Shown here piece after piece: positions 1-64,000 of a stretch of DNA of 64,000 nt. The notes under the pieces were generated by a model. It was not told where the DNA came from. It made no database searches and saw only the letters and a list, made by a program, of their open reading frames with translations. Positions within the stretch are counted from its first letter, which is position 1. Every line of letters begins with the position of its first letter. Source of the stretch: a virus; the IMG/VR virus record IMGVR_UViG_3300023235_000015, positions 38,343-102,342 of that record. The stretch is one strand, 5' to 3'. The translations under genes and the position numbers were made by a program.

Positions 1-1
1 C

Positions 2-217
2 ACAATTGAGCCTGCTGACTTTGATGCTGGTAAGACACCGCTTAGCAAGGAAGATAAGAAGCTATCTGAAGGTAAGTACAACCTAGATAAGATTGCGCGT
101 CTAGATATGACTTATGAAGAAGTTACTGATCTAATTGACAAGCAGCTAGGAGCTAATGAGACTGAAGATGATTCAGACGTTAACGATTTCCTAGACGATG
201 ATCCGTTCAAAGAGTAG
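2..217 (+). CDS. 3' end of a probable phage single-stranded DNA-binding protein (partial, not in ORF track)
   Basis: Frame 2 reads TIEPADFDAG...GANETEDDSDVNDFLDDDPFKE*. It has an acidic C-terminal tail with a DDDPF motif and lies directly upstream of the DNA polymerase gene. Confidence 0.5.
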   Translation, partial: TIEPADFDAGKTPLSKEDKKLSEGKYNLDKIARLDMTYEEVTDLIDKQLGANETEDDSDVNDFLDDDPFKE

Positions 218-312
218 TAGAAATTAATTAGAGTGTAGGTAGTCTCTATAATGGTAGAGAACTAAGTCACGCAACCAAAGCGTAGCCTACATTATATAGA
301 AAGGTATTACAG

Positions 313-1677
313 ATGTGCGACTATTGTAATCTACACGCTCACAGCGATAACAGTTTGCTGGATGGGGCAGTCACAACTATGGAAAGAGCTAGGCTTACAC
401 AAGAGCTAGGTCAGACCTCATTAAGTATTTCCGATCATGGAACCCTTATGGGCGTACCAGATCATATTGAATCTTGTAAAGAATATGGGCTTAAGCCTCA
501 TGTTGGAATTGAAGCTTACTTTAAACCTGATCGTCTTAAGCAAGACAAGCATAATAAAAAGTCATTCCATCTGTTGCTAACCGCACAGAATGAAGATGGC
601 TGGAAAAATCTAATTAAGCTCTCTAGCGAAGCTTATCAATCTGGTTTCTACTACAAGCCTAACATGGATTACTCTCTGTTAAAAAAACACTCAGAGGGAG
701 TCATTGCTTCTTCTGGCTGTATTTCAGGATACCTGCCGCGCCTAATTTTGAATGGTGCGCCGCAACATGAAATTGATGAATGTATTCAAAAGCACCTAGA
801 AATTTTTGGCGACAATTACTACTTTGAAATTATGCCACATGATTTAAATGAGCAGCGAGTAGTCAATCAACATCTAGTAAAGTATTCATTAGACTACAAT
901 ATACCTTTAGTTGCTACTAATGATTCTCACTATGGCAATAACGATGATGCGTCTACTCAAGACGTTCTGCTAATGATTGCTACTGGTCAATCTAGAAATC
1001 AGCGTGAAACTAAAAAGGAAGCTGGCGAAGAAGTGTACGAAATGGGTGAGGCTGACACGCTTCATATGATGAGTATGGATCAAATGAAGGATAAGTTTGC
1101 CACATACCATTATGATATTCCAGAAAACGTTATACATAAATCTTTACTAGAGTCAGGTAAAATTTCTGAGAAGATTGAAGAATTTGAACTAAGTAAAAAG
1201 ATCAAGATACCTAAGCTTTACAACACTAAAGATAAAGCTAAGAAGCAGCTTGAAAAATGGTGCCGTGAAGGTATGGACAGAATTGGTAAGACAGGCGTAC
1301 AGGAGTATGAAGATCGCCTATCATACGAGCTACAAGTTATTTACGATATGGAGATTGAAGATTACTTTATCCTAGCCGCTAACACGGTGCGTTGGGCTAG
1401 AGATAGCGGCATTAGAATATCTAGTGGTCGTGGTTCTGCCGCAGCGTCTATTGTATGTTACTTAAGTAAAATTACGATGATTGATCCCATTACACATAAG
1501 TTCAAGTTTGCTAGATTCCTAAATAAGAACAGAAGTGGGAAGCCAGAATTACAATTTCCTACTATTGAGTCTGATAATTATAGCGGCTTGACGGAAACCG
1601 AGCTTTTTGATATTATTGAATACAATGGAAAAAGCAATGCCGGAATCCAAAATAACCAAAGTATGCCCAGTATGTAA
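313..1677 (+). CDS. dnaE: DNA polymerase III alpha subunit, N-terminal part (PHP domain and start of palm)
   Basis: Motifs LHAHSDNSLLDG, SDHG, HLLLTA, TNDSHY, GRGSAAAS and FARFLNKNR. AGAAAGG RBS upstream. Confidence 0.93.
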   Translation: MCDYCNLHAHSDNSLLDGAVTTMERARLTQELGQTSLSISDHGTLMGVPDHIESCKEYGLKPHVGIEAYFKPDRLKQDKHNKKSFHLLLTAQNEDGWKNLIKLSSEAYQSGFYYKPNMDYSLLKKHSEGVIASSGCISGYLPRLILNGAPQHEIDECIQKHLEIFGDNYYFEIMPHDLNEQRVVNQHLVKYSLDYNIPLVATNDSHYGNNDDASTQDVLLMIATGQSRNQRETKKEAGEEVYEMGEADTLHMMSMDQMKDKFATYHYDIPENVIHKSLLESGKISEKIEEFELSKKIKIPKLYNTKDKAKKQLEKWCREGMDRIGKTGVQEYEDRLSYELQVIYDMEIEDYFILAANTVRWARDSGIRISSGRGSAAASIVCYLSKITMIDPITHKFKFARFLNKNRSGKPELQFPTIESDNYSGLTETELFDIIEYNGKSNAGIQNNQSMPSM

Positions 1678-2278
1678 TAAAGCATTTATTTCATATAAGT
1701 GTAAGAATCAGCATGTATGTTCTAAAAATTGTCGGCATAAAGCACATTCTACTAAAATGAAGCAATATGAAAATAAAAGTTGCGCCTTTTGTAAAAAAAA
1801 ATTTTATGCGAAGAATGGTAATCAAAGTCAAAGATTTTGTTCGTTAGAATGTTTTCATAATTCTACTAAAGTAAAATGTTTAGTGTGTAAAAAGCCAATA
1901 TTAAAGAAACTAAAAACTTGTTCTCGTAAATGTATGGCAATTCGCTACAAAGAATTGCTAAAGGGTGAGAACAATCCTAATTGGAAAGGCGGATTTTTTA
2001 GCAGAGAAAACTCATTAGTATCAGCTAAACTTAGAAAAGAAGTTTTAACCAGAGATAACAATAAATGTCAGGAATGCGGAGTAACAGATTGGAACGAAAA
2101 ACCCAGCCTATTACATACGCATCATATAATAGAATTTACAGATGGCGGCGCAACAGAATTATCTAATCTCATAATTCTTTGTTTTGTGTGTCATTGGGAA
2201 AGGAAGCATGGATATACGTTGGGTAAAAATATGCAAGAAATCGCATCCAGAACGGGTTGCGGAGATTACAGAAGATAA
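1625..2278 (+). mobile_element. Free-standing HNH homing endonuclease with repeated Cys-rich zinc modules, inserted into dnaE
   Basis: Repeated CxxC...CSxxC modules, GENNPNWKGG linker, and RDNNKCQEC...HHI...NLIILCFVCH HNH core. Overlaps both dnaE halves in a third frame. Start uncertain (1607, 1625 or 1637). Confidence 0.85.
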
Positions 2279-4361
2279 GCTAACCGAAGAAATAGTTAGT
2301 ATACCTGATAAGTATACTAAAAAGCTACAGCTTTGTTTGCTAAATAAAGAAAAGATAGATAACTTAACAAATAGCAGCTTACTGTATTGTTTAGGAATAA
2401 CTAATGACAAGCCAACTGGCGATATTAAACGTGTTGGTGGGTCTATGCCCGACATTGACCTTGACTTTGATCCTGAACGTATTCCAGAAGTTATTGCGTA
2501 TTTAGAAAAGCTTCTAGGTAAAGATCACGTATGTCACATTTCAGCGGTTGGTACTTACAAACCTAAGTCTGCTATTAAAGACGTAGCGCGAGTTCTAAAT
2601 GTACCTTTTGCTGAAGTCAACGCCGTAACTAAAATGATTCCTGATCCTCCCGATCAGCCGCCGCTAGATATTCTTTACAGAGACTATCAAGAGGTAGCAG
2701 ATTTCTTAGATGCTTGGCCCGAAGTAAAGAAACACGCATTCAAAATTGAGGGAATGAAAAAGCAATTATCTAGACACGCCGCTGGTATTCTAGTGTCGCC
2801 GTTCCCAATTACAGATGAAATGCCAATTATTAGAGGCAAGGAATCTATGGTAACAGGCTTTACTGATACCGCTGGTGCTGAGTGGGTAACTGGTCTAGGA
2901 TGGATGAAGCTTGATATTCTTTCTATTGACGGGCTAACTAAACAAGGCAAAGTAATTGAATCTGTTTACAGGCGCACAGGCAAAAAAATTAATCTTGATG
3001 AGCTTTCTGTAGCTACTGATCCAGATTCCGCCGATCCTAAAGTGCTAGAGATTTTATCATCTGGTAGGAATGAAGGCATTTGGCAGTTTCGGTCTAAGGG
3101 TGCGTCCAATTTCATTAAAGATATTGGGCCAACGTCATTCTACGATATCGCCGTAGCTAATGCTCTATACAGACCGGGTGCGCTAGATGGTGGTGACGCT
3201 TTTAAGTATGCTGCTTGTAAGCATGGCAAAGATGTTCCTACTTATTGGCATCCATCAGTAAAACCGTTCCTAGAATCAACTTATGGAATTGTAGCATTTC
3301 AGGAACAGCTAATGGAAATCGCTGAAGAACTTGGCGGATACACACCAGAAGATGCTGATGATTTACGTAAGATTGTATCTAAGTTATATAGGATTGGCAA
3401 GGCACAGGCATCTAAGATCATGAACGAGAACAAGCCTAAGTTCGTTAACGGCTGCAAGAGCAATGGGCTAACTGAGAGCGAAGCTGAGCTAGTTTGGGAA
3501 CGCTTTCTAGCATTTAGTGGTTACGGATTCAATTACATTCACGCGGCCTCATATGGATTTACCGCCTATCAAGATGCCTACTTAAAAGCTTACTACCCTA
3601 TGGATTTCTACGCTGCTGAATTAAGCGGCTCTGACGAGGTAGCCAGTATTGTAAGAGAGGCAAGATTCTCAGATATTATTGTTAGTCCTCCCGATATTAA
3701 CAGGTCAGAAAAAGAATTTACTATTGATGAAGAAGAACAAAAAATTCTCTATGGTTTGCGAGCAGTAAAGTATATTGGTAGCGAGGCAGTAAAAACAATT
3801 GTTAACACTCGTAAAAATGATCCTTACATTGACATACATAATTTTCGTAATAGAGTAGCCCCAAAGAAGGTAAACAAAAGAGGTCTAGACTATTTGGTAA
3901 AAGCTGGTGCATTTGATAGCGTTGGTGAAAGAGCGCAGCTTGATAAGCTACAGAAAAGAGCATTAGAAGCTGAGGCAATTGGAGTCGAGCTTACTGGATC
4001 ACAAGACGCTCTAAAATATTCCGGCATTCTAGAATCAAGAATAAAGACAGAAAAGCAAGTAGAGAGCGCCGCAGATGGTAGCGGTCTAACGGTTGGCGGT
4101 GAAATTACAGCAGTAAAGCAAATTGAAATTAAGCGAGGAAAGTTTAAGGGAAAGCCTATGGCATTCGTTGATATTTCTCACAAGGCAGATAGCTACTCAT
4201 GTACTGTATTTACTGACAAATTTTACAAGTATCAGGACTTGCTTTCTGAGGGCAATATTGTTATTGTTAGAGGTAGAAAGAGTGATCGAGGCGGATTACT
4301 ACTAGACACTATGGCTAGGCTTGAAGATTTAGCAAAAGCATTGGAGAAAAATAATGAATGA
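2208..4361 (+). CDS. dnaE: DNA polymerase III alpha subunit, C-terminal part (catalytic Asp residues, fingers, HhH, OB fold)
   Basis: Motifs SMPDIDLDF, RHAAG, KLDIL, YRPG, FQEQ, GYGFN..HA and PPDINRS, plus a C-terminal OB fold (MAFVDI). ATG 2208 follows GAAAGGAAGC. The ORF track starts at 2184. Confidence 0.92.
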   Translation: MDIRWVKICKKSHPERVAEITEDKLTEEIVSIPDKYTKKLQLCLLNKEKIDNLTNSSLLYCLGITNDKPTGDIKRVGGSMPDIDLDFDPERIPEVIAYLEKLLGKDHVCHISAVGTYKPKSAIKDVARVLNVPFAEVNAVTKMIPDPPDQPPLDILYRDYQEVADFLDAWPEVKKHAFKIEGMKKQLSRHAAGILVSPFPITDEMPIIRGKESMVTGFTDTAGAEWVTGLGWMKLDILSIDGLTKQGKVIESVYRRTGKKINLDELSVATDPDSADPKVLEILSSGRNEGIWQFRSKGASNFIKDIGPTSFYDIAVANALYRPGALDGGDAFKYAACKHGKDVPTYWHPSVKPFLESTYGIVAFQEQLMEIAEELGGYTPEDADDLRKIVSKLYRIGKAQASKIMNENKPKFVNGCKSNGLTESEAELVWERFLAFSGYGFNYIHAASYGFTAYQDAYLKAYYPMDFYAAELSGSDEVASIVREARFSDIIVSPPDINRSEKEFTIDEEEQKILYGLRAVKYIGSEAVKTIVNTRKNDPYIDIHNFRNRVAPKKVNKRGLDYLVKAGAFDSVGERAQLDKLQKRALEAEAIGVELTGSQDALKYSGILESRIKTEKQVESAADGSGLTVGGEITAVKQIEIKRGKFKGKPMAFVDISHKADSYSCTVFTDKFYKYQDLLSEGNIVIVRGRKSDRGGLLLDTMARLEDLAKALEKNNE

Positions 4362-4967
4362 AAAAGATAGTTTTAAACAAGACATTGAAGTAGTAGTACA
4401 AGAAGGTTTTGAACTAGGATTATCTCCAACTGAAATAGACAAAATGGTTCAAGAAGTTATTGCTTGGGCAACAATTCAATTTACAAAAGAAGATAGTTTT
4501 GAATGAAAGCATTTGATATACATAACACACCAGATACATTTGACGCTTTTATTATAAGTGTAAAAAAGCTAATAGAAGAAACTGAAGTAGAAGTAGACGA
4601 CTGGTATCCAGATGCTTTATTTACCGTAGATGAATATGATTTAGGAAGAATAATTGATATTGACGAAGAAGTAGCAGAACTAGAAATTCCTCATCAAGCA
4701 ATACTAGAAACTAAATGTGTACAGCACATTATGAAAGACAAAGTAAAATGGTACGCGCACGTATCAGTTGTAGGTGACGATGATGGAAAAAAATATTTAG
4801 TTTTAGTTATTGGCAGTTTTACCCAAACGGGAATGTGGATATCAGAAATTATTCAGCACGAAGGTTATGAATATGTAAAACAATGGGATGGGTTAGCACC
4901 ATCAGAACATTTTCCAAAAATAGTAATACCACTTAGACGAGCAATAGTTAATAGAGGATAAAAAATA

Positions 4968-6077
4968 ATGGCAGTTGATACAAGCAAGATAGCAGAGATT
5001 GTAAAGGCAGTAGAAAAAGAATATGGTAAGAACGTAATTCACAAGAGTACAGATTTTGAGCGCATTATGCGTATCCCATTTGACTCTATTGAAATGAACG
5101 TGATTACTGGTGGCGGCGTACCTATTGGTCGCTGGTCTAGATTTTGGGGCGGCGAGAGTTCGGGCAAAACTACTCATGCTCTAAAGACTATTGCTAACGC
5201 TCAGAAGATTCATATTATTGGCGAACAGATGATGGACTGTAACTTTGAGCCTGTGCAACGTGAAGGTGAAAGACTAGTCAAGGCTTTCCCTAATGGAATG
5301 GAATGTGCCTACTACAACATCGAGCAATCATTTGATAGGATTCACGCCGAAGCATTAGGCGTAGATACTGAGAGACTATGGCTAGTTGACGGTAACGAGC
5401 TAGAGGCAGTAGGAGAAATTCTACACGCTGGTCTAGAAGGTTTTCATCTTCATGTAATTGACTCAGTAAACGAAGCTGTGCCAATGGATGCAGCAGCATC
5501 AGATATTTCTGATTGGCAGAGAGCTTTGAATTCAAGAGTATGGAGCAAGGTACTTGATAAGGCAGAAAGCGCAGTTGGAGAAGGTGAAAACGCCGTAATT
5601 TTGATTGACCAAGTTCGTCAAGATATGTTTACAGGCGGTGAGAAAATGTCAGGCGGAAGGCGCTTAGGACACGTATCATCAATGACTATTCATTTCAAAC
5701 ATGGCAGGGAACAATATTTTAATAATTCTGGTGCGCTAAAACCTGAAAAACCAAAAGTAGGAGATAACTTCTCAGGAGAGGCTGACGCTGACGCTTATCT
5801 ACTTCACGCGCACGTTCGTAAGAGCCGTGTAGGCACAGCGCAGCGCAAAGCTAACATCTTCTATGAGTATGAGAAACGTGGCGTAGACAGGCTACAGGAG
5901 CTAGCAAAGGCATCCTACTGGCTAGGGTTCACACAGAAGTCAGGCTCATGGTTTACGTTACCCGACGAATCAAGTGTACAAGGCATTGGTAAGCTAATGG
6001 AGTACATTGATTCAGATGTAAATATTCAAAAACAAATTCAAGATAAAATTTACCAATACTACTATGAGCATCCTTAG
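4968..6077 (+). CDS. recA: RecA/UvsX-like recombinase
   Basis: GGGVPIGR, Walker A GGESSGKTT, Walker B VIDSV, IDQVR and GG..LGH motifs. Confidence 0.88.
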   Translation: MAVDTSKIAEIVKAVEKEYGKNVIHKSTDFERIMRIPFDSIEMNVITGGGVPIGRWSRFWGGESSGKTTHALKTIANAQKIHIIGEQMMDCNFEPVQREGERLVKAFPNGMECAYYNIEQSFDRIHAEALGVDTERLWLVDGNELEAVGEILHAGLEGFHLHVIDSVNEAVPMDAAASDISDWQRALNSRVWSKVLDKAESAVGEGENAVILIDQVRQDMFTGGEKMSGGRRLGHVSSMTIHFKHGREQYFNNSGALKPEKPKVGDNFSGEADADAYLLHAHVRKSRVGTAQRKANIFYEYEKRGVDRLQELAKASYWLGFTQKSGSWFTLPDESSVQGIGKLMEYIDSDVNIQKQIQDKIYQYYYEHP

Positions 6078-6239
6078 AAAGAACTATGACTGTAGAAATA
6101 GAACTAAAAAACGATACAAAAAGTAGATATATTTATGATGTAAAACATGAGCAAAAGCACGACGGTTTTTACATAATTCAAAGTAAAAAAGATAAATATT
6201 TTTTTGCTATTGATCAAATAAAATCAGTTAGGATTATCA

Positions 6240-8108
6240 ATGGCTGATAGACAACAAACAATGGCGGCATTAGGATTAGATGTAGATATCGTATCGCCAT
6301 TAATTGAAAAAGCGTATAAGAATGAAGCTAAGGCTATCTTCGAGAAAGACTTATTTAGTTCCCCTCATGGAGAACATTGGGCTACTTGCTTAGCTGGCGA
6401 AACTGAAATAGTAACAAGAGGCGGGATAAAACAAATTAAAGATTGTTTGGGTATTGAAGAAATTCTTATACCTAAAAGAGGTAAGGGTAAATTTAAGAAG
6501 TGTGAAATAAGGAATTTTGGACCCAACTATCTTTATAGAATTGAATTAGTTAAGGGTAAGAGTAAAAAAACTGTTTATGCTACACACGATCACAGGTGGT
6601 ATCTTAAGGATGATTCAGTTAGCTATACAGGGGTATTAAATATTGGAGATAAACTAAAATCTATAAAATCTCAGAGCGTTGTAAATAATCATAAACTAAT
6701 TAGATTTGCAGCGGCGCAAGGATTTGTTTTTGGCGACGGTACAACCGGGCTAAATTCTAGCCATCTTGACTTACATCATAATGGCAAAGATGAATGTATG
6801 CTTGACTATTTCATAGGTCACGATACTAGCTTATTAAGTAATCTTAGTGGAATGATTATAACAAGAATTTTGGATTTGCCTGCTAATTGGAAAAACTTAC
6901 CAGATATTTATGAATCTAGAAAATTTTTAATATCTTGGTTGGCTGGTTATTTTGCTGCTGATGGACACGTTTCTAAAACAGGTTCTATGAGATTAGTTTC
7001 TAGCGAATATGGAAATCTTGATTTCGTTAGAGCAGTCTTATCTATTTGTGGTATTTCATATGGAAAAATTACGCAAAGGGAATCTGGAAAATATAAATGG
7101 CATGAATTGTCAATTGAAAATAAAAATATTCCAGATTGGTTTTTTATATTAGATAAACATAAAGATAGATCAGATAATTCAAAACGGGACACAAGAAAAT
7201 TAGATTGGAAAGTATTAGATATACAACTAACAACTAGGTGTGAAGATGTTTATTGTGCTATTGTCCCTGAAGAAAATAGTTTTGCTTTATCTGGCGATCT
7301 ATTGACTGGAAATTCTTTTCACGCTTCACAATTTCCCGGCGACGAGGAAACAGCTTGTGCTAGAAAAGCTATGTATGGGTTTATGAATATACCTGATACT
7401 AGTCCTGCCTCTCGCAAGCTAGTTACATCAGCCGAATCTGGTTTAGATTTAGAGGATCGTATTGTGTGGAGATTACACCGCGCCGGTATTTTACTATCTA
7501 ATCCACCAGACGCAGATCATCAGACTAACTTTACTGATGAAAAGCATTGGCTTAGTGGTAACTCAGATGCAATCATAAAGATACCAAGATCAAACCGGCC
7601 CTATGCTTTGGAAATTAAGTCTAAGTATGGTAGGGTTATTGAAGAAATGCAAAGAGGGGATCGTGAACCTGATCCACAGCATGTAAATCAGCTAATGACG
7701 TATATTAGTCTAATTCATATGTATGGAAAAGAACACTGGCCCGATATGGATAAGTGTATGGGTGGTTCATTACTATATGTAAGCCGTGACGATCCTTCTC
7801 AGACGTTTGAATTTAAATTGAAGTACAACCAAAAATGGCTAGATGAAGGTCTAGCTCGCTTAGAAAAGTGGCAGGGATATTTCTTAGATGAAACTATACC
7901 AGAACGACAAGAACACTTCATGTGGAGTAAAGGCGCTTGTCAGTATTGCCCGATGAAACGCGAAGCCTGTAAAAAAGATTTCAAAGATGGTATTACAGAT
8001 ATGAATAAATCACATGGTATTGCTTATGCTAAAACAATACGTAAAAATTACGATTATAAGGAAACAAGAGAAGCCGTATTAGAACGGTGGATCAAGGACA
8101 GTAAATAA
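6240..8108 (+). CDS. Cas4-like PD-(D/E)xK nuclease containing an intein
   Basis: Extein motifs CARK, SGNSDAII, LEIKS, QLMTY and CQYC...C give the 4-Cys Fe-S pattern of the Cas4/AddB family. Confidence 0.8.
   Translation: MADRQQTMAALGLDVDIVSPLIEKAYKNEAKAIFEKDLFSSPHGEHWATCLAGETEIVTRGGIKQIKDCLGIEEILIPKRGKGKFKKCEIRNFGPNYLYRIELVKGKSKKTVYATHDHRWYLKDDSVSYTGVLNIGDKLKSIKSQSVVNNHKLIRFAAAQGFVFGDGTTGLNSSHLDLHHNGKDECMLDYFIGHDTSLLSNLSGMIITRILDLPANWKNLPDIYESRKFLISWLAGYFAADGHVSKTGSMRLVSSEYGNLDFVRAVLSICGISYGKITQRESGKYKWHELSIENKNIPDWFFILDKHKDRSDNSKRDTRKLDWKVLDIQLTTRCEDVYCAIVPEENSFALSGDLLTGNSFHASQFPGDEETACARKAMYGFMNIPDTSPASRKLVTSAESGLDLEDRIVWRLHRAGILLSNPPDADHQTNFTDEKHWLSGNSDAIIKIPRSNRPYALEIKSKYGRVIEEMQRGDREPDPQHVNQLMTYISLIHMYGKEHWPDMDKCMGGSLLYVSRDDPSQTFEFKLKYNQKWLDEGLARLEKWQGYFLDETIPERQEHFMWSKGACQYCPMKREACKKDFKDGITDMNKSHGIAYAKTIRKNYDYKETREAVLERWIKDSK
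6387..7313 (+). mobile_element. Intein (309 aa) with LAGLIDADG endonuclease, in the Cas4-like gene
   Basis: Begins CLAGETEIVT; block B ATHDHRW; LAGLIDADG motifs QGFVFGDG and LAGYFAADG; block F DVYCAIV; ends LLTGN followed by +1 Ser. Confidence 0.9.
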
Positions 8109-8785
8109 ATGAAGCAATACGAGATAGAAATAACCGCCGTAATCGCGGCAGAGGACATTGACGAGGCCGCAGGACACGCCGACGAGCTTTGTGATATAAT
8201 GGTCGCTCAGGGGCAAGCCGTGTCCGACGCATACTGGAACGAGCTACTAGCCGCAGTGGGCGACTAATAGAGAGGAAAAATGGTGTATACTGAAGAACAT
8301 TTAAGAGACACTTTTTGGAACGGAGTAAATACAAATATTCCGCAAGATGTAAAAGACAAAGGGCCAATAGCAGTTATCCGTTTCACAGATAACGAGTACA
8401 GAATTTGGTTTGAAGGAAAATTTCAAACTGAAAGCGAACTTAATGCCTTTAACTAACGAGCAAATGAATGAAATAAGAGAAAACTGTATTGACCCAATGT
8501 GTACAAGAACGGGATTTGTTGGTAAAGACAGCATATGTATAAATATGCATTGTACTTATTGTGGCGAACGCTGTAGCCCACAAGGACATTTTGAATGTCC
8601 TGTTAGGGAAAAAGAACAGGAGACTAAAATAATGACAACAGAGTTTGAAGAAGTAATAATTACAGTTGATAAAAAAGAACTAGATTATCTTCGTAAACGT
8701 GATGCTGACCTTACTGAGTTAGAAAAAGAAAAAAAGAACGTAGACATTTTTTTAATTGAAAATTCAGAAAGGACAGTAGAACTAA

Positions 8786-9487
8786 GTGAGTAAAAATAAA
8801 GTAAAAGCAGCCGCAGCAATTATCAATGAGTGTAAGTCTAGAGGCTACTACGATAAGCCTATGCCATCTAAGGATGGAGATATTATTACACTCGCTGAAC
8901 AGTTATTAGGGAGAGCAGAGTTAGCTTTAGAAAATGGCAGCACAAAGCCTGATGTTAAAGACATTGTATCAGTTGGCGCAGTATACAAACTATCAGATAC
9001 ATCTAGTGATGCTGATGAGTCACGATACGTAAGCCTTATTATGGAAGATGTAGATGGACTACCAAATCCATTTCAGCCAACAGAAGAAGAAATACTTCCT
9101 TACGATCTTAGTACGCTAACTGTAAAAGAAATTATGCGATATACTGGTATTTATAACTCTTGCTTTGGGTACGCTAATCATAAGTATTCACTAGAGGAAG
9201 CTGGTTCAGCGGCAGCCAAAATTATTGCTGATGAGGCATATGACGAGTGGCTTGTAGGAGCGCCTAAGAAAGACGAAGAAACTAAGAAACCTAAGACCGC
9301 TAGACAACTAGAGGCAGAGGCTAACGTACAGGACGCTAGAGTAAAGAAGTGGCGTACCAAACAGAAGGAACATCTGACTAGGGCTAAGAGGTACAAGCGC
9401 CTAAAGGATATTTATTTCGAAAACTGTGAACGCCTATCAAGAGCTTTCACAGCTATACAAGACGAACGCAAATACACAAGCGGATAA
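8786..9487 (+). CDS. Hypothetical protein with helical C-terminus
   Basis: Long ORF in the operon direction, no recognised motif. Confidence 0.6.
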   Translation: MSKNKVKAAAAIINECKSRGYYDKPMPSKDGDIITLAEQLLGRAELALENGSTKPDVKDIVSVGAVYKLSDTSSDADESRYVSLIMEDVDGLPNPFQPTEEEILPYDLSTLTVKEIMRYTGIYNSCFGYANHKYSLEEAGSAAAKIIADEAYDEWLVGAPKKDEETKKPKTARQLEAEANVQDARVKKWRTKQKEHLTRAKRYKRLKDIYFENCERLSRAFTAIQDERKYTSG

Positions 9488-10294
9488 AGGAAATATACAA
9501 TGGCAAGTTACGGAGAAGGCAGTACAAACAAGGTTAAAGAAAATAAAGAAAAAAGTTTACTATACAGTTTTATGGGGTTATTTTTAACAATTCCTATTTT
9601 GACAGGTATGCTAGGCAGTATTGTATGGTTTAATATTTTTATCTGGTCACAGATTTTCTAATTAGATGAGTGTAAAACTAACACCCGAAAATTACAAAAG
9701 ATACTATGAGTGGGATACACTACCTTACGAAATAAGAACAGTTACTATAGAAAAATTAAGCGACAGATTAAAATTAGATGAGCTTTTAGTTACAGAGTTA
9801 GAAAAAGTTATTAAAGCTGATCAGAACTGGTGGTGCCACGTAAGCGAAGAATTTGAAAAAGAAACTAAACAGTTTCTAACACACAGAGTAGCTGCTAGAT
9901 CATGGGATGATTATTGGGCAGCAGCAATTGAAAAATCTATTGAAAAAATAGTAGAAAGCGCAGAATATGACAAGACTTGAACTTAAAGTAGAAAATGTAG
10001 GAAGTATTATAGCAGACAAAGATGGCGAGCTTTGGACTGTACAGGTGTACAAAGATGGCATAGGAAATATGGGCGGCTGGACTGGCAGCGACTTACATAT
10101 AGCTTGGAATGAAGCTCTAGCTAATCTAGATATAGACTTATATTATGAACTTACTACTAAAAAAGAACAGGATTACAGATGAAATTAATTGGACTAGTAT
10201 TTATTGTATTTGGAATTTTAGCATTTTTTATTACAACACCAATTGCCGCAGTATTAACAGGAGCAGCATTGTTACTTTACGCTGAATTTGGATA

Positions 10295-11011
10295 ATGAAA
10301 ATTGATTATTTGAATGACGGAATTTCAGGTGTAGAGCTAGTAAACGTAACAGGTACAGAGCTTGATATTGTTAACGCCGCCAGAGTGTCATTACATAAAG
10401 AGTCAAATTGGGAGCATTCCGATTCTAGTAAAGCTGGTGGAATTCTTGACGATAAAGATAAAGGGCTAATCAATTTTCTTATGAAAAATAAGCATGGTAC
10501 TCCATTTGAAATGGGATTCCAAGCCACGTTTAGATTACGTATGCCTATCTTTGTTGCGCGTGAACACGTTAGACACAGGATTGGACATAGTATTAATGAA
10601 GAAAGCGGAAGGTATGTAGAAATGCGCCCTGATTTTTATACTCCCGAAACTGTAAGAACTCAACACGGTAAGCCGGGTGCTTATACATTTGTAGACACAA
10701 ACGATCTAGTACTACAAGAAGAATTTAAAGCAGAGCTAGAATATCGAAGTAAAGAAACTTACAAACTATACAAGTATTTTCTAGATGCTGGCGTAGCAAA
10801 AGAACAAGCAAGAATGTTTCTACCTCTGAATTTATATACAGAAATGTTGTGGACTTGTAACGCACGTTCACTAATGAATTACTTAGAGCTACGCGCTCAC
10901 AAAGACGCTCAATTAGAAATTAGGTATCTAGCTGAAACGCTAGAAGCAATTTTTTCTATATACATGCCTAACACTTGGGAAGCGTTTAACAAAGAAAGGA
11001 TATCACCTTAA
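10295..11011 (+). CDS. thyX: FAD-dependent thymidylate synthase
   Basis: AARVS, HGTPFE, REHVRHR...NEESGRY, EQARMFLP and AQLEIR motifs. Confidence 0.95.
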   Translation: MKIDYLNDGISGVELVNVTGTELDIVNAARVSLHKESNWEHSDSSKAGGILDDKDKGLINFLMKNKHGTPFEMGFQATFRLRMPIFVAREHVRHRIGHSINEESGRYVEMRPDFYTPETVRTQHGKPGAYTFVDTNDLVLQEEFKAELEYRSKETYKLYKYFLDAGVAKEQARMFLPLNLYTEMLWTCNARSLMNYLELRAHKDAQLEIRYLAETLEAIFSIYMPNTWEAFNKERISP

Positions 11012-12399
11012 TGAGTAGTCATATCAAGCTAGGAGATTGCGTAGAAAAAATGCGCCTTCTAGATGAAAATTCAGTTGACTCTGTAGTTTGTGATCCACCA
11101 TATGGCCTTAAATTTATGGGCAAAGAGTTTGATAATATAGGCGAGGCCGCTGCTCAGAGAGAGTGGCATAAGACTTGGGCTATTGAAGCCCTTAGAGTAC
11201 TAAAGCCGGGTGGTCATATGTTAGCCTTTGGCGGTTCAAGAACTTACCATCATCTAGCATCTGCTATTGAGGAAGCAGGCTTTGAAATTCGTGACCAAAT
11301 CATGTGGATTTACGGATCAGGATTTCCTAAGTCTACTAACATTACTAAGACCCTAGATAAAAATGGTATTGATGGTAGCGAGTACGAGGGTTATGGTACT
11401 GCATTAAAGCCTGCCCATGAACCTATCGTGCTAGCCCGTAAGCCTTTCAAGGGTGCTACATATAAGAATGTATTAGAACACGGGACCGGGGCGCTGAACA
11501 TTGACGGGTGCCGGGTTGCAGGCACAAAGCCCGTAATGGTACGAACGGAAACGGTTGTGGCGGCAAACGCAATGGCGGGAGAATCAACCGGGGCGACCTC
11601 AACCGGCGAGACTACTACCGAGGGAAGATGGCCCGCCAATCTTATTTTAGGACATAATGAAGATTGTGAACTTGTAGGTACAACAGAAGGTGAAGGGTAC
11701 TCTATCAATACATTTGATAATGGCGCAAAACCATTTGGTGATGCTGTAGGTGAAGATTATTCTACTAGCAAAAAAACAGAAGTAATTGAAGAATGGGAAT
11801 GTACAGAAGGTTGCGCTATAAAGATTCTAGATGATCAGACTGGCGTAAGTAAATCACCATCTACTTATGTTAGAAAAGAAGGGTCAAAACAAAATATTGG
11901 TCACACACCGGGTTCAGAAGGTGGTAATCAAACTGTCTCATTAAATTACGGAGATTCGGGCGGTGCCTCACGCTTCTTTTATTCAACTAAAGCCAATAAA
12001 AAAGAAAAAAATGCTGGCCTAACAAAAGAAGTAGAAAACGATAGGTTTCAGACTAGGGAATGTACCCAATGCGGCAAGAACGTTCCTTACGTTGGCTCCT
12101 GTGGCTGTCCTGACGCTGAGATTATAATGGTTGCCTCTAAGCCTACTAAGAACGTTCATCCTACGGTAAAGCCAATAGACCTCATGCGGTATCTAGTACG
12201 CTTAGTTACCCCTAGAGGCGGGACAACTCTTGACCCATTCTTAGGTAGCGGCTCAACAGGGATCGCAGCACACCTAGAAGGATTTAATTTTATAGGTATT
12301 GAAAAAGATGAAGAATATTTAGAGCTAGCTAAAGAACGTATTGATTGGTGGGCGCAGTTTGAAGGCGAAACAAAACAAATTCTAAAGGACAATAAATAG
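11011..12399 (+). CDS. Amino (N6-adenine/N4-cytosine) DNA methyltransferase, beta class
   Basis: DPPY near the N-terminus; HPTVKP and LDPFLGSGST near the C-terminus. Confidence 0.92.
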   Translation: MSSHIKLGDCVEKMRLLDENSVDSVVCDPPYGLKFMGKEFDNIGEAAAQREWHKTWAIEALRVLKPGGHMLAFGGSRTYHHLASAIEEAGFEIRDQIMWIYGSGFPKSTNITKTLDKNGIDGSEYEGYGTALKPAHEPIVLARKPFKGATYKNVLEHGTGALNIDGCRVAGTKPVMVRTETVVAANAMAGESTGATSTGETTTEGRWPANLILGHNEDCELVGTTEGEGYSINTFDNGAKPFGDAVGEDYSTSKKTEVIEEWECTEGCAIKILDDQTGVSKSPSTYVRKEGSKQNIGHTPGSEGGNQTVSLNYGDSGGASRFFYSTKANKKEKNAGLTKEVENDRFQTRECTQCGKNVPYVGSCGCPDAEIIMVASKPTKNVHPTVKPIDLMRYLVRLVTPRGGTTLDPFLGSGSTGIAAHLEGFNFIGIEKDEEYLELAKERIDWWAQFEGETKQILKDNK

Positions 12400-13341
12400 A
12401 TGTATATGTTAGATTTATTTTCTGGAGTTGGTGGATGGGATGTTGCCGCTAATCAGATATCAGAGATTGACGATTTATTAGGTATAGAGCTAGAAAAGTA
12501 TATGTGCGATACGCGCCAAAAGAATAACCTGCCAACAGTACAAGCAGAGGTTTCTTTATTAGACCCTACTGATTACCCGTCAGATATTCTAGTGGCTAGT
12601 CCACCTTGTCAGGGCTTTTCTAAACAAGGGCATGGCAAGGGCAGACTAGATAAAAAAATAGTGTATCAGTACGCAGATGATATTAATTCTGGTCTTGACA
12701 CTAAGAATGAATTGTTCCCACAACTACAGGATAAGCGATCACTATTAGTTGTAGAGCCGCTAAGGTTTGTTTTAGAAGCTAAGCCTAAGTATGTAGCCTT
12801 TGAGCAAGTGCCATACGTTAAAGAGCTATGGGAGTACTTTGCTAAGATTATGAAGCAACATGGGTACTCAACATGGGTAGGTAATTTAGAAGCAGAAGAA
12901 TATGGATCGCCACAAACTCGTAAAAGAGCTATCTTAATGGCTAGCACAGAAAAAGATGTTGCGCCACCAACTAAGACTCATCAGCGTTTTCTAAAGTCAG
13001 AAATTAAGCGTGGCGACTTAGGTGTACTGCCTTGGGTATCATTAGAAGATAGATTCCCTGAGCGCAAAGGTTGGAGTTATCAAGCAGGCGCTAGGAAACG
13101 TTCAGCACTTAGAAAAAGTACGGAACCCGCACCCACTATAGCTTTTGGTTATGATTATAATAATCACGGTTGGAGAATAGACGAACAGTTTGAAAAACTA
13201 ACTGAAGCTGAAGGCTTAAAGTTTCAAGGCTTTCCAGATAATTTTCAGTTATGTGGATCAAAGCATTCTAGGTATACACAAATAGGTAACGCTATTCCTG
13301 TAGAATTAGCTAAGTCTATATTAGAAGAATTGATTTTATGA
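12400..13341 (+). CDS. C5-cytosine DNA methyltransferase
   Basis: LDLFSGVGG, SPPCQGFS, EQV (ENV variant), PQTRKR, QGFPD and QIGNA motifs. Confidence 0.92.
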   Translation: MYMLDLFSGVGGWDVAANQISEIDDLLGIELEKYMCDTRQKNNLPTVQAEVSLLDPTDYPSDILVASPPCQGFSKQGHGKGRLDKKIVYQYADDINSGLDTKNELFPQLQDKRSLLVVEPLRFVLEAKPKYVAFEQVPYVKELWEYFAKIMKQHGYSTWVGNLEAEEYGSPQTRKRAILMASTEKDVAPPTKTHQRFLKSEIKRGDLGVLPWVSLEDRFPERKGWSYQAGARKRSALRKSTEPAPTIAFGYDYNNHGWRIDEQFEKLTEAEGLKFQGFPDNFQLCGSKHSRYTQIGNAIPVELAKSILEELIL

Positions 13342-13347
13342 GCATAT

Positions 13348-13839
13348 ATGTCTATACTGTATATTATGACATTAGTGCTAGGGTTAGACACTTCATCATC
13401 AAAAGCAGGAATTGCTTTACTTGATGATAAGTACAAACTAAAAAAACTTGACCTTTGGAAAAAGGACAAAAAAAAAGACCACTACGCAAATCTACTTGAC
13501 TTCCACAATTACGTAGGGAAGTTTTTACCAGTAGATTTAGTAGTGGTTGAAAAAGTTTCAAAGAGCCGCAATCTTAATACTGTTAGACTATTAGCGTATT
13601 TTGAAGCGGCTTGTTTGCTTGCAGCACAAAAACATGGAATAGAAATTTTACACATTTCTCCTAAGACGGCCCGCAAAAATGGTTTTGGTAGTGGAAGTTT
13701 AAGTAAAGATGCTATTTATATGATGGCTAATAAAAAATACGGTCCATTATTAGAATATGAAAAAGGTGGAAACGATCAATCAGATTCTCTATGTTTAGCA
13801 AGGGCAGGCGTACATTACTTGAAGGACAAAAATGGCTGA
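13348..13839 (+). CDS. ruvC: RuvC-like Holliday junction resolvase
   Basis: LGLDTS, VVVEK, SPKTARK...G.G...K and NDQSDS motifs. True start may be 13366. Confidence 0.8.
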   Translation: MSILYIMTLVLGLDTSSSKAGIALLDDKYKLKKLDLWKKDKKKDHYANLLDFHNYVGKFLPVDLVVVEKVSKSRNLNTVRLLAYFEAACLLAAQKHGIEILHISPKTARKNGFGSGSLSKDAIYMMANKKYGPLLEYEKGGNDQSDSLCLARAGVHYLKDKNG

Positions 13840-14284
13840 AGATAAAAAAAGTTTAGTTCTTTCTGATGAAGAAAGAAAACGAAGATCAGATAGGGCTAAG
13901 GCTTTAGTTAAATCTGGAAAAATTGGTGGGCCTAATCATGGTCAGGGCAGAAAAAAGAAAGTAAAAGCTAATGAAAAAGTAGCACAAGAAGCCGCTCGCC
14001 ATTCACAAAAAATTATTGATCGCTTACTAGATGTTATTGAAAATGGTAAAAATCTTGAAGCTCTAAACGCTATTTCTATGTGGCTAAAGATTGAAGCTGA
14101 TGAAACTCACCGTCAATCTCATCAAGAAGTTTCCGAACTTGAAGGTAAGTCTAAGGATGAGCTAATGAAATTTGTTATTGAAAAACTTATTGAGCAGCAA
14201 TCTAGCGGCGATATAAAGATTCCTTTTGTTGATGGTACTGCTGTAGAAGTTACAGATGCTAAGGTAATAGAAAGTGTCAATTAA
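13832..14284 (+). CDS. Putative terminase small subunit
   Basis: Basic helical protein overlapping the start of the large terminase gene; positional inference. Confidence 0.5.
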   Translation: MAEDKKSLVLSDEERKRRSDRAKALVKSGKIGGPNHGQGRKKKVKANEKVAQEAARHSQKIIDRLLDVIENGKNLEALNAISMWLKIEADETHRQSHQEVSELEGKSKDELMKFVIEKLIEQQSSGDIKIPFVDGTAVEVTDAKVIESVN

Positions 14285-16064
14285 CGAAAAGCAATTATTA
14301 AAGAAGCTTTCTGAAATGGACGAGGACGAGCTTATGGAAATGGCGCTCAACCTAGAGAAGCTTTCAAGTGGCCCTGTAGCCTCTCAGGAACGGCCACAGA
14401 CGGACGATGAGCTACATGATTGGGTGCTTGCCGCTACTGGTGTTGACATTCCTAGAGTTGCTGCTACGCCAGACACAAACGCTCCTTTTGAATGGTTTAG
14501 CGATTTATTTTTTGAAAGAGAAAGGGCTGTATTAGTAGTAGCGTCTAGAGGTTCTGGTAAAAGTTTTCTTTCTGCTTTGTTTAACTTTACGATGTGTTAC
14601 TGGTTTAAAGAAGCACAATGCATGAGTGTAGGTGCTATTGAAGAACAGGCTAAAAATGTATATAATCATGTTCGTACTTTTCAAGACATAGCCGCTGACA
14701 GATTGAAAGTAGTATTAGTAAAACAAGGACAGTCTCAGCAGTCTTTCACAAAGTATTCAAACAACTCTAGATATAAGATTGTAACTGGTTCTAAGAAAGC
14801 CGTAAACGGACCACACGATCCTGTAGTACATCGTGACGAAATTGAACTTATGGATAAAGAAGTTTACTTAGAATCTCTAAACATTGAAAAAGCTAAAGTA
14901 AATTCTGAGGGAGAACTTATTAATACTAGGACTCTGCTTACTTCTACTCGTAAGACTTCTCAGGGGTTGATGCAAGAGATTATTGATAATTGCTTACTAG
15001 CTGAGAAAGAAGGTAGACAAGCTCCATTCAAAATTTATTGGACAAACGTTTATGATGTTTCTGAGAATAGACCAGATTGTAGAGTAGCTTTTCCTGACCT
15101 ACCAGAGAGCGAAAAATGTAACTGTAATGAAGTTACATCTGGTGAGTGGGAAAAGGGAAACCCTAGAACTTTTGAAGATGCTTGCGGAGGTAAGTTAGGT
15201 AAGGCGCAGGGCTTTTCACCTTTAGCTGACGCTCAAAGTATTTTTGAACGCTCTCCTAGATTCTTGTGGGAGGCGCAGCAGGAGAATAAACGACCTTACG
15301 TAGAGGATGTTTCTATACCAGAATTTTCTAAAGAAAGACACGGTATTAGAGATTACGCGCCACTACCTGAAAATGGTAGAATCTATAACGCAATTGACTT
15401 TGGTGGCCGACACCCATTTGGTATATCATACTTTCAAGTTTTAGATCATGATGTTTACGCTACAAATCATGCTGGCGTAGAAATTTTATTACTTGAAGGA
15501 ACTAAAGTAATGTTTAAAGAAATTTACAAAGGCGACATTGGTAATCAAGCCGCGTCAGAGCTAATAAAATCTTTTGAATCAGAAATGAAAGCAAAGTATG
15601 GAAACGATTGGAAAGTATGGCAAAGGTTTGGAGACAAGGCTGCTACAGCCGCTCGTAAAGACTTTGCTGAATGGGGATTGCCTACTCAATGGCCTGCTAT
15701 TACAAGAGAGCGTGAGGCACATTTAGAGAGACTTAGAACTGTTATTCAAAATGATGAGTTTATGTATGATATAAAAACTTGTAAGATTTTTGAAGAACAA
15801 TTATCTATATGGCATATTGATGGTAAAAAAACATTTGACGATATGGTTGATTCGGCTCTGTATAACAATACAAATATATATGCTATAGAAAAACAAGGGA
15901 AAGGTAAGAAAGGCCGTCCTGCTGTTAAGAAACGTGCTTATAACACTAGAAATGGCAATGCATTTCATGATACAATGCATGGAGTAGGAATAAGAACACA
16001 AAGGAATGAGATAGGCGGAATGACCGCTAAGGGATTTTTAGATCAGGTTAGGCGTAGTAGATGA
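14274..16064 (+). CDS. terL: Terminase large subunit
   Basis: Walker A ASRGSGKS, Walker B HRDE, LTST coupling motif, nuclease motifs AIDFG and DDMVDS. Confidence 0.85.
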   Translation: MSINEKQLLKKLSEMDEDELMEMALNLEKLSSGPVASQERPQTDDELHDWVLAATGVDIPRVAATPDTNAPFEWFSDLFFERERAVLVVASRGSGKSFLSALFNFTMCYWFKEAQCMSVGAIEEQAKNVYNHVRTFQDIAADRLKVVLVKQGQSQQSFTKYSNNSRYKIVTGSKKAVNGPHDPVVHRDEIELMDKEVYLESLNIEKAKVNSEGELINTRTLLTSTRKTSQGLMQEIIDNCLLAEKEGRQAPFKIYWTNVYDVSENRPDCRVAFPDLPESEKCNCNEVTSGEWEKGNPRTFEDACGGKLGKAQGFSPLADAQSIFERSPRFLWEAQQENKRPYVEDVSIPEFSKERHGIRDYAPLPENGRIYNAIDFGGRHPFGISYFQVLDHDVYATNHAGVEILLLEGTKVMFKEIYKGDIGNQAASELIKSFESEMKAKYGNDWKVWQRFGDKAATAARKDFAEWGLPTQWPAITREREAHLERLRTVIQNDEFMYDIKTCKIFEEQLSIWHIDGKKTFDDMVDSALYNNTNIYAIEKQGKGKKGRPAVKKRAYNTRNGNAFHDTMHGVGIRTQRNEIGGMTAKGFLDQVRRSR

Positions 16065-16147
16065 ACTTAGAAGCTAAATTAGCAGAAATATTTGGAGTTA
16101 AGCAAAACACTATATCGTATATAATCAATGGGATTAATTGGAAATAA
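16061..16147 (+). pseudogene. 28-aa remnant resembling the C-terminal HTH tail of phage HNH endonucleases
   Basis: Reads MNLEAKLAEIFGVKQNTISYIINGINWK*, matching the LAxxFGVxxxTISxIxxGxxW pattern. Confidence 0.55.
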
Positions 16148-19100
16148 TGGGTTTATTTGATAGAAAGAAGAAAGACAATTTAGCAGAAGATGGAACCTTA
16201 GACGAATCAGAAAATAAAAAACTAGGGGATAAGATTCGTAAGTCTAGAGATTACGCGCCTTCTAGTAGAATTCAGACTGACAATTATAAGTATTTTCAAG
16301 AAGCTCAATCAGCAATGCTTGGCGCTCCTTATGATGTAAGTAAGATTCCGATTGATGTTCTTACTCAGATGAAGTTTGATCCTATGATTATGTTTGCTGA
16401 ACACTTTATTACGATGCCTTTACTTAGAGCGCGTTGGCATATTGAGTGTGTGGCGGAAGGTCAGCGCGTAATGATGCGTGATGGTACTCTTAAAAATATT
16501 GAATTTATCGAACCCGGTGACGAAGTTCTTTCTTCAAATGGTGAAATTGTTGATTATGACACTGTAATTGATAAATGGAATTCTGGCAAGAAAGATATTC
16601 TTAAAATTACTTTAGAAAATGGAAGAACTATGCGTGTCTCTGGCGACCATAAAATTTGGGTATGGGATGAATGGATAGAAGCTAGAGATCTTACAGTTGG
16701 CGACCCAATTGCCACACCAAGAACTGCTTTATATGATGAAACTTCTAGCGCAAATCTAGATGATGCTTTCTTGCTTGCTCTTTGGCTTGCTGAGGGTTCT
16801 AAGCATAAACCTACTTATGAAGTTTCAAATCTATTAGAAGAAAATCGCGCCCGAGCCAGAGAGATTGCTGAAAAACGAGGATGGGATTTTACATTTAGAG
16901 ATAGATACAAGTTTGCGATAACTAATGAGAGTAAGCGAAATGATAATACTCCCGTTAATTTCTTACGCAAACACGAAGTATTTGATTTAAAGACAAAAGA
17001 TATTTTTGTTCCAAATTTTATTAAGTCAGCTAGCAAAGAAGTTATTGCTGAATTCTTGGGCGAATATATCTCTTGTGATGGATGTGTTACACAGGATTCA
17101 GTTAGAGTAATCAGCACAAGCATTACAATGGCTAAAGATATTCAATTTCTGTTTAATAAACTAGGGATTAATTCTAGTATTCAAACTAAAGAAATCTTAA
17201 ACGAAAATCATAATACTCAATATGTGGTTAATTCTGGTGGTAAAGAAAATATATCTAAGATTAAATCTCAAATTTATATTTATGGAAAGCAGAATAAGTT
17301 ACTAGCTATTTCTGATGTTTCTAAAGAAACTGATAAATCTATTCCGGCTCAATATTATGACGAAAAAGAGTTTGCGCTACCAGCTTATAGAGCAGAAGGA
17401 TTTAACCCTAGAAAAAATAATTGGGGGTCTAGAAGAACTGCATTAGGCGTAGCCATTGTTGATAAAAACACAACACTAAGAAATAAAGTTGAAAGTTTAA
17501 ATTATTCAGCGATTAAGTCAATTGAATCTGATGGAGCAGATGAGTGCTATGATATCACTACTCTAAAACATCATGCCTTTTTCTTAGAAGGCGGTCTTAC
17601 TCATAACTGTGAAGATGCTCAAGTAGCAGCTTTTGTTGATGCTGCATTACGTAAAGTTTATGCGTCATACTTATTAGAACGTTCTCAATCTCATATCTAT
17701 GGTTTCAAGCCAATTGTAAAAAGATTCCAGTTAGAAAATCCAGATTGGAAATATCTTAACCCCTCTGTATCAGACACTACTATTCCTGTATGGGATTCTA
17801 AGAATGTTGAAGCTAAAATCTTTAAGCATTTTGTAGGGCTACCATCTGATCCAGAAATTTGTCAGCCTAGATTTAATGCTAAAGGTGAATTCAACGGCAT
17901 TGAGTATACTCCACAAGTAGCAGGAGTGTCTAGCTTTCCATTTCAAAAAAGCAATTCTAGTAATGAGGAAGGCTATAGAAAAATTCCGGCCCACCTTTCA
18001 CTTTGGGCTACTAACCAGCGCCACACAGTTGACGGGAGCCTTTGGGGATTTCCAAGAATCGGGTATGCGTATAGATATTGGTTCTCATACTGGCTTAGAT
18101 GGGCTATGTACGACAGATACTTTGAGCGTAAGAGTGATCCGCCCTACGTAGTTTATTATCCAACTGATCCCGGCGAAGGGACAGAGGATGAAGATGGCGC
18201 TTCAATGAAAGCACACGCCTTACGCATTGGCGATGCTGCTAAATCTGGTGGCACAATTGCTCTACCCGGCGACTTTGTAACAGACTATGAAGGTAGAGTA
18301 ACTGGTAACAGAGAGTGGGAAGTAAAAGAACTTGAAATTGCTGGCGACCTAACGCACTTTGTTGAATCATTTGAATACTTAGACAAAATGAAAGTAACAT
18401 CACTACTAGTACCTGATAAGGCTATTCGTGGTGGCGACGATTCATCTGACGCTGAACATACATTCAATATCTTCAAACAGTCAGAAGCCTCAGAAATGGA
18501 GCAGATTGATGATGAAATTAATCGCTTTATTATTCCTGACCTTATTGCTGCTAACTTCCCCGATAGGAATGTTACGGCACGAAAAGTAACTACCGGATTC
18601 GATGATGCCGACTTAGACACGATGATGGAAATTATCCGCGTTGTAGGTCAGACAGATCAGAACGCCTTAAAAGCAGTAGACTTTGATAGCATGTTAGATA
18701 CAATTGGCATTCCTTCCATCAGTCACGATGAAATTGTAAGACGAGAGCAGGCTGTAAAAGATGAAATTGAAAGCTTTAAGCCTGACCCTATCGTTCCTAT
18801 TCCCGGCGAACAAGCAGGAGTAGATGAAGAAGGGTTTTATATTCAGCCTAGAGAAAAGATTATACTGTCAGAAGATAGTTCGTTTATTTCTAAGCTGCCG
18901 CCCACAAGACATTATAACGACGAGGAAGTACTTCAAAGTGCTAGAGAAATTCGCGCCAAGTGGAATGTAGCTTACAAGGATATTTATGATGATGTTGCTA
19001 CGTTCTTATCTAGCGTAGAGTTATCAGAAGAACTTAAAGGAATTGATTTAGCAGACGATGATCAGGCTAGCAAGTTAGCTTTCAAAATAATTTCTAAGTG

Positions 19101-19806
19101 GAACTTTAGTAAGAATAAAACTAAGAAGCTTATTGAAGATACTAAAACTTCTGTAAGAAATATTATTGCGCGGGCAGGTTCAAGAGAGCTAAGGCGGATT
19201 CGTACCGAAGATGATTGGAAAGTTGATTCTGAATCAGTCGCTACTTACTTAGAAGATCGCGGCCTTGAATATGTAAAGGCTATAGAAGATACTATAAGGG
19301 ACGAAGTAGCTTCTTACTTAGCTCAACAGATTAGGGACGGCAAGAGCAATACTGAAATTGCTGACGGAGTAAGGGAACACTTCTCAGATAGTTTTCCTGA
19401 TTGGAAGGCTACGCGCCTTGTAAGATCAGAAGTAAGAAATGCTTACAACTTTGCTACATTAGAAGCAGGACAGCAAGCAGGAATAAAAGTAGTACAAGCA
19501 AAAGACGCTCAGTTACCACAAGAAACGGATCAAGACTGTATAGATCGAAATGGCAATTTTTACTCAATACCACAAGCTTTAACAGAAAACCTAAAAGAAC
19601 ATCCTAACGGAACTTTAGAGTGGAAACTAATTCCAGACGTAAGTTCTGTATCAGAGGTTACTGTAGAAGCATCTGAAATTGAAGATGGCGGCATTGGCTA
19701 CTTTGATAATATAACAAACACTATCTATCTAAATGAGGATGCAACTAAAGAGGAAGCTGAACAATTCAGAATTCTTCTAGGAGAAATCCTTAGCAATGAT
19801 TCATAA
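16147..19806 (+). CDS. Portal protein (Mu gp29/DUF935-like) fused to a MuF-like head morphogenesis domain, with an intein
   Basis: Follows terL. Portal-like YRYWF...RYFER and INRFIIPDLI segments; C-terminal ATRLVRSEVRNAYN...C..RNG...HPNG MuF pattern. The ORF track starts at 16138. Confidence 0.75.
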   Translation: MGLFDRKKKDNLAEDGTLDESENKKLGDKIRKSRDYAPSSRIQTDNYKYFQEAQSAMLGAPYDVSKIPIDVLTQMKFDPMIMFAEHFITMPLLRARWHIECVAEGQRVMMRDGTLKNIEFIEPGDEVLSSNGEIVDYDTVIDKWNSGKKDILKITLENGRTMRVSGDHKIWVWDEWIEARDLTVGDPIATPRTALYDETSSANLDDAFLLALWLAEGSKHKPTYEVSNLLEENRARAREIAEKRGWDFTFRDRYKFAITNESKRNDNTPVNFLRKHEVFDLKTKDIFVPNFIKSASKEVIAEFLGEYISCDGCVTQDSVRVISTSITMAKDIQFLFNKLGINSSIQTKEILNENHNTQYVVNSGGKENISKIKSQIYIYGKQNKLLAISDVSKETDKSIPAQYYDEKEFALPAYRAEGFNPRKNNWGSRRTALGVAIVDKNTTLRNKVESLNYSAIKSIESDGADECYDITTLKHHAFFLEGGLTHNCEDAQVAAFVDAALRKVYASYLLERSQSHIYGFKPIVKRFQLENPDWKYLNPSVSDTTIPVWDSKNVEAKIFKHFVGLPSDPEICQPRFNAKGEFNGIEYTPQVAGVSSFPFQKSNSSNEEGYRKIPAHLSLWATNQRHTVDGSLWGFPRIGYAYRYWFSYWLRWAMYDRYFERKSDPPYVVYYPTDPGEGTEDEDGASMKAHALRIGDAAKSGGTIALPGDFVTDYEGRVTGNREWEVKELEIAGDLTHFVESFEYLDKMKVTSLLVPDKAIRGGDDSSDAEHTFNIFKQSEASEMEQIDDEINRFIIPDLIAANFPDRNVTARKVTTGFDDADLDTMMEIIRVVGQTDQNALKAVDFDSMLDTIGIPSISHDEIVRREQAVKDEIESFKPDPIVPIPGEQAGVDEEGFYIQPREKIILSEDSSFISKLPPTRHYNDEEVLQSAREIRAKWNVAYKDIYDDVATFLSSVELSEELKGIDLADDDQASKLAFKIISKWNFSKNKTKKLIEDTKTSVRNIIARAGSRELRRIRTEDDWKVDSESVATYLEDRGLEYVKAIEDTIRDEVASYLAQQIRDGKSNTEIADGVREHFSDSFPDWKATRLVRSEVRNAYNFATLEAGQQAGIKVVQAKDAQLPQETDQDCIDRNGNFYSIPQALTENLKEHPNGTLEWKLIPDVSSVSEVTVEASEIEDGGIGYFDNITNTIYLNEDATKEEAEQFRILLGEILSNDS
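16447..17607 (+). mobile_element. Intein (387 aa) with LAGLIDADG endonuclease, in the portal gene
   Basis: Begins CVAEGQRV; block B SGDHK; motifs LALWLAEGS and LGEYISCDG; CYDIT; ends LTHN followed by +1 Cys. Confidence 0.92.
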
Positions 19807-19824
19807 TGGAAACAAAACCTAAAC

Positions 19825-19986
19825 ATGCAGTTCAAACCCACAAGGGACGGAGCCTTATTTATAATAGGGCTATTAGGGATAATAAACGAAGCAGTATTAC
19901 AGCAAGTACCCGATCCACAACTTCTAGTCCTGTTCGCAGCGATGGTTGGACTACCAGCGTTTCTGGCAAAGGATCGTCAAGATTAA
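19825..19986 (+). CDS. Small two-TM membrane protein (not in ORF track)
   Basis: MQFKPTRDGALFIIGLLGIINEAVLQQVPDPQLLVLFAAMVGLPAFLAKDRQD*. Two hydrophobic segments; more protein-like than the overlapping 19806..20090 frame. Confidence 0.65.
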   Translation: MQFKPTRDGALFIIGLLGIINEAVLQQVPDPQLLVLFAAMVGLPAFLAKDRQD

Positions 19987-20091
19987 TTACTGCTATGATA
20001 ATCAAAAATTATTTAGAACAAAACTACAAATGGACTACACCTTATATAACGCTTGTTGCGACGATAATAATTACAATAGGAATTTTTTAAA

Positions 20092-20409
20092 ATGAATAAA
20101 CTTATACACAAAAATAATTTTTGGCCCATAGTTTCTTATGTATTTTTAGTCGCTGTACTTTTGTTTGCTTTGAATGTTGCTAGAAATGACACAACAAACC
20201 TTTTATTAGAAAATCAATTAAGCTCATGCGAAAGAGGAAATGTAATTAGAGAAGTATTATTTGCTACCATTGTACAGGCCGCAGAGTCTAACCCTACAGA
20301 AGCATACGCTGAACAAGTAAGGATTATGCAATCAACTTTGCACACTAATCAAGAAACAGGAGTGGTAGATTGTCGTAAAACAATAAAGGGGTTTGATTCA
20401 AGTGAATAA
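20092..20409 (+). CDS. Membrane-anchored small protein, paralog 1 of 3
   Basis: N-terminal TM segment, QLSSCERGN and VVDCRKTI. Confidence 0.7.
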   Translation: MNKLIHKNNFWPIVSYVFLVAVLLFALNVARNDTTNLLLENQLSSCERGNVIREVLFATIVQAAESNPTEAYAEQVRIMQSTLHTNQETGVVDCRKTIKGFDSSE

Positions 20410-20724
20410 AACTATAAAAGATATTTATAATAAAGCTATTAAAAATCATTATTTATTAGTTTATATTTTTTCATAGTAATAGTTTTGCTTTCTTTGAACT
20501 ATGTACAAACTCAAAACATTACTCAGATTCAGGCACAAACAGATGAAAATGTAGCTGCTCTTTATCAAAGTCAAATAGCTGAATGTCAAAGAGGCAACGA
20601 TGTTTTGAGAGCGACTTTAACGCAACTAGATTTAAATATAAAAGACAGTAATTTTATAGTTCATTGTAGAAAAACTGTAATAAAACCTAAGAGCTTACAA
20701 GATTTAATAAATGATGCCAAATAA
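20402..20724 (+). pseudogene. Paralog 2 of 3, frameshifted in a T6 run
   Basis: The GTG 20402 frame stops just after T6 at 20466-20471. One extra T restores VYIFFIVIVLLSLNYVQ and joins QIAECQRGN...IVHCRKTVIKP. Confidence 0.6.
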
Positions 20725-21052
20725 AATAAGTAGTTATTTAAAAGCTTCATCAACACGACTACATACTATTGTTTATATATTTTTTGTTATTGTAGTTCTC
20801 TTTACTTTGCATACAGTTCAGAGCAATACTATTAAAAAAATAGAAAGAGCCGACTCTCAGGTTGCTAGCGCAATTTATAAAGGTCAAATAAATGAATGTA
20901 ATAGGGCAAATGCTATTCTTATAAGTAGCATAAAACAACAAAAAGAATTTGGCATTACATTAAATTACGATAGTTTTATTGTAAATTGTAATAAAGTTAT
21001 TGATAAACCCACAACAGTAGAAGATATTAACAAAGGAAGATATATACCATGA
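20711..21052 (+). CDS. Membrane-anchored small protein, paralog 3 of 3
   Basis: TM segment IVYIFFVIVVLF, QINECNRAN and IVNCNKVIDKP. Confidence 0.7.
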   Translation: MMPNKISSYLKASSTRLHTIVYIFFVIVVLFTLHTVQSNTIKKIERADSQVASAIYKGQINECNRANAILISSIKQQKEFGITLNYDSFIVNCNKVIDKPTTVEDINKGRYIP

Positions 21053-21867
21053 ATAAAGTTTTTTCTCTAAACAGAAAAGACCTCAATACTTTAAATTTAG
21101 CTAACGTCAAAATTGATGTAGAATCTGGTAACCCTTACCGTAATGCTGGTACAGGTAAGTTTGGGTTTGAGTTACCCGGCGTTTCTATTCTTATGGGAAA
21201 AAGTTTTTTAAAGGGAATGAACACAGAAGCTAAGAATGCTTTAGCTAATAGAGTAAAGATAACTAACGCTAGACAAATGGGTATTAGGCAGGACGAATCA
21301 ACTGGAGAGCTTATAGTCGTCCTAGCCAACGATGGGCGAATCATAGACTCCTTCACCTTGCCCCCTCCCGACCCCGTAGAGGGCAATTCACCAGATACAG
21401 GACCAGAGACACAGGGAGAGCGTGGAAAGCCTTACGAGGCCGCATTTGACCAGTCCGATGAGATACTTAGGGACGCAATTTTAGATGCGGCACGAAACTT
21501 AAATCTTGGGGAAGAACAAGTAATAGCCGCAGTAGAAGCTCGTATTGGCCGTGAGCTAACTGACGCTGAGAAATTTCAGCTAGGAGAAGAAATTACGCGC
21601 CAACGTATTGAAGATTTGGTTCAATACCTGTACTCTAACAGTACGGACGAAAATACTGATGGCATAGTACGCATTAGAACGCCTAGAGGTTACCTTAGAC
21701 GAACGTTCGCAGGACTTGACAAGGTACAGGCTGAAAAGGTTCTAAACCGCCTAAAGGCTATGGGCCTAGACGATGAGACTATTGACAATAAAATAATTTC
21801 AGGTATGTCTAAGAAGCTAAAAAAAGAATTAGGCTATGTAAAGGAAGAACAAAAAAATGAAGGATGA
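21049..21867 (+). CDS. Hypothetical protein, possibly virion-associated
   Basis: NPYRNAGTGKF resembles the NPYHDxxGRF motif seen in phage head-associated proteins. Confidence 0.45.
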   Translation: MNKVFSLNRKDLNTLNLANVKIDVESGNPYRNAGTGKFGFELPGVSILMGKSFLKGMNTEAKNALANRVKITNARQMGIRQDESTGELIVVLANDGRIIDSFTLPPPDPVEGNSPDTGPETQGERGKPYEAAFDQSDEILRDAILDAARNLNLGEEQVIAAVEARIGRELTDAEKFQLGEEITRQRIEDLVQYLYSNSTDENTDGIVRIRTPRGYLRRTFAGLDKVQAEKVLNRLKAMGLDDETIDNKIISGMSKKLKKELGYVKEEQKNEG

Positions 21868-22286
21868 TATTAGTGGAAGCTAAGTTAACTCCACAACAAG
21901 AGGGAGTAGAGTTTGAAAAAAGATTTGCTGCTAAATTTAAAGGCGCATTAGTCCCTAGAAGTGGCGCGGGAATTTATCACAAACTTGATGTTAGGGACAG
22001 CAAATTTCTTTGGAGCTTAAAGTATACATCTAAGAAATCGTTTAGCATTACACAAAAAATTTGGGATGAAGTACACGATGAGGTTTATGGGCCGGGAGGA
22101 TTAGGGCTTGACTTCATGCCGGGATTAGCCATTGAGCTAGAGGGGGAGACATACGCCTTTCTAAAGATGGATGATCTTGTAGACCTACTAGAGAGTGACG
22201 TAAAGGTATTCAAAGCAGATAAGAAAACTGAGAAACGCGCTCTAGCGGCAGTTCCTAGATTACTTAGAACTCAACAAGAAGATTAG
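21864..22286 (+). CDS. PD-(D/E)xK nuclease, Hjc-like resolvase fold
   Basis: GVEFEKR...PRSGA...LDV...SLKYT pattern. Confidence 0.6.
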   Translation: MILVEAKLTPQQEGVEFEKRFAAKFKGALVPRSGAGIYHKLDVRDSKFLWSLKYTSKKSFSITQKIWDEVHDEVYGPGGLGLDFMPGLAIELEGETYAFLKMDDLVDLLESDVKVFKADKKTEKRALAAVPRLLRTQQED

Positions 22287-22419
22287 AAACACAAACTTGA
22301 GCGACCTAATCTATTCCGCCCGACAAGGGATTAGATAACGCTCTTGCATCAACTGCTTATAACATAATAATAGACTAGGATTCCTTCTCCTGACTATTAG
22401 CAAAGCAGACAGATGCAAT

Positions 22420-22463
22420 AAAAAAGCCCCGGTTCACTATGCCTAAAGTGACCGGGGCTTTTC
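22420..22463. terminator. Bidirectional intrinsic terminator between converging gene blocks
   Basis: AAAAAA-GCCCCGGTTCACT-loop-AGTGACCGGGGC-TTTT at the +/- strand switch. Confidence 0.85.
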
Positions 22464-22479
22464 CTTTCTATGTCAAATA

Positions 22480-22950
22480 TTACTTTACTTTCTGCTGCTT
22501 TTTTAGGTAAGCGATACCTTCATCAAATGCTCTGAGAGTTTCCTTGTGAGCTTTGTTACGTGATCCTTGATCATTGATTTCCTGAATATTATCTAATTCA
22601 AAAGGCCATTCAAATTGTTCCTCGCCCCAATAATCATCATCATCTGGCGGCGCGTTTTCATATGCGTCGTCATTGATATGCCCTAGAGAACGATTTAGGG
22701 AGTTAATAGCAATTGATCCATCAATGATGGTATCCGCCGCCAGATAAATAGCTCCTTCCGCACACACTCTACATACCTTATCTTCTAGTGAACACGCAAA
22801 CCGTTCTTCAATCACTTTTAGCTCATTATAATCACTTGGATTATCAGAGTAGTCTAGTCCTTCTGTAATGCTCTTTTCCTTTACTGTACCACCATCAAAC
22901 CAACTACCCTGTACCCAATACTGCTTGTCAGAGATAATGTCACGCGCCAC
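22480..22950 (-). CDS. Hypothetical phage protein; probable true start at 23066 is out of frame
   Basis: WVQGSW...CAEGAI motif. The frame stays open upstream to about 23058, and an RBS plus ATG lies at 23066 in another frame. Confidence 0.55.
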   Translation of the reverse strand: MARDIISDKQYWVQGSWFDGGTVKEKSITEGLDYSDNPSDYNELKVIEERFACSLEDKVCRVCAEGAIYLAADTIIDGSIAINSLNRSLGHINDDAYENAPPDDDDYWGEEQFEWPFELDNIQEINDQGSRNKAHKETLRAFDEGIAYLKKQQKVK

Positions 22951-24164
22951 TTCAAGTGTAGCTAGAACCCGAGTCTGTTCTTTACGCTTACCCTTAATAA
23001 ATGAACGTCCCTTAGAGACTAGACCAGCTAGCTTCTTGCTGCTTGTGCTTTTGTCTGCTTAATCATAATACCTTTCTTAGTTATCGTATCTGTCTATTAG
23101 TTCTAACAATTTTTATGACGGCCAAAACAATCCTGAAATAAATCCTGAAATAAACACAATCAGGAACAGCGTAAAATAATAAGTATCTACTTTATTAAGC
23201 ATTAATTACCTCCATTTTTTTGTGTTGGATAAATAATAAAATCGTGGCCCATATTATCCCAACCAATAGTCATATCAGTCGCTCTAATACCAACTTGAAT
23301 ATCCTCTACCACAATAGACGGCCCGCTGTAAAACCATCTACCATTGTAATGAATAGGCTCGTATCCATTAGACTTTACATCACTAATAAATCGCTTGTAG
23401 TTTTCATCTTCATAGTCGTCAACATTTACAATTTTATCGCCATCTTCATTTAACTCATCAGTCATTATATTCCTTTAGAAAGTTGCCCTCAATCATATCA
23501 GCAATATCATTAAAGCTTGCTTGCTGTCCATCATTCCAATTAGAAGCAGAATGAGCTTCCTCGCCATTTTCGCTTACTAGCATGGGATCATGTTGATTAG
23601 CTTTTAGCCCTAGCCAATCAACAACTACACTAGGCAAAGCTGTAGAATAAAAATCCTCCTCTGTACCAAATCTGTCAGATGTTTCCCATCTATAATCGTC
23701 TGTTAGGTCGCCTGACTTTAGAGCAATATCACAAGCAACTCCTAGACAACAGTATTTTTCATTAATTCTAAGAGCGCCGTCAATCTGCTCATAGTCACCA
23801 GACCTTAGAGCTTTTACCCATTCTTGAATGTTGTTTTTGTTAACCATTATTCTCCTTATCCAACCAGCTAGCGTTTGTAATATTTTCATTATCACTAATA
23901 AAGAATTGTAGGGTTCCCTTAACTGAAGCGGCGGGCGCAATACCTAGAGTAATTTCAGGCCCATAGTTTATTCTAATTTCTCTAAGAGAAGTAAGTATAA
24001 TACTTGTTGGCCTACAGTTATCAATCAGTTCTCTAGCAATATCAGCAGTTAATCTTTTTTCATCAGTATCTAATTCGTAAGTTACTTCTGAATGTTGTTT
24101 TGGTTTAGACTTTACGTACGTTGTTTCAAAAGGCATTATTTTTTCTTTCATTTTTTTTATAAAT

Positions 24165-24368
24165 TTAGTTTGAATTAGAATCACGTTGCTTCATACCCAA
24201 GCCACCAGCAGTACCTAATTCAACTTTAGAATATATTTTCATACCCGAGTAGTAACGAACAGACTTCTTGTTACACTTAGGGCAAGTTACCTCACTAGGT
24301 ATCTTATCATGACTGCAAGCAATTTCCGTTATGTGATTATTGATACATAAAAAATCATAACGCGGCAT
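24165..24368 (-). CDS. FmdB-like zinc-ribbon protein
   Basis: MPRYDFLC..NH..E...CPKC pattern. Confidence 0.65.
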   Translation of the reverse strand: MPRYDFLCINNHITEIACSHDKIPSEVTCPKCNKKSVRYYSGMKIYSKVELGTAGGLGMKQRDSNSN

Positions 24369-25412
24369 ACAGATTCACAAATTCCTCATAGGTATGTTCC
24401 GCGCCATCTGGTGTTTCTACTCTCTGCTTATCGCCAGAGTAACCAGCGTACAGTTCAATGTCAGTAGCGGTACTGCTATCCTGATAGTTCCTAGAAATAC
24501 CAATACCAGTCTCACCCTCAATATCGCCCTTTACGAACTCGCTGATGATGATTCTGATTAGATAAGACGGATCACTCCATCTACTCTTACCGCGCTTTAG
24601 AGCGTTGGCTAGAGTATTTTCAATATTGTATCCACCCCAATGAGTGTATAGGTGGATTGGCTTATCAAAATAACTAAGCTCTCCATTTTCATAATACTCT
24701 TCAAAAATAAGTACCTGTGCTCTGTCTCCCATCACTGCTCCTTATCTACGTATACTGTTTCTATTTGAATATGGGTATCTACATCTTCATCTAGCACCCT
24801 GTACGGGCCGAAGATTTTAATTACTTCTTCTGCTTTTGTATTCCAATTAGTATCAATGTAGCCAACCATTAAAGTACGAGGTTTATCGCCACTATACGTT
24901 TTTACAGCTTCCTGTGGTGAGTCAGCTTCAATATGTTCACCATCCCAATGATTAAAAAGTTTTTCTCCAAAATCTTCCTGAAGGGAAAATAGCATATACT
25001 TACTCATAAACTTCCTTTCTAACTATAACTTGATGATATAAGCCAAGTGGGATTTTCCCACTTAACAATTTCTTTTTCTTTAGCCCATCTATTACAAATT
25101 TGTATTTCTTGTGGTGTAGGGCCAAGAATACTATTTGTAAAACTAGAAGTACCTTTTTCTAGTTTTTCTGCTACCTGATAATTACTCCAATAATAACCTT
25201 TTACAGCTAGTCCATAGTAAAACCATCCATCCCCACCCTGAGAAACTAGCTGAAACGGACAATCTTGTTCTAATTCTAAATTATAAGCATAATCGCTAAA
25301 GCTGCCATATTTTTCTTCCATAGCTTCAAATTCTTCATATGGTTTTTCTCCAAACCAACTATCCCACCAGTCATCGCCAGCTATTCCATAAAATAAAATA
25401 CCACTAGCACTA

Positions 25413-26207
25413 CTACCCATTATATTCAACTCCAAACCATTCTGAAATATCGTTTTGAAAATTCTCGCTAATGTATCGCACATCGTCTAAGATAATCTTT
25501 GTCATTACTCTATTGCCACGATGATCATATAGAGGGTAGGCTGTACGTAGAACGTAGCCCTCAATCTCTTTATTGCCAACGTGGTCATGTAGTATAGCAG
25601 GTTCTCCCTCGTCTGCTAGGTCAATGGCAAGTAGCATATCTGAGATTACGTTAGGGATCGTTTGAGTACCCTCTAGGCTGTTGACAATGGGTATACCAAG
25701 ATCGCTTAGGATCGCTCTAGTATCGTCTGCTGATACGTAATGGCCTTCAACACGAACATCAAAGCCAACAAACTCATTTTTGCCCTCATTAGACTCAGGG
25801 AAATATTCGCCGCCATTTTGAATCTTGTGACCATAACCTTCACCATAAATAGTGATAGGAGTATCACCAAACTTTTGTTCAATGATTTGTTCAAATTCAG
25901 GTGTGCCATAGTTTTCTTCAAGAAAGACACGTAGCTTACCCTGTAGATTAGATGTATCTAAAGTATTCTTAGAACCAAATGTAACACGGTTCCCATCCCA
26001 AATAATGCGAGTGTTAGTTCCATCAATTTTTTCTTGAACAATCCACTGAGCATTTAGTAGAAACTCAATTGCCTCATTGCCAAATAAGTAAGGCGCAATA
26101 CCATGAGTTTCAGGCGAACGCTTAAATAAGTTTTGAATCTTATTATATTTTGGTGCTGCGATTTCAACATCAGTCATATGGAGTTTCCTCGCCGTCAATA
26201 AATTCAA
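25413..26207 (-). CDS. ATP-dependent RNA ligase, Rnl2-like nucleotidyltransferase
   Basis: Motif I EKIDGTN, III YGEGYG, IIIa FVGFDV, IV EGYVLR, V TKI. No OB domain. Start probably 26177. Confidence 0.75.
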   Translation of the reverse strand: MNLLTARKLHMTDVEIAAPKYNKIQNLFKRSPETHGIAPYLFGNEAIEFLLNAQWIVQEKIDGTNTRIIWDGNRVTFGSKNTLDTSNLQGKLRVFLEENYGTPEFEQIIEQKFGDTPITIYGEGYGHKIQNGGEYFPESNEGKNEFVGFDVRVEGHYVSADDTRAILSDLGIPIVNSLEGTQTIPNVISDMLLAIDLADEGEPAILHDHVGNKEIEGYVLRTAYPLYDHRGNRVMTKIILDDVRYISENFQNDISEWFGVEYNG

Positions 26208-26532
26208 TCGTCATAGACTTGACGCGCCTACCCCAACTATTAGTTTCAGATTCTTCAGCATACTCAACGTATACAGGATAAGAACCATCACCATAACCCG
26301 TAGCACAAACTACAGCGGCTCCATAATCGCCTAGTACGCCTGCGTTATCCTTACTCATAGACGCATTACAAGCGCCCTCATAATTAAGGGGATATGGACC
26401 TTCTCTATTCTCCCCAATATCAAGCCCATTGCTCCTATCATCAGTAAAACTATCATCAGTAACATAACACGGATCAGAAAGCATCATCTGGCCGCTATCT
26501 ACACCAATATGTCCAATTAGTTTTCTACTCAT
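26170..26532 (-). CDS. DUF4241-like protein
   Basis: GVDSGQ...DPCY and TGYGDGSYPVY motifs. Confidence 0.55.
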   Translation of the reverse strand: MSRKLIGHIGVDSGQMMLSDPCYVTDDSFTDDRSNGLDIGENREGPYPLNYEGACNASMSKDNAGVLGDYGAAVVCATGYGDGSYPVYVEYAEESETNSWGRRVKSMTIEFIDGEETPYD

Positions 26533-29267
26533 AATTCCTTTCTTACTGCCAAGGGTAATTGTTTACAATACCAACCCAAGCTAGAACCGTCCAGCCTGCG
26601 AATGTTACAACTGCTAGGTAAAATGCTAGGTAAATAATATAAAACAAACAACCTAGACAACCTATACCCGTTACTACTCCATTTTCTAAATCAGACATTA
26701 TTATCCTTTCTGATAAACATAATTAGTATAGTCATTTCTTTGCTGCTCTTTTCTTTGCGTTCTTACGAATAGCCTTATCAATAGCCAAAGCACTAAGCTT
26801 GCTAAAGGTTTGAATATCCATAATATCCCACTTTGTATTAGACCTAATATAACTTCTATTGCTCATAATTCCTTTTTTATGGTTTGTCGCTTATTATAAT
26901 TGCTATAGTTATTAAAAGAATCCAAATGTTTAATAACATTGCTTTGATAAAAAATAATTCGTTATTGTACATATTACCAATCTTGTTCTAGATCGCTTGC
27001 ACAATAATTTAGTTCATCTTCTAGAACAGTTACGATTTCTTCTATGTTCTCATGAATACCATTTAGATCATCTTTTGTAATTCCATCAAGCTCATACAAA
27101 AGATCAGCAGCGTCCATTACAATATTTGCCGCTTTACCAACACCCTTAGCAACTTCCCTAATCTCGTAAGGAGAATTGTCTGGTGGATTAAAGTACGGAT
27201 CGTTGTCACTAACACCGGGAGGCAGATTGCCGTTATTTGGGATACCAATACTGTTAGGCATATACTTTCTCCCATTCTCCACTACAATCAGGCTCTACGA
27301 ACTTGTAAGGGCCATGTAGCTCTACAAGCAAACCTTCATCGTAACCAGTACCATACTCAGCAACAGTCCATTCATAGGTTTCTTTTTTAATAGCATAATG
27401 TTCTTTTATTGCGCCAATAGGACTGTCAGCTTCATAAATTTCATCAGTTTCTTTAATAACATTGTCATTAATATTTACAAACAACTTATATCTGTTCATT
27501 AGATTACTTTCTGTAGTAGCTCAATTACCCCATAAATACCCCAACCTAGAGCATTGATAAGGATTAGTATATAAATAAGCATTGCCATCCAAACATTCAA
27601 AGAATAGTCAGCAATAAATCCATCGCCTCTAGGGTTAGTTACATATACTGGTAGACTGTAATTCCATTTACTCATATTTTCCTTTCTACATCTTTTCCAT
27701 AATAGTTTGTAGCTGCTCGCTAATTAAAAATAACATAACATAAACAGAAATCATAAAGCATATTTTTACAAAATTCATTACTTCACAACCCAATCATTTA
27801 GATTTAGTACATCCCAAATTACTTCTCTTACAGCGGTGTCCATTACTTCTCCAACTTCATCATTATAATTAGTTGTAAGGAAACTCGTTACACGTTCAAC
27901 AGCTTCCCAATCAACTTTGCCCCCTGTATATACTAACAGAGAACCTACAATCATGCCAATCGTCTTATTCCCTTCCTCGCTAAACATTTCAAAGCTTTCA
28001 GGAATCTTTTCTTTTACTTTTGTGCTTCCCCAATCATTCATTAGTTCCTTTCAAGAATGGGCCTACATTCCCACTCAACAATTTCTTTTTCTTCGGTTTT
28101 TGTAGGCACATTACTGTAGTCAGGTACTTCGACTGTTTCTGTGCCAACAACTTTCTTTACACAAACTGTTTCTCTATATGTTGACAGACTATACTTCAAA
28201 GTATTCGATAGCGGCTTATGCGCCTTGAAATACTCATCCTTATAATCTTTATCAAAACTACCTAGCTTACTTACCGCGCTACTAAATTTCTCATCTGAGT
28301 ATAGCCAAACATTTGAGCTAATACTAGGGAAAGGTAGATCAGGATTATCTTGGAGAAAGTCGGCCAACAGTCTAAGATCACGAACAGTAGTAATCTTATT
28401 GTTTAGTTCATAAGCTTCCTCTAACTCAGTATAACTAGCCCCAACTTTAGAGCGTGTATCTTCCTTTGGGCTAGTAAGCTCTGTCTTTTCCCAATCAGCA
28501 GTAACTTCTTCAATATCAGATGTTTCAACGTCAGTCATTAGTATGAATTCCCGTCTTTATCTATGCGACTAAATCCGCCGCAAAGTTTATTGATAGTATA
28601 AAAACCATAATTAGTTAGGCTCCAATTACCAAATGCATCTTCTCTAGTATAACCGCGCCTCTGTAGAATCTGAAGCTTACGAAATACTAGCGGTCTAGGA
28701 TAAACCTTATTGAAGTATTCGTGCATCCCTTTAACATCAACTTTGTTATCGTAACCAACTTTGAAGATATAAGCAAGTACAAGTTCATCTGGAATATCAG
28801 CACACTTCATTGGCAGATAAGGATGAGTGATTTTGTTACTCATTATTGCTCCGAATCCTCATTAAGAATTTCCTCTAAAGAAATAATTACATTCTCCAAT
28901 GCTGCAAGTCCACCTTGAAAATGCGCAATTTCATAAGCACTTTTGCCATTAAGTAATTCTTCATATTGTAGCTGATCTGTACCCCATTCAACATTTGTGA
29001 TTAGTTCTTCTAGTAACTGCTCTACTGTATAAGTCATTTGTTATCTCTTTCTTTTTTAGGTAGTACTGTAGCTAAAGCAGCGTAAGCATTAGCTCTACAA
29101 GCATCAACTATTAGATAGCCCGCAGCATTGCCTGACCCTGTAAAGCCAGCGTCAGCTACACTTTTATACTGATTCCAACTAGACCTTCTGCCGTCTAAAT
29201 ACATTTGAGCCATTTCAATTGCTTCTTCTTTAGTTTCACATTTTTCTTCATCCATAACAATCCTTTC

Positions 29268-29756
29268 TTAGAACGACCGTCCGATTAGTATAGCAGGCGT
29301 GGTGCGGTTTAGGCACCACACACCGCTGTTATCCCTCTCGATGTAGTAAACGCGGCTTAGGTTGGCTCTCACCAGCCTCTCAGCGCATCCCTGACAGGGC
29401 CGACTCGATCCCACGTGACCAGTCATGTTCGCATTGAGAGTATATACCAAAATGCTAAGATTAGATTTATCATTAAAATGTCTGATTTTATCTAAAGCAT
29501 CATCCTCAGCATGTATTGAACGTTTCGCGTGGTCAGAATCATCATAGCGAAAATTTAGTGGAATATGAGAAGTACCAGTACTTTCAACGCTTTTAGTTTT
29601 TTCATTAAATATAACAGCGCCAGTTTTAAATGTAAGAATAGTGCTGCGCTTAGCATTTGTGTCAGCATATCTCCATACATAATGATCTAGATACTTAGTA
29701 ATGAGTTCTTCAGGATTCATAATCTTCTTCAAAATCACTTTCAATGTCAAAGTCAA
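29268..29756 (-). CDS. Zinc-dependent cytidine/dCMP deaminase-like protein
   Basis: IHAE and SRPCQGC motifs. Start probably 29720. Confidence 0.8.
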   Translation of the reverse strand: MTLTLKVILKKIMNPEELITKYLDHYVWRYADTNAKRSTILTFKTGAVIFNEKTKSVESTGTSHIPLNFRYDDSDHAKRSIHAEDDALDKIRHFNDKSNLSILVYTLNANMTGHVGSSRPCQGCAERLVRANLSRVYYIERDNSGVWCLNRTTPAILIGRSF

Positions 29757-29954
29757 AGCTTACAGAAATTATGTTAGAAATTTCAGAGCAACTTTGAATT
29801 GTAGCTTCTGCCTCTCGCTTAAGAGGTGCAATTAAATCATCATTGTCTTTGAGAGTTTTTAACGCCTCTTCTTTAAGCATCTGTACAGCATCATACAATA
29901 CGATTGCTTTCTCATAGCTGATAGTTAGTTCTTTTATATCATTTGATTCCATTT

Positions 29955-30326
29955 TTATTTCCATTCCTTTTTGAAATTAGTACCATCATAAAATGATTCT
30001 GATATATTGTCGTGCATGCTAGCTGTGAGTACACTTACGTCATGTTCTTTAGATATAGCTTTTAATAGTTGTTTGCCATATCCTTTACGCCTTTCGCTTT
30101 TACGAGTGTAGAAATTTACTTTATCTCTTGTAACAATAGCCCAAGCCAAAAGCTTTTCATCATTGTCTTTTAGCATGTAAACACGGCCCTTGTTAGAGTA
30201 AGGATAATTTCTAGCTATCACTAATTCATCTAGCATCATACCAGTAGTTCTAAAATTCAGACTTTTACATTTTGTGTAATCATTATAACTTAAATTTTCT
30301 ACGTTTAGCTTCTGTACTTTAGGCAT
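29955..30326 (-). CDS. GNAT-family acetyltransferase
   Basis: Acetyl-CoA motif A (FYT...RRKGYGKQLL) and C-terminal FY. Confidence 0.65.
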   Translation of the reverse strand: MPKVQKLNVENLSYNDYTKCKSLNFRTTGMMLDELVIARNYPYSNKGRVYMLKDNDEKLLAWAIVTRDKVNFYTRKSERRKGYGKQLLKAISKEHDVSVLTASMHDNISESFYDGTNFKKEWK

Positions 30327-31393
30327 TCACTCTCCTAATTGTCATTAGGGTTATGTTTTTTACCATTAGGGCTATATGAACTTTCATGGAGAGAATATTT
30401 ACTTTTATTTATCCAATCCATCCTGCGCTCATAATCTCCTACAATACTTTCAACAACGTCCCAAATAGCCTCCATGTATACTTTAGAGTATTCTGATTGA
30501 GTGGAATCGCTGGTGAACCTTTGTACGGCACGTTTCGCGCCCTCAATCTTTATTTCTGTATCACATTCTGATAATGCTTTATTAAGTGTCATTATTTAAA
30601 TCCTTTTATCCACTGTCGCATTTTTGTGATTTTTAAGCCGGATATTTGAGCGCAAACCTCGCCCGTAGAAGTATTGACAAATTTTGCGTAGTAAGTCCAA
30701 TCTTTAGAATTTTCAGGATCATTTTCTACGCCTGTTTCTATATGATGGCCTTCTTTCATGAGACTACTAAGCTACTTCCTTCTTGGCTCTATCGTTATTG
30801 TGATAAGTTTCTAGCGTGTAAGTACCCTTAAAGCCATCAAAGGACAATACACTGCGCCCCCAACGAAACTTCATATGAGGCGCAACATTATCACCTTCAT
30901 ATTCCTCATGGTATCCATCTACGAAGCCCCACTTTGACATAGCAAGAATCGCCGCGCCAATATTCTTATCAGGATCACTACCATTGAATACGAAACCATT
31001 ACCATTTAGGAATGAATGGTACATATCTAGGTTTGCGTCAATAGCACAACCAATGCATTCATTTCTTTCTCTTACAGTAAGCTCTTTAATTGAACTCATA
31101 TTATACCTTTAGTGTAACGTTGGGGGTGTTATTGACTGCAAATTCATAGATTTGAAAATCATGACGATCAACTAGCATATATCTATTACTAGGTACGTGC
31201 TGCTTATGCTTAATACGGTTTTCAATAATAACAATAGAAACATCTACAGCCTCTTGTACTGTATCGGCTTCAATCCATCCTGCGCCTCCAACAATTGAAA
31301 CAGGGTGATCGTTATAATTCTTGTCATATTCATAATGATCGTTACAAGCATTGTCAAACAACTGGAATCTATTATTAATTAATTCTCTCATAT

Positions 31394-32389
31394 CTAATCT
31401 TTTTTCTTGTATGTATCTTCAGGGGTGTATTCAAAACAAAGGACAGAATCCACAGCTTTTTGAGCCTTACCACTAGCCTGAACAATAAGCTTCTTGTCGT
31501 CCTCTAGCTTACTAATCCATCCATTAATGTAAGCAGTAGAATTAGTCGTCATTTCTTCAGTTTCAATCTCACAAATATTAGTCAAGAAATTGGCTCCAAT
31601 TTCAGCTACCAATTCTTCTTTGCTGTATTTCTCATCGCCAAAGCTATCACCCTTGATTCTATTCAGGCGCGACTCATGACCAGTAGCGTGAATTGACTCA
31701 TGGAAAAGAGTTTTGTAATACTCTTCTTCGCTATGGAATGATTCCTGACTAGGCATTGTAATAGAATCAGTAGACGGACGATAAAAAGCTCTATCGCCAA
31801 GATGCTTAATTTCAGGCTTATCATCCCAATCTACAATAATTTCTTCAGCCCTTTCAATAGGGTTAAATTCAATACCTTCAGGCTTATCAATCTCGATTCC
31901 AAGATTGGTCTGATCAATGTTAAACACGTAAATATACTTCAAGTATGGAATCATAACTTTTTCAGGATCACCATTTTCATCTACTTTGTCTCTACTGTCA
32001 CCCTTAAACATATTCCAATAGGTGATAAGCGTACTCTTTTCGTTCTCAGAAATACCAGTATAAGCATCAGAGTCTTTAACTCGACAAGCCTGCTTATACT
32101 TTTTGTAGCCGTCATTATCGTTTGCGATATTATTACTCTTGCACCAAGCTTTACAAGACAAGCTATCAGCTTGCTTATAAGTAAGCCAAAACGGACTTTC
32201 AAATTCTTTATTAGTTGCTGCAATGTCAAGCAACAGCGGGTTTAGACCCCTGTATGCTTTCTTACTAATGAAATTTCTGTGTGCGCCCAAAGGATTCCAA
32301 GGTTTCTTCCAAGGGATTTTTCCAGATTTGAGCGAATCCACGAAAGCATTAGTGACGCTATCGTATACATCTAGTTTATTCTTAGCCAT
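31394..32389 (-). CDS. ardC: ArdC-like antirestriction ssDNA-binding protein with zincin domain
   Basis: IPWKKPW, YRGLN, WLTYKQ, VFNIDQT, AFYRPSTDSI, HESIHATGH..RL.R and EELVAE motifs. Confidence 0.9.
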   Translation of the reverse strand: MAKNKLDVYDSVTNAFVDSLKSGKIPWKKPWNPLGAHRNFISKKAYRGLNPLLLDIAATNKEFESPFWLTYKQADSLSCKAWCKSNNIANDNDGYKKYKQACRVKDSDAYTGISENEKSTLITYWNMFKGDSRDKVDENGDPEKVMIPYLKYIYVFNIDQTNLGIEIDKPEGIEFNPIERAEEIIVDWDDKPEIKHLGDRAFYRPSTDSITMPSQESFHSEEEYYKTLFHESIHATGHESRLNRIKGDSFGDEKYSKEELVAEIGANFLTNICEIETEEMTTNSTAYINGWISKLEDDKKLIVQASGKAQKAVDSVLCFEYTPEDTYKKKD

Positions 32390-33313
32390 CTTTTATTCAA
32401 ACCTTTCGAGTCAATGGCATTTATAGGATACGGGAAGTATAGCACACTCACCCGCTACAACGTAATGAGGCCGCAAACCTACTCTCAGAGCCAAAATAGC
32501 TCCAAGAGTAAATCTGCGCCACACTATAATATTCTAAATAGAGGACAAAAGACCTCCTACAAACATAATAGCAATAAATAGTGACAGTATTCCGTTATCA
32601 ACCATAGTCATATTGTTCCTTACGCTGCGATAGTTTCTTTACTTCCTTCTACTACTATTATAATTTCATCATGACTAATCATGAATGGGGAATCTTCAAT
32701 AATGCCTGCAATATGAACATGGTTCCCGTTATGTTTATCTACACTAAGAACTTCTCTAGTGTAAACCTCACCATGCGGCAAATATGAAAACTCTATAAAT
32801 TGCCCTTTTTTAATTGTTTTGACGCTTTCCTTGTTCATGGTTCCTCTCTATTGTATTTTTTATGCCAGAGGCATAATCAAGTGCAGCTTTTACACTACAC
32901 TTAATATGCGCCTAAACAGTAACTACATCGCGCTCAGCCCAATAACGAACTTTATTTTTCTCATCATCAATCTTTTTATTGTTGTTATCAATAGATTTCT
33001 TAGCTTCATCTAGCATATGAGGGAAATTAACGTCGCCGTAATACCCCCAACATGAATCAATGAAATTTCCACACTTATCTTCTACAACCCAACCATATAC
33101 TTCGCCTTTAGCCCAAGAGCTAACTTCACCCTTAGAATAGTTATCAAACTCTACGCTAGGGTCGCCAGCATCTTGATCATAGTGAAAGTAGATTGTATGG
33201 TTATTGTATTCTTCACCACTTATTGAGTCAATCATTGTTTTTCTCTCTTTTGTTTTTATATTAGAAGTATAATCAAGTAGTGGATTTCCGCCCACTACTT
33301 AATATACACCTAA

Positions 33314-33844
33314 CTAAACAGGCACACTCTCATTATCCTGTCTTAGAACATCAAACTGCTCTAGTTCAACATCAGCCCAAGTATCAAACGCTTGTGCCAC
33401 AAGAGCAATGTTTTCAGGCAGTTCTACACCAACTACGCCATCATAGTCATCTTCTATAATATCCAAGCCAAGATCATCACAGATATTATGGATGACACTC
33501 TTATCATGAATCATCATTCCCCACGTGCCATAATCATCACTTACGGTTGAATCAAAATTCAGAGCGTTAGCAATAATGCAAGCTTGAGCTTCTTGTGGTG
33601 TACTCATTAGAAGCTCATCAATAACTTCACCCTTACCAGCAACACGAACTTCATTAGCAAACTTTAGAAGCTCATTAATAGAAGCCCTGTTACGGATAGC
33701 ATGTAGATTTTGATAACAACCTTGATTACTTCTAAAGTAAATTTCAAGACTATTACTAACCTCAAACTTTTCTTTGTCTACATAAACTTCGCGGCCACTA
33801 ACAGGATCAACAACAATATGGGTAGGAAAATTACTTTTTAGCAT
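33314..33844 (-). CDS. Hypothetical protein, paralog of 37360..37962
   Basis: Shared VVDPVS.R, AIR.RAS..ELL.FAN..R..G, STP....AC.IANALNF and AFD...D.ELE.F segments. Confidence 0.8.
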   Translation of the reverse strand: MLKSNFPTHIVVDPVSGREVYVDKEKFEVSNSLEIYFRSNQGCYQNLHAIRNRASINELLKFANEVRVAGKGEVIDELLMSTPQEAQACIIANALNFDSTVSDDYGTWGMMIHDKSVIHNICDDLGLDIIEDDYDGVVGVELPENIALVAQAFDTWADVELEQFDVLRQDNESVPV

Positions 33845-34182
33845 TGTTTCTCTTTCTATTTGTTTTATACATTCTATTTAGAAGTATAATCAGACACTAC
33901 ACTTTCATGCAGTGTCTAATATACACCTAACTTAATACATTACGCTAGCTATATATCCCCGTACTTTTTCTTCCTCTACAAAATCAGCGCCCAAAAAGAA
34001 ATCGTAGTCAGTCCAACCATCTACAAATTCCTGAGCATCTTCCAATGTATCAGCTTCAACTTCAATTGTAGTATCTACACCTACAGTAAAGATAGCCATT
34101 GTTTCTTCTCTCTGTTGTATTTATATAAACATCACTTAGAAGCTTAATCATGCTCACTTTTTCAAGTGAACATAATAAACGC

Positions 34183-34950
34183 CTAATAAAGGCTTGAATC
34201 GAAGCAGAAGTGGCCGTCACCGTCAGGACAAATAAACTTCTTAGCTTCATCATCCCACTTGGACTTTCCTTCATAACACCAAAAATCAGTCCAATCTTCA
34301 CAATTAATTTCAGTACCAGTGAATGTTTCACGCGGCCAAGCATTTTCATACTCAACATGCATAAGTTCACCAGCACGATAATCAATAGTTACACGTTCAC
34401 CCTTACGATCATCACAAGTAGCAATAGTAAAAGCATCAGCATCCCATCCAAAACCTTCTTCAAGGACACGAAATACTCTAGGCTTAGTATAACCACCACG
34501 AACATCACAACCACCATGAATTTGTAGAAGGATATACTGCTCACCATCTTCAATACCCTCAAAGTGAGTGTACTGAATTACCTGACTAAGCAGGTTTTCA
34601 CTATTATAAGAGTTTACAGTTCCACCAAGCCAACTTTCAGCATGTTCACCAGCAAACTCTTCCATTTCTACACGCCAAGGCGAATTTTCATCACCTTTAG
34701 CATCAACCCACTCATTGAATTTGGTGTCAAGTTCAGCATCAAACTCTAGCCAACTATCACAGTAATGAAAGATAGAAATTGTTGGACCAAATTCACTAGT
34801 CTCAACTTTAGGTGAGTCAATAAAGGATTGAACTGTTTTATCACGGTTCATTTCCCAATTTCTACCATAAGCACCACCACTATCACAAATATTTCTGCCG
34901 GTCGGTTCGATTAACATACCAGCCAATACTTTTTGAGTTTCTGTAGCCAT
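34183..34950 (-). CDS. Hypothetical phage protein
   Basis: ATG 34950 follows the conserved AGAGAGAGAAA leader; DSGGAYGRNW and LQIHGGCDVRGGYT segments; stop codon lies inside a hairpin copy. Confidence 0.75.
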   Translation of the reverse strand: MATETQKVLAGMLIEPTGRNICDSGGAYGRNWEMNRDKTVQSFIDSPKVETSEFGPTISIFHYCDSWLEFDAELDTKFNEWVDAKGDENSPWRVEMEEFAGEHAESWLGGTVNSYNSENLLSQVIQYTHFEGIEDGEQYILLQIHGGCDVRGGYTKPRVFRVLEEGFGWDADAFTIATCDDRKGERVTIDYRAGELMHVEYENAWPRETFTGTEINCEDWTDFWCYEGKSKWDDEAKKFICPDGDGHFCFDSSLY

Positions 34951-36662
34951 TTGTTTCTCTCTCTTTTTGTTTATACGATTAGAAGTATAGCCATATACTA
35001 CGAAATGTATCATAATTGATCTATTCCGCAGTATATGAAATACGCCTAGTATAATTCAAATACTTCACAATCATTATAGTCTCTTAGACCAAGACCTAGA
35101 TCATCTATAAGGATATCCAATGCCTGATCCATAGCGCGACTATCACTCTCTGCTTCAACAATAACGTTAATCGAGTAGTAATCATATATGTATACTACAT
35201 TGTAAAATTGTACCGTATCATGAAGTTTCATCATTAATATCCAGCTTTCTAATAATAGCCTTAGTTACAGTTTCATTAGTAACCCTGTAAATTCTATCGT
35301 TATCGTAGCCATTTGTATAATCCCAAATGTCAGCTTCATTATAAAGGCCAGCTTCAAGTATCGCTACTACAAACTCTTCAGCAGACTTTATACCTTCAAA
35401 CAAAATGAGTGGACCAAATTGATCACTTCCATCATACCTGCCAGTTACATAAAACCTTACACGGATAGGCCATGACTCTTCTGAATCTAGATTCATTTTA
35501 TCTCTCTATTTTTTTGTTTATTTATAATTAACAATTAGAAGTATAATCAAGTGTTACTCAATTAAGAGCAACACTTAATATACACCTAGTCTCGCATGGT
35601 CAATCCATTATAGCAGGTCTGACGATTGCGCGTTTACTCACCAGATAGGTTCACAAGTATTCCAAACATGTTTTCCATATACTGATGAGCTTCCAGTCTA
35701 GAGTTATGTTCTAGAACATCAACAAAGCCCTGAGAGTCTGTAGATAGAGTCCAATTAGCAACTCTAAAAACATGCAGGCCATCTTCTGTAACACTACCTA
35801 TTTCAGAATCATGCATATTATCTAACCAAATAGAACACATAGCTTCTTCAATAGCTATAAGCCGTTCCTGTATATCATTAACCTGTCTTTTAGGCCATTC
35901 AATTGCAGGATTATTTGCTATTTTAATTATTTCTTCCGGCTTTAGATTATTCATTAGTGAATCACATCGTATTCAACTTTTGGCTCTTTAAAAAGATGCC
36001 ATTTATCATCTTCAATAACATGGGCAGATTTTTCAAGATACTCGCCTTGATAATAGTCAATACAAATTGAACCATCAGGATAACTATACCAATTATCTAA
36101 AAGCTCAAGACCTTCGCCTTCAATAAAATCATGAAACTCTTTTTCAGTTTCAAAAATTTCAGGCGTTTGAGTAATAATATGAAATTTTCTTTGCCCATCT
36201 TCAGACAAAATATCATTTTCATCATCATTATACCAATAACTATCAATAATATTTACCTTAATCATTTCTTCTCTCTTTTCTTTTGTTTATTAATTAGAAG
36301 CTTAGATATCTGCTACCTAAAAGATAGCAGATACACTAAACACCTAGTTAGAGTAAGAGTCAGTAAGTGAAAAGCTAATTGAGCCTCCAACAGTTTCTTG
36401 GTTATATGAACCAGTACTATCAAGTGCGTCAATAACATTGATAGCATTGCAACCATCAGTAACTTCACCAATAAAAGCTCCAACCATAATCAGATCAGAC
36501 TTATCTTCACTAAACAGGTTCATATCATCAATAAGTTCGTCATTGATATTCTTAATTACAACATTCATGCTTGGCATTTGTTTTTCTCTCTTTTTGTTTT
36601 GTATTTATATCAGTTAGAGGATTAATCAAGCGCCGCTATTTCTAACGACGCTTAATAATTAC

Positions 36663-37277
36663 CTAACTAGCTTGAAAACTCTCAAGCCACTCAATCAACG
36701 CATCTCCCATATCTTCACTAGCATGGAAAAAATATTGATCAATATTAGTATAGCCTTGTGGGCCTTCTTCAACTTCAACATTGAGTTCTACAGGGCCATC
36801 TTCATCATCTATGTCACACTCAGACCAAAAATCATAAACATCTTCATTAGTGATGCTTACACCTTCAGGAATAGCTTGTGCGAACATAAGCGGCCAATTT
36901 TGAGAGTATTCATTACTTACTCTACACTCATCACCCTCAAAGATAATCTCAGCAATGTAAATCAAGTTATCGCAAAGATTAAACTCATCAGAAAGCATTT
37001 CTCTAAGAAGCTTAGGCGAAAGTTTAACAGACCAAAACTTGCGACCATCTTCTTCATGAACCTTAAGAGCTTTATCAATCAATCCGCCCTGCTTCTTAAT
37101 GCCTTTAATTGTAGACTCAGTAGCAAGACAACTAATAGCACAAGCTTTCCAACTCTCAACTTCAGTCTTACCATTAGTTGAGTAGTTGATTTTACCATAA
37201 TTACGACGAGCAACATGATCCAATTCCTTATGCTCAGTAGCACGACGAACTAGAACATCTTTATTCTTGATAATCAT
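36663..37277 (-). CDS. Hypothetical protein in the hairpin array
   Basis: Conserved leader upstream; TAG stop lies within hairpin 36614-36666. Confidence 0.7.
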   Translation of the reverse strand: MIIKNKDVLVRRATEHKELDHVARRNYGKINYSTNGKTEVESWKACAISCLATESTIKGIKKQGGLIDKALKVHEEDGRKFWSVKLSPKLLREMLSDEFNLCDNLIYIAEIIFEGDECRVSNEYSQNWPLMFAQAIPEGVSITNEDVYDFWSECDIDDEDGPVELNVEVEEGPQGYTNIDQYFFHASEDMGDALIEWLESFQAS

Positions 37278-37359
37278 TTGTTTCTCTCTCTTTTGTTTTT
37301 ATATTAGAAGTATAATCAAGTAGTGGATTTCCGCCCACTACTTAATATACGCCTAACTT

Positions 37360-37962
37360 TTATACAGCGTTAGCATTGAACTTTTCAAGTTCATAATCAC
37401 AAAATGAATCAAACGCGCTTGCTGCATGACCAATTGGCAGAGGCAGAATGATTGAAGAATTATAATAAACTTCAACTTCAGTCTCATCAAGAAACTCGCC
37501 ATCATCATCATAAAGTTCTTCTGAATCTGTATTATAGTTATGAAAAACTTGAAGATTAAGATCAGAGACTTCAATTGCGTTAGCAACTGCCTCATTCTCA
37601 ATAGTCATTTCCCAAAGATTTTCACCAACTTGATCGCCATAATCGCTACCTTGAATCTGAGATTGAAAATTCAAAGCATTAGCAATAAGGCAAGCACTAG
37701 AATCTGTAGGTGTACTAGGAATAAGTTCATGCAGCATATCATTAGAACCACCAACTCTACGAATATCATTCGCAAAAGCAAGAAGCTCATCAACACTAGC
37801 GCGTTCTCTAATAGCATTAAGATCATCATGTTCTACATACTCTTCAATATGCCATTCAACATCTTCCGCACTCATGTTGTCAAACTTAATTGTGTTTGTA
37901 GTAGTAATAATAATCTTACGGCTACTAACAGGATCAACTACGACATACTTATTTTTATTCAT
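37360..37962 (-). CDS. Hypothetical protein, paralog of 33314..33844
   Basis: Same shared segments as its paralog; conserved leader upstream. Confidence 0.8.
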   Translation of the reverse strand: MNKNKYVVVDPVSSRKIIITTTNTIKFDNMSAEDVEWHIEEYVEHDDLNAIRERASVDELLAFANDIRRVGGSNDMLHELIPSTPTDSSACLIANALNFQSQIQGSDYGDQVGENLWEMTIENEAVANAIEVSDLNLQVFHNYNTDSEELYDDDGEFLDETEVEVYYNSSIILPLPIGHAASAFDSFCDYELEKFNANAV

Positions 37963-40900
37963 TGTTTTCTCTCTCTATTTGTTTTTATTTTATTAGAAGA
38001 ATAAACATACACTACTATTTCTAGCAGTGCATGGTAGTCGCCTAATTTATTCAATTCCGCAAGCTGAAAAGAACGTATCTCTATTAAAATATTCATTATC
38101 AGATTCCAGAATTATTGCTAAGTTGTAAGCGAAGATAACTTTATCTTCTCTGTCATTGAACAAATGAGACTGTTCTACAAACAATCTAGCAAGCGCCCTA
38201 TAATGTTTTTTACTCATTTTAGATATCCTTCTCCAAAACAGTCTACTACTAGACTATTTTCGTGGTCAAATACTTCTTGAAGTGGCATATCATTGTATGC
38301 CGGACCACTTTTAGCATCTGGCAGAGCAACAATAAGCAGACCTTCATTAGCCATACAGACAGCAGTTTCTACATTCAAACACCTATCATAAGGCTCGTCA
38401 TATTTACCATGCTCAAAAGCAATAGCAACAATTTCGCACCCTTCATAAGGCTCAGTCCATTCAGGCTTAATCTGAATATCACTTATGTTCATTATTCTTC
38501 TCTCTCTATTGTTTTTATATTATCAGAGGATTAATCAAGTGCTGGTTTTTGCGCCAGCACTTAATAATCACCTAACTCTTTTTATTTACTATTACTATCA
38601 AACTAGGTATAACTACAGTTACAAATATAACCGCACCTGTAATATCTAAAATGTTGATAATTTTTTCGTCCATAGTATATCAACACTTACATATAAACGA
38701 TATAGTTTTCAATGTAATCCATTGCGGATTCATTAATCCATTCCTCACAAAGTTTATTGAACTCTTTGTAAGTAACTTTTGTAGGCTCGCCTTTAGCATA
38801 GTCATAGAAATTGATACAATCAAATATAATAGCTTTACTAAGACCAATATTGATATAAACTCCACCATCATAGTAAAACTTGAAATTATAACCTTCATAG
38901 ACAATAGACTTTTCACGCCAATCTACTATCTCATCTTCTTTAGACATTTTCTTCTCTCTATTGTGTTTTTATTAGAAGCTTAATCAAGTAGTGGATTTCC
39001 GCCCACTACTTAATAAACGCCTATTCGTAATACGGTTGTTCTTTTAGTTCATGGTCGCCAAGAGATTCTTCTGAATAGAAAACAGTATCATCACTACCAG
39101 CCATAGAATATCTATCAGGCTTTGTAATGTTTTCAGCAGAATTAAGCGCCCTAGCAATCTTAGAAGCATATTCTTGATTATCAGCTATTGCCAACAGTCT
39201 AACATGCATAGGATTATCATACCACCATCCACCTTCTTCTGGACCGCCATATTCACGAGACACGGAATATTCACTAATGTATATCATGCGATATTTTCTG
39301 ACCACTTTGGAACATTCCACATTACATCACTAATAGCAAACTGTGGAACATTACTAATACTATCGTAATCTTTAGCGTTCATACGAATTACAAAAAGAAT
39401 GTATTCGTTCATTTATTTCTTCTCTCTATTGTTTACATAATCAGAGGCTTATACATACGCTATTTTCATAGCGCATGTTATAAACACCTAATCTTCTCTA
39501 ATAGCGCCAGTAATCATTAGCACAATTCCTACAGATACTTGAACAGTACCTATTGCTATATACCATGAAATACTATCAGGTTCAGCACTAGGAATATTAC
39601 TAAGCATGTAAGCGCCCCATAATATATTGAACAGTCCTATTAGTTTATTAGCCATATACAAGCTCATCAAATATACTTACTTGAAGAATAGCGTCAGCAT
39701 CCCAAGCATCAATGTTGCCAGCATTATTTTCTTTACTAGCATTGTTGATATTTTGTGCCATTGTTCCATTAATTTTCATATCGCGGCTGTTGATCTTTCC
39801 AAGACCCACAACTACAGTATCCAAATTAATATGGAATACTTCACCAACAGGGTTATCTTCCCATTCATCCCAAACTACAATTGTAGCTGTGGAAGAATCA
39901 AGATCATAACTTTCTAGTCGTCGCCAAGTATTAGAACCAAAATCTTCAACTATACAAGTGAAAACATCAGTCAAAAACTTATGACGAATATCGAATTCAG
40001 ACATATTTCCTCTCTCTATTGTTTTTTTACTTAGAAGCTTATAGATACTCTACTTTTCAGCAGAGCATCTTATAAACACCTAACTAAAACGCTGTGATTG
40101 TGTATCTCATATTATTATTTGTTACAGCTTCACCATCAGCTAACACTTCAACAATGTCTCTGACAATGTTTTCAGACCATTCAGCATAATCAATGGCATG
40201 AGTTTCCAAAGACTTTTTAATCTCTGGCGAATAAAAACTGTTAAGAGTCAAACTTTCGACTTTTTCACTAGTAACGAAAACCCTAGTGTCATGGTCAATT
40301 AAACAGTATTCCATATCGGGCATAATTTTCTTCTCTCTATTGTTTTTTATCAGAAGTATAATCAAGTACCCGTAAACGGATACTTAATATACGCCTAAGA
40401 ACTTATGGAGTCCAGCGTTTACTGCTTTCCAAATTGTTAACTTTCTGAAGAAGTCTTTCTATCGTAGAATCTTTGATATTTATGATATCTTCCAGCATTT
40501 CAGTCTGCTTAATCAAACAATCAATTGTGTCGCTTTTTATATCAATTGTTTCACGCTGAATATTTATGATCTGTTCTTGTTCACTCATTTTATCTTCTCT
40601 CTTTTGTTTTTTATTCAGAAGCTTAATCAAGTAGTAGTTTTTGCGCCACTACTTAATAAACACCTAATCCCAAAGGTTTACAATCCACAACATGTTCATA
40701 ACTCCAACTCCAAAACAAACACCAGACAACCAATCAAATCCATAGAAAAGCAAAATCCAACTACAGATAAGAATGATTAGATTGGCTATCGTTGCAATAC
40801 CGCACTTACTATTCATTATCTTCTCTCTTTTGTTTTTATTCAGAAGTTTATACATACGCTACATAATAGCAGCGCATGTTATAAACACCTAAATCAGCGT

Positions 40901-42552
40901 TCAATCATTCGCCAAATTAGACTTCTTTTTGTATTTTCCTTGTTTTTCAGAGCAGATTCTGCACTTTCAACATCAGAGTAAACTTCAACATCATCCCAAA
41001 TTGCTTGAGGATGATTAGGCTTACTTTGAACAACGAATTCACTCATTTTATCTTCTCTCTTTTTGTTTTTATTCAGAAGTTTAATCAAGTAGTAACACTA
41101 ACGGGAACCGACATTGCCGGTCGCTATTATTTCGCGCCACTACTTAATAAACGCCTAAAAGTCTGCTTTTACAGAAGTAAATCCTACAGTAACTTCTTGA
41201 CCAGCATAACGCCTAGCCTTAAAGGTATCATCAATGATGATAACAGCCTTACCTTTTTCAACTTTTACAAAATCGGCGGTGCAGCCGCTAAGATACTTGG
41301 GGCGAATGTTTTGAATCATTACTTTATCGCCATTTTCAAGCGACGAAATACTGACCCTAGAATAAGCCTTTTTTCTATCATTGATAACATCAATGATTTC
41401 TTCTAGATGGTTGTCATACTGACCATGAAAAACATCTTCCAAAAGTTCAGCAAGTTCACCATTTGTCTTTGTCATTTTTTCTTCTCTCTTTTGTGATTCA
41501 TTGAACTATTAGAAGCTTAGATATACCCTACATGGTGCAGGGTATACGCTAAACGCCTAGATCATACCTAGATCAATAAGCGGAGAATTATTACCACAAG
41601 GACAAGTACCATCAGGTTCAACAATACAACCACAGTCTAAAGTAGCAATACCATCAGACATAATGGCTTCCAATTCAGCTAATTGTTCATCAGTCATTTT
41701 TCTTCTCTCTTTTGTTTACATTATCAGAAGCTTAATCATGCTCACATATTTCTATGTGAACATAATAAGCACCTAAATCAGTTCAGAATGACCACAGAAT
41801 TGCTACCAGAGCTTTTCTGTTCCAAATCCTAAACCAATTCATTTTGTTACAATAGTGAGGTCTTTCAGCTTTTTGTCATTCATGAGTTGCTGAAAGTCAA
41901 ACAGCGACATAATCGCTGCATGCTGCTTATTACTTCTAACCATTGTTTCCTTCTCTCTATTGTTTGTTTCTATGGTGAGCCTTTTCATAAGGACTCAAAG
42001 TAATTCACCATTTGCATAGTGAACTAATTTGAATACTTACTAAATCTTCTCAATGGTGAAGGTATTGTTCAGAGTAGTGTTTTCCGCCTTGAACAAAATA
42101 TCCTTCAACACTTTTGCAGCCAATTCACTTTCACAACCAAACTTCAATTGATCCGTTGAATCTTTTTCACTCACAATTACATGGTAAGCATATCCAAGCA
42201 TTGTTACCATGCTCCCATATTATATCCAACAACAATCACTATAGAAGCAATAGTTATCAGTATGGTGAGAACTCCAAAGAACTTACACTCAAAAATGAAT
42301 GTATCTTTTTCGCTCATGTTTTCCTCTCTATGGTGAATCATTTTCAATGGTGAGTATTTGTTACATGGTAAATAATTCGACCGCGTGTTTAGCAATAAGT
42401 AATACTAAATATTATTCAGCGTTAACATTATTGATTAGACCTAAACAATTAGGTATGATAAGTCATTTTAAGTGACTTTCCTACTTTTAAACTGGCAGTT
42501 CTAATTTTACTGTATCCAGTCGTGGTCTAAACTTTTCTCTCGTTTACAAAAT

Positions 42553-42592
42553 TGCCCACGTAGGAATCGAACCTACTTTAACCTTTATGGGC
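42553..42592 (-). ncRNA. Minimal tRNA-like element (acceptor stem and T-arm only)
   Basis: Minus strand reads GCCCAT-AAAGGTTAAA-GTAGG TTCGATT CCTAC-GTGGGC-A. Confidence 0.55.
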
Positions 42593-42947
42593 GAGACATT
42601 CAGCCGAATATTTTACTTTCGGCAATGTTGCGAAGTGCTGATATTACACCATCAACATCTTCGTTCTTGACATTCTTTTCAATGGCATCTGCCATATCAA
42701 AGACTGAATCAGAACTAAGTTTTGTTAGTCCATCTTCTAGATCATCTAGATCATCTATGTATATCTGCATGGTTCCTCTCTATGGTGAATTGTTTTCAAT
42801 GGTGAGTGTTTAAAAGTGAATCAAAAGTCTTGGATTCTTTTGATCCACTTTTAAACCTTCACTATTTGTTGCATGGTCAGCCCTGGCCGCAAGTGCCAGT
42901 AATTTTTACTGCATGGTGAGTGTTTTTCGCACCGATAATAATTCTAG

Positions 42948-43019
42948 TAGCAGTAGTAGGAATCGAACCTACTTAGTTAATTTGTGAGAGCAAATTATTA
43001 TTCCTAAACCATTACCGCT
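42948..43019 (-). tRNA. Degenerate tRNA-like gene (72 nt), anticodon unclear
   Basis: 7-bp acceptor stem AGCGGTA/TACTGCT plus discriminator A; canonical T-arm GTAGG-TTCGATT-CCTAC; arm TAATTTG-CTCTCA-CAAATTA with a 6-nt loop. No clear D-stem and no encoded CCA. Confidence 0.55.
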
Positions 43020-43027
43020 ATGTACCC

Positions 43028-43510
43028 TTAGATATTCATATCTATAGGGTATGCAGCCCGACCATACTTGCCGGGGATAACAATGTCCATGAAGTCTGGG
43101 AACCTACGTTCTGCTAAACGCGCTTCAATCTCAAACGGTTGACTCCAATACTTCCCAACAAAACCTTTATGGTCATTCCACTTACTAAGTAGTTCGTTGT
43201 ATGAATCACAATCGTTTCCGACTGTTTCTAGCTGGTAAGCGTGACGTAATTCGTGCAGTATCAGTCTCACTGCACCTTCATGATCCAGATACTTATTGAT
43301 GCAGATGTAGTGGACATACTTACCGTTTATGTTTCTAACGCTTGCATGTCCACCACGGCCCTCTCTTGAAGTGCGCGTTATCTTCACATTCCAGTAGATA
43401 CCTAGTTTGTTAAGTGCGCGTTCTAGACCTTCAGGGTTTATCGCCCATAGGTCACCATTACTAAGTCCGACCGATATTCTCGGCTTGACCTTTTTCGTGA
43501 CTTTTGCCAT
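43028..43510 (-). CDS. Zincin-like metallopeptidase domain protein
   Basis: ILHELRHAYQ followed by YWSQPFEIEAR. Confidence 0.7.
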   Translation of the reverse strand: MAKVTKKVKPRISVGLSNGDLWAINPEGLERALNKLGIYWNVKITRTSREGRGGHASVRNINGKYVHYICINKYLDHEGAVRLILHELRHAYQLETVGNDCDSYNELLSKWNDHKGFVGKYWSQPFEIEARLAERRFPDFMDIVIPGKYGRAAYPIDMNI

Positions 43511-43966
43511 TACTTCTCCGTCCTGGGATCAATTGCCAGTAGTATTTTTGCGCCTAGAATATAGTCACAATCAACTACCTTCAATCTACATGCAGCATGT
43601 AGTGAATAATCACTCAATTAGCATATAGACCCATTCTCTCATTGATAACTACAGATAAAGAGTCTAAAGGAAGAATCAGTCCATCCTGGTATCAATTGCC
43701 AGTAGATTGATTCTTCACTTAGAATCTTCAATCTTGATCTATTCGGAATACATGTCCGAACTTCTTGCAGTGGAATATCTCACCACAATCTGCCTTTTCA
43801 AGATCGCGGATAACTTCCCGTAATTCAGTATTCAGATACGAAGAAAAGTAACAATATCCGTTTACTCTTGCAGTAGTAATTACATGCTGGGAATACTTGA
43901 ATTTTTTCCCATCATTCTTATCCCGCGCAGTAATTCTCGCCATATTCTTTATCCTTCCTATAAAAA

Positions 43967-44076
43967 TTTTTTCCTGCGCCCTGGGGAGCGGCGCCAGTAA
44001 TTTTTTCCTGCGCCCTGGGGAGCGGCGCCAGTAATTTTTTCCTGCGCCCTGGGGAGCGGCGCCAGTAATTTTTTCC
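43967..44076. repeat. Perfect 34-bp tandem repeat, about 3.2 copies
   Basis: Unit TTTTTTCCTGCGCCCTGGGGAGCGGCGCCAGTAA at 43967, 44001 and 44035. Confidence 0.97.
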
Positions 44077-44088
44077 CTTACCTAGTGC

Positions 44089-44127
44089 AAAAAAAAAACC
44101 CCGCAACCTATGAAAGCGTTGCAGGGT
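44089..44127 (-). terminator. Intrinsic terminator after the 44140..44703 gene
   Basis: Minus strand ACCCTGCAAC-loop-GTTGCGGGGT followed by a long T run. Confidence 0.85.
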
Positions 44128-44139
44128 AATTTTCTCTTT

Positions 44140-44703
44140 TTATGCAGTCTCTTCAATCGCCTTCTGGCGCTTCGCTGCATCCTTCTCGATTTTGGCAACC
44201 TTTGCCTTTTCCTGCTGGGCAGCCTTTGCCTTTTCCTTACGCTCTGTGACTTGAACGTGAGTGAGACTCGACCTCTCCAACCCGTTGATCTTGATCGGCT
44301 GAGACTTGCGCGGGACTGACTTCCCGTTTTCATCGACTACCTGTTTACCTTCGGCATCCTTCACAGAACGTTTAGTCCGGTCTGTGAATGAGACGCTATC
44401 GGCCGCATTCTCTACAACCTTCCAGACATTGCTGGGGTCGGCCGCAGTCGCTGCCTTTGCAGCTTCATGCGCGGGCTGCATTGTGATAGCAGTCACTCCG
44501 GCATCGGACTTTCCGTCCTTGATCGCCTTCAGGATCTTGCAGTCATCTGCATCGAATGCGATAACAGCGCCCACAGGATGATCCTGCACCCCGGATACTC
44601 CCAGACCTTCAACGATCTGTGACTGCACGAATGCAGCAGCAGCAACATTGATCTCAGTCGAGCGAGCGTTTTCCGAACGTACTTTACTTGTTACTTTTGC
44701 CAT
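44140..44703 (-). CDS. Hypothetical Ala/Lys-rich protein, monocistronic
   Basis: AGAGAAAG RBS, own terminator, and codon usage visibly more GC-rich than the rest of the phage. Confidence 0.75.
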   Translation of the reverse strand: MAKVTSKVRSENARSTEINVAAAAFVQSQIVEGLGVSGVQDHPVGAVIAFDADDCKILKAIKDGKSDAGVTAITMQPAHEAAKAATAADPSNVWKVVENAADSVSFTDRTKRSVKDAEGKQVVDENGKSVPRKSQPIKINGLERSSLTHVQVTERKEKAKAAQQEKAKVAKIEKDAAKRQKAIEETA

Positions 44704-45778
44704 TTTAATATTCTTTCTCTTTTACAGTAGTCGGACTGTTAACCGTTTCCCTAACAGGGAACTAAGACATAGGTTGTCGCGTCCTGGAGAGCCTCCCCAG
44801 TAAAAATCTGCGCCCATATCTTAGTTCCCAATTAGTGAATAATCACTAATCAGGAAAAGAGAAGAGAAGAAAGTGCAGTCCGGTCTAGACCTATCTTTCA
44901 CTTAGGCTCAATTAGCTAATTCTGTATCGAAAAGTCGCCTGTATCACGATCTTCCTCAAGTTCACTAATCACGTTCTAATGACCATCACCTTAAGAGTCT
45001 GTAGTCCTATTGACTTTCGCACGGATAGGTAAGTCTCACCCATCTAATTGAGCACTGCATTCTTCATCCCTCATCTACCTAATCACTATTCCTAGTGAGT
45101 CTCCACGCCATATGACTTTCGGCGGCCCGGTAAAGGGAAGAAGGTTCCGGCGGATATTTGGCCGAAACAAAGAGGCCGGAACTCCCATCTCTGGGGCGAC
45201 ACCTCTTTTTGAATCAATCTCCACCCTATACCATACGCCACCTGGATGCAACCGCCAGTAAAAAATTGGCTCTGTGTGCAGGATTCTCAGACCGTGCCAT
45301 TGAAGAAACAGAATGTTCACTACTGGCAAGCACCAGCCGGCAAGTCAATTTTTTGGCTTTGCTACTGGTAATCGCCGCCAGGGCTGATGCTATCCCTGCA
45401 CAGGGACGTTCAGCCATCCCCTAGCGGATAACCCTCGCGGCGGGAAAACATGCCTGTGCAGCGCTCTCAGATGCCTTTACTGGCAATTGAGGTCGGCAGA
45501 AAGTGACCACAAATGCATGGACGATACCCCTTTGTGCGAATTGTCACAAGCGGCCTCGATGTACCTATGCTCATAATTCCTCCCCATAGTTTAAGTTTCA
45601 TAATAGTAGTATAGTACGTTACTATCATTCCTACGACTTTCCCCAAGTGCCACAAAGTTGAAAAAGCGCCACAAGATTTGAATGCCAGAGCCAAAAGACA
45701 CAAAATGCCCCTAGGGTTTTATAAGGTTATTAGGCGCATTTTCAAATCTACGTAGTACAATTCTGAGAATTACACAAG

Positions 45779-46177
45779 CTAATAGATACAAAACCGGAGT
45801 AACGAGTAAGATTTTATATCTAATTGTTCTGTAGTCATACCTACATCGTAATTTTTTTTAGGTGATGGATCAAAAACGACTTTATCATCAAACATAACAA
45901 TACAATGATTTTTGCCTATTAGATTCAGAGAGGGTACTGAGGCGATCCAATATCCTGCTGTGAAAAACCATACACCCTCTAAGATAGCGTTCTCCGCAAT
46001 CTCAATAATTGTGATTCCAAACTTTTCTAATAAATCAGCGTTCCATTGTCGGAACCACTCATCACCATAATTACCATATGAATGTAGACAGGGTATTTCA
46101 TCTGAATGAACTTCTAAGATAGAAGCTATACATGCCGCGAAACAATTTCTGTCTGTTGTTTGTTTAATTCCTATCAT
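45779..46177 (-). CDS. Small papain-fold (C39-like) peptidase-like protein
   Basis: Q.....CFAACIASIL, HCIV and VFDP give a Gln/Cys/His/Asp pattern. Confidence 0.5.
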   Translation of the reverse strand: MIGIKQTTDRNCFAACIASILEVHSDEIPCLHSYGNYGDEWFRQWNADLLEKFGITIIEIAENAILEGVWFFTAGYWIASVPSLNLIGKNHCIVMFDDKVVFDPSPKKNYDVGMTTEQLDIKSYSLLRFCIY

Positions 46178-47270
46178 CTAAATCTAACATTCTTTGTAAG
46201 TGGTAAGATGCCTTTATTGATTCATTTTTACGTTCTACAGCATCATACGTAGTGTATATACTTTGTAAGTGGTAAGCTCTCCACTTCTTATGCCAAGCGT
46301 ATTTAAGTTTATTCATTATTGTTTTTTGTAAACTCGGCGGCAATTTTCTTAATCTTATTCAATACAGGCGGCACTCTATCTTCCCAAACTTCAGGAGCAA
46401 CATATCCTAGTTGGTTAATTAAAGTTTCAATTTGTTGAAATGCTTCTGTTTCTTTACCCATTATATTTCCTTTCAGCAGTATTAGCTTCTGTTCCTTCGA
46501 ACCTTAGAATATGACCAGCGCCAGCACAAAGCATACAGACCTTGCTGCCTTGTTTACCAACGCCTTTACATCTAGGGCAAATTTTTCTATTAGTTTTCTT
46601 ATTCATAAAATATTAATTCGTTACCGCAATTAGGACAAGCATCCCAATCTTCATCATCATAAATATTATGACAAGACATACACTCAACCATGTTCCAGTT
46701 CATTATCTAACTTTCTTTCTAGTTCTGTAATTTGTTTTGTTAAGCTTAGAATTTTTATTTCTGATTGTGTTATTCGTGTCCAAGCCGGACCAAGTGCTGC
46801 ACCAGCCTCCATTCTAAAAGTACTCTTTTGGGATTCGTCAAATTGCTCCCAAAAATCAGAAGTAGAAATACCTTCCATATTTTGTAAATCAGCTAAATGT
46901 AATGCTCCTAATTCTGTTAGCTCTTTAAATGTCATATAGCTATCACTTTTACAGCAGAACCTAAAGATATATCAAGCTTTACTTTAATTCTTTGTGAGGC
47001 GCTTCCTCTATTATTGAGATAAGCGCGGTTTTTATCATTAGCCATAATTGCTCTAAGCTCTGATATTTCTTTATCTGTTAATTGTATTTGTACTTTATTC
47101 ATCATTGCTTTCTTGGTTGGGTTGGGTGTGCCACTGCTGCAAGGCACGAGTCGCCGCTGCCTTCGCTTCCGCGCTGATCGGTGGGCAGTCGGGGTTTGGT
47201 GTGATCTTGGCGGGCTTGGCTTCGCCGGACCTCACCCTGAATGCCCCGGCTGTGTTGATCTCTATGCCGC

Positions 47271-47678
47271 TCATGCGTCTACCTCCTGGTTGGGTTGCCC
47301 GGCCTCCCGAAACGCATCGGCGGCGAAGAGGAGATCCTCGCCATCGGGTCGGCCCGTGAAGTAGTCGGTTACCTGTTCGGCTAGAGCTTCGGCGGCTTGG
47401 AGTCGGGCTTTCAGCTTGACCTCACGGGCACGGGCTAGGGACAGGTGGTGCTGCCACGCGTTTGACCCCGCTTCCAGTTCCTTGATCCGGGCTTCGGCCC
47501 TTTCCGCGTCGGCAAAGTTGGCGTCGGACTCTGCCTGTAGGGAGTCGGCGATTTCCCTCCACTCCCGGTCGTTCTCGGCTAGGGCTGCTTCGGCTTCTAC
47601 CGCCTTGGCCCATTTGCCGCCTATGTCCTGAACATGGTCAGACTGATCCCATACCGCGTACCGCGTCAGTTCATTCAT
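47271..47678 (-). CDS. Coiled-coil hypothetical protein in a GC-rich patch
   Basis: AERAEARIKELEA heptads; GC-rich codons unlike the flanking genes. Confidence 0.65.
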   Translation of the reverse strand: MNELTRYAVWDQSDHVQDIGGKWAKAVEAEAALAENDREWREIADSLQAESDANFADAERAEARIKELEAGSNAWQHHLSLARAREVKLKARLQAAEALAEQVTDYFTGRPDGEDLLFAADAFREAGQPNQEVDA

Positions 47679-48177
47679 CGTCTACCTCTCATCATTTCAG
47701 TCATATTGTCTTTCAAATAGTTTATTACTTGTACAGGAGAAAGAGAACCGCTCCCGCTGCCGTGTGTCGCGCAAGGGCAAGTAACAGGTATCATATCATA
47801 ATCGTCAGGGGAAGCGTTACAGCCGGGACAGTAGTAATGCGGTTCGCCCCTTAAATTTTGTACCTTATTAAACTTCGTCGCTAAATACTTCATTTATTTT
47901 TTGTCCCCGCTTCCATTCTCTTAGAGTTGCATCTCTTACAGTTATTACTCCTGAAGTAGACCTAAAACTATATGAATGAACTTTATCACCTACTAAAATA
48001 TCTACAGTAGCTTCATAACTAGGAGCAACTGATTTGTAGGGTAAGTATTCATGCCCAAAAAAATCTTCATCAGGGAATACAGCTTTAAATTCTACGCTAA
48101 CTGGTATGTGCGGATTGTCTTTATTTGTATTTATCATAGTACAATGTGTATATATCGAAAAATTGCACAGCTATTCA

Positions 48178-48573
48178 TTAGGGCCAACTTCTGTGGCATT
48201 CATGAATTGACTCTAATCCGTCATATTCATGAATTTCATATTCAATTCCATCAGGAATTTCTAAAACTTCTAATTCAGCATATTCACCAGATGCTTTTTC
48301 TGTGCCTAGTTCTTCTACTACAGCGATTAGGTCAAGATCATCACGCTTAACATTTCTATCATTTATAAATACTTCATTAGTTAAAGTATAATCGCCATTT
48401 GCTTCATCTGCCGCGTGTATTTTCTTATATTCTTCATAAGGTACAGTTGTATAAGCATCTAAAATAGCATCGCGTATTTTGTAAATCTTAATGCCTCTTT
48501 TTTCATAAAGTTTATATAGAGCTTCTTCTGATAAAGAAAACCCTCCCCAAGATGCGTTAATTACTAGTTTCAT
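48178..48573 (-). CDS. Hypothetical phage protein
   Basis: VIN..WGGFSLS, R.D.DLI.VVEELG and EYDG.E.I.E.HR.W resemble a recurring phage family of unknown function. Confidence 0.65.
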   Translation of the reverse strand: MKLVINASWGGFSLSEEALYKLYEKRGIKIYKIRDAILDAYTTVPYEEYKKIHAADEANGDYTLTNEVFINDRNVKRDDLDLIAVVEELGTEKASGEYAELEVLEIPDGIEYEIHEYDGLESIHECHRSWP

Positions 48574-49387
48574 TATTCTCCTGTCTAATTAGGTCTTTAA
48601 TTACAGCTTCTACAATATCTAAGACGGCGCGAGGAATATTTTCACCATACTGGCCCAAATCAGTGTCTTTAAGCACATCAGCACCAGCAAAAACTGCATC
48701 GCCACGATTTTCTACTAGTTTGCCATCTAAAATTGATTGTAATGCTTCAATGTAATTTTTGTTAGTCATTATTTATTTAGTTCTTTCAATTTAGGTAGCC
48801 AATTCTTATAGGCCCAACCTTTACCATAAAATTCAATATCGGCGGCCAATTGATTTAGCTCTTTTTCTTTCAGAGGACTAGTATTAGGTGTGTGCTTTTT
48901 AGCTAAAGACTCGTTAGCAAGCTTCATAGCTCTGTTAGGAGTGTAAAGTTCATTGGTATTAGCGTCAATAGTTCCAAGATTACGTTTATACATCTTGTCT
49001 TTATATGCTAGTTGTTCTCTTATACTCATGTTCATGTTATTTTTTTATTTTTATTGTATCTTTTTGCTAAACGCTTTGCTCCCCAACTTGTTCTACATAC
49101 TTTATGAACTTGTTGACCGTATATTAGAAATTGGCCGAAATTTCTCCATTTATATTCACCATTACTCCAACCTATACCTTCAAACTTTGGTCTGTCGTCA
49201 TATATTGTCATATAATAGAACCCATGTTATCACTCAGCTAGTTGCTTGTATTGTGCTTAAACACTAAAATATTTATTGGTTAGTGATCACTTACGAGCGA
49301 TATAGACAGCTTTAACAAGAGTTATGCTAATTTAGCTTCGTATTAGTATGACTTATGCGAATTAGCATCACTTTAGCGCCTCTTTCT

Positions 49388-50080
49388 TTATAGTTGTATA
49401 TTTACTATGTCGTTTACTGGCTGATAATCGCAATCCATATGGGAAACATTATATAACTTACTTCCCCATTGTTCTGTATACCCATATCCTTCATGAATAT
49501 GACCGTGAATGTTAATTGGGATTGGATTGCCTATACGCTCTCTAGCTTGAAACTTTAAAGCTAGTTCTTCGCATCCAACATGTTCTCCATAAGTTTTTCC
49601 AGCTAGTGCGTCATTTACGCCCATAGGAGGTCCATGAGATACTAGGATATCTACATCATTTTTTATGAGGTTGAACTGATTAATTAGTTTTTCTTCATCC
49701 CCATAAAATGCCCAATTTCTTAGGCGCGGAACCCACGGAGTTCCGTGAATGTTTAGACCTTTGTAAGTCATACTCTCATCTTGAAGATAATCACAAAACA
49801 AGTTTTCATTGGCCCAAAATTTAAAATCTTTATGCTGCATTACAAAGTCGTGATTTCCAGCAATTAGAATAACTTTATGCGCTTTAGTCTTTACGCCGTT
49901 TATCCAAGGTACAAATACTTGCTTTAGCCAATTTGACTGAGTAATAATATCATGGCTAGTTTGCCAAGGACAACTATCGCCAGCGATAATAAATACATCG
50001 CATTCTGGAATACGATGATGTTCTGGCAAGTCACCATGTAAATCGCTTGTAGCATAAACTGTTAGATTTTTATTCATCAT
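49388..50080 (-). CDS. Calcineurin-like metallophosphoesterase
   Basis: SDLHG, AGD, AGNHD, SHGPP and HGHIHE motifs. Confidence 0.9.
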   Translation of the reverse strand: MMNKNLTVYATSDLHGDLPEHHRIPECDVFIIAGDSCPWQTSHDIITQSNWLKQVFVPWINGVKTKAHKVILIAGNHDFVMQHKDFKFWANENLFCDYLQDESMTYKGLNIHGTPWVPRLRNWAFYGDEEKLINQFNLIKNDVDILVSHGPPMGVNDALAGKTYGEHVGCEELALKFQARERIGNPIPINIHGHIHEGYGYTEQWGSKLYNVSHMDCDYQPVNDIVNIQL

Positions 50081-50098
50081 TCCTTTCTATAAGATTGT

Positions 50099-50158
50099 GG
50101 TCACTAGAGGTTTTCAGGAGAGAGAGAAAGGAAAGTACCCTACTAGCCTCTAGTGACC
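50099..50158 (-). ncRNA. Stem-loop with a pyrimidine-rich, anti-Shine-Dalgarno-like loop
   Basis: Perfect 12-bp stem GGTCACTAGAGG/CCTCTAGTGACC enclosing CTTTCCTTTCTCTCTCTCC. Extended -10 TGTGATATACT at 50188-50198. Confidence 0.55.
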
Positions 50159-50193
50159 GGAGTGGCTTACTCACACCCGCTAAGCGGAGTATA

Positions 50194-51618
50194 TCACAGA
50201 TGGGCCGGGGGCGCGTCGTGGGCCTGAGCTAGCTCTAGGAGGGTGTCCCGCTCGTTCAGGATCGGCTTGTCTAGTACGACCTCCACTAGCTCGTTTAGAA
50301 CCTCTCCTATTTTTGGACCTTTTTCAATACCAATCCCAATTAGGTCATTTCCATCAATAGCTAAATGACTAACACTAGTTGGTTGTTCGGCTTGCCTTAC
50401 ATGATCTATCAGAGAGATTTCGTTTTCAAGATCATATACTTTTTCCAACCTTGAAGGGTATTCAGTCTTACCACCCTGATCCGCCCATCTGATATTTATT
50501 AGATCATCAGCGTTGTCTCCTACTTTATGGATAAACTTACGAGCGCCTTTAGCAGTCGTAAATGGAGGATACATATGAAATTTAACTAGATCAGTAACGC
50601 GCTTAATTCTTTCATTTGAATAAGTTAGACGTTTCATTAAAGCTTTAGTCATTTCAGCACCTAATTCCTCATGTTGTTGTCCTACAAAAGAACCATCATC
50701 ATATACTTTCTTGTAAAAGTGACTTCCACCAGTTTCAGGGTCAGTCCATTGTGAACCCGGCTTACCTATATCATGTAGCAGAGCAGCTAGTCTAACATCA
50801 GGATCATCTGTCTTTACACTAACGTACTCTAGTACAGATACAAGATGCTGCCCTAGTTGCTGCTGGTGATGTTTATTATTTTGATTATATCCAACACAAT
50901 CATTAACTTCCGGCAGAATATATTTAAGTACGTCACATTCAATTGCTAGTCTAATACCAGCAGCGGGATTTTTAGATTCCATTAGCTTATCTAGCTCATA
51001 TCGAATTCTTTCTGCTGATTCTCCAACTATATTAGCGCCATTGTTTTTCATAATTTCCTTAGTCTGAACAGTTGGGATAAGTCCAAACCTAGCGTAAGCT
51101 ACAAGCGCCCTTAGAATACGAATTGGATCTTCATTCAGAGAGTCAGGATTAACTTGCACTAGCGTACTAGTATTTATATCGTTTAGTCCACCATGTGGAT
51201 CAATTAGCTCATCTGTATCTAAATCAATAGCCATAGCGTTTACAGTAAAGTCTCTTCTAAATAAATCATCCTCTACAGTAGTACCAACGCTAAGTTCTAC
51301 ATCAAACTGTTTATGACCTACACCAGTAGATATTTCTATGCGAGGCATAGAAATCTCCACTTCACTTCCGTCTTTACTAGTGTAGCGGAATACGCCAAAA
51401 CTAATTCCCGTATAATTTACATAACCGTCTAAAACTAAAAGTGTCTTATCTATTTCTTTATCTGTTAGGTCTGTAACCATGAGGTCTACATCATTAGGCT
51501 CTACGCCCATGTATGCGTCACGGACATAGCCACCAACTACATAAACTTTGCCGCCAGCTTTCTGTAGTGCCTCTGTAGCCTCACAAGATGCCTTATCAAA
51601 TCTATCTTGTGTTTTCAT
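50194..51618 (-). CDS. cca: CCA-adding tRNA nucleotidyltransferase / poly(A) polymerase family, with HD domain
   Basis: VGGYVRD, DVDL, RRDFTVNAMA, EDPIRILR, ERI..EL.K and LLHDIGK motifs. Confidence 0.9.
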   Translation of the reverse strand: MKTQDRFDKASCEATEALQKAGGKVYVVGGYVRDAYMGVEPNDVDLMVTDLTDKEIDKTLLVLDGYVNYTGISFGVFRYTSKDGSEVEISMPRIEISTGVGHKQFDVELSVGTTVEDDLFRRDFTVNAMAIDLDTDELIDPHGGLNDINTSTLVQVNPDSLNEDPIRILRALVAYARFGLIPTVQTKEIMKNNGANIVGESAERIRYELDKLMESKNPAAGIRLAIECDVLKYILPEVNDCVGYNQNNKHHQQQLGQHLVSVLEYVSVKTDDPDVRLAALLHDIGKPGSQWTDPETGGSHFYKKVYDDGSFVGQQHEELGAEMTKALMKRLTYSNERIKRVTDLVKFHMYPPFTTAKGARKFIHKVGDNADDLINIRWADQGGKTEYPSRLEKVYDLENEISLIDHVRQAEQPTSVSHLAIDGNDLIGIGIEKGPKIGEVLNELVEVVLDKPILNERDTLLELAQAHDAPPAHL

Positions 51619-52102
51619 ATTATCTTTCTTGTTAGAACTTATGAGTGTAAGTCTTAGTTGTAGTTGAAATTACTCTGTAAAAAAACAAATCGTCATTATT
51701 TACCCAAATTCTGACACCATCTAAGTTAAATGAAAACAAATCACTAAGATGTTCAATTGCATCTTCTATATATATATATCTAGTTAATTCAGCCCAACTA
51801 GAGTCTTTAGAAATATTTTGATTATAATTACATCTTTGAACTTTGTGTATACCCTTAAAATCATCCATTATCTTGCCAATCTTCTTGTACGGTTGCCAAC
51901 CTTTTTTACGGCACGACGCTTGCGTGTACGAGCGCCCAACGAGGGCTTTGTAAAGCACCCTACGGCACGTTTCATCATTCTACCATATCTGCGTATCTCT
52001 TGCCTATTCATGTTCGTAGTCGGGTCTAGGCGCTTTAGATCAATCTTATTTGGTTGTGTGTGTTCTGATGTATCTGTTTCTTTTGGATTCATAATTCTTT
52101 CC

Positions 52103-52669
52103 TTATAGGTTTTTTGCGCGTCTTATAGAATAGCCTGATCTTGTTGAGCCTTTAGCACTTTGCCATCTAGAGGGATTCGCTCCGCTAGTATCAAACTTTA
52201 CTCCACCTTTGAAAATCATAAACGTGTGGCCGGAATTAGCATAAACAGTTAGCCAGTTGCCTTTACCTGCTTTTCCCCATCCTGCAAGACCACCGCTTGT
52301 AAGAGGGCTAGACAATAGATTACCACCCCTAAGAGCATAAGATAACGAACCTGAACAATCATAGCCTGAATCTTTCCAAGCTCCGTGACCGCCTCCCCAT
52401 TTGTAAGGGGTGTGGCTGATTCTATTAGCTGCGCGGATAATTCTTTTAATTCGTACAGGTGCATTAGTTGGAGCGATTGCTTTTCCATTTTTTAGTTTTA
52501 CTTTCTTTGAAAGATTTTTTTCTACAACAGTAATGCCGCCGCTAAATCTTTTTGCGTTAGCTGTATCTGAAAACCAAAATCCAAAAACTAAACATAAAGA
52601 TAAAAATAACCAGACATAAAAAGCTGTTAACTTAGTTCTTTCGTGTCTCATTATAGTCCACACTCCCAA
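52103..52669 (-). CDS. Secreted NlpC/P60-like cell-wall peptidase
   Basis: Signal/TM segment, PYKWGGGH, YDCSG and GHTFM. Confidence 0.85.
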   Translation of the reverse strand: MGVWTIMRHERTKLTAFYVWLFLSLCLVFGFWFSDTANAKRFSGGITVVEKNLSKKVKLKNGKAIAPTNAPVRIKRIIRAANRISHTPYKWGGGHGAWKDSGYDCSGSLSYALRGGNLLSSPLTSGGLAGWGKAGKGNWLTVYANSGHTFMIFKGGVKFDTSGANPSRWQSAKGSTRSGYSIRRAKNL

Positions 52670-53259
52670 CCAGTAGTAGGGCCGTGACCTGATACTGCTC
52701 TTTGTCCTACTCGTATGGCTGCGTATCCATGATACGGACTAGGATAACTAGGTAGCTTTCCAGCCTTAGTAATATGAACTTTTTGTTTTACCGTCTTTCT
52801 AGGTTTTTTAATCCAGCCTCTAAGATGGCTCCATTTACGGTAGCGTACAATCTTTTTATTGACAGTCTTAGTATTTTTCAGTACAACTTTTCTAGGAGTA
52901 CCCGGCCACATTGAATCCCAAATAGGGCCGAACTGTAATAGTCCTTGATACTGTCCATTACCTGCTGACCAATTGAATGTTGATTCGCAACGAATTCTAT
53001 TGATTAGAGTAGGACCGCCCCACTTAGCTTGTTCAGAAGCAGCAATTTCATATACTTCACTTACTGATGGAGTACCAGTAGGTACAAACTTTACATTTTT
53101 CTTTACATTCTTAGGCGGCTTGTGCCATTTTTCTTTTACTACGTATGCTTTTTTACTTTTGGCTTCACTTTCTGATGTACTTGATAAATAAATTCCTAAT
53201 GACGCTGCGATTATAATTAATAGTGCAACAGCAAATTTGTGTGTTTTTGTAAAACTCAT
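52651..53259 (-). CDS. Secreted lytic transglycosylase-like (SLT/Rpf-like) protein
   Basis: Signal peptide and RCES...A.NG.Y.GLLQF motif. Confidence 0.65.
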   Translation of the reverse strand: MSFTKTHKFAVALLIIIAASLGIYLSSTSESEAKSKKAYVVKEKWHKPPKNVKKNVKFVPTGTPSVSEVYEIAASEQAKWGGPTLINRIRCESTFNWSAGNGQYQGLLQFGPIWDSMWPGTPRKVVLKNTKTVNKKIVRYRKWSHLRGWIKKPRKTVKQKVHITKAGKLPSYPSPYHGYAAIRVGQRAVSGHGPTTGWECGL

Positions 53260-54842
53260 AATTTTCCTTGTCTAGCAAACCCGCTTGATACATTGACTTC
53301 TCTATTCTGTTATAAGACACAGAAAGGGCTAGTTGTTAGACAGGGGAACCTCCTTATTAGTGTTTGTTAATAGTCTTTATACAGTCTATCAGACTGTCAG
53401 TGGAATTTGTATGGTACAAATATTACGGTCAAACAGGCATTAAAACTTTATCGCCTGTCTCTACTTGCGTACCAATTGCCTCAGTAATTTCCTCTGAGTT
53501 GGCATTGTCAATCTCGTTGGCGCAGACGATCCTAAAGCGCCCGGTGCTTATTGTATCAGATGGCTCGACGGGAAGCCCCTTGATGGTATCCCAATCCAGC
53601 CGCTCAACCTCAAATGGGTTCATGAGTACCTTTACAGCCGGAAACTCACAGTTGTTGTTATGAGCATCTATACCCTCTGAAATAACTTTTAGATTTTTAG
53701 CTTCAGACTTTGAACTCAATTGTCTCACTCCATCCTGTTTTTTTATGTTCATTCCAATCTTTAAGTTCAATTTTTAAAAGTTCTTTAATTTTTTTCACTT
53801 TTTTCCTTGCAGCATCTATATTTTTTACTCTATACATTTGTTCGCTTGTGTGTCTTGTATAATCAAGTGCTGAATCTACAGCCCAAAAATTTGTATCTGG
53901 AATATCTCTGCCTCTCATAATAAATATTTTATATTTACCGTCAGGACTAGCGATAACTTTAATTGTTACTGTATTAGCTTTCATTTATATCCTCAGTGTA
54001 AATTTTATAACCTTTTGCCTTTCCATCTTTCCAAATCCAAGCGTAGAAAACATCCCAATAGCGTAAGTCCATCCACGCTATCTCAATTTCGTCAGCTTCG
54101 TGTGCTTCTGGCAGAGATTTTACGTGTTCTAAAATCTTTTCTTCTACCTCTCTGCGTTCAGCTTGTTCTTTTTCTTTAGCCTTTGAAGCTGCTCTACTAG
54201 CAGAACGTTTCTCGCCAGCACTCATTGTATTTTCTTCTTGCGGGAATTCAGCATCTTCTAGCCTAGAGATATATCCGCCGCGACCTCTATAGCTCTGGAT
54301 AAGCTCATTATCTTTCATCCATTTTTTAGCTTCTTTAATTTTGCCAATATTTAAGTCAGTAAGTTTTTTTAAGTCTTTTTCAGACCACTTACTGCCATCT
54401 TCAGGCAGAACATCCCAAATTTCTTTAGCCTCTTTGCGCATTAAACACCTTTCTTACAACATCTTGCGCCTCTTTAAATGATCTTGCCGCTCCATCAGCA
54501 AACGCTTGATCTTCATGTGTTTCGGCAGAAGCAAATCCACCTTCAATAGCGCCTTGCTCTTTCCTAAATAATTCTTCTATAATAGCAAGTTTTATTTCAT
54601 AAAGAACATTAGCTGTGCGTCGTTCTTCTTCTGTTGGTGTATAAAAATTTACTTCCATACTCATAATAACCCTTCTATAACGTATTCTTTCTCTAAGTCA
54701 TTTATAAGCCATCTTAGATCGCGCACTAGCCGCCATGTATCTTCGGGCGCATGTTCCACACACTGATCACCATACTCAGCTAGTTCATTTAGTCTCTGTA
54801 GTAATTCTTCTTTATCCATTATAGCCTTTCATAATGTTATAT

Positions 54843-55475
54843 TTACTCATTAATTATAAGTCCTTTTCTTTTAAGGTAGTAATCAATGCCAAACCAATTT
54901 GGCGCTAAATATACATTTTTAATATCTGTTAGTGCCTGATTATACGGAAACCAAAGACCAAACGCTTTGCGCTGTCTATCAGGGTCAGTAATCCCACTCC
55001 AACGCTTCCAAGTAGAATCTGTCACAAAGTCTACCACAGTTTCGGGACGATCATCAATCAGGTATTTACAGTCTCTAACATGAGGAATCTTTGACCCCTG
55101 TACGCACAATAAATTATTACTTTGAGGAAATCCCCAAAAATAAAGCCATTTACTAGTAGCTTCATAATACTTTTCTAGTCTGCTAGTAATGTATAAAATT
55201 TCATGGCCTGATTTATGTAGCTCTGTAATTGTGTTGGCCGAACCCTTAAAAGGAGTTTGTTCATCAGCTTTATCATGCACCCTAAGAATAGCTTCGTAAA
55301 TAATATCTCCTTCTAGAGCGTCCGTAAGTGACCGCCATTCTGTAAAAGGAGCATACGCGGCTTTTAGAATACTTTTATCATTTTTCTCAACAGACATACG
55401 AAAAAATTCTTCTCTTACAGCGTCACCAAATGCGTATAAGGTGTCATCCAAATCTACTCCAAATTTTGCACACAT
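54843..55475 (-). CDS. HAD-family 5'(3')-nucleotidase-like protein
   Basis: VDLDDTL, ITSR and LIDDRP motifs. Confidence 0.8.
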   Translation of the reverse strand: MCAKFGVDLDDTLYAFGDAVREEFFRMSVEKNDKSILKAAYAPFTEWRSLTDALEGDIIYEAILRVHDKADEQTPFKGSANTITELHKSGHEILYITSRLEKYYEATSKWLYFWGFPQSNNLLCVQGSKIPHVRDCKYLIDDRPETVVDFVTDSTWKRWSGITDPDRQRKAFGLWFPYNQALTDIKNVYLAPNWFGIDYYLKRKGLIINE

Positions 55476-55476
55476 A

Positions 55477-56100
55477 TTAGCCTTTCAAATAGTTTAGTAT
55501 TTTTGTAAAAGATTCTTCATTGTCACCTAAACAACCTATAAGGTGATTACACCTATAACATAACAAGCCTCTTACTCTGCCAGTATCGTGACAATGATCT
55601 ACAGATAGAACTTTGATTCTTTTAGTTTTAGAATCAATTACTTTTTCTGGCTTATCACAAATTGCACACACATCATTTTGGTCAGACAGCAATTTGTAAT
55701 AATTGTCTAAAGATATTCCATATGTTCTTAAAAGATATCCGTTTCTAGCTTTTATAGCTTTATCGTCAGTATAGTGTTTTCTTCTTTTAGCATTTATTGT
55801 GATTTTATTTTTATCATACCATTGATTAACTCTGTCGTTATCACAACTATTACATATAGAAGCTAATCCGTCTGATCTAGCTGAATTGCCAGCGAATCTT
55901 TCTCTTAGTAATTCTCTGGAACAATCTGGACAATACTTGTAATTTTTTTTAGATTTATCATAGATGTGGCGCTTTTTTATAGGAACATTCTCTTGCGGAT
56001 CGCCATATTTGCTCTCCCTAATGTAATGAGGTCGGCATAAGCCTTTGCAATATTTAGGTTCGTCGCAGGATTCTAAATAACATTTTTCTTTCATAGACAT
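55477..56100 (-). CDS. Endonuclease VII-like free-standing (homing-type) endonuclease
   Basis: YGI...Y..L...Q...CAIC and VDHCHDTGRVRGLLC..CN motifs, with N-terminal zinc fingers. Confidence 0.85.
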   Translation of the reverse strand: MSMKEKCYLESCDEPKYCKGLCRPHYIRESKYGDPQENVPIKKRHIYDKSKKNYKYCPDCSRELLRERFAGNSARSDGLASICNSCDNDRVNQWYDKNKITINAKRRKHYTDDKAIKARNGYLLRTYGISLDNYYKLLSDQNDVCAICDKPEKVIDSKTKRIKVLSVDHCHDTGRVRGLLCYRCNHLIGCLGDNEESFTKILNYLKG

Positions 56101-56122
56101 AAAGTATGCTGATACGTGTCAT

Positions 56123-56704
56123 TTATGTCAATAGTGACGTTACGAACACTTCTGCTTGTTCTTGAAGATTTTCTATAGTTGAGTGATTCATAATAACTAC
56201 ATCTACATTTTCCATTTCAATACCTTGTTCAGAAGCATGTTCGTCATTGTTATCAATGCGATCATTTTCTATCTTAACAAGAATACCTCCATGTTCTTTT
56301 ACAGAACGAACCTCATTTGAGAATCTACAATCCGTAATAAATACAATGTCACTTGACTGAAATGTATTAGAGTCCCAAAAAGCATTTACCCAAAAATCAT
56401 CATCAAAAATATCTCTGTGTGCTTCAGTTCCATAATTCTGTAGAAATTCACGGCCAGAAATACTATGAACAGTTTTTCCATTGTCAGTTAGTAAAACATC
56501 ATAGTTATTTTTAAAGCTATCAGCCCACTCGCTAGCTTTATTTGTATGAACTCCTAGAGTAGCTGCCGCACTTTCCTTTAGCAAGCTAGCCCAACTCATT
56601 TCATATCCCACGCGCCCGTATTCAGAACTCAAAAACTCGATACATTTTGTAGCAAACGTGTTCTTGCCACTTCCTTTGTTTCCAGCTACACCTACTAAGA
56701 TCAT
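56123..56704 (-). CDS. Deoxynucleoside monophosphate kinase
   Basis: GNKGSGK, REFLQNYGTE, TDCRFSNE and HASE motifs. Confidence 0.88.
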   Translation of the reverse strand: MILVGVAGNKGSGKNTFATKCIEFLSSEYGRVGYEMSWASLLKESAAATLGVHTNKASEWADSFKNNYDVLLTDNGKTVHSISGREFLQNYGTEAHRDIFDDDFWVNAFWDSNTFQSSDIVFITDCRFSNEVRSVKEHGGILVKIENDRIDNNDEHASEQGIEMENVDVVIMNHSTIENLQEQAEVFVTSLLT

Positions 56705-56917
56705 AAATCGTCCCTCTTGGTTAGGCCCATTCGTGGGCGTGTCTAGGCATCATATCACAGATCGCCCCGTCGTGGTAGTTTGGCACCAGACGGATTATTT
56801 GGTTTTGCGGGGGTTTTGCTGTAAGATGGTCTAACAACACTAGTGAAGTCTGAAACAAAGGCTACATAGGTAGCTCCTGTGTATATAAATTTTGTTTCAA
56901 TAAAGGAGAATCAATTA

Positions 56918-58204
56918 ATGGCAGTTAGCAAAATTGATAAAGAATTAAAAGGTCGTGAAAAAGAAGTAGGAGCAAAAGTAAAGTCAGAGGGTCAAATTCA
57001 GGCCGCTTTTCATTTTGGATATCCAAGAACTACATTTGCGGATTTCCTAAGACGCAATAAGCTACCTACTAAAGCCGACCAGACAATTATCAATGAGGCT
57101 ACTAATAAAGTAGCAGACATTGATGATCCATACCGCTTAAAAGCTGACAAGCTGGAAATTTCTCTAGCAGCAGTAAAGAAAGATAATAAGCAGTATGCGA
57201 AAAGATTCGCTTCAGAAAGTATATTCTTAGATGAAATTAAGGATATTGTAAAGCTCCCTGTAAAAACCAACGACTATGACGTATTTCATCAGCCATCAGG
57301 TAGGCCCGAAGAATCATGTATCGCGCCTATTTTTGATCAGCAATATGGACAGCAGGTAGTTAAGTCAGATACGCCCGGTAACAAGGGTGAATACAATACA
57401 GCTATTTTCGATACTCGTCTAGAGCGTTGGGTAGATGCTGTAACAGGCATCATAGCCAAGAGAGCAGAAGGCTATAACATTACAGAGTTAATTATTCCTC
57501 TTGGCGGTGATCAGATTGAAGGTGATGAAATCTTTGCTGGTCAGGCTTGGCAATTAGAGATTAGTCCTACTGAACAAGTGTGGCAATTGTCAGTAAAAAT
57601 GACTGTAGCTCTAAAAAAGGTTATCAAGTTTGCTAAGGAAGAAATTGGCATTGAAAGAATCGCTATCTACGGCGTAGACGATAATCATGGTAAAGTTGGC
57701 GGCAAGAAGTCTGGTGCGCGTCCTGCTAAGTATTCTTGGAACTGGCTATTTCAGCAGATTCTATTTGAGAATCTATCAGGCGAGCCTATTGACGAAATGG
57801 CTGCTGAGCCGGGTGGAGCTTTGTTCTTCTATTGTCAGGGTCATGAGTTTCAGTTAATTCATGGACACCAGATTAGAGGTTGGGGCGGAATTCCATTCTA
57901 CGGCTTACAGAAGTTTGAGGCTAAGAGTATTCGTCTACATAATAGACTGTACCAATTTCTACTAATGGGGCATATTCATCAGCCTGCCGAAATCTCAAAC
58001 GGTGCTGCTGAGACTATTGTTTCTGGCGATTGGGTTGGGCCTAACAATCTATCAGGTCTAATTGTTGCGGGTTCACGCCCACAACAGAAAGTTATCTTTG
58101 TTTCTCAACGTTGGGGAATTGATGCTACTGAAAGAATTTATTTTGAGGAAGCTGATATTGCATTCCAGCCTACAGAAATTTATGGTGAACTTCCTGTAAG
58201 ATAA
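56918..58204 (+). CDS. Phage calcineurin-like metallophosphoesterase/nuclease
   Basis: D..YG, GGD..EG, NHG, HGH and GHIH motifs. ATG 56918 follows AAGGAG. The ORF track starts at 56879. Confidence 0.75.
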   Translation: MAVSKIDKELKGREKEVGAKVKSEGQIQAAFHFGYPRTTFADFLRRNKLPTKADQTIINEATNKVADIDDPYRLKADKLEISLAAVKKDNKQYAKRFASESIFLDEIKDIVKLPVKTNDYDVFHQPSGRPEESCIAPIFDQQYGQQVVKSDTPGNKGEYNTAIFDTRLERWVDAVTGIIAKRAEGYNITELIIPLGGDQIEGDEIFAGQAWQLEISPTEQVWQLSVKMTVALKKVIKFAKEEIGIERIAIYGVDDNHGKVGGKKSGARPAKYSWNWLFQQILFENLSGEPIDEMAAEPGGALFFYCQGHEFQLIHGHQIRGWGGIPFYGLQKFEAKSIRLHNRLYQFLLMGHIHQPAEISNGAAETIVSGDWVGPNNLSGLIVAGSRPQQKVIFVSQRWGIDATERIYFEEADIAFQPTEIYGELPVR

Positions 58205-58283
58205 GAACTAAAACATAGTTGTTCTAAAAGTCTCTAGGTGCTATCATATGACCTAGAGATTTTTTATTGCAAAAAGGAACTTA

Positions 58284-58871
58284 ATGTCAAAAGTAGACAG
58301 ACTTGAAAATAGAATTGGCGGTCGCAGAAAGAAACGTGACCGCGCTCGAAAGGGCAGAGCTAGACAGCTTAAGCTTTTTAAAAAGACTAAAAAAACTGGA
58401 CACAAAAAGCAAGCCGCTAAATGGGGTCGTGAAGCTGTGCGCCACGATAAGGCTATTGAAAAGCTAGAGAAAGCTATCAATAAACAAAAGGCAAAGCGCG
58501 GCCCTAAATCTGGAACAGGAGTTTGGGGTGGTTCTAAGTCAATTATAGTAAATGAATCTGATCCTGTAGCTAAGAAACAGGGCATACCTAAGACTTCATC
58601 TAAGAGGGGAATAAGCCATTGGGCTACTCTTCTTAACCCTGATTCAGACCACAGCGTTTTAGCACTATCAGCTTTCGCTAGAGATTATGGCACTACTGAT
58701 GGTTCTGGTTTAGCACGTTCTATTGCTAACTCATTAGGAATTTCAAACTATTCAACTGGAAATTACAATAGCTACTACATTAAAAGAAATGTCTGGACTT
58801 ACAGAGTACAAATTCTGTGGGCTGTTTCAGGTCATTTTGATCATGTACACGTAGGAATTAGGAGAGTATAA
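58284..58871 (+). CDS. Putative M15-like zinc peptidase with a basic N-terminal helix
   Basis: SDH...A.D and HFDHVH zinc-ligand pattern. Confidence 0.55.
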   Translation: MSKVDRLENRIGGRRKKRDRARKGRARQLKLFKKTKKTGHKKQAAKWGREAVRHDKAIEKLEKAINKQKAKRGPKSGTGVWGGSKSIIVNESDPVAKKQGIPKTSSKRGISHWATLLNPDSDHSVLALSAFARDYGTTDGSGLARSIANSLGISNYSTGNYNSYYIKRNVWTYRVQILWAVSGHFDHVHVGIRRV

Positions 58872-59653
58872 TGAATCTTAAAAAAACAAAGCGATCATTA
58901 AAAAAACAAGAAATGGAACTAGTAAATAAAATTGCTAAAAAAAATGCTGAACTGGAAGATTTTTACAACGATAAAAGAAAAGTAAAAAAAGATATAAATA
59001 AAGAACATGAATCAGAAGTAAGAAAAGAGCTTAGACAAGAACGTAAAGACTTAAACGTGCGCATTCGTGAAATTAGAAAGGCGCAGGCCGCTAGACAAAA
59101 TGTTTTACAAAAACTAAAAAACAGAATTAGTAAAACAATTAATAAAATTAGGCAGCGTAAAAATCCTAGAATTATTAATTTAAATTTAGATTTTAGAGCA
59201 ATGTCTACTCAAGGAGGTATTGACAAAGTAATTGGTCATTATACCGCAGGTCCAAGAGACAAGGACACAAAAGACGCTATTAGATTGTGTAAAGTTTATC
59301 ATCAGATGCACCTAAATAATGGTTGGTCTGGTGAGGGATATATGCTTTGTTTCACAGTAGATGGAAATATTTTAGTCTTGCGCCCTGCTAAATACGTGGG
59401 TGCGCATACGCTAGGCTATAATACTGGTAGTTATGGAATTATGATGCATGGAACAACTGGTGATAAGCCTAGTGATGCCCAACTAGAAGCAATTAAATGG
59501 TGGGCTAAAAATGGAAACAAAACAATCATGGGGGAAGGTAAGACAATCGTTAGACCAAAAAATCTAAAGTGGTACGGCCATAATGATTTCAACGCTACTA
59601 GTTGTCCCGGTGAGTTTAAGAACGCATATGTAAGTAAGGGTAATAAAAAATAA
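58871..59653 (+). CDS. Endolysin, N-acetylmuramoyl-L-alanine amidase (Amidase_2/PGRP-like), with N-terminal coiled coil
   Basis: HYTAG, GAHT.G.N and GHNDF.ATSCPG motifs. Confidence 0.88.
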   Translation: MNLKKTKRSLKKQEMELVNKIAKKNAELEDFYNDKRKVKKDINKEHESEVRKELRQERKDLNVRIREIRKAQAARQNVLQKLKNRISKTINKIRQRKNPRIINLNLDFRAMSTQGGIDKVIGHYTAGPRDKDTKDAIRLCKVYHQMHLNNGWSGEGYMLCFTVDGNILVLRPAKYVGAHTLGYNTGSYGIMMHGTTGDKPSDAQLEAIKWWAKNGNKTIMGEGKTIVRPKNLKWYGHNDFNATSCPGEFKNAYVSKGNKK

Positions 59654-59665
59654 GGAAGTGATTCA

Positions 59666-59860
59666 ATGTCTAAATCTAAATCTGTAAATCCGGTATCACC
59701 AAAAGTAAGTGTTCCCTTCATTCTTGGTATTGTTGCTTTAGCGGCTGAAACAGCCACAACACTAACATGGGATGAAACTAACTGGATTGGTTCAGCAATT
59801 ATTGTGCTTTACGCTCTGTCAGGATATCTAGTAAATGACCCTGATAGAAATACTGCTTAA
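59666..59860 (+). CDS. Putative holin
   Basis: 64 aa with two TM segments (PKV...GYLV.DP), immediately after the amidase gene. Confidence 0.65.
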   Translation: MSKSKSVNPVSPKVSVPFILGIVALAAETATTLTWDETNWIGSAIIVLYALSGYLVNDPDRNTA

Positions 59861-59892
59861 CACGTAGCGCATTTCACATAGCATAATAATTA

Positions 59893-59925
59893 AGGCCGTC
59901 ACATTAATTTGTGGCGGTCTTTTTT
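59893..59925 (+). terminator. Intrinsic terminator
   Basis: AGGCCGTCACA-loop-TGTGGCGGTCT followed by a T run. Confidence 0.8.
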
Positions 59926-60186
59926 ATTGGTACAATACAATTATGCCTGTACAAATACCATGCCCTCAATGTAACGTAGCTAATAATTTTGGTGAAAGAA
60001 TTAGAAAGTTAGATGATGGCACTAGCGAAATCTATATCATGTGTCCAACTTGTTATTATGAGAGAGTTGTATTTAAAGCTCACTCTAGTATAATTAGACA
60101 GTATAGAAAACTATATCGGCTAAAGGCTCGTTATAAAAACAACCCTAAGCAGATAAAACTTGTAGAACAACAAATAAAGAAGTTGA

Positions 60187-60432
60187 ATGCAAAAGCCAAC
60201 AAATAGACAGCTAGAATTTTTAAGTTTAATTGCTAGCGGTATGGACACATATGAGGTAGCTAAAGAACTTAGCGTTTCTCAAAATACCGTTCGTAATACT
60301 ATCGTAGCTGCAAAAGCAAAAACAGAAGTTCCAAGTACAGCTAACCTAATTGCTTACGCAGTTTATAGAGGTTGGATTTGGCCTGTTGATGATGGTGTAC
60401 CTGCTGAATTCGCAGTTATATCAGAAGCATAA
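60187..60432 (+). CDS. LuxR-type HTH protein
   Basis: PTNRQLEFLSLIASG....EVAKELSVS.NTV...A...GWI pattern. Confidence 0.8.
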   Translation: MQKPTNRQLEFLSLIASGMDTYEVAKELSVSQNTVRNTIVAAKAKTEVPSTANLIAYAVYRGWIWPVDDGVPAEFAVISEA

Positions 60433-60626
60433 TTATGAGTAAGGCAGTAATTAGCAAAGAAGGCAAAATGATTTGCCCTAGATGTGAATTAGCGCAAGAT
60501 ATTCTTTCGTATAAAGCATTAAAAACATACAATGATTATAATTGCGCAGCAATATATAAATGCGCTAACTGTAGAGCTATATTTGCGCCATTGCCTGACT
60601 TATTTGACGTAGTATCGAATCAGTAA

Positions 60627-60656
60627 TTGACAAATAACTGTATTAGTTGATATACT
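60627..60656 (+). promoter_or_regulatory. Sigma70-type promoter of the head operon
   Basis: TTGACA-N18-TATACT, about 30 nt upstream of ATG 60688. Confidence 0.65.
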
Positions 60657-60687
60657 AATTAACAGTTGTCAAACTATATTAGGTTAA

Positions 60688-62055
60688 ATGAATACTAAAA
60701 CAGACGTAACAACTGAAGAAGTCGCCGCATTAGAGATTTATCTGTCTACAGATACTTCTACTACTATTGACGATGATGGGCTTGTATGGAAAGAGGTTCT
60801 TAGAGAAGGTACTTGGGCTTATCGTCCGGGTGCTGGTCAAGTACCCGAAAGCAAGCCGCTAAAGGTCGTAGTTGGAAATTCCGCCGATTCCAGTGAGATT
60901 GGTTTTGCCGATCTTATTGAATCATTTGAAGCAAGAGCTATTGACCACGTTACTATTCCTACCTCACATGAGGACAAACCTGAACAAAATACTGGCTTTG
61001 TAGAAAAGTTAGAAATTCGTAATGTTGATGGAAGTAACAGACTTTATGCTGGTTTAAAATTTACGGAGCCAGACATTAAAGAAAAAGCTTTGAGAGGTAC
61101 AATTGCTAACACAAGTGTTGGTGTTGTATATGATTATATTAAGAAATCAACTGGTGATATTTATAAACAAGTACTAGGGCATATTGCTCTTACAAACAAG
61201 CCTTGGATTAATAACATGGCACCATTTGGTTTATCAGAAGAAGGCATTGAAGGCGAAGAAGTAGCTTATGTAGATGCTGAACCTGATAATGAAGTTTTAG
61301 AAGCACTTAAGATTTCAGATATAGCAGATTTTGATGCCGCTAAGGATTTAATTATCCAAAAGGCAAAAGAACTAGGTAATCTTGATTGGTTACCTACTGA
61401 TTGGCAGGAAACTGTTGATGATGATGAAAGCGTCAGTCTAGACGCACCTGAAAATAACAACGGAGATAAGGAGACTAAAACAATGTCTAAGACTCCCGAA
61501 GAAGTAGCTCAGGAAGAAAAGGACCGTCTAGCAGCCGAAAATGTTGCCAACGAAACTGGACTTTCTGAAGAAGCTGTTGCTAAGATGATTGAGGAAGCAC
61601 AGGAAGCTGGTAAGGCGGAAGCTGAAGCCAAGTTTTCTGAACTAGAGGCCCGTAACAAGGCGCTAGAAGCTGACCTACATGATAAGGCAGTAGCAGAAAA
61701 GATTACAAGTCTTAAGGACGAGGGATTCTCAGAATACCCCGGCCTACTAAAGACTATTGAAGAACTATTGCTAGCCGATGAAGGCTCAGACGTTACTACT
61801 ATTTCTCTATCAGAGGAAGTAGATGGTAAGACTGTAACTTCAGAAGTCAAGCTATCAGTTTCAGATATTGTATCAAGAATTACAGACAGTATGCCAAAGG
61901 AAGATGATAAGTTGAACTTTGGCGATCAGGCAAACGATTTCCAAAATTTTGGAGAGCGTCCGTCACGCGGGAATGAAGAAGTTGACCCTGTGAAGGCTGC
62001 TGATGAGCTTAATGCTCGTCTAGGCCGTACTGTTCCAACAGCGGGAGGTAACTAA
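60688..62055 (+). CDS. Prohead protease/scaffold (Mu gpI-like)
   Basis: H...G.V..L, SVG and HIALTNKPWI motifs, then an acidic coiled-coil scaffold region. Precedes the capsid genes. Confidence 0.75.
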   Translation: MNTKTDVTTEEVAALEIYLSTDTSTTIDDDGLVWKEVLREGTWAYRPGAGQVPESKPLKVVVGNSADSSEIGFADLIESFEARAIDHVTIPTSHEDKPEQNTGFVEKLEIRNVDGSNRLYAGLKFTEPDIKEKALRGTIANTSVGVVYDYIKKSTGDIYKQVLGHIALTNKPWINNMAPFGLSEEGIEGEEVAYVDAEPDNEVLEALKISDIADFDAAKDLIIQKAKELGNLDWLPTDWQETVDDDESVSLDAPENNNGDKETKTMSKTPEEVAQEEKDRLAAENVANETGLSEEAVAKMIEEAQEAGKAEAEAKFSELEARNKALEADLHDKAVAEKITSLKDEGFSEYPGLLKTIEELLLADEGSDVTTISLSEEVDGKTVTSEVKLSVSDIVSRITDSMPKEDDKLNFGDQANDFQNFGERPSRGNEEVDPVKAADELNARLGRTVPTAGGN

Positions 62056-62462
62056 TGCCGCAGAATGAAACACAAAGCCAGCACTCTGCCGATAGAGAAA
62101 TCCTAGTATTTCCTGCCGGACAAGATGCTATTAAATCAGTAGTAGTGGCTGCTTCTGGTATTCCTACGCTTGCTTCTGCCGTATTTGGCAAAACAGACGT
62201 TAAGGGACTCCTAGCTGGTACTGCACTGGAAGAAATTCCGGGTGATGCGCAGGGTCGTGTACGTAAGTTCACTTCCGGCACAATCATTGGAATTCTAGGA
62301 ACTACGCTTATTTTTAATAATGTTGATTCAGTAGACGCTAATTATGATGTTTCTGCTGACGCACTATTTCACAGTTGCGTATTCCGTCAAGACAGAATCG
62401 TGGACTATAGTGCCGACGAAACTGATCTAAAGGCCGACCTACCGACATGCAGTTGGCTATAG
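62055..62462 (+). CDS. Head decoration protein
   Basis: Lies between scaffold and capsid genes; AGT.L...GIL pattern. Confidence 0.6.
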   Translation: MPQNETQSQHSADREILVFPAGQDAIKSVVVAASGIPTLASAVFGKTDVKGLLAGTALEEIPGDAQGRVRKFTSGTIIGILGTTLIFNNVDSVDANYDVSADALFHSCVFRQDRIVDYSADETDLKADLPTCSWL

Positions 62463-62478
62463 GAGATAACGAATAAAT

Positions 62479-63585
62479 ATGTCATATTCAAATAAAGATA
62501 AGGGACTAAGCTTCGATCCTTGGGATGGAGCTACCCTAACACAGAGTATTCGTCGTCCACTAGAAACAAAGTACGAAGGTGTAACAACTGTTGGTCAGGC
62601 CATTGCGCCACTATTCCCGGTTCAAACTAGAGAAGTTTCTATTGAAGCGAGAGAAGTGTCAGCATTCGGAGCCGGACAGTTCCGCGCACCAGACGCTACT
62701 CCACCACTAGTAGAGTTCGACGCAAGCATTTCAAGAGCCAAGATGGAACTAGTTCTACTTGACGAAATGCGCAGAATTAAGGAAGAAGATTGGCTAAACC
62801 TAACTTCTCCCGATCCAAGAATCAAAGAAAAGGTAGTAGCTGACCTGCTTACACAGGGCGAAATGCTAGCTATTCGTAACCGTCGTCTAACCGAAAATCT
62901 ACGTTGGGAAGCCTTTACTGGTGAAGCAACTATTACTTACGGTCTAGGCACAGTTGCAGAATCACAGTACATTGTTGACTATAACATTCCCGCAACTAAC
63001 TTTGTTGCGGCCACTGATTCAGGTGGCTTTGCTTGGGATGATTATGCTAACTCAACACCTATCGAAGATATCAAGAAATGGACTAAGATTCATACCAAGA
63101 CTGTTGGATTCGAAGGTACTAAGGTTCACCTTTCATCTGAGGCGCGTGACCACATGCTTCAGTCAGAGTCACTAAAGTCTTACCTAACTGGCAACGACCG
63201 CGCCCTATGGGTTGCTACTGTTGTTGACGTTCAGAATCTCCTACCGGGAATTGAATTCATCATCGTTGATGAAGGATACCGTGAGGCTGGTACTGAGGGT
63301 CGTGGTAAGTCAGATATTAAGCGTTACCTACCTGTCAACAAGGCTATGATCACAACTGACTATAGCATTGACGGAGAAAGTATTGCCGATATGCCGGACG
63401 GACTAGTAACTGTAGCGAATAGCTACAACACTACTACAAACGTTCAAGGTGAAGCAGCCGAAGTCAAGCTAGATAACATGAGTCTAACTCATTACCTACG
63501 TTATGCTTCTGCTCGTATCACTAGACTAAATCATCCGGGTGCGTTCGTATGGGCGACACTAGGAACATTCACTTCTGACTTCTAA
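62479..63585 (+). CDS. Major capsid protein (lambda gpE-like family)
   Basis: 368 aa; LFP, RR.E...WEA.TG, DY.IP and W.....PI.DI..W segments; followed by a strong terminator. Confidence 0.8.
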   Translation: MSYSNKDKGLSFDPWDGATLTQSIRRPLETKYEGVTTVGQAIAPLFPVQTREVSIEAREVSAFGAGQFRAPDATPPLVEFDASISRAKMELVLLDEMRRIKEEDWLNLTSPDPRIKEKVVADLLTQGEMLAIRNRRLTENLRWEAFTGEATITYGLGTVAESQYIVDYNIPATNFVAATDSGGFAWDDYANSTPIEDIKKWTKIHTKTVGFEGTKVHLSSEARDHMLQSESLKSYLTGNDRALWVATVVDVQNLLPGIEFIIVDEGYREAGTEGRGKSDIKRYLPVNKAMITTDYSIDGESIADMPDGLVTVANSYNTTTNVQGEAAEVKLDNMSLTHYLRYASARITRLNHPGAFVWATLGTFTSDF

Positions 63586-63603
63586 AAGTTGGAAGTAAAT
63601 TGA

Positions 63604-63651
63604 ATATAAGCCGCTTACTAAACGTAAAAATTTAGTAGGCGGCTATATTTT
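63604..63651 (+). terminator. Intrinsic terminator after the capsid gene
   Basis: AGCCGCTTACTAAA-loop-TTTAGTAGGCGGCT-ATATTTTT. Confidence 0.75.
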
Positions 63652-63679
63652 TACAAACTTATAATATAAGGATATTACA

Positions 63680-64000
63680 TTGTCTTACAAGGAAACAATA
63701 CAAAATCTTTCACCAAGTATTTTTCTTGGTTTAGATTCTGTTAATGGGCTAATTAATATTCCTAGTACTAGCGCCACACCTTCTAATCACGGTGCTAGTG
63801 GTCAGAGCGGTATTGCTATAGGTAGCGAAATAACAGGTCCGTTAAGTAAATCAATTAATTCTGGATCAACCGACTTCGACGGCACCGACGACCGGATCAC
63901 TACCGACTACGGGACGCGGCGGAACCTATGTACGAACCCCGGTTTTGAGATTGACAAGAGCGGCTGGCGCGATGTAGAGCAGGCCGGCTATTGCCAGAAC
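63680..64000 (+). CDS. Start of a probable LamG/ConA-like virion protein (partial)
   Basis: TTG after AAGGA; MSYKETIQNLSPSIFL...STDFDGTDDRIT...RRNLCTNPGFE. Confidence 0.55.
   Translation, partial: MSYKETIQNLSPSIFLGLDSVNGLINIPSTSATPSNHGASGQSGIAIGSEITGPLSKSINSGSTDFDGTDDRITTDYGTRRNLCTNPGFEIDKSGWRDVEQAGYCQN

Follow-up and report, generated by a model that had tools for sequence, protein, structure and literature searches.

The small genes of an uncultured salt-lake siphovirus are separated by hairpins whose structure is under selection in the sense RNA, as established by covariation, an invariant G.U pair and strand asymmetry; the hairpin is neither an intrinsic terminator nor a sigma-70 promoter. 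Together with the leader attached to it, the hairpin would constitute a signal for RNA processing and stability between cistrons, likeliest one read by RNase III, that also serves as a homology seam. From our analysis we regard this reading as probable, though only modestly so.

Twenty units in one gene array

The source genome comprises 102,342 bp and is rated 100% complete; coordinates refer to the window, that is, the whole stretch of 64,000 nucleotides that was analysed. Between positions 32865 and 41776, about 26 small ORFs on the minus strand are split by 20 composite hairpin-leader units (Table 1). The array lies just upstream of an ArdC-like anti-restriction gene and is a hyperplastic region of accessory, probably early, genes. 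Family scans of ten array proteins left most of them without a family assignment. Genes for an RNA polymerase, a sigma factor, RNase III and an integrase are missing from the complete genome; neither a tyrosine recombinase (PF00589) nor a Y1 transposase (PF01797) was found in it, and it has no RAYT gene.

A preliminary description had listed 19 hairpins. We built a covariance model (R1) from 17 of them and searched the whole 102,342-bp genome. All 19 were recovered in place on the minus strand, but the count rose to 20 with an additional copy at 32865-32915. The matches all fall within the 8.9 kb of the array, and there are none elsewhere in the genome.

Table 1. Hairpins of the array, an example of the leader and the promoter-like site, in window coordinates (ATG, start codon following the unit; TAG = stop, the TAG of the hairpin is the stop codon of the upstream ORF)
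Feature	Position	Strand	Evidence
Hairpin 1, GAAA loop, leader reaches ATG 41697	41724..41776	-	R1 69.5 bits; dG -24.7, z -7.5
Hairpin 2, TAG = stop, ATG 41475	41509..41560	-	R1 48.2 bits; z -6.1
Hairpin 3, 86 nt, extra apical stem-loop at tip, ATG 41046	41073..41158	-	R1 52.1 bits; dG -32.9
Hairpin 4, 5'-side bulge, ATG 40816	40840..40892	-	R1 59.1 bits; z -7.1
Hairpin 5, TAG = stop, ATG 40588	40615..40667	-	R1 69.8 bits
Hairpin 6, ATG 40323	40350..40398	-	R1 59.8 bits
Hairpin 7, GAAA loop, ATG 40004	40031..40083	-	R1 57.8 bits; z -7.6
Hairpin 8, GAAA loop, TAG = stop, ATG 39412	39441..39491	-	R1 53.4 bits
Hairpin 9, upper stem as in hairpins 12 and 19, unrelated upstream gene, ATG 38947	38972..39024	-	R1 68.9 bits; clustering
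Hairpin 10, TAG = stop, ATG 38492	38523..38575	-	R1 68.4 bits
Hairpin 11, GAAA loop, most divergent middle stem, ATG 37962	37993..38045	-	R1 62.1 bits
Hairpin 12, near-copy of hairpin 19, ATG 37277	37304..37356	-	R1 match
Hairpin 13, GAAA loop, TAG = stop, ATG 36577	36614..36666	-	R1 65.8 bits
Hairpin 14, TAG = stop, ATG 36265	36294..36347	-	R1 46.6 bits; z -7.3
Hairpin 15, sole copy not abutting a stop codon, ATG 35496	35535..35589	-	R1 63.7 bits; z -8.4
Hairpin 16, 71 nt, apical insertion, ATG 34950 (255-aa gene)	34979..35049	-	R1 36.1 bits
Hairpin 17, GAAA loop, TAG = stop (255-aa gene), ATG 34099	34136..34186	-	R1 64.3 bits
Hairpin 18, GAAA loop, ATG 33844	33878..33930	-	R1 match
Hairpin 19, ATG 33235	33261..33313	-	R1 72.2 bits
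Hairpin 20, absent from the preliminary description, ATG 32838	32865..32915	-	R1 51.7 bits; z -4.8
Leader example, purine-rich, ATAAA(A)AC box then AGAGAGA	33236..33260	-	after hairpin 19
Promoter-like extended -10 TGCTATAAT, GC-rich upstream	35607..35615	-	45-nt gap 5' of hairpin 15

A structure selected on the sense RNA

The hairpins are 49-55 nt long with stems of 21-24 bp, and two of the 20 copies (hairpins 3 and 16) carry apical insertions. Across 25 copies from three phages, which form 21 clusters at 85% identity, an A-U pair, a G-C pair and a G.U wobble (pair 5) of the lower stem are invariant (25 of 25), and every copy has a pyrimidine-pyrimidine mismatch in the lower stem. Above this mismatch lies a one-base bulge, which most copies have on the 3' side but about five have on the 5' side. 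As first described, a conserved base (79% pairwise identity) stands under an upper stem (45%) whose sequence is free to vary while its pairing is kept. Covariation, which had been proposed as a check, was evident at both sample sizes: among 17 copies, 88.5% of cells were paired, compared with 35-46% for slid partners, with double changes in 13 of 23 pairs, and among 25 copies from three phages, 90.2% were paired, compared with 36-45% in the slid controls, with compensatory changes in 14 of 23 pairs.

The paired cells contain 106 G.U against 18 A.C combinations, which identifies the mRNA-sense strand as the folding strand and bears out the earlier statement that stem mismatches are G.U on that strand. 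The mean fold energy is about -23.6 kcal/mol for the minus strand and about -12.8 for the plus strand. All copies fold better than their shuffles (z from -4.1 to -8.4), with 0-1 of 200 shuffles equally good, and the folds confirm the GAAA tetraloops reported for seven copies. Rfam contained no family matching at the gathering score, only sub-threshold microRNA-precursor look-alikes (E<1), in keeping with the initial failure to recognise a described family.

Stop codons, leaders and transcription signals

The upstream stop codon, said to lie usually within or next to the conserved UAGG, is the TAG of this motif in 11 of the 20 copies; in a further 8 it precedes the hairpin by 3-9 nt, and the exception is the copy at 35535-35589 with a gap of 45 nt. 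The distance from hairpin end to ATG is 23-38 nt. Every hairpin is followed, after a variable linker of 0-14 nt, by a conserved purine-rich leader of about 26 nt, which has an ATAAA(A)AC box and AGAGAGA at the Shine-Dalgarno position; in 18 of 20 units, a fairly constant 23-27 nt separate the ATAAA-type box from the ATG. Since AGAGAGA stands at Shine-Dalgarno distance, the leader must be part of the RNA, and in whole-unit folds it is mostly unpaired (mean unpaired probability 0.73). The phage has a separate stem-loop (50100-50158) whose loop is complementary to the leaders of the array.

No U-run follows any of the 20 copies, and scans for intrinsic terminators and sigma-70 promoters showed no enrichment at the units; the original view that the hairpins are not intrinsic terminators therefore stands. 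The interval between hairpin and ATG has no room for a sigma-70 promoter, and no permitted spacing yields a -35/-10 pair in the units. The genome does carry a canonical stem-plus-T10 terminator (44089-44126), along with a distinct class of extended -10 promoters that has sites 50-120 nt upstream of the genes at 56757, 50196, 47798, 32444 and 25599. The only member of this class within an intergenic gap of the array is the site at 35615. Hairpin 15 sits just behind it, so the proposal of one long early transcript needs a slight correction; for the first half of the array, no promoter was found.

It is very improbable that the units are a non-canonical transcription signal, whether one that terminates or attenuates without a U-tract or a promoter read by a modified host polymerase. 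Such a signal would account for the constancy of the box-ATG distance while the distance to the hairpin varies from 0 to 14 nt, and PeSL units of T4-type phages do join a stem-loop and a promoter at the same position (PMC4122927). However, besides the missing -35/-10 pairs and scan enrichment, the terminal T of a -10 is often missing from the box, the position of AGAGAGA places the leader in RNA, the phage has a clear promoter class and a canonical terminator of its own elsewhere, and it lacks a polymerase and a sigma factor. Moreover, if all twenty units terminated efficiently, an array with about one promoter would be silenced.

Relatives, recombination and the role of the units

The same hairpins occur on two related metagenome contigs, around permuted, duplicated or HNH-invaded units. 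On contig L041 the hairpin-bounded units stand in a different order, and on contig L040 an HNH gene lies between duplicated copies of hairpin, leader and gene start, together with half a hairpin. Hairpin 16 is orthologous to L040:365-414, and hairpin 18 shares 85% identity or more with L040:210-262 and L041:1509-1560, both in other gene contexts. One hairpin type can stand behind unrelated genes, both within the genome and in these contigs. Hairpins 12 and 19 differ at 1 of 53 nt, whereas the paralogous genes upstream of them are only 34% identical; near-identical units behind diverged paralogues indicate that homogenisation does occur. Comparison with relatives, suggested earlier as a check for cassettes, thus revealed permutation, duplication and gene insertion at hairpin/leader borders, and these footprints suggest that the unit doubles as a PeSL-like recombination seam. 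In the relative G001 (terminase 51% identical), gene order is scrambled against the phage, and the homologous gene region has, instead of these hairpins, sigma-70-type promoters followed by GC-rich hairpins.

The least probable of the readings is that the units are DNA-level cassette sites, single-stranded hairpins recombined by a site-specific enzyme in the manner of attC or REP/RAYT, which would make the array a mobile-cassette platform. The units do resemble integron attC sites in their imperfect hairpin, conserved base, unpaired bases (an extrahelical base and a mismatch) and variable paired top, and in their place immediately behind the 3' end of every promoter-less ORF, in an array of uniform orientation, and they are permuted and duplicated in relatives. 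The recombined strand of attC is the bottom, antisense strand; here the mRNA-sense strand folds well. The attC analogy drawn in the preliminary description also fails on the missing integrase, on the R-box core, with no GTTRRRY-type core visible in the copies, and on the ribosome-binding leader in the repeat, which travels with the hairpin as fits homologous exchange. PF00589 and PF01797 are both absent from the complete genome, and a pattern scan of species-representative genomes yielded only single non-folding chance matches among the matches listed. REP/BIME elements and operon stabiliser hairpins are likewise repeated extragenic palindromes just past stop codons that can protect upstream mRNA, but the hairpins here all share one orientation, are restricted to a single phage array and come with a leader, and no RAYT gene accompanies them.

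We therefore consider roles in RNA. In the favoured reading, the units would act on the sense transcript, through which the host RNA polymerase would pass, given the lack of a U-tract and the near absence of internal promoters. Host RNase III would be the most likely reader. The stem measures about two helical turns, and an idealised RNase III substrate is 22 bp; mismatches and bulges in such substrates lead to single-strand cuts that leave stabilising 3' hairpins (PMC3867540). The conserved mismatch and the bulge would similarly favour a single-strand nick, after which a 3' hairpin would protect the upstream message and the downstream message would begin at the polypurine leader. As a by-product, the conserved unit of about 90 nt would provide a portable homology block at which gene units may be duplicated, permuted, invaded and homogenised, as at the PeSLs of T4-type phages.

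Several observations count against such a reading. The side of the bulge differs among copies, so that a single fixed nick site is not obvious. E. coli RNase III is not known to need as much sequence conservation as the present lower stem shows, and the excess suggests equally a sequence-specific reader or homogenisation by gene conversion. The promoter-then-hairpin layout of G001, along with hairpin 15 behind its promoter-like site, suggests that the hairpin may be a 5' stabiliser instead of a cut mark.

An alternative, albeit an unlikely one, is a passive decay barrier and translation insulator that is never cut. It would block 3' exonucleases for the upstream message and, after any upstream cut, 5' exonuclease or 5'-end-dependent decay of the downstream message, while keeping the ribosome-binding leader clear of upstream structure; the base sequence would then derive from concerted evolution and not from recognition. 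The abutting stop codon, the largely unpaired leader, the copy behind a promoter-like site, the different hairpin between promoter and leader in G001 (fitting a 5'-UTR role) and the homogenised units behind diverged paralogues all agree with this alternative. Nevertheless, a passive barrier has no need of the invariant G.U, the constant pyrimidine-pyrimidine mismatch or the near-fixed stem length seen in 21 sequence types from three phages, and gene conversion alone would homogenise the upper stems too, yet these are only 45% identical.

A dedicated sequence-specific phage or host factor could dock or cut at the G.U/mismatch box of the stem base. The factor could be a regulator that binds RNA, an antiterminator or, among the small proteins that lack annotation, an endoribonuclease of the Cas6 type. 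We judge this reading improbable. The lower stem, 79% conserved with some invariant pairs under a free top, and the lack of a family assignment for most array proteins would suit such a factor, and the loop complementarity at 50100-50158 hints at dedicated post-transcriptional control. However, the family scans of ten array proteins identified no candidate, and G001 handles homologous genes without the element.

Processing by RNase III, the reading we favour, has precedents in phage early messages. In T7, five RNase III sites lie in the 7-kb early precursor, where cutting of only one strand leaves a 3' hairpin that is protective (PMC3867540). Like the array hairpins, the T7 signals (R0.3, R0.5, R1, R1.1 and R1.3) are intercistronic hairpins in a polycistronic early message, with about two helical turns, internal irregularity and no terminator function. 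Unlike them, the array has 20 copies, not five, for which cleavage is a candidate property, and combines a strongly conserved lower stem and invariant G.U with a stop codon inside the stem and an attached conserved leader; the two share no sequence similarity. The early RNA of SP82 reportedly contains repeated, mutually similar hairpins, as does the array. SP82 is a phage unrelated to the salt-lake siphovirus, and the likeness concerns features as described. According to PMC4838370 and PMC7509114, which cite the SP82 work (Panganiban and Whiteley 1983; Hue et al. 1995), Bacillus RNase III cleaves this early mRNA, and the purine-rich ribosome-binding sequence after the hairpin, a feature shared with the array, stabilises the downstream RNA. 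PeSLs in T4-type phages likewise form units of stem-loop, Shine-Dalgarno sequence and ATG between small genes of hyperplastic regions and border insertions, deletions and exchanges (PMC2839356, PMC4122927). They differ in placing a sigma-70-like promoter behind a terminating stem-loop, whereas the array units have no promoter room, no U-tract and a much longer stem selected on the RNA strand.

The hairpin has no Rfam match, but the kind of signal proposed for it is already known from the early mRNA of T7 and SP82. In this phage, the units probably divide a long message into gene-sized pieces by cutting or shielding, and also mark the points at which genes are swapped.

Fold and anatomy of the intergenic hairpin

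We searched the whole genome with R1, a covariance model built from 17 copies of the hairpin, and obtained 20 matches (E 1e-16 to 5e-7), all on the minus strand between 32865 and 41776 of the window. Reading of the minus strand together with a pattern scan recovered every one of the 19 elements counted in the preliminary description, and the true number is 20, the extra copy lying at one end of the array (Table). Every copy folds into a single extended stem-loop; energies range from -18.7 to -32.9 kcal/mol and z from -4.1 to -8.4 against dinucleotide shuffles, and the reverse complements have about half the folding energy of the minus strand. The covariation claimed earlier was borne out in the 17-copy alignment, in which 88.5% of the cells are paired, compared with 35-46% for slid partners, and 13 of the 23 pairs have changed on both sides. 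When the five copies from two related metagenome contigs (L040 and L041) were added (n=25), 90.2% of the cells were paired and 14 of the 23 pairs were compensatory. Among paired cells, G.U outnumbers A.C by 106 to 18, and the sense strand is therefore the folding strand. Pairwise identity is 79% at the stem base and 45% at the top, and clustering at 85% identity sorts the 25 known copies into 21 groups. The hairpin is a structure selected on the sense RNA, with a sequence-specific lower stem. As anticipated, it belongs to no described Rfam family, as a search of the window gave 0 matches at the gathering threshold; the best sub-threshold match was mir-753, with 28 bits against a 62-bit cut-off.

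The stem consists of 21-24 pairs. Counted from the base, pairs 3, 4 and 5 are A-U, G-C and G.U in all copies, and remain invariant with the copies from L040 and L041 included. Above pair 5 stand a pyrimidine-pyrimidine (Y-Y) 1x1 mismatch (C/U 11, U/U 8, U/C 3, C/C 3), a covarying segment of five pairs (U-A/A-U, U-G/U-A/A-U/C-G), a one-base bulge, 3'-sided in most copies and 5'-sided in about five, and an upper stem of roughly 13 pairs that is free in sequence. Two copies carry insertions, at the apex only. The ends read UAGGYG... and ...CYUCURA in 25 of 25 copies, and the stop codon of the upstream ORF is the TAG within the conserved UAGG in 11 of the 20 array copies and precedes the hairpin by 3-9 nt in 8 further copies. 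Stops in all three frames are found in 16 of the 20 hairpins, compared with 38% of shuffles. On the 3' side, a linker of 0-14 nt leads to a conserved purine-rich leader, in which an ATAAA(A)AC box is followed by AGAGAGA at Shine-Dalgarno distance, and the ATG lies 23-38 nt from the hairpin end. Each unit ties a hairpin to the end of one ORF, with the ribosome-binding leader of the next ORF following. Sites of the AGAAAGGA type also precede other genes of the phage, and therefore the host uses Shine-Dalgarno pairing.

We also considered a translational-coupling switch, in which masking of the 5' arm frees CUUCU to pair with AGAAG of the leader. The effect is too weak, as masking lowers the predicted accessibility of the ribosome-binding site only from 0.73 to 0.54. 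Elsewhere in the window, a separate stem-loop has a 12-bp stem and a pyrimidine loop of roughly 19 nt complementary to the AGAGAGA/AGAAAGGA leaders, those of the array included; in a 120-nt context it folds with -40 kcal/mol (z -3.2), and an extended -10 accompanies it. It may act as an anti-RBS RNA or imitate the 16S 3' tail.

Transcription of the array

The IMG/VR record of 102,342 bp, of which the window covers bases 38343-102342, is rated complete, has a G+C content of 38% and comes from salt-lake metagenomes. It encodes tail proteins, a 3053-aa tape-measure protein, terminase, a portal-like protein, a split DNA polymerase, a UvsX-like recombinase and a tRNA nucleotidyltransferase, in addition to a block of tRNA genes. 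Because of these tape-measure, tail, terminase, replication and tRNA genes, the phage is a large siphovirus infecting a bacterium. Family scans of the genome gave no match to a sigma-70 family protein or RNase III, and none to a T7-type RNA polymerase in a scan run without a positive control. Positions 20001-38400 of the genome hold 20 tRNAs at the Rfam gathering score, and neither RNase P RNA nor tmRNA at that score. Within the window, ARAGORN reported an odd tRNA-like gene whose anticodon could not be assigned, and its T-arm sequence is repeated some 400 nt downstream without the remaining tRNA. On visual inspection, both 100-nt ends of the genome seem much richer in GC than the genome mean, and one stretch of the window reaches 43-47%, which suggests a mosaic origin or an assembly end effect.

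The phage has a class of promoter-like sites consisting of a GC-rich upstream segment and TGnTATAMT, located 50-120 nt before gene starts where checked. Just one member falls into an intergenic gap of the array, in the 45 nt before the sole hairpin set apart from a stop codon. A scan of the array units found promoter-like and terminator-like sites no more often than in shuffles. For the simple alternative that the units are promoters, the scan shows neither a promoter-like site at any unit nor an excess of such sites. A sigma-70 promoter inside the unit was tried in several registers and fails on spacing. An archaeal TATA-box reading of the ATAAA box was ruled out because extended -10 promoters of bacterial type, Shine-Dalgarno sites, DnaB/primase and an intrinsic terminator are present.

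That the hairpins are not intrinsic terminators was upheld, since a U-run follows none of the copies; every copy is followed by an A-rich tail, and the one hairpin flagged by a terminator scan is no more than chance. What a real terminator of this phage looks like can be seen from the textbook one in the same window, a GC stem with ten T after the gene 44140-44703. An array with 20 efficient terminators and about one promoter would be silent, from which we infer that the polymerase must read through the hairpins. In the mechanism we propose, the host polymerase would read through the array, and the hairpin would serve as a signal for intercistronic processing and stabilisation.

Directly after the textbook terminator and ahead of the first small gene lie three tandem repeats of ~38 bp (an A-run and ACTGGCGCC...CCAGGGCGCAGG), and related CTGG-N9-11-CCAG motifs occur at three places downstream. 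Transcription of the array could start at these repeats and motifs if they are unusual promoters; they could also be operators.

Positions of hairpins, promoter-like sites and accompanying features (window coordinates unless a genome or contig is named)
Feature	Position	Strand
Twentieth hairpin copy	32865-32915	minus
Hairpin pair one base apart	33261-33313, 37304-37356	minus
Same hairpin type behind an unrelated gene	38972-39024	minus
Hairpin type recurring in L040 and L041	33878-33930	minus
Hairpins with apical insertions	34979-35049, 41073-41158	minus
Promoter-like TGnTATAMT sites	56757, 53558, 50196, 47798, 35615, 32444, 29295, 25599	minus
TGnTATAMT site in an array gap	35615-35607	minus
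Textbook intrinsic terminator	44089-44126	minus
Tandem ~38-bp repeats	~43965-44076	minus
CTGG-N9-11-CCAG motifs	~43700, ~43545, ~42900	
tRNA-like gene	42947-43019	minus
Repeated T-arm sequence	~42560-42590	minus
Stem-loop with pyrimidine loop	50100-50158	minus
Extended -10 of this stem-loop	50188-50196	
GC-rich stretch of the window	44001-48000	
GC-rich genome ends	G000:C1:1-100, 102243-102342	
Promoter-hairpin-GGAAAGGAAAA cassettes of G001, examples	G001:14176-14284, 18773-18866, 28359-28508, 29831-29949	
Tandem 21-bp repeat in a small ORF of G001	G001:24745-24860	
HNH endonuclease gene	L040:555-1223	

Units in related phages

Neither megablast nor blastn detected a DNA-level relative among GenBank phages, and a 255-aa protein of the array has only distant (~40%) homologues, in actinophages. 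The nearest IMG/VR relative, G001, has a terminase 51% identical and a homologous small-gene region, in which six genes are common to both phages in scrambled order. R1 finds no hairpin in G001, where the intergenic spaces contain a sigma-70-type promoter, then a GC-rich hairpin and then a GGAAAGGAAAA leader. One array hairpin stands behind a promoter-like site and all the analogous hairpins of G001 behind promoters, a placement that would equally suit a 5'-stabiliser or insulator and counts against a simple RNase III reading. A small ORF of G001 contains a tandem 21-bp repeat. The more distant relatives L121 and L122 have repeated promoter-like CTTTAC...TATnCT units.

L040 and L041 are short contigs that encode a copy of the 255-aa protein with 56-57% identity, and R1 detected three hairpins in the former and two in the latter (E = 2e-14 to 3e-4). 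These were the only matches among 80 metagenome loci encoding homologues of this protein, 78 being without one, and R1 gave none on 57 IMG/VR loci encoding such homologues. Closer relatives by protein are P0002 (69%, a 55-kb contig), P0003 and P0005. An exact-pattern scan of IMG/VR returned 20 single matches, none of which folds, and all are therefore chance. The relatives L031-L033, found through ArdC, are unrelated phages in which the hairpin element is absent.

The idea that hairpins mark sites of gene shuffling agrees with the gene order in relatives, as units are permuted or duplicated in L040 and L041, besides the scrambling relative to G001. The order of hairpin-bounded units in L041 differs from that of the window. 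In L040, a hairpin unit has taken up a free-standing HNH endonuclease gene, which brings its own extended -10 and follows a shortened copy of the start of the 255-aa gene; the hairpin, leader and HNH gene tail are duplicated on both sides, and only the 5' half of a hairpin follows the 255-aa gene. Within the array, two hairpins one base apart stand behind paralogous genes that are 34% identical, and the same type occurs again behind an unrelated gene. Another type is found again, next to different genes, in L040 and L041 (at least 85% identity). Because near-identical hairpins follow diverged or unrelated genes, exchange or homogenisation of the units goes on independently of the genes. In the source samples, De Bruijn assemblies (Logan contigs of four salt-lake DNA runs) break exactly at identical hairpin copies; these contigs show no joints, and a few of low depth share the leader only or diverge at the hairpin base. 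None of the sequencing runs listed for this stretch was an RNA run.

Comparison with known signals

The closest analogues of the array hairpins are the early RNase III signals of T7, and the sites in SP82 early RNA are another. In SP82 early RNA, Bacillus RNase III sites are followed by a ribosome-binding sequence, and the RNA downstream is stabilised by this sequence. Literature on SP82 early RNA processing is cited in PMC4838370 and PMC7509114. The 7-kb early precursor of T7 contains five RNase III signals, such a signal being a dsRNA helix of about 20-22 bp interrupted by an internal loop, a mismatch or a bulge, and irregularities in the roughly two-turn helix lead to single-strand cuts and stabilising 3' hairpins (PMC3867540). 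Like the T7 signals, all 20 hairpins separate ORFs that share one orientation and have no terminator and hardly a promoter between them, and their stems combine a similar length with the Y-Y mismatch and the one-base bulge. RNase III is on this analogy a tentative candidate for the reader of the hairpin, somewhat less likely to be right than wrong. A stem length that hardly varies while the upper-stem sequence turns over completely fits an enzyme measuring a helix, whereas the unusually conserved base sequence and the variable side of the bulge weaken a simple RNase III reading.

The PeSL cassettes of T4-type phages (PMC4122927) resemble the array in the AGAGAGA leader and ATG at the 3' end of the unit, and in a hyperplastic region with units at the borders of gene exchange, as seen from the permuted or duplicated units of L040 and L041 and from the scrambled order against G001. 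Unlike in PeSL, there is no sigma-70-like early promoter (-35, 17 nt, -10) in the 23-38 nt behind the array hairpin, and the hairpin, having no U-run behind its stem, lacks terminator function. As neither promoter nor terminator is present, the array unit is not a PeSL.

The core sites R'' and R' of integron attC have the consensus RYYYAAC ... GTTRRRY. Sites of the attC type fold into a hairpin that has extrahelical bases and a terminal structure of variable form; the array hairpin is similar in shape, but its better-folding strand is the mRNA-sense one. The suggested likeness to attC fails, because the core sites are missing, the ends being UAGGYG... and ...CYUCURA throughout, the folding is on the sense strand, and there is no integron platform or cognate tyrosine recombinase (IntI), PF00589 being absent from the whole genome in a scan whose control was positive in 14 of 14 genomes. 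The array also differs from REP/RAYT systems. A family scan found no Y1 (RAYT) transposase, PF01797, in the phage, and a pattern scan of a genome collection gave, among the matches listed, only single chance ones that do not fold.

We lean, by a small margin over even, towards the hairpin as a signal for RNA processing or stability that doubles as a recombination seam. A bolder reading, which we regard as improbable, is that the units act together as a plug-in cassette system devoid of promoters, in which a dedicated factor recognises the base of the hairpin by its invariant G.U/Y-Y box. This factor could be a sequence-specific endoribonuclease, an RNA-binding protein or else a recombinase that works on the folded strand. 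If so, any ORF placed between two units would be stopped and insulated, released as a separate message and supplied with a ribosome-binding site, and this site would also drive the exchange of cassettes between phages infecting the same cell, making the system a phage counterpart of CRISPR-repeat or integron logic for mRNAs.

No part of a phage genome changes faster than the accessory regions, where the genes for anti-defence and host takeover are found. To our knowledge, the expression and exchange of such tiny genes are understood in only a few model phages. The array is an unusually clean case, with 20 copies, 21 sequence types in three phages, an invariant wobble and a stop codon within the stem, and it provides an RNA motif with which intercistronic processing can be tested in an uncultured lineage. 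The unit could also be a compact natural insulator part for synthetic operons. The array also suggests that such RNA signals can replace the repeated promoters of relatives and yet remain recombination seams.
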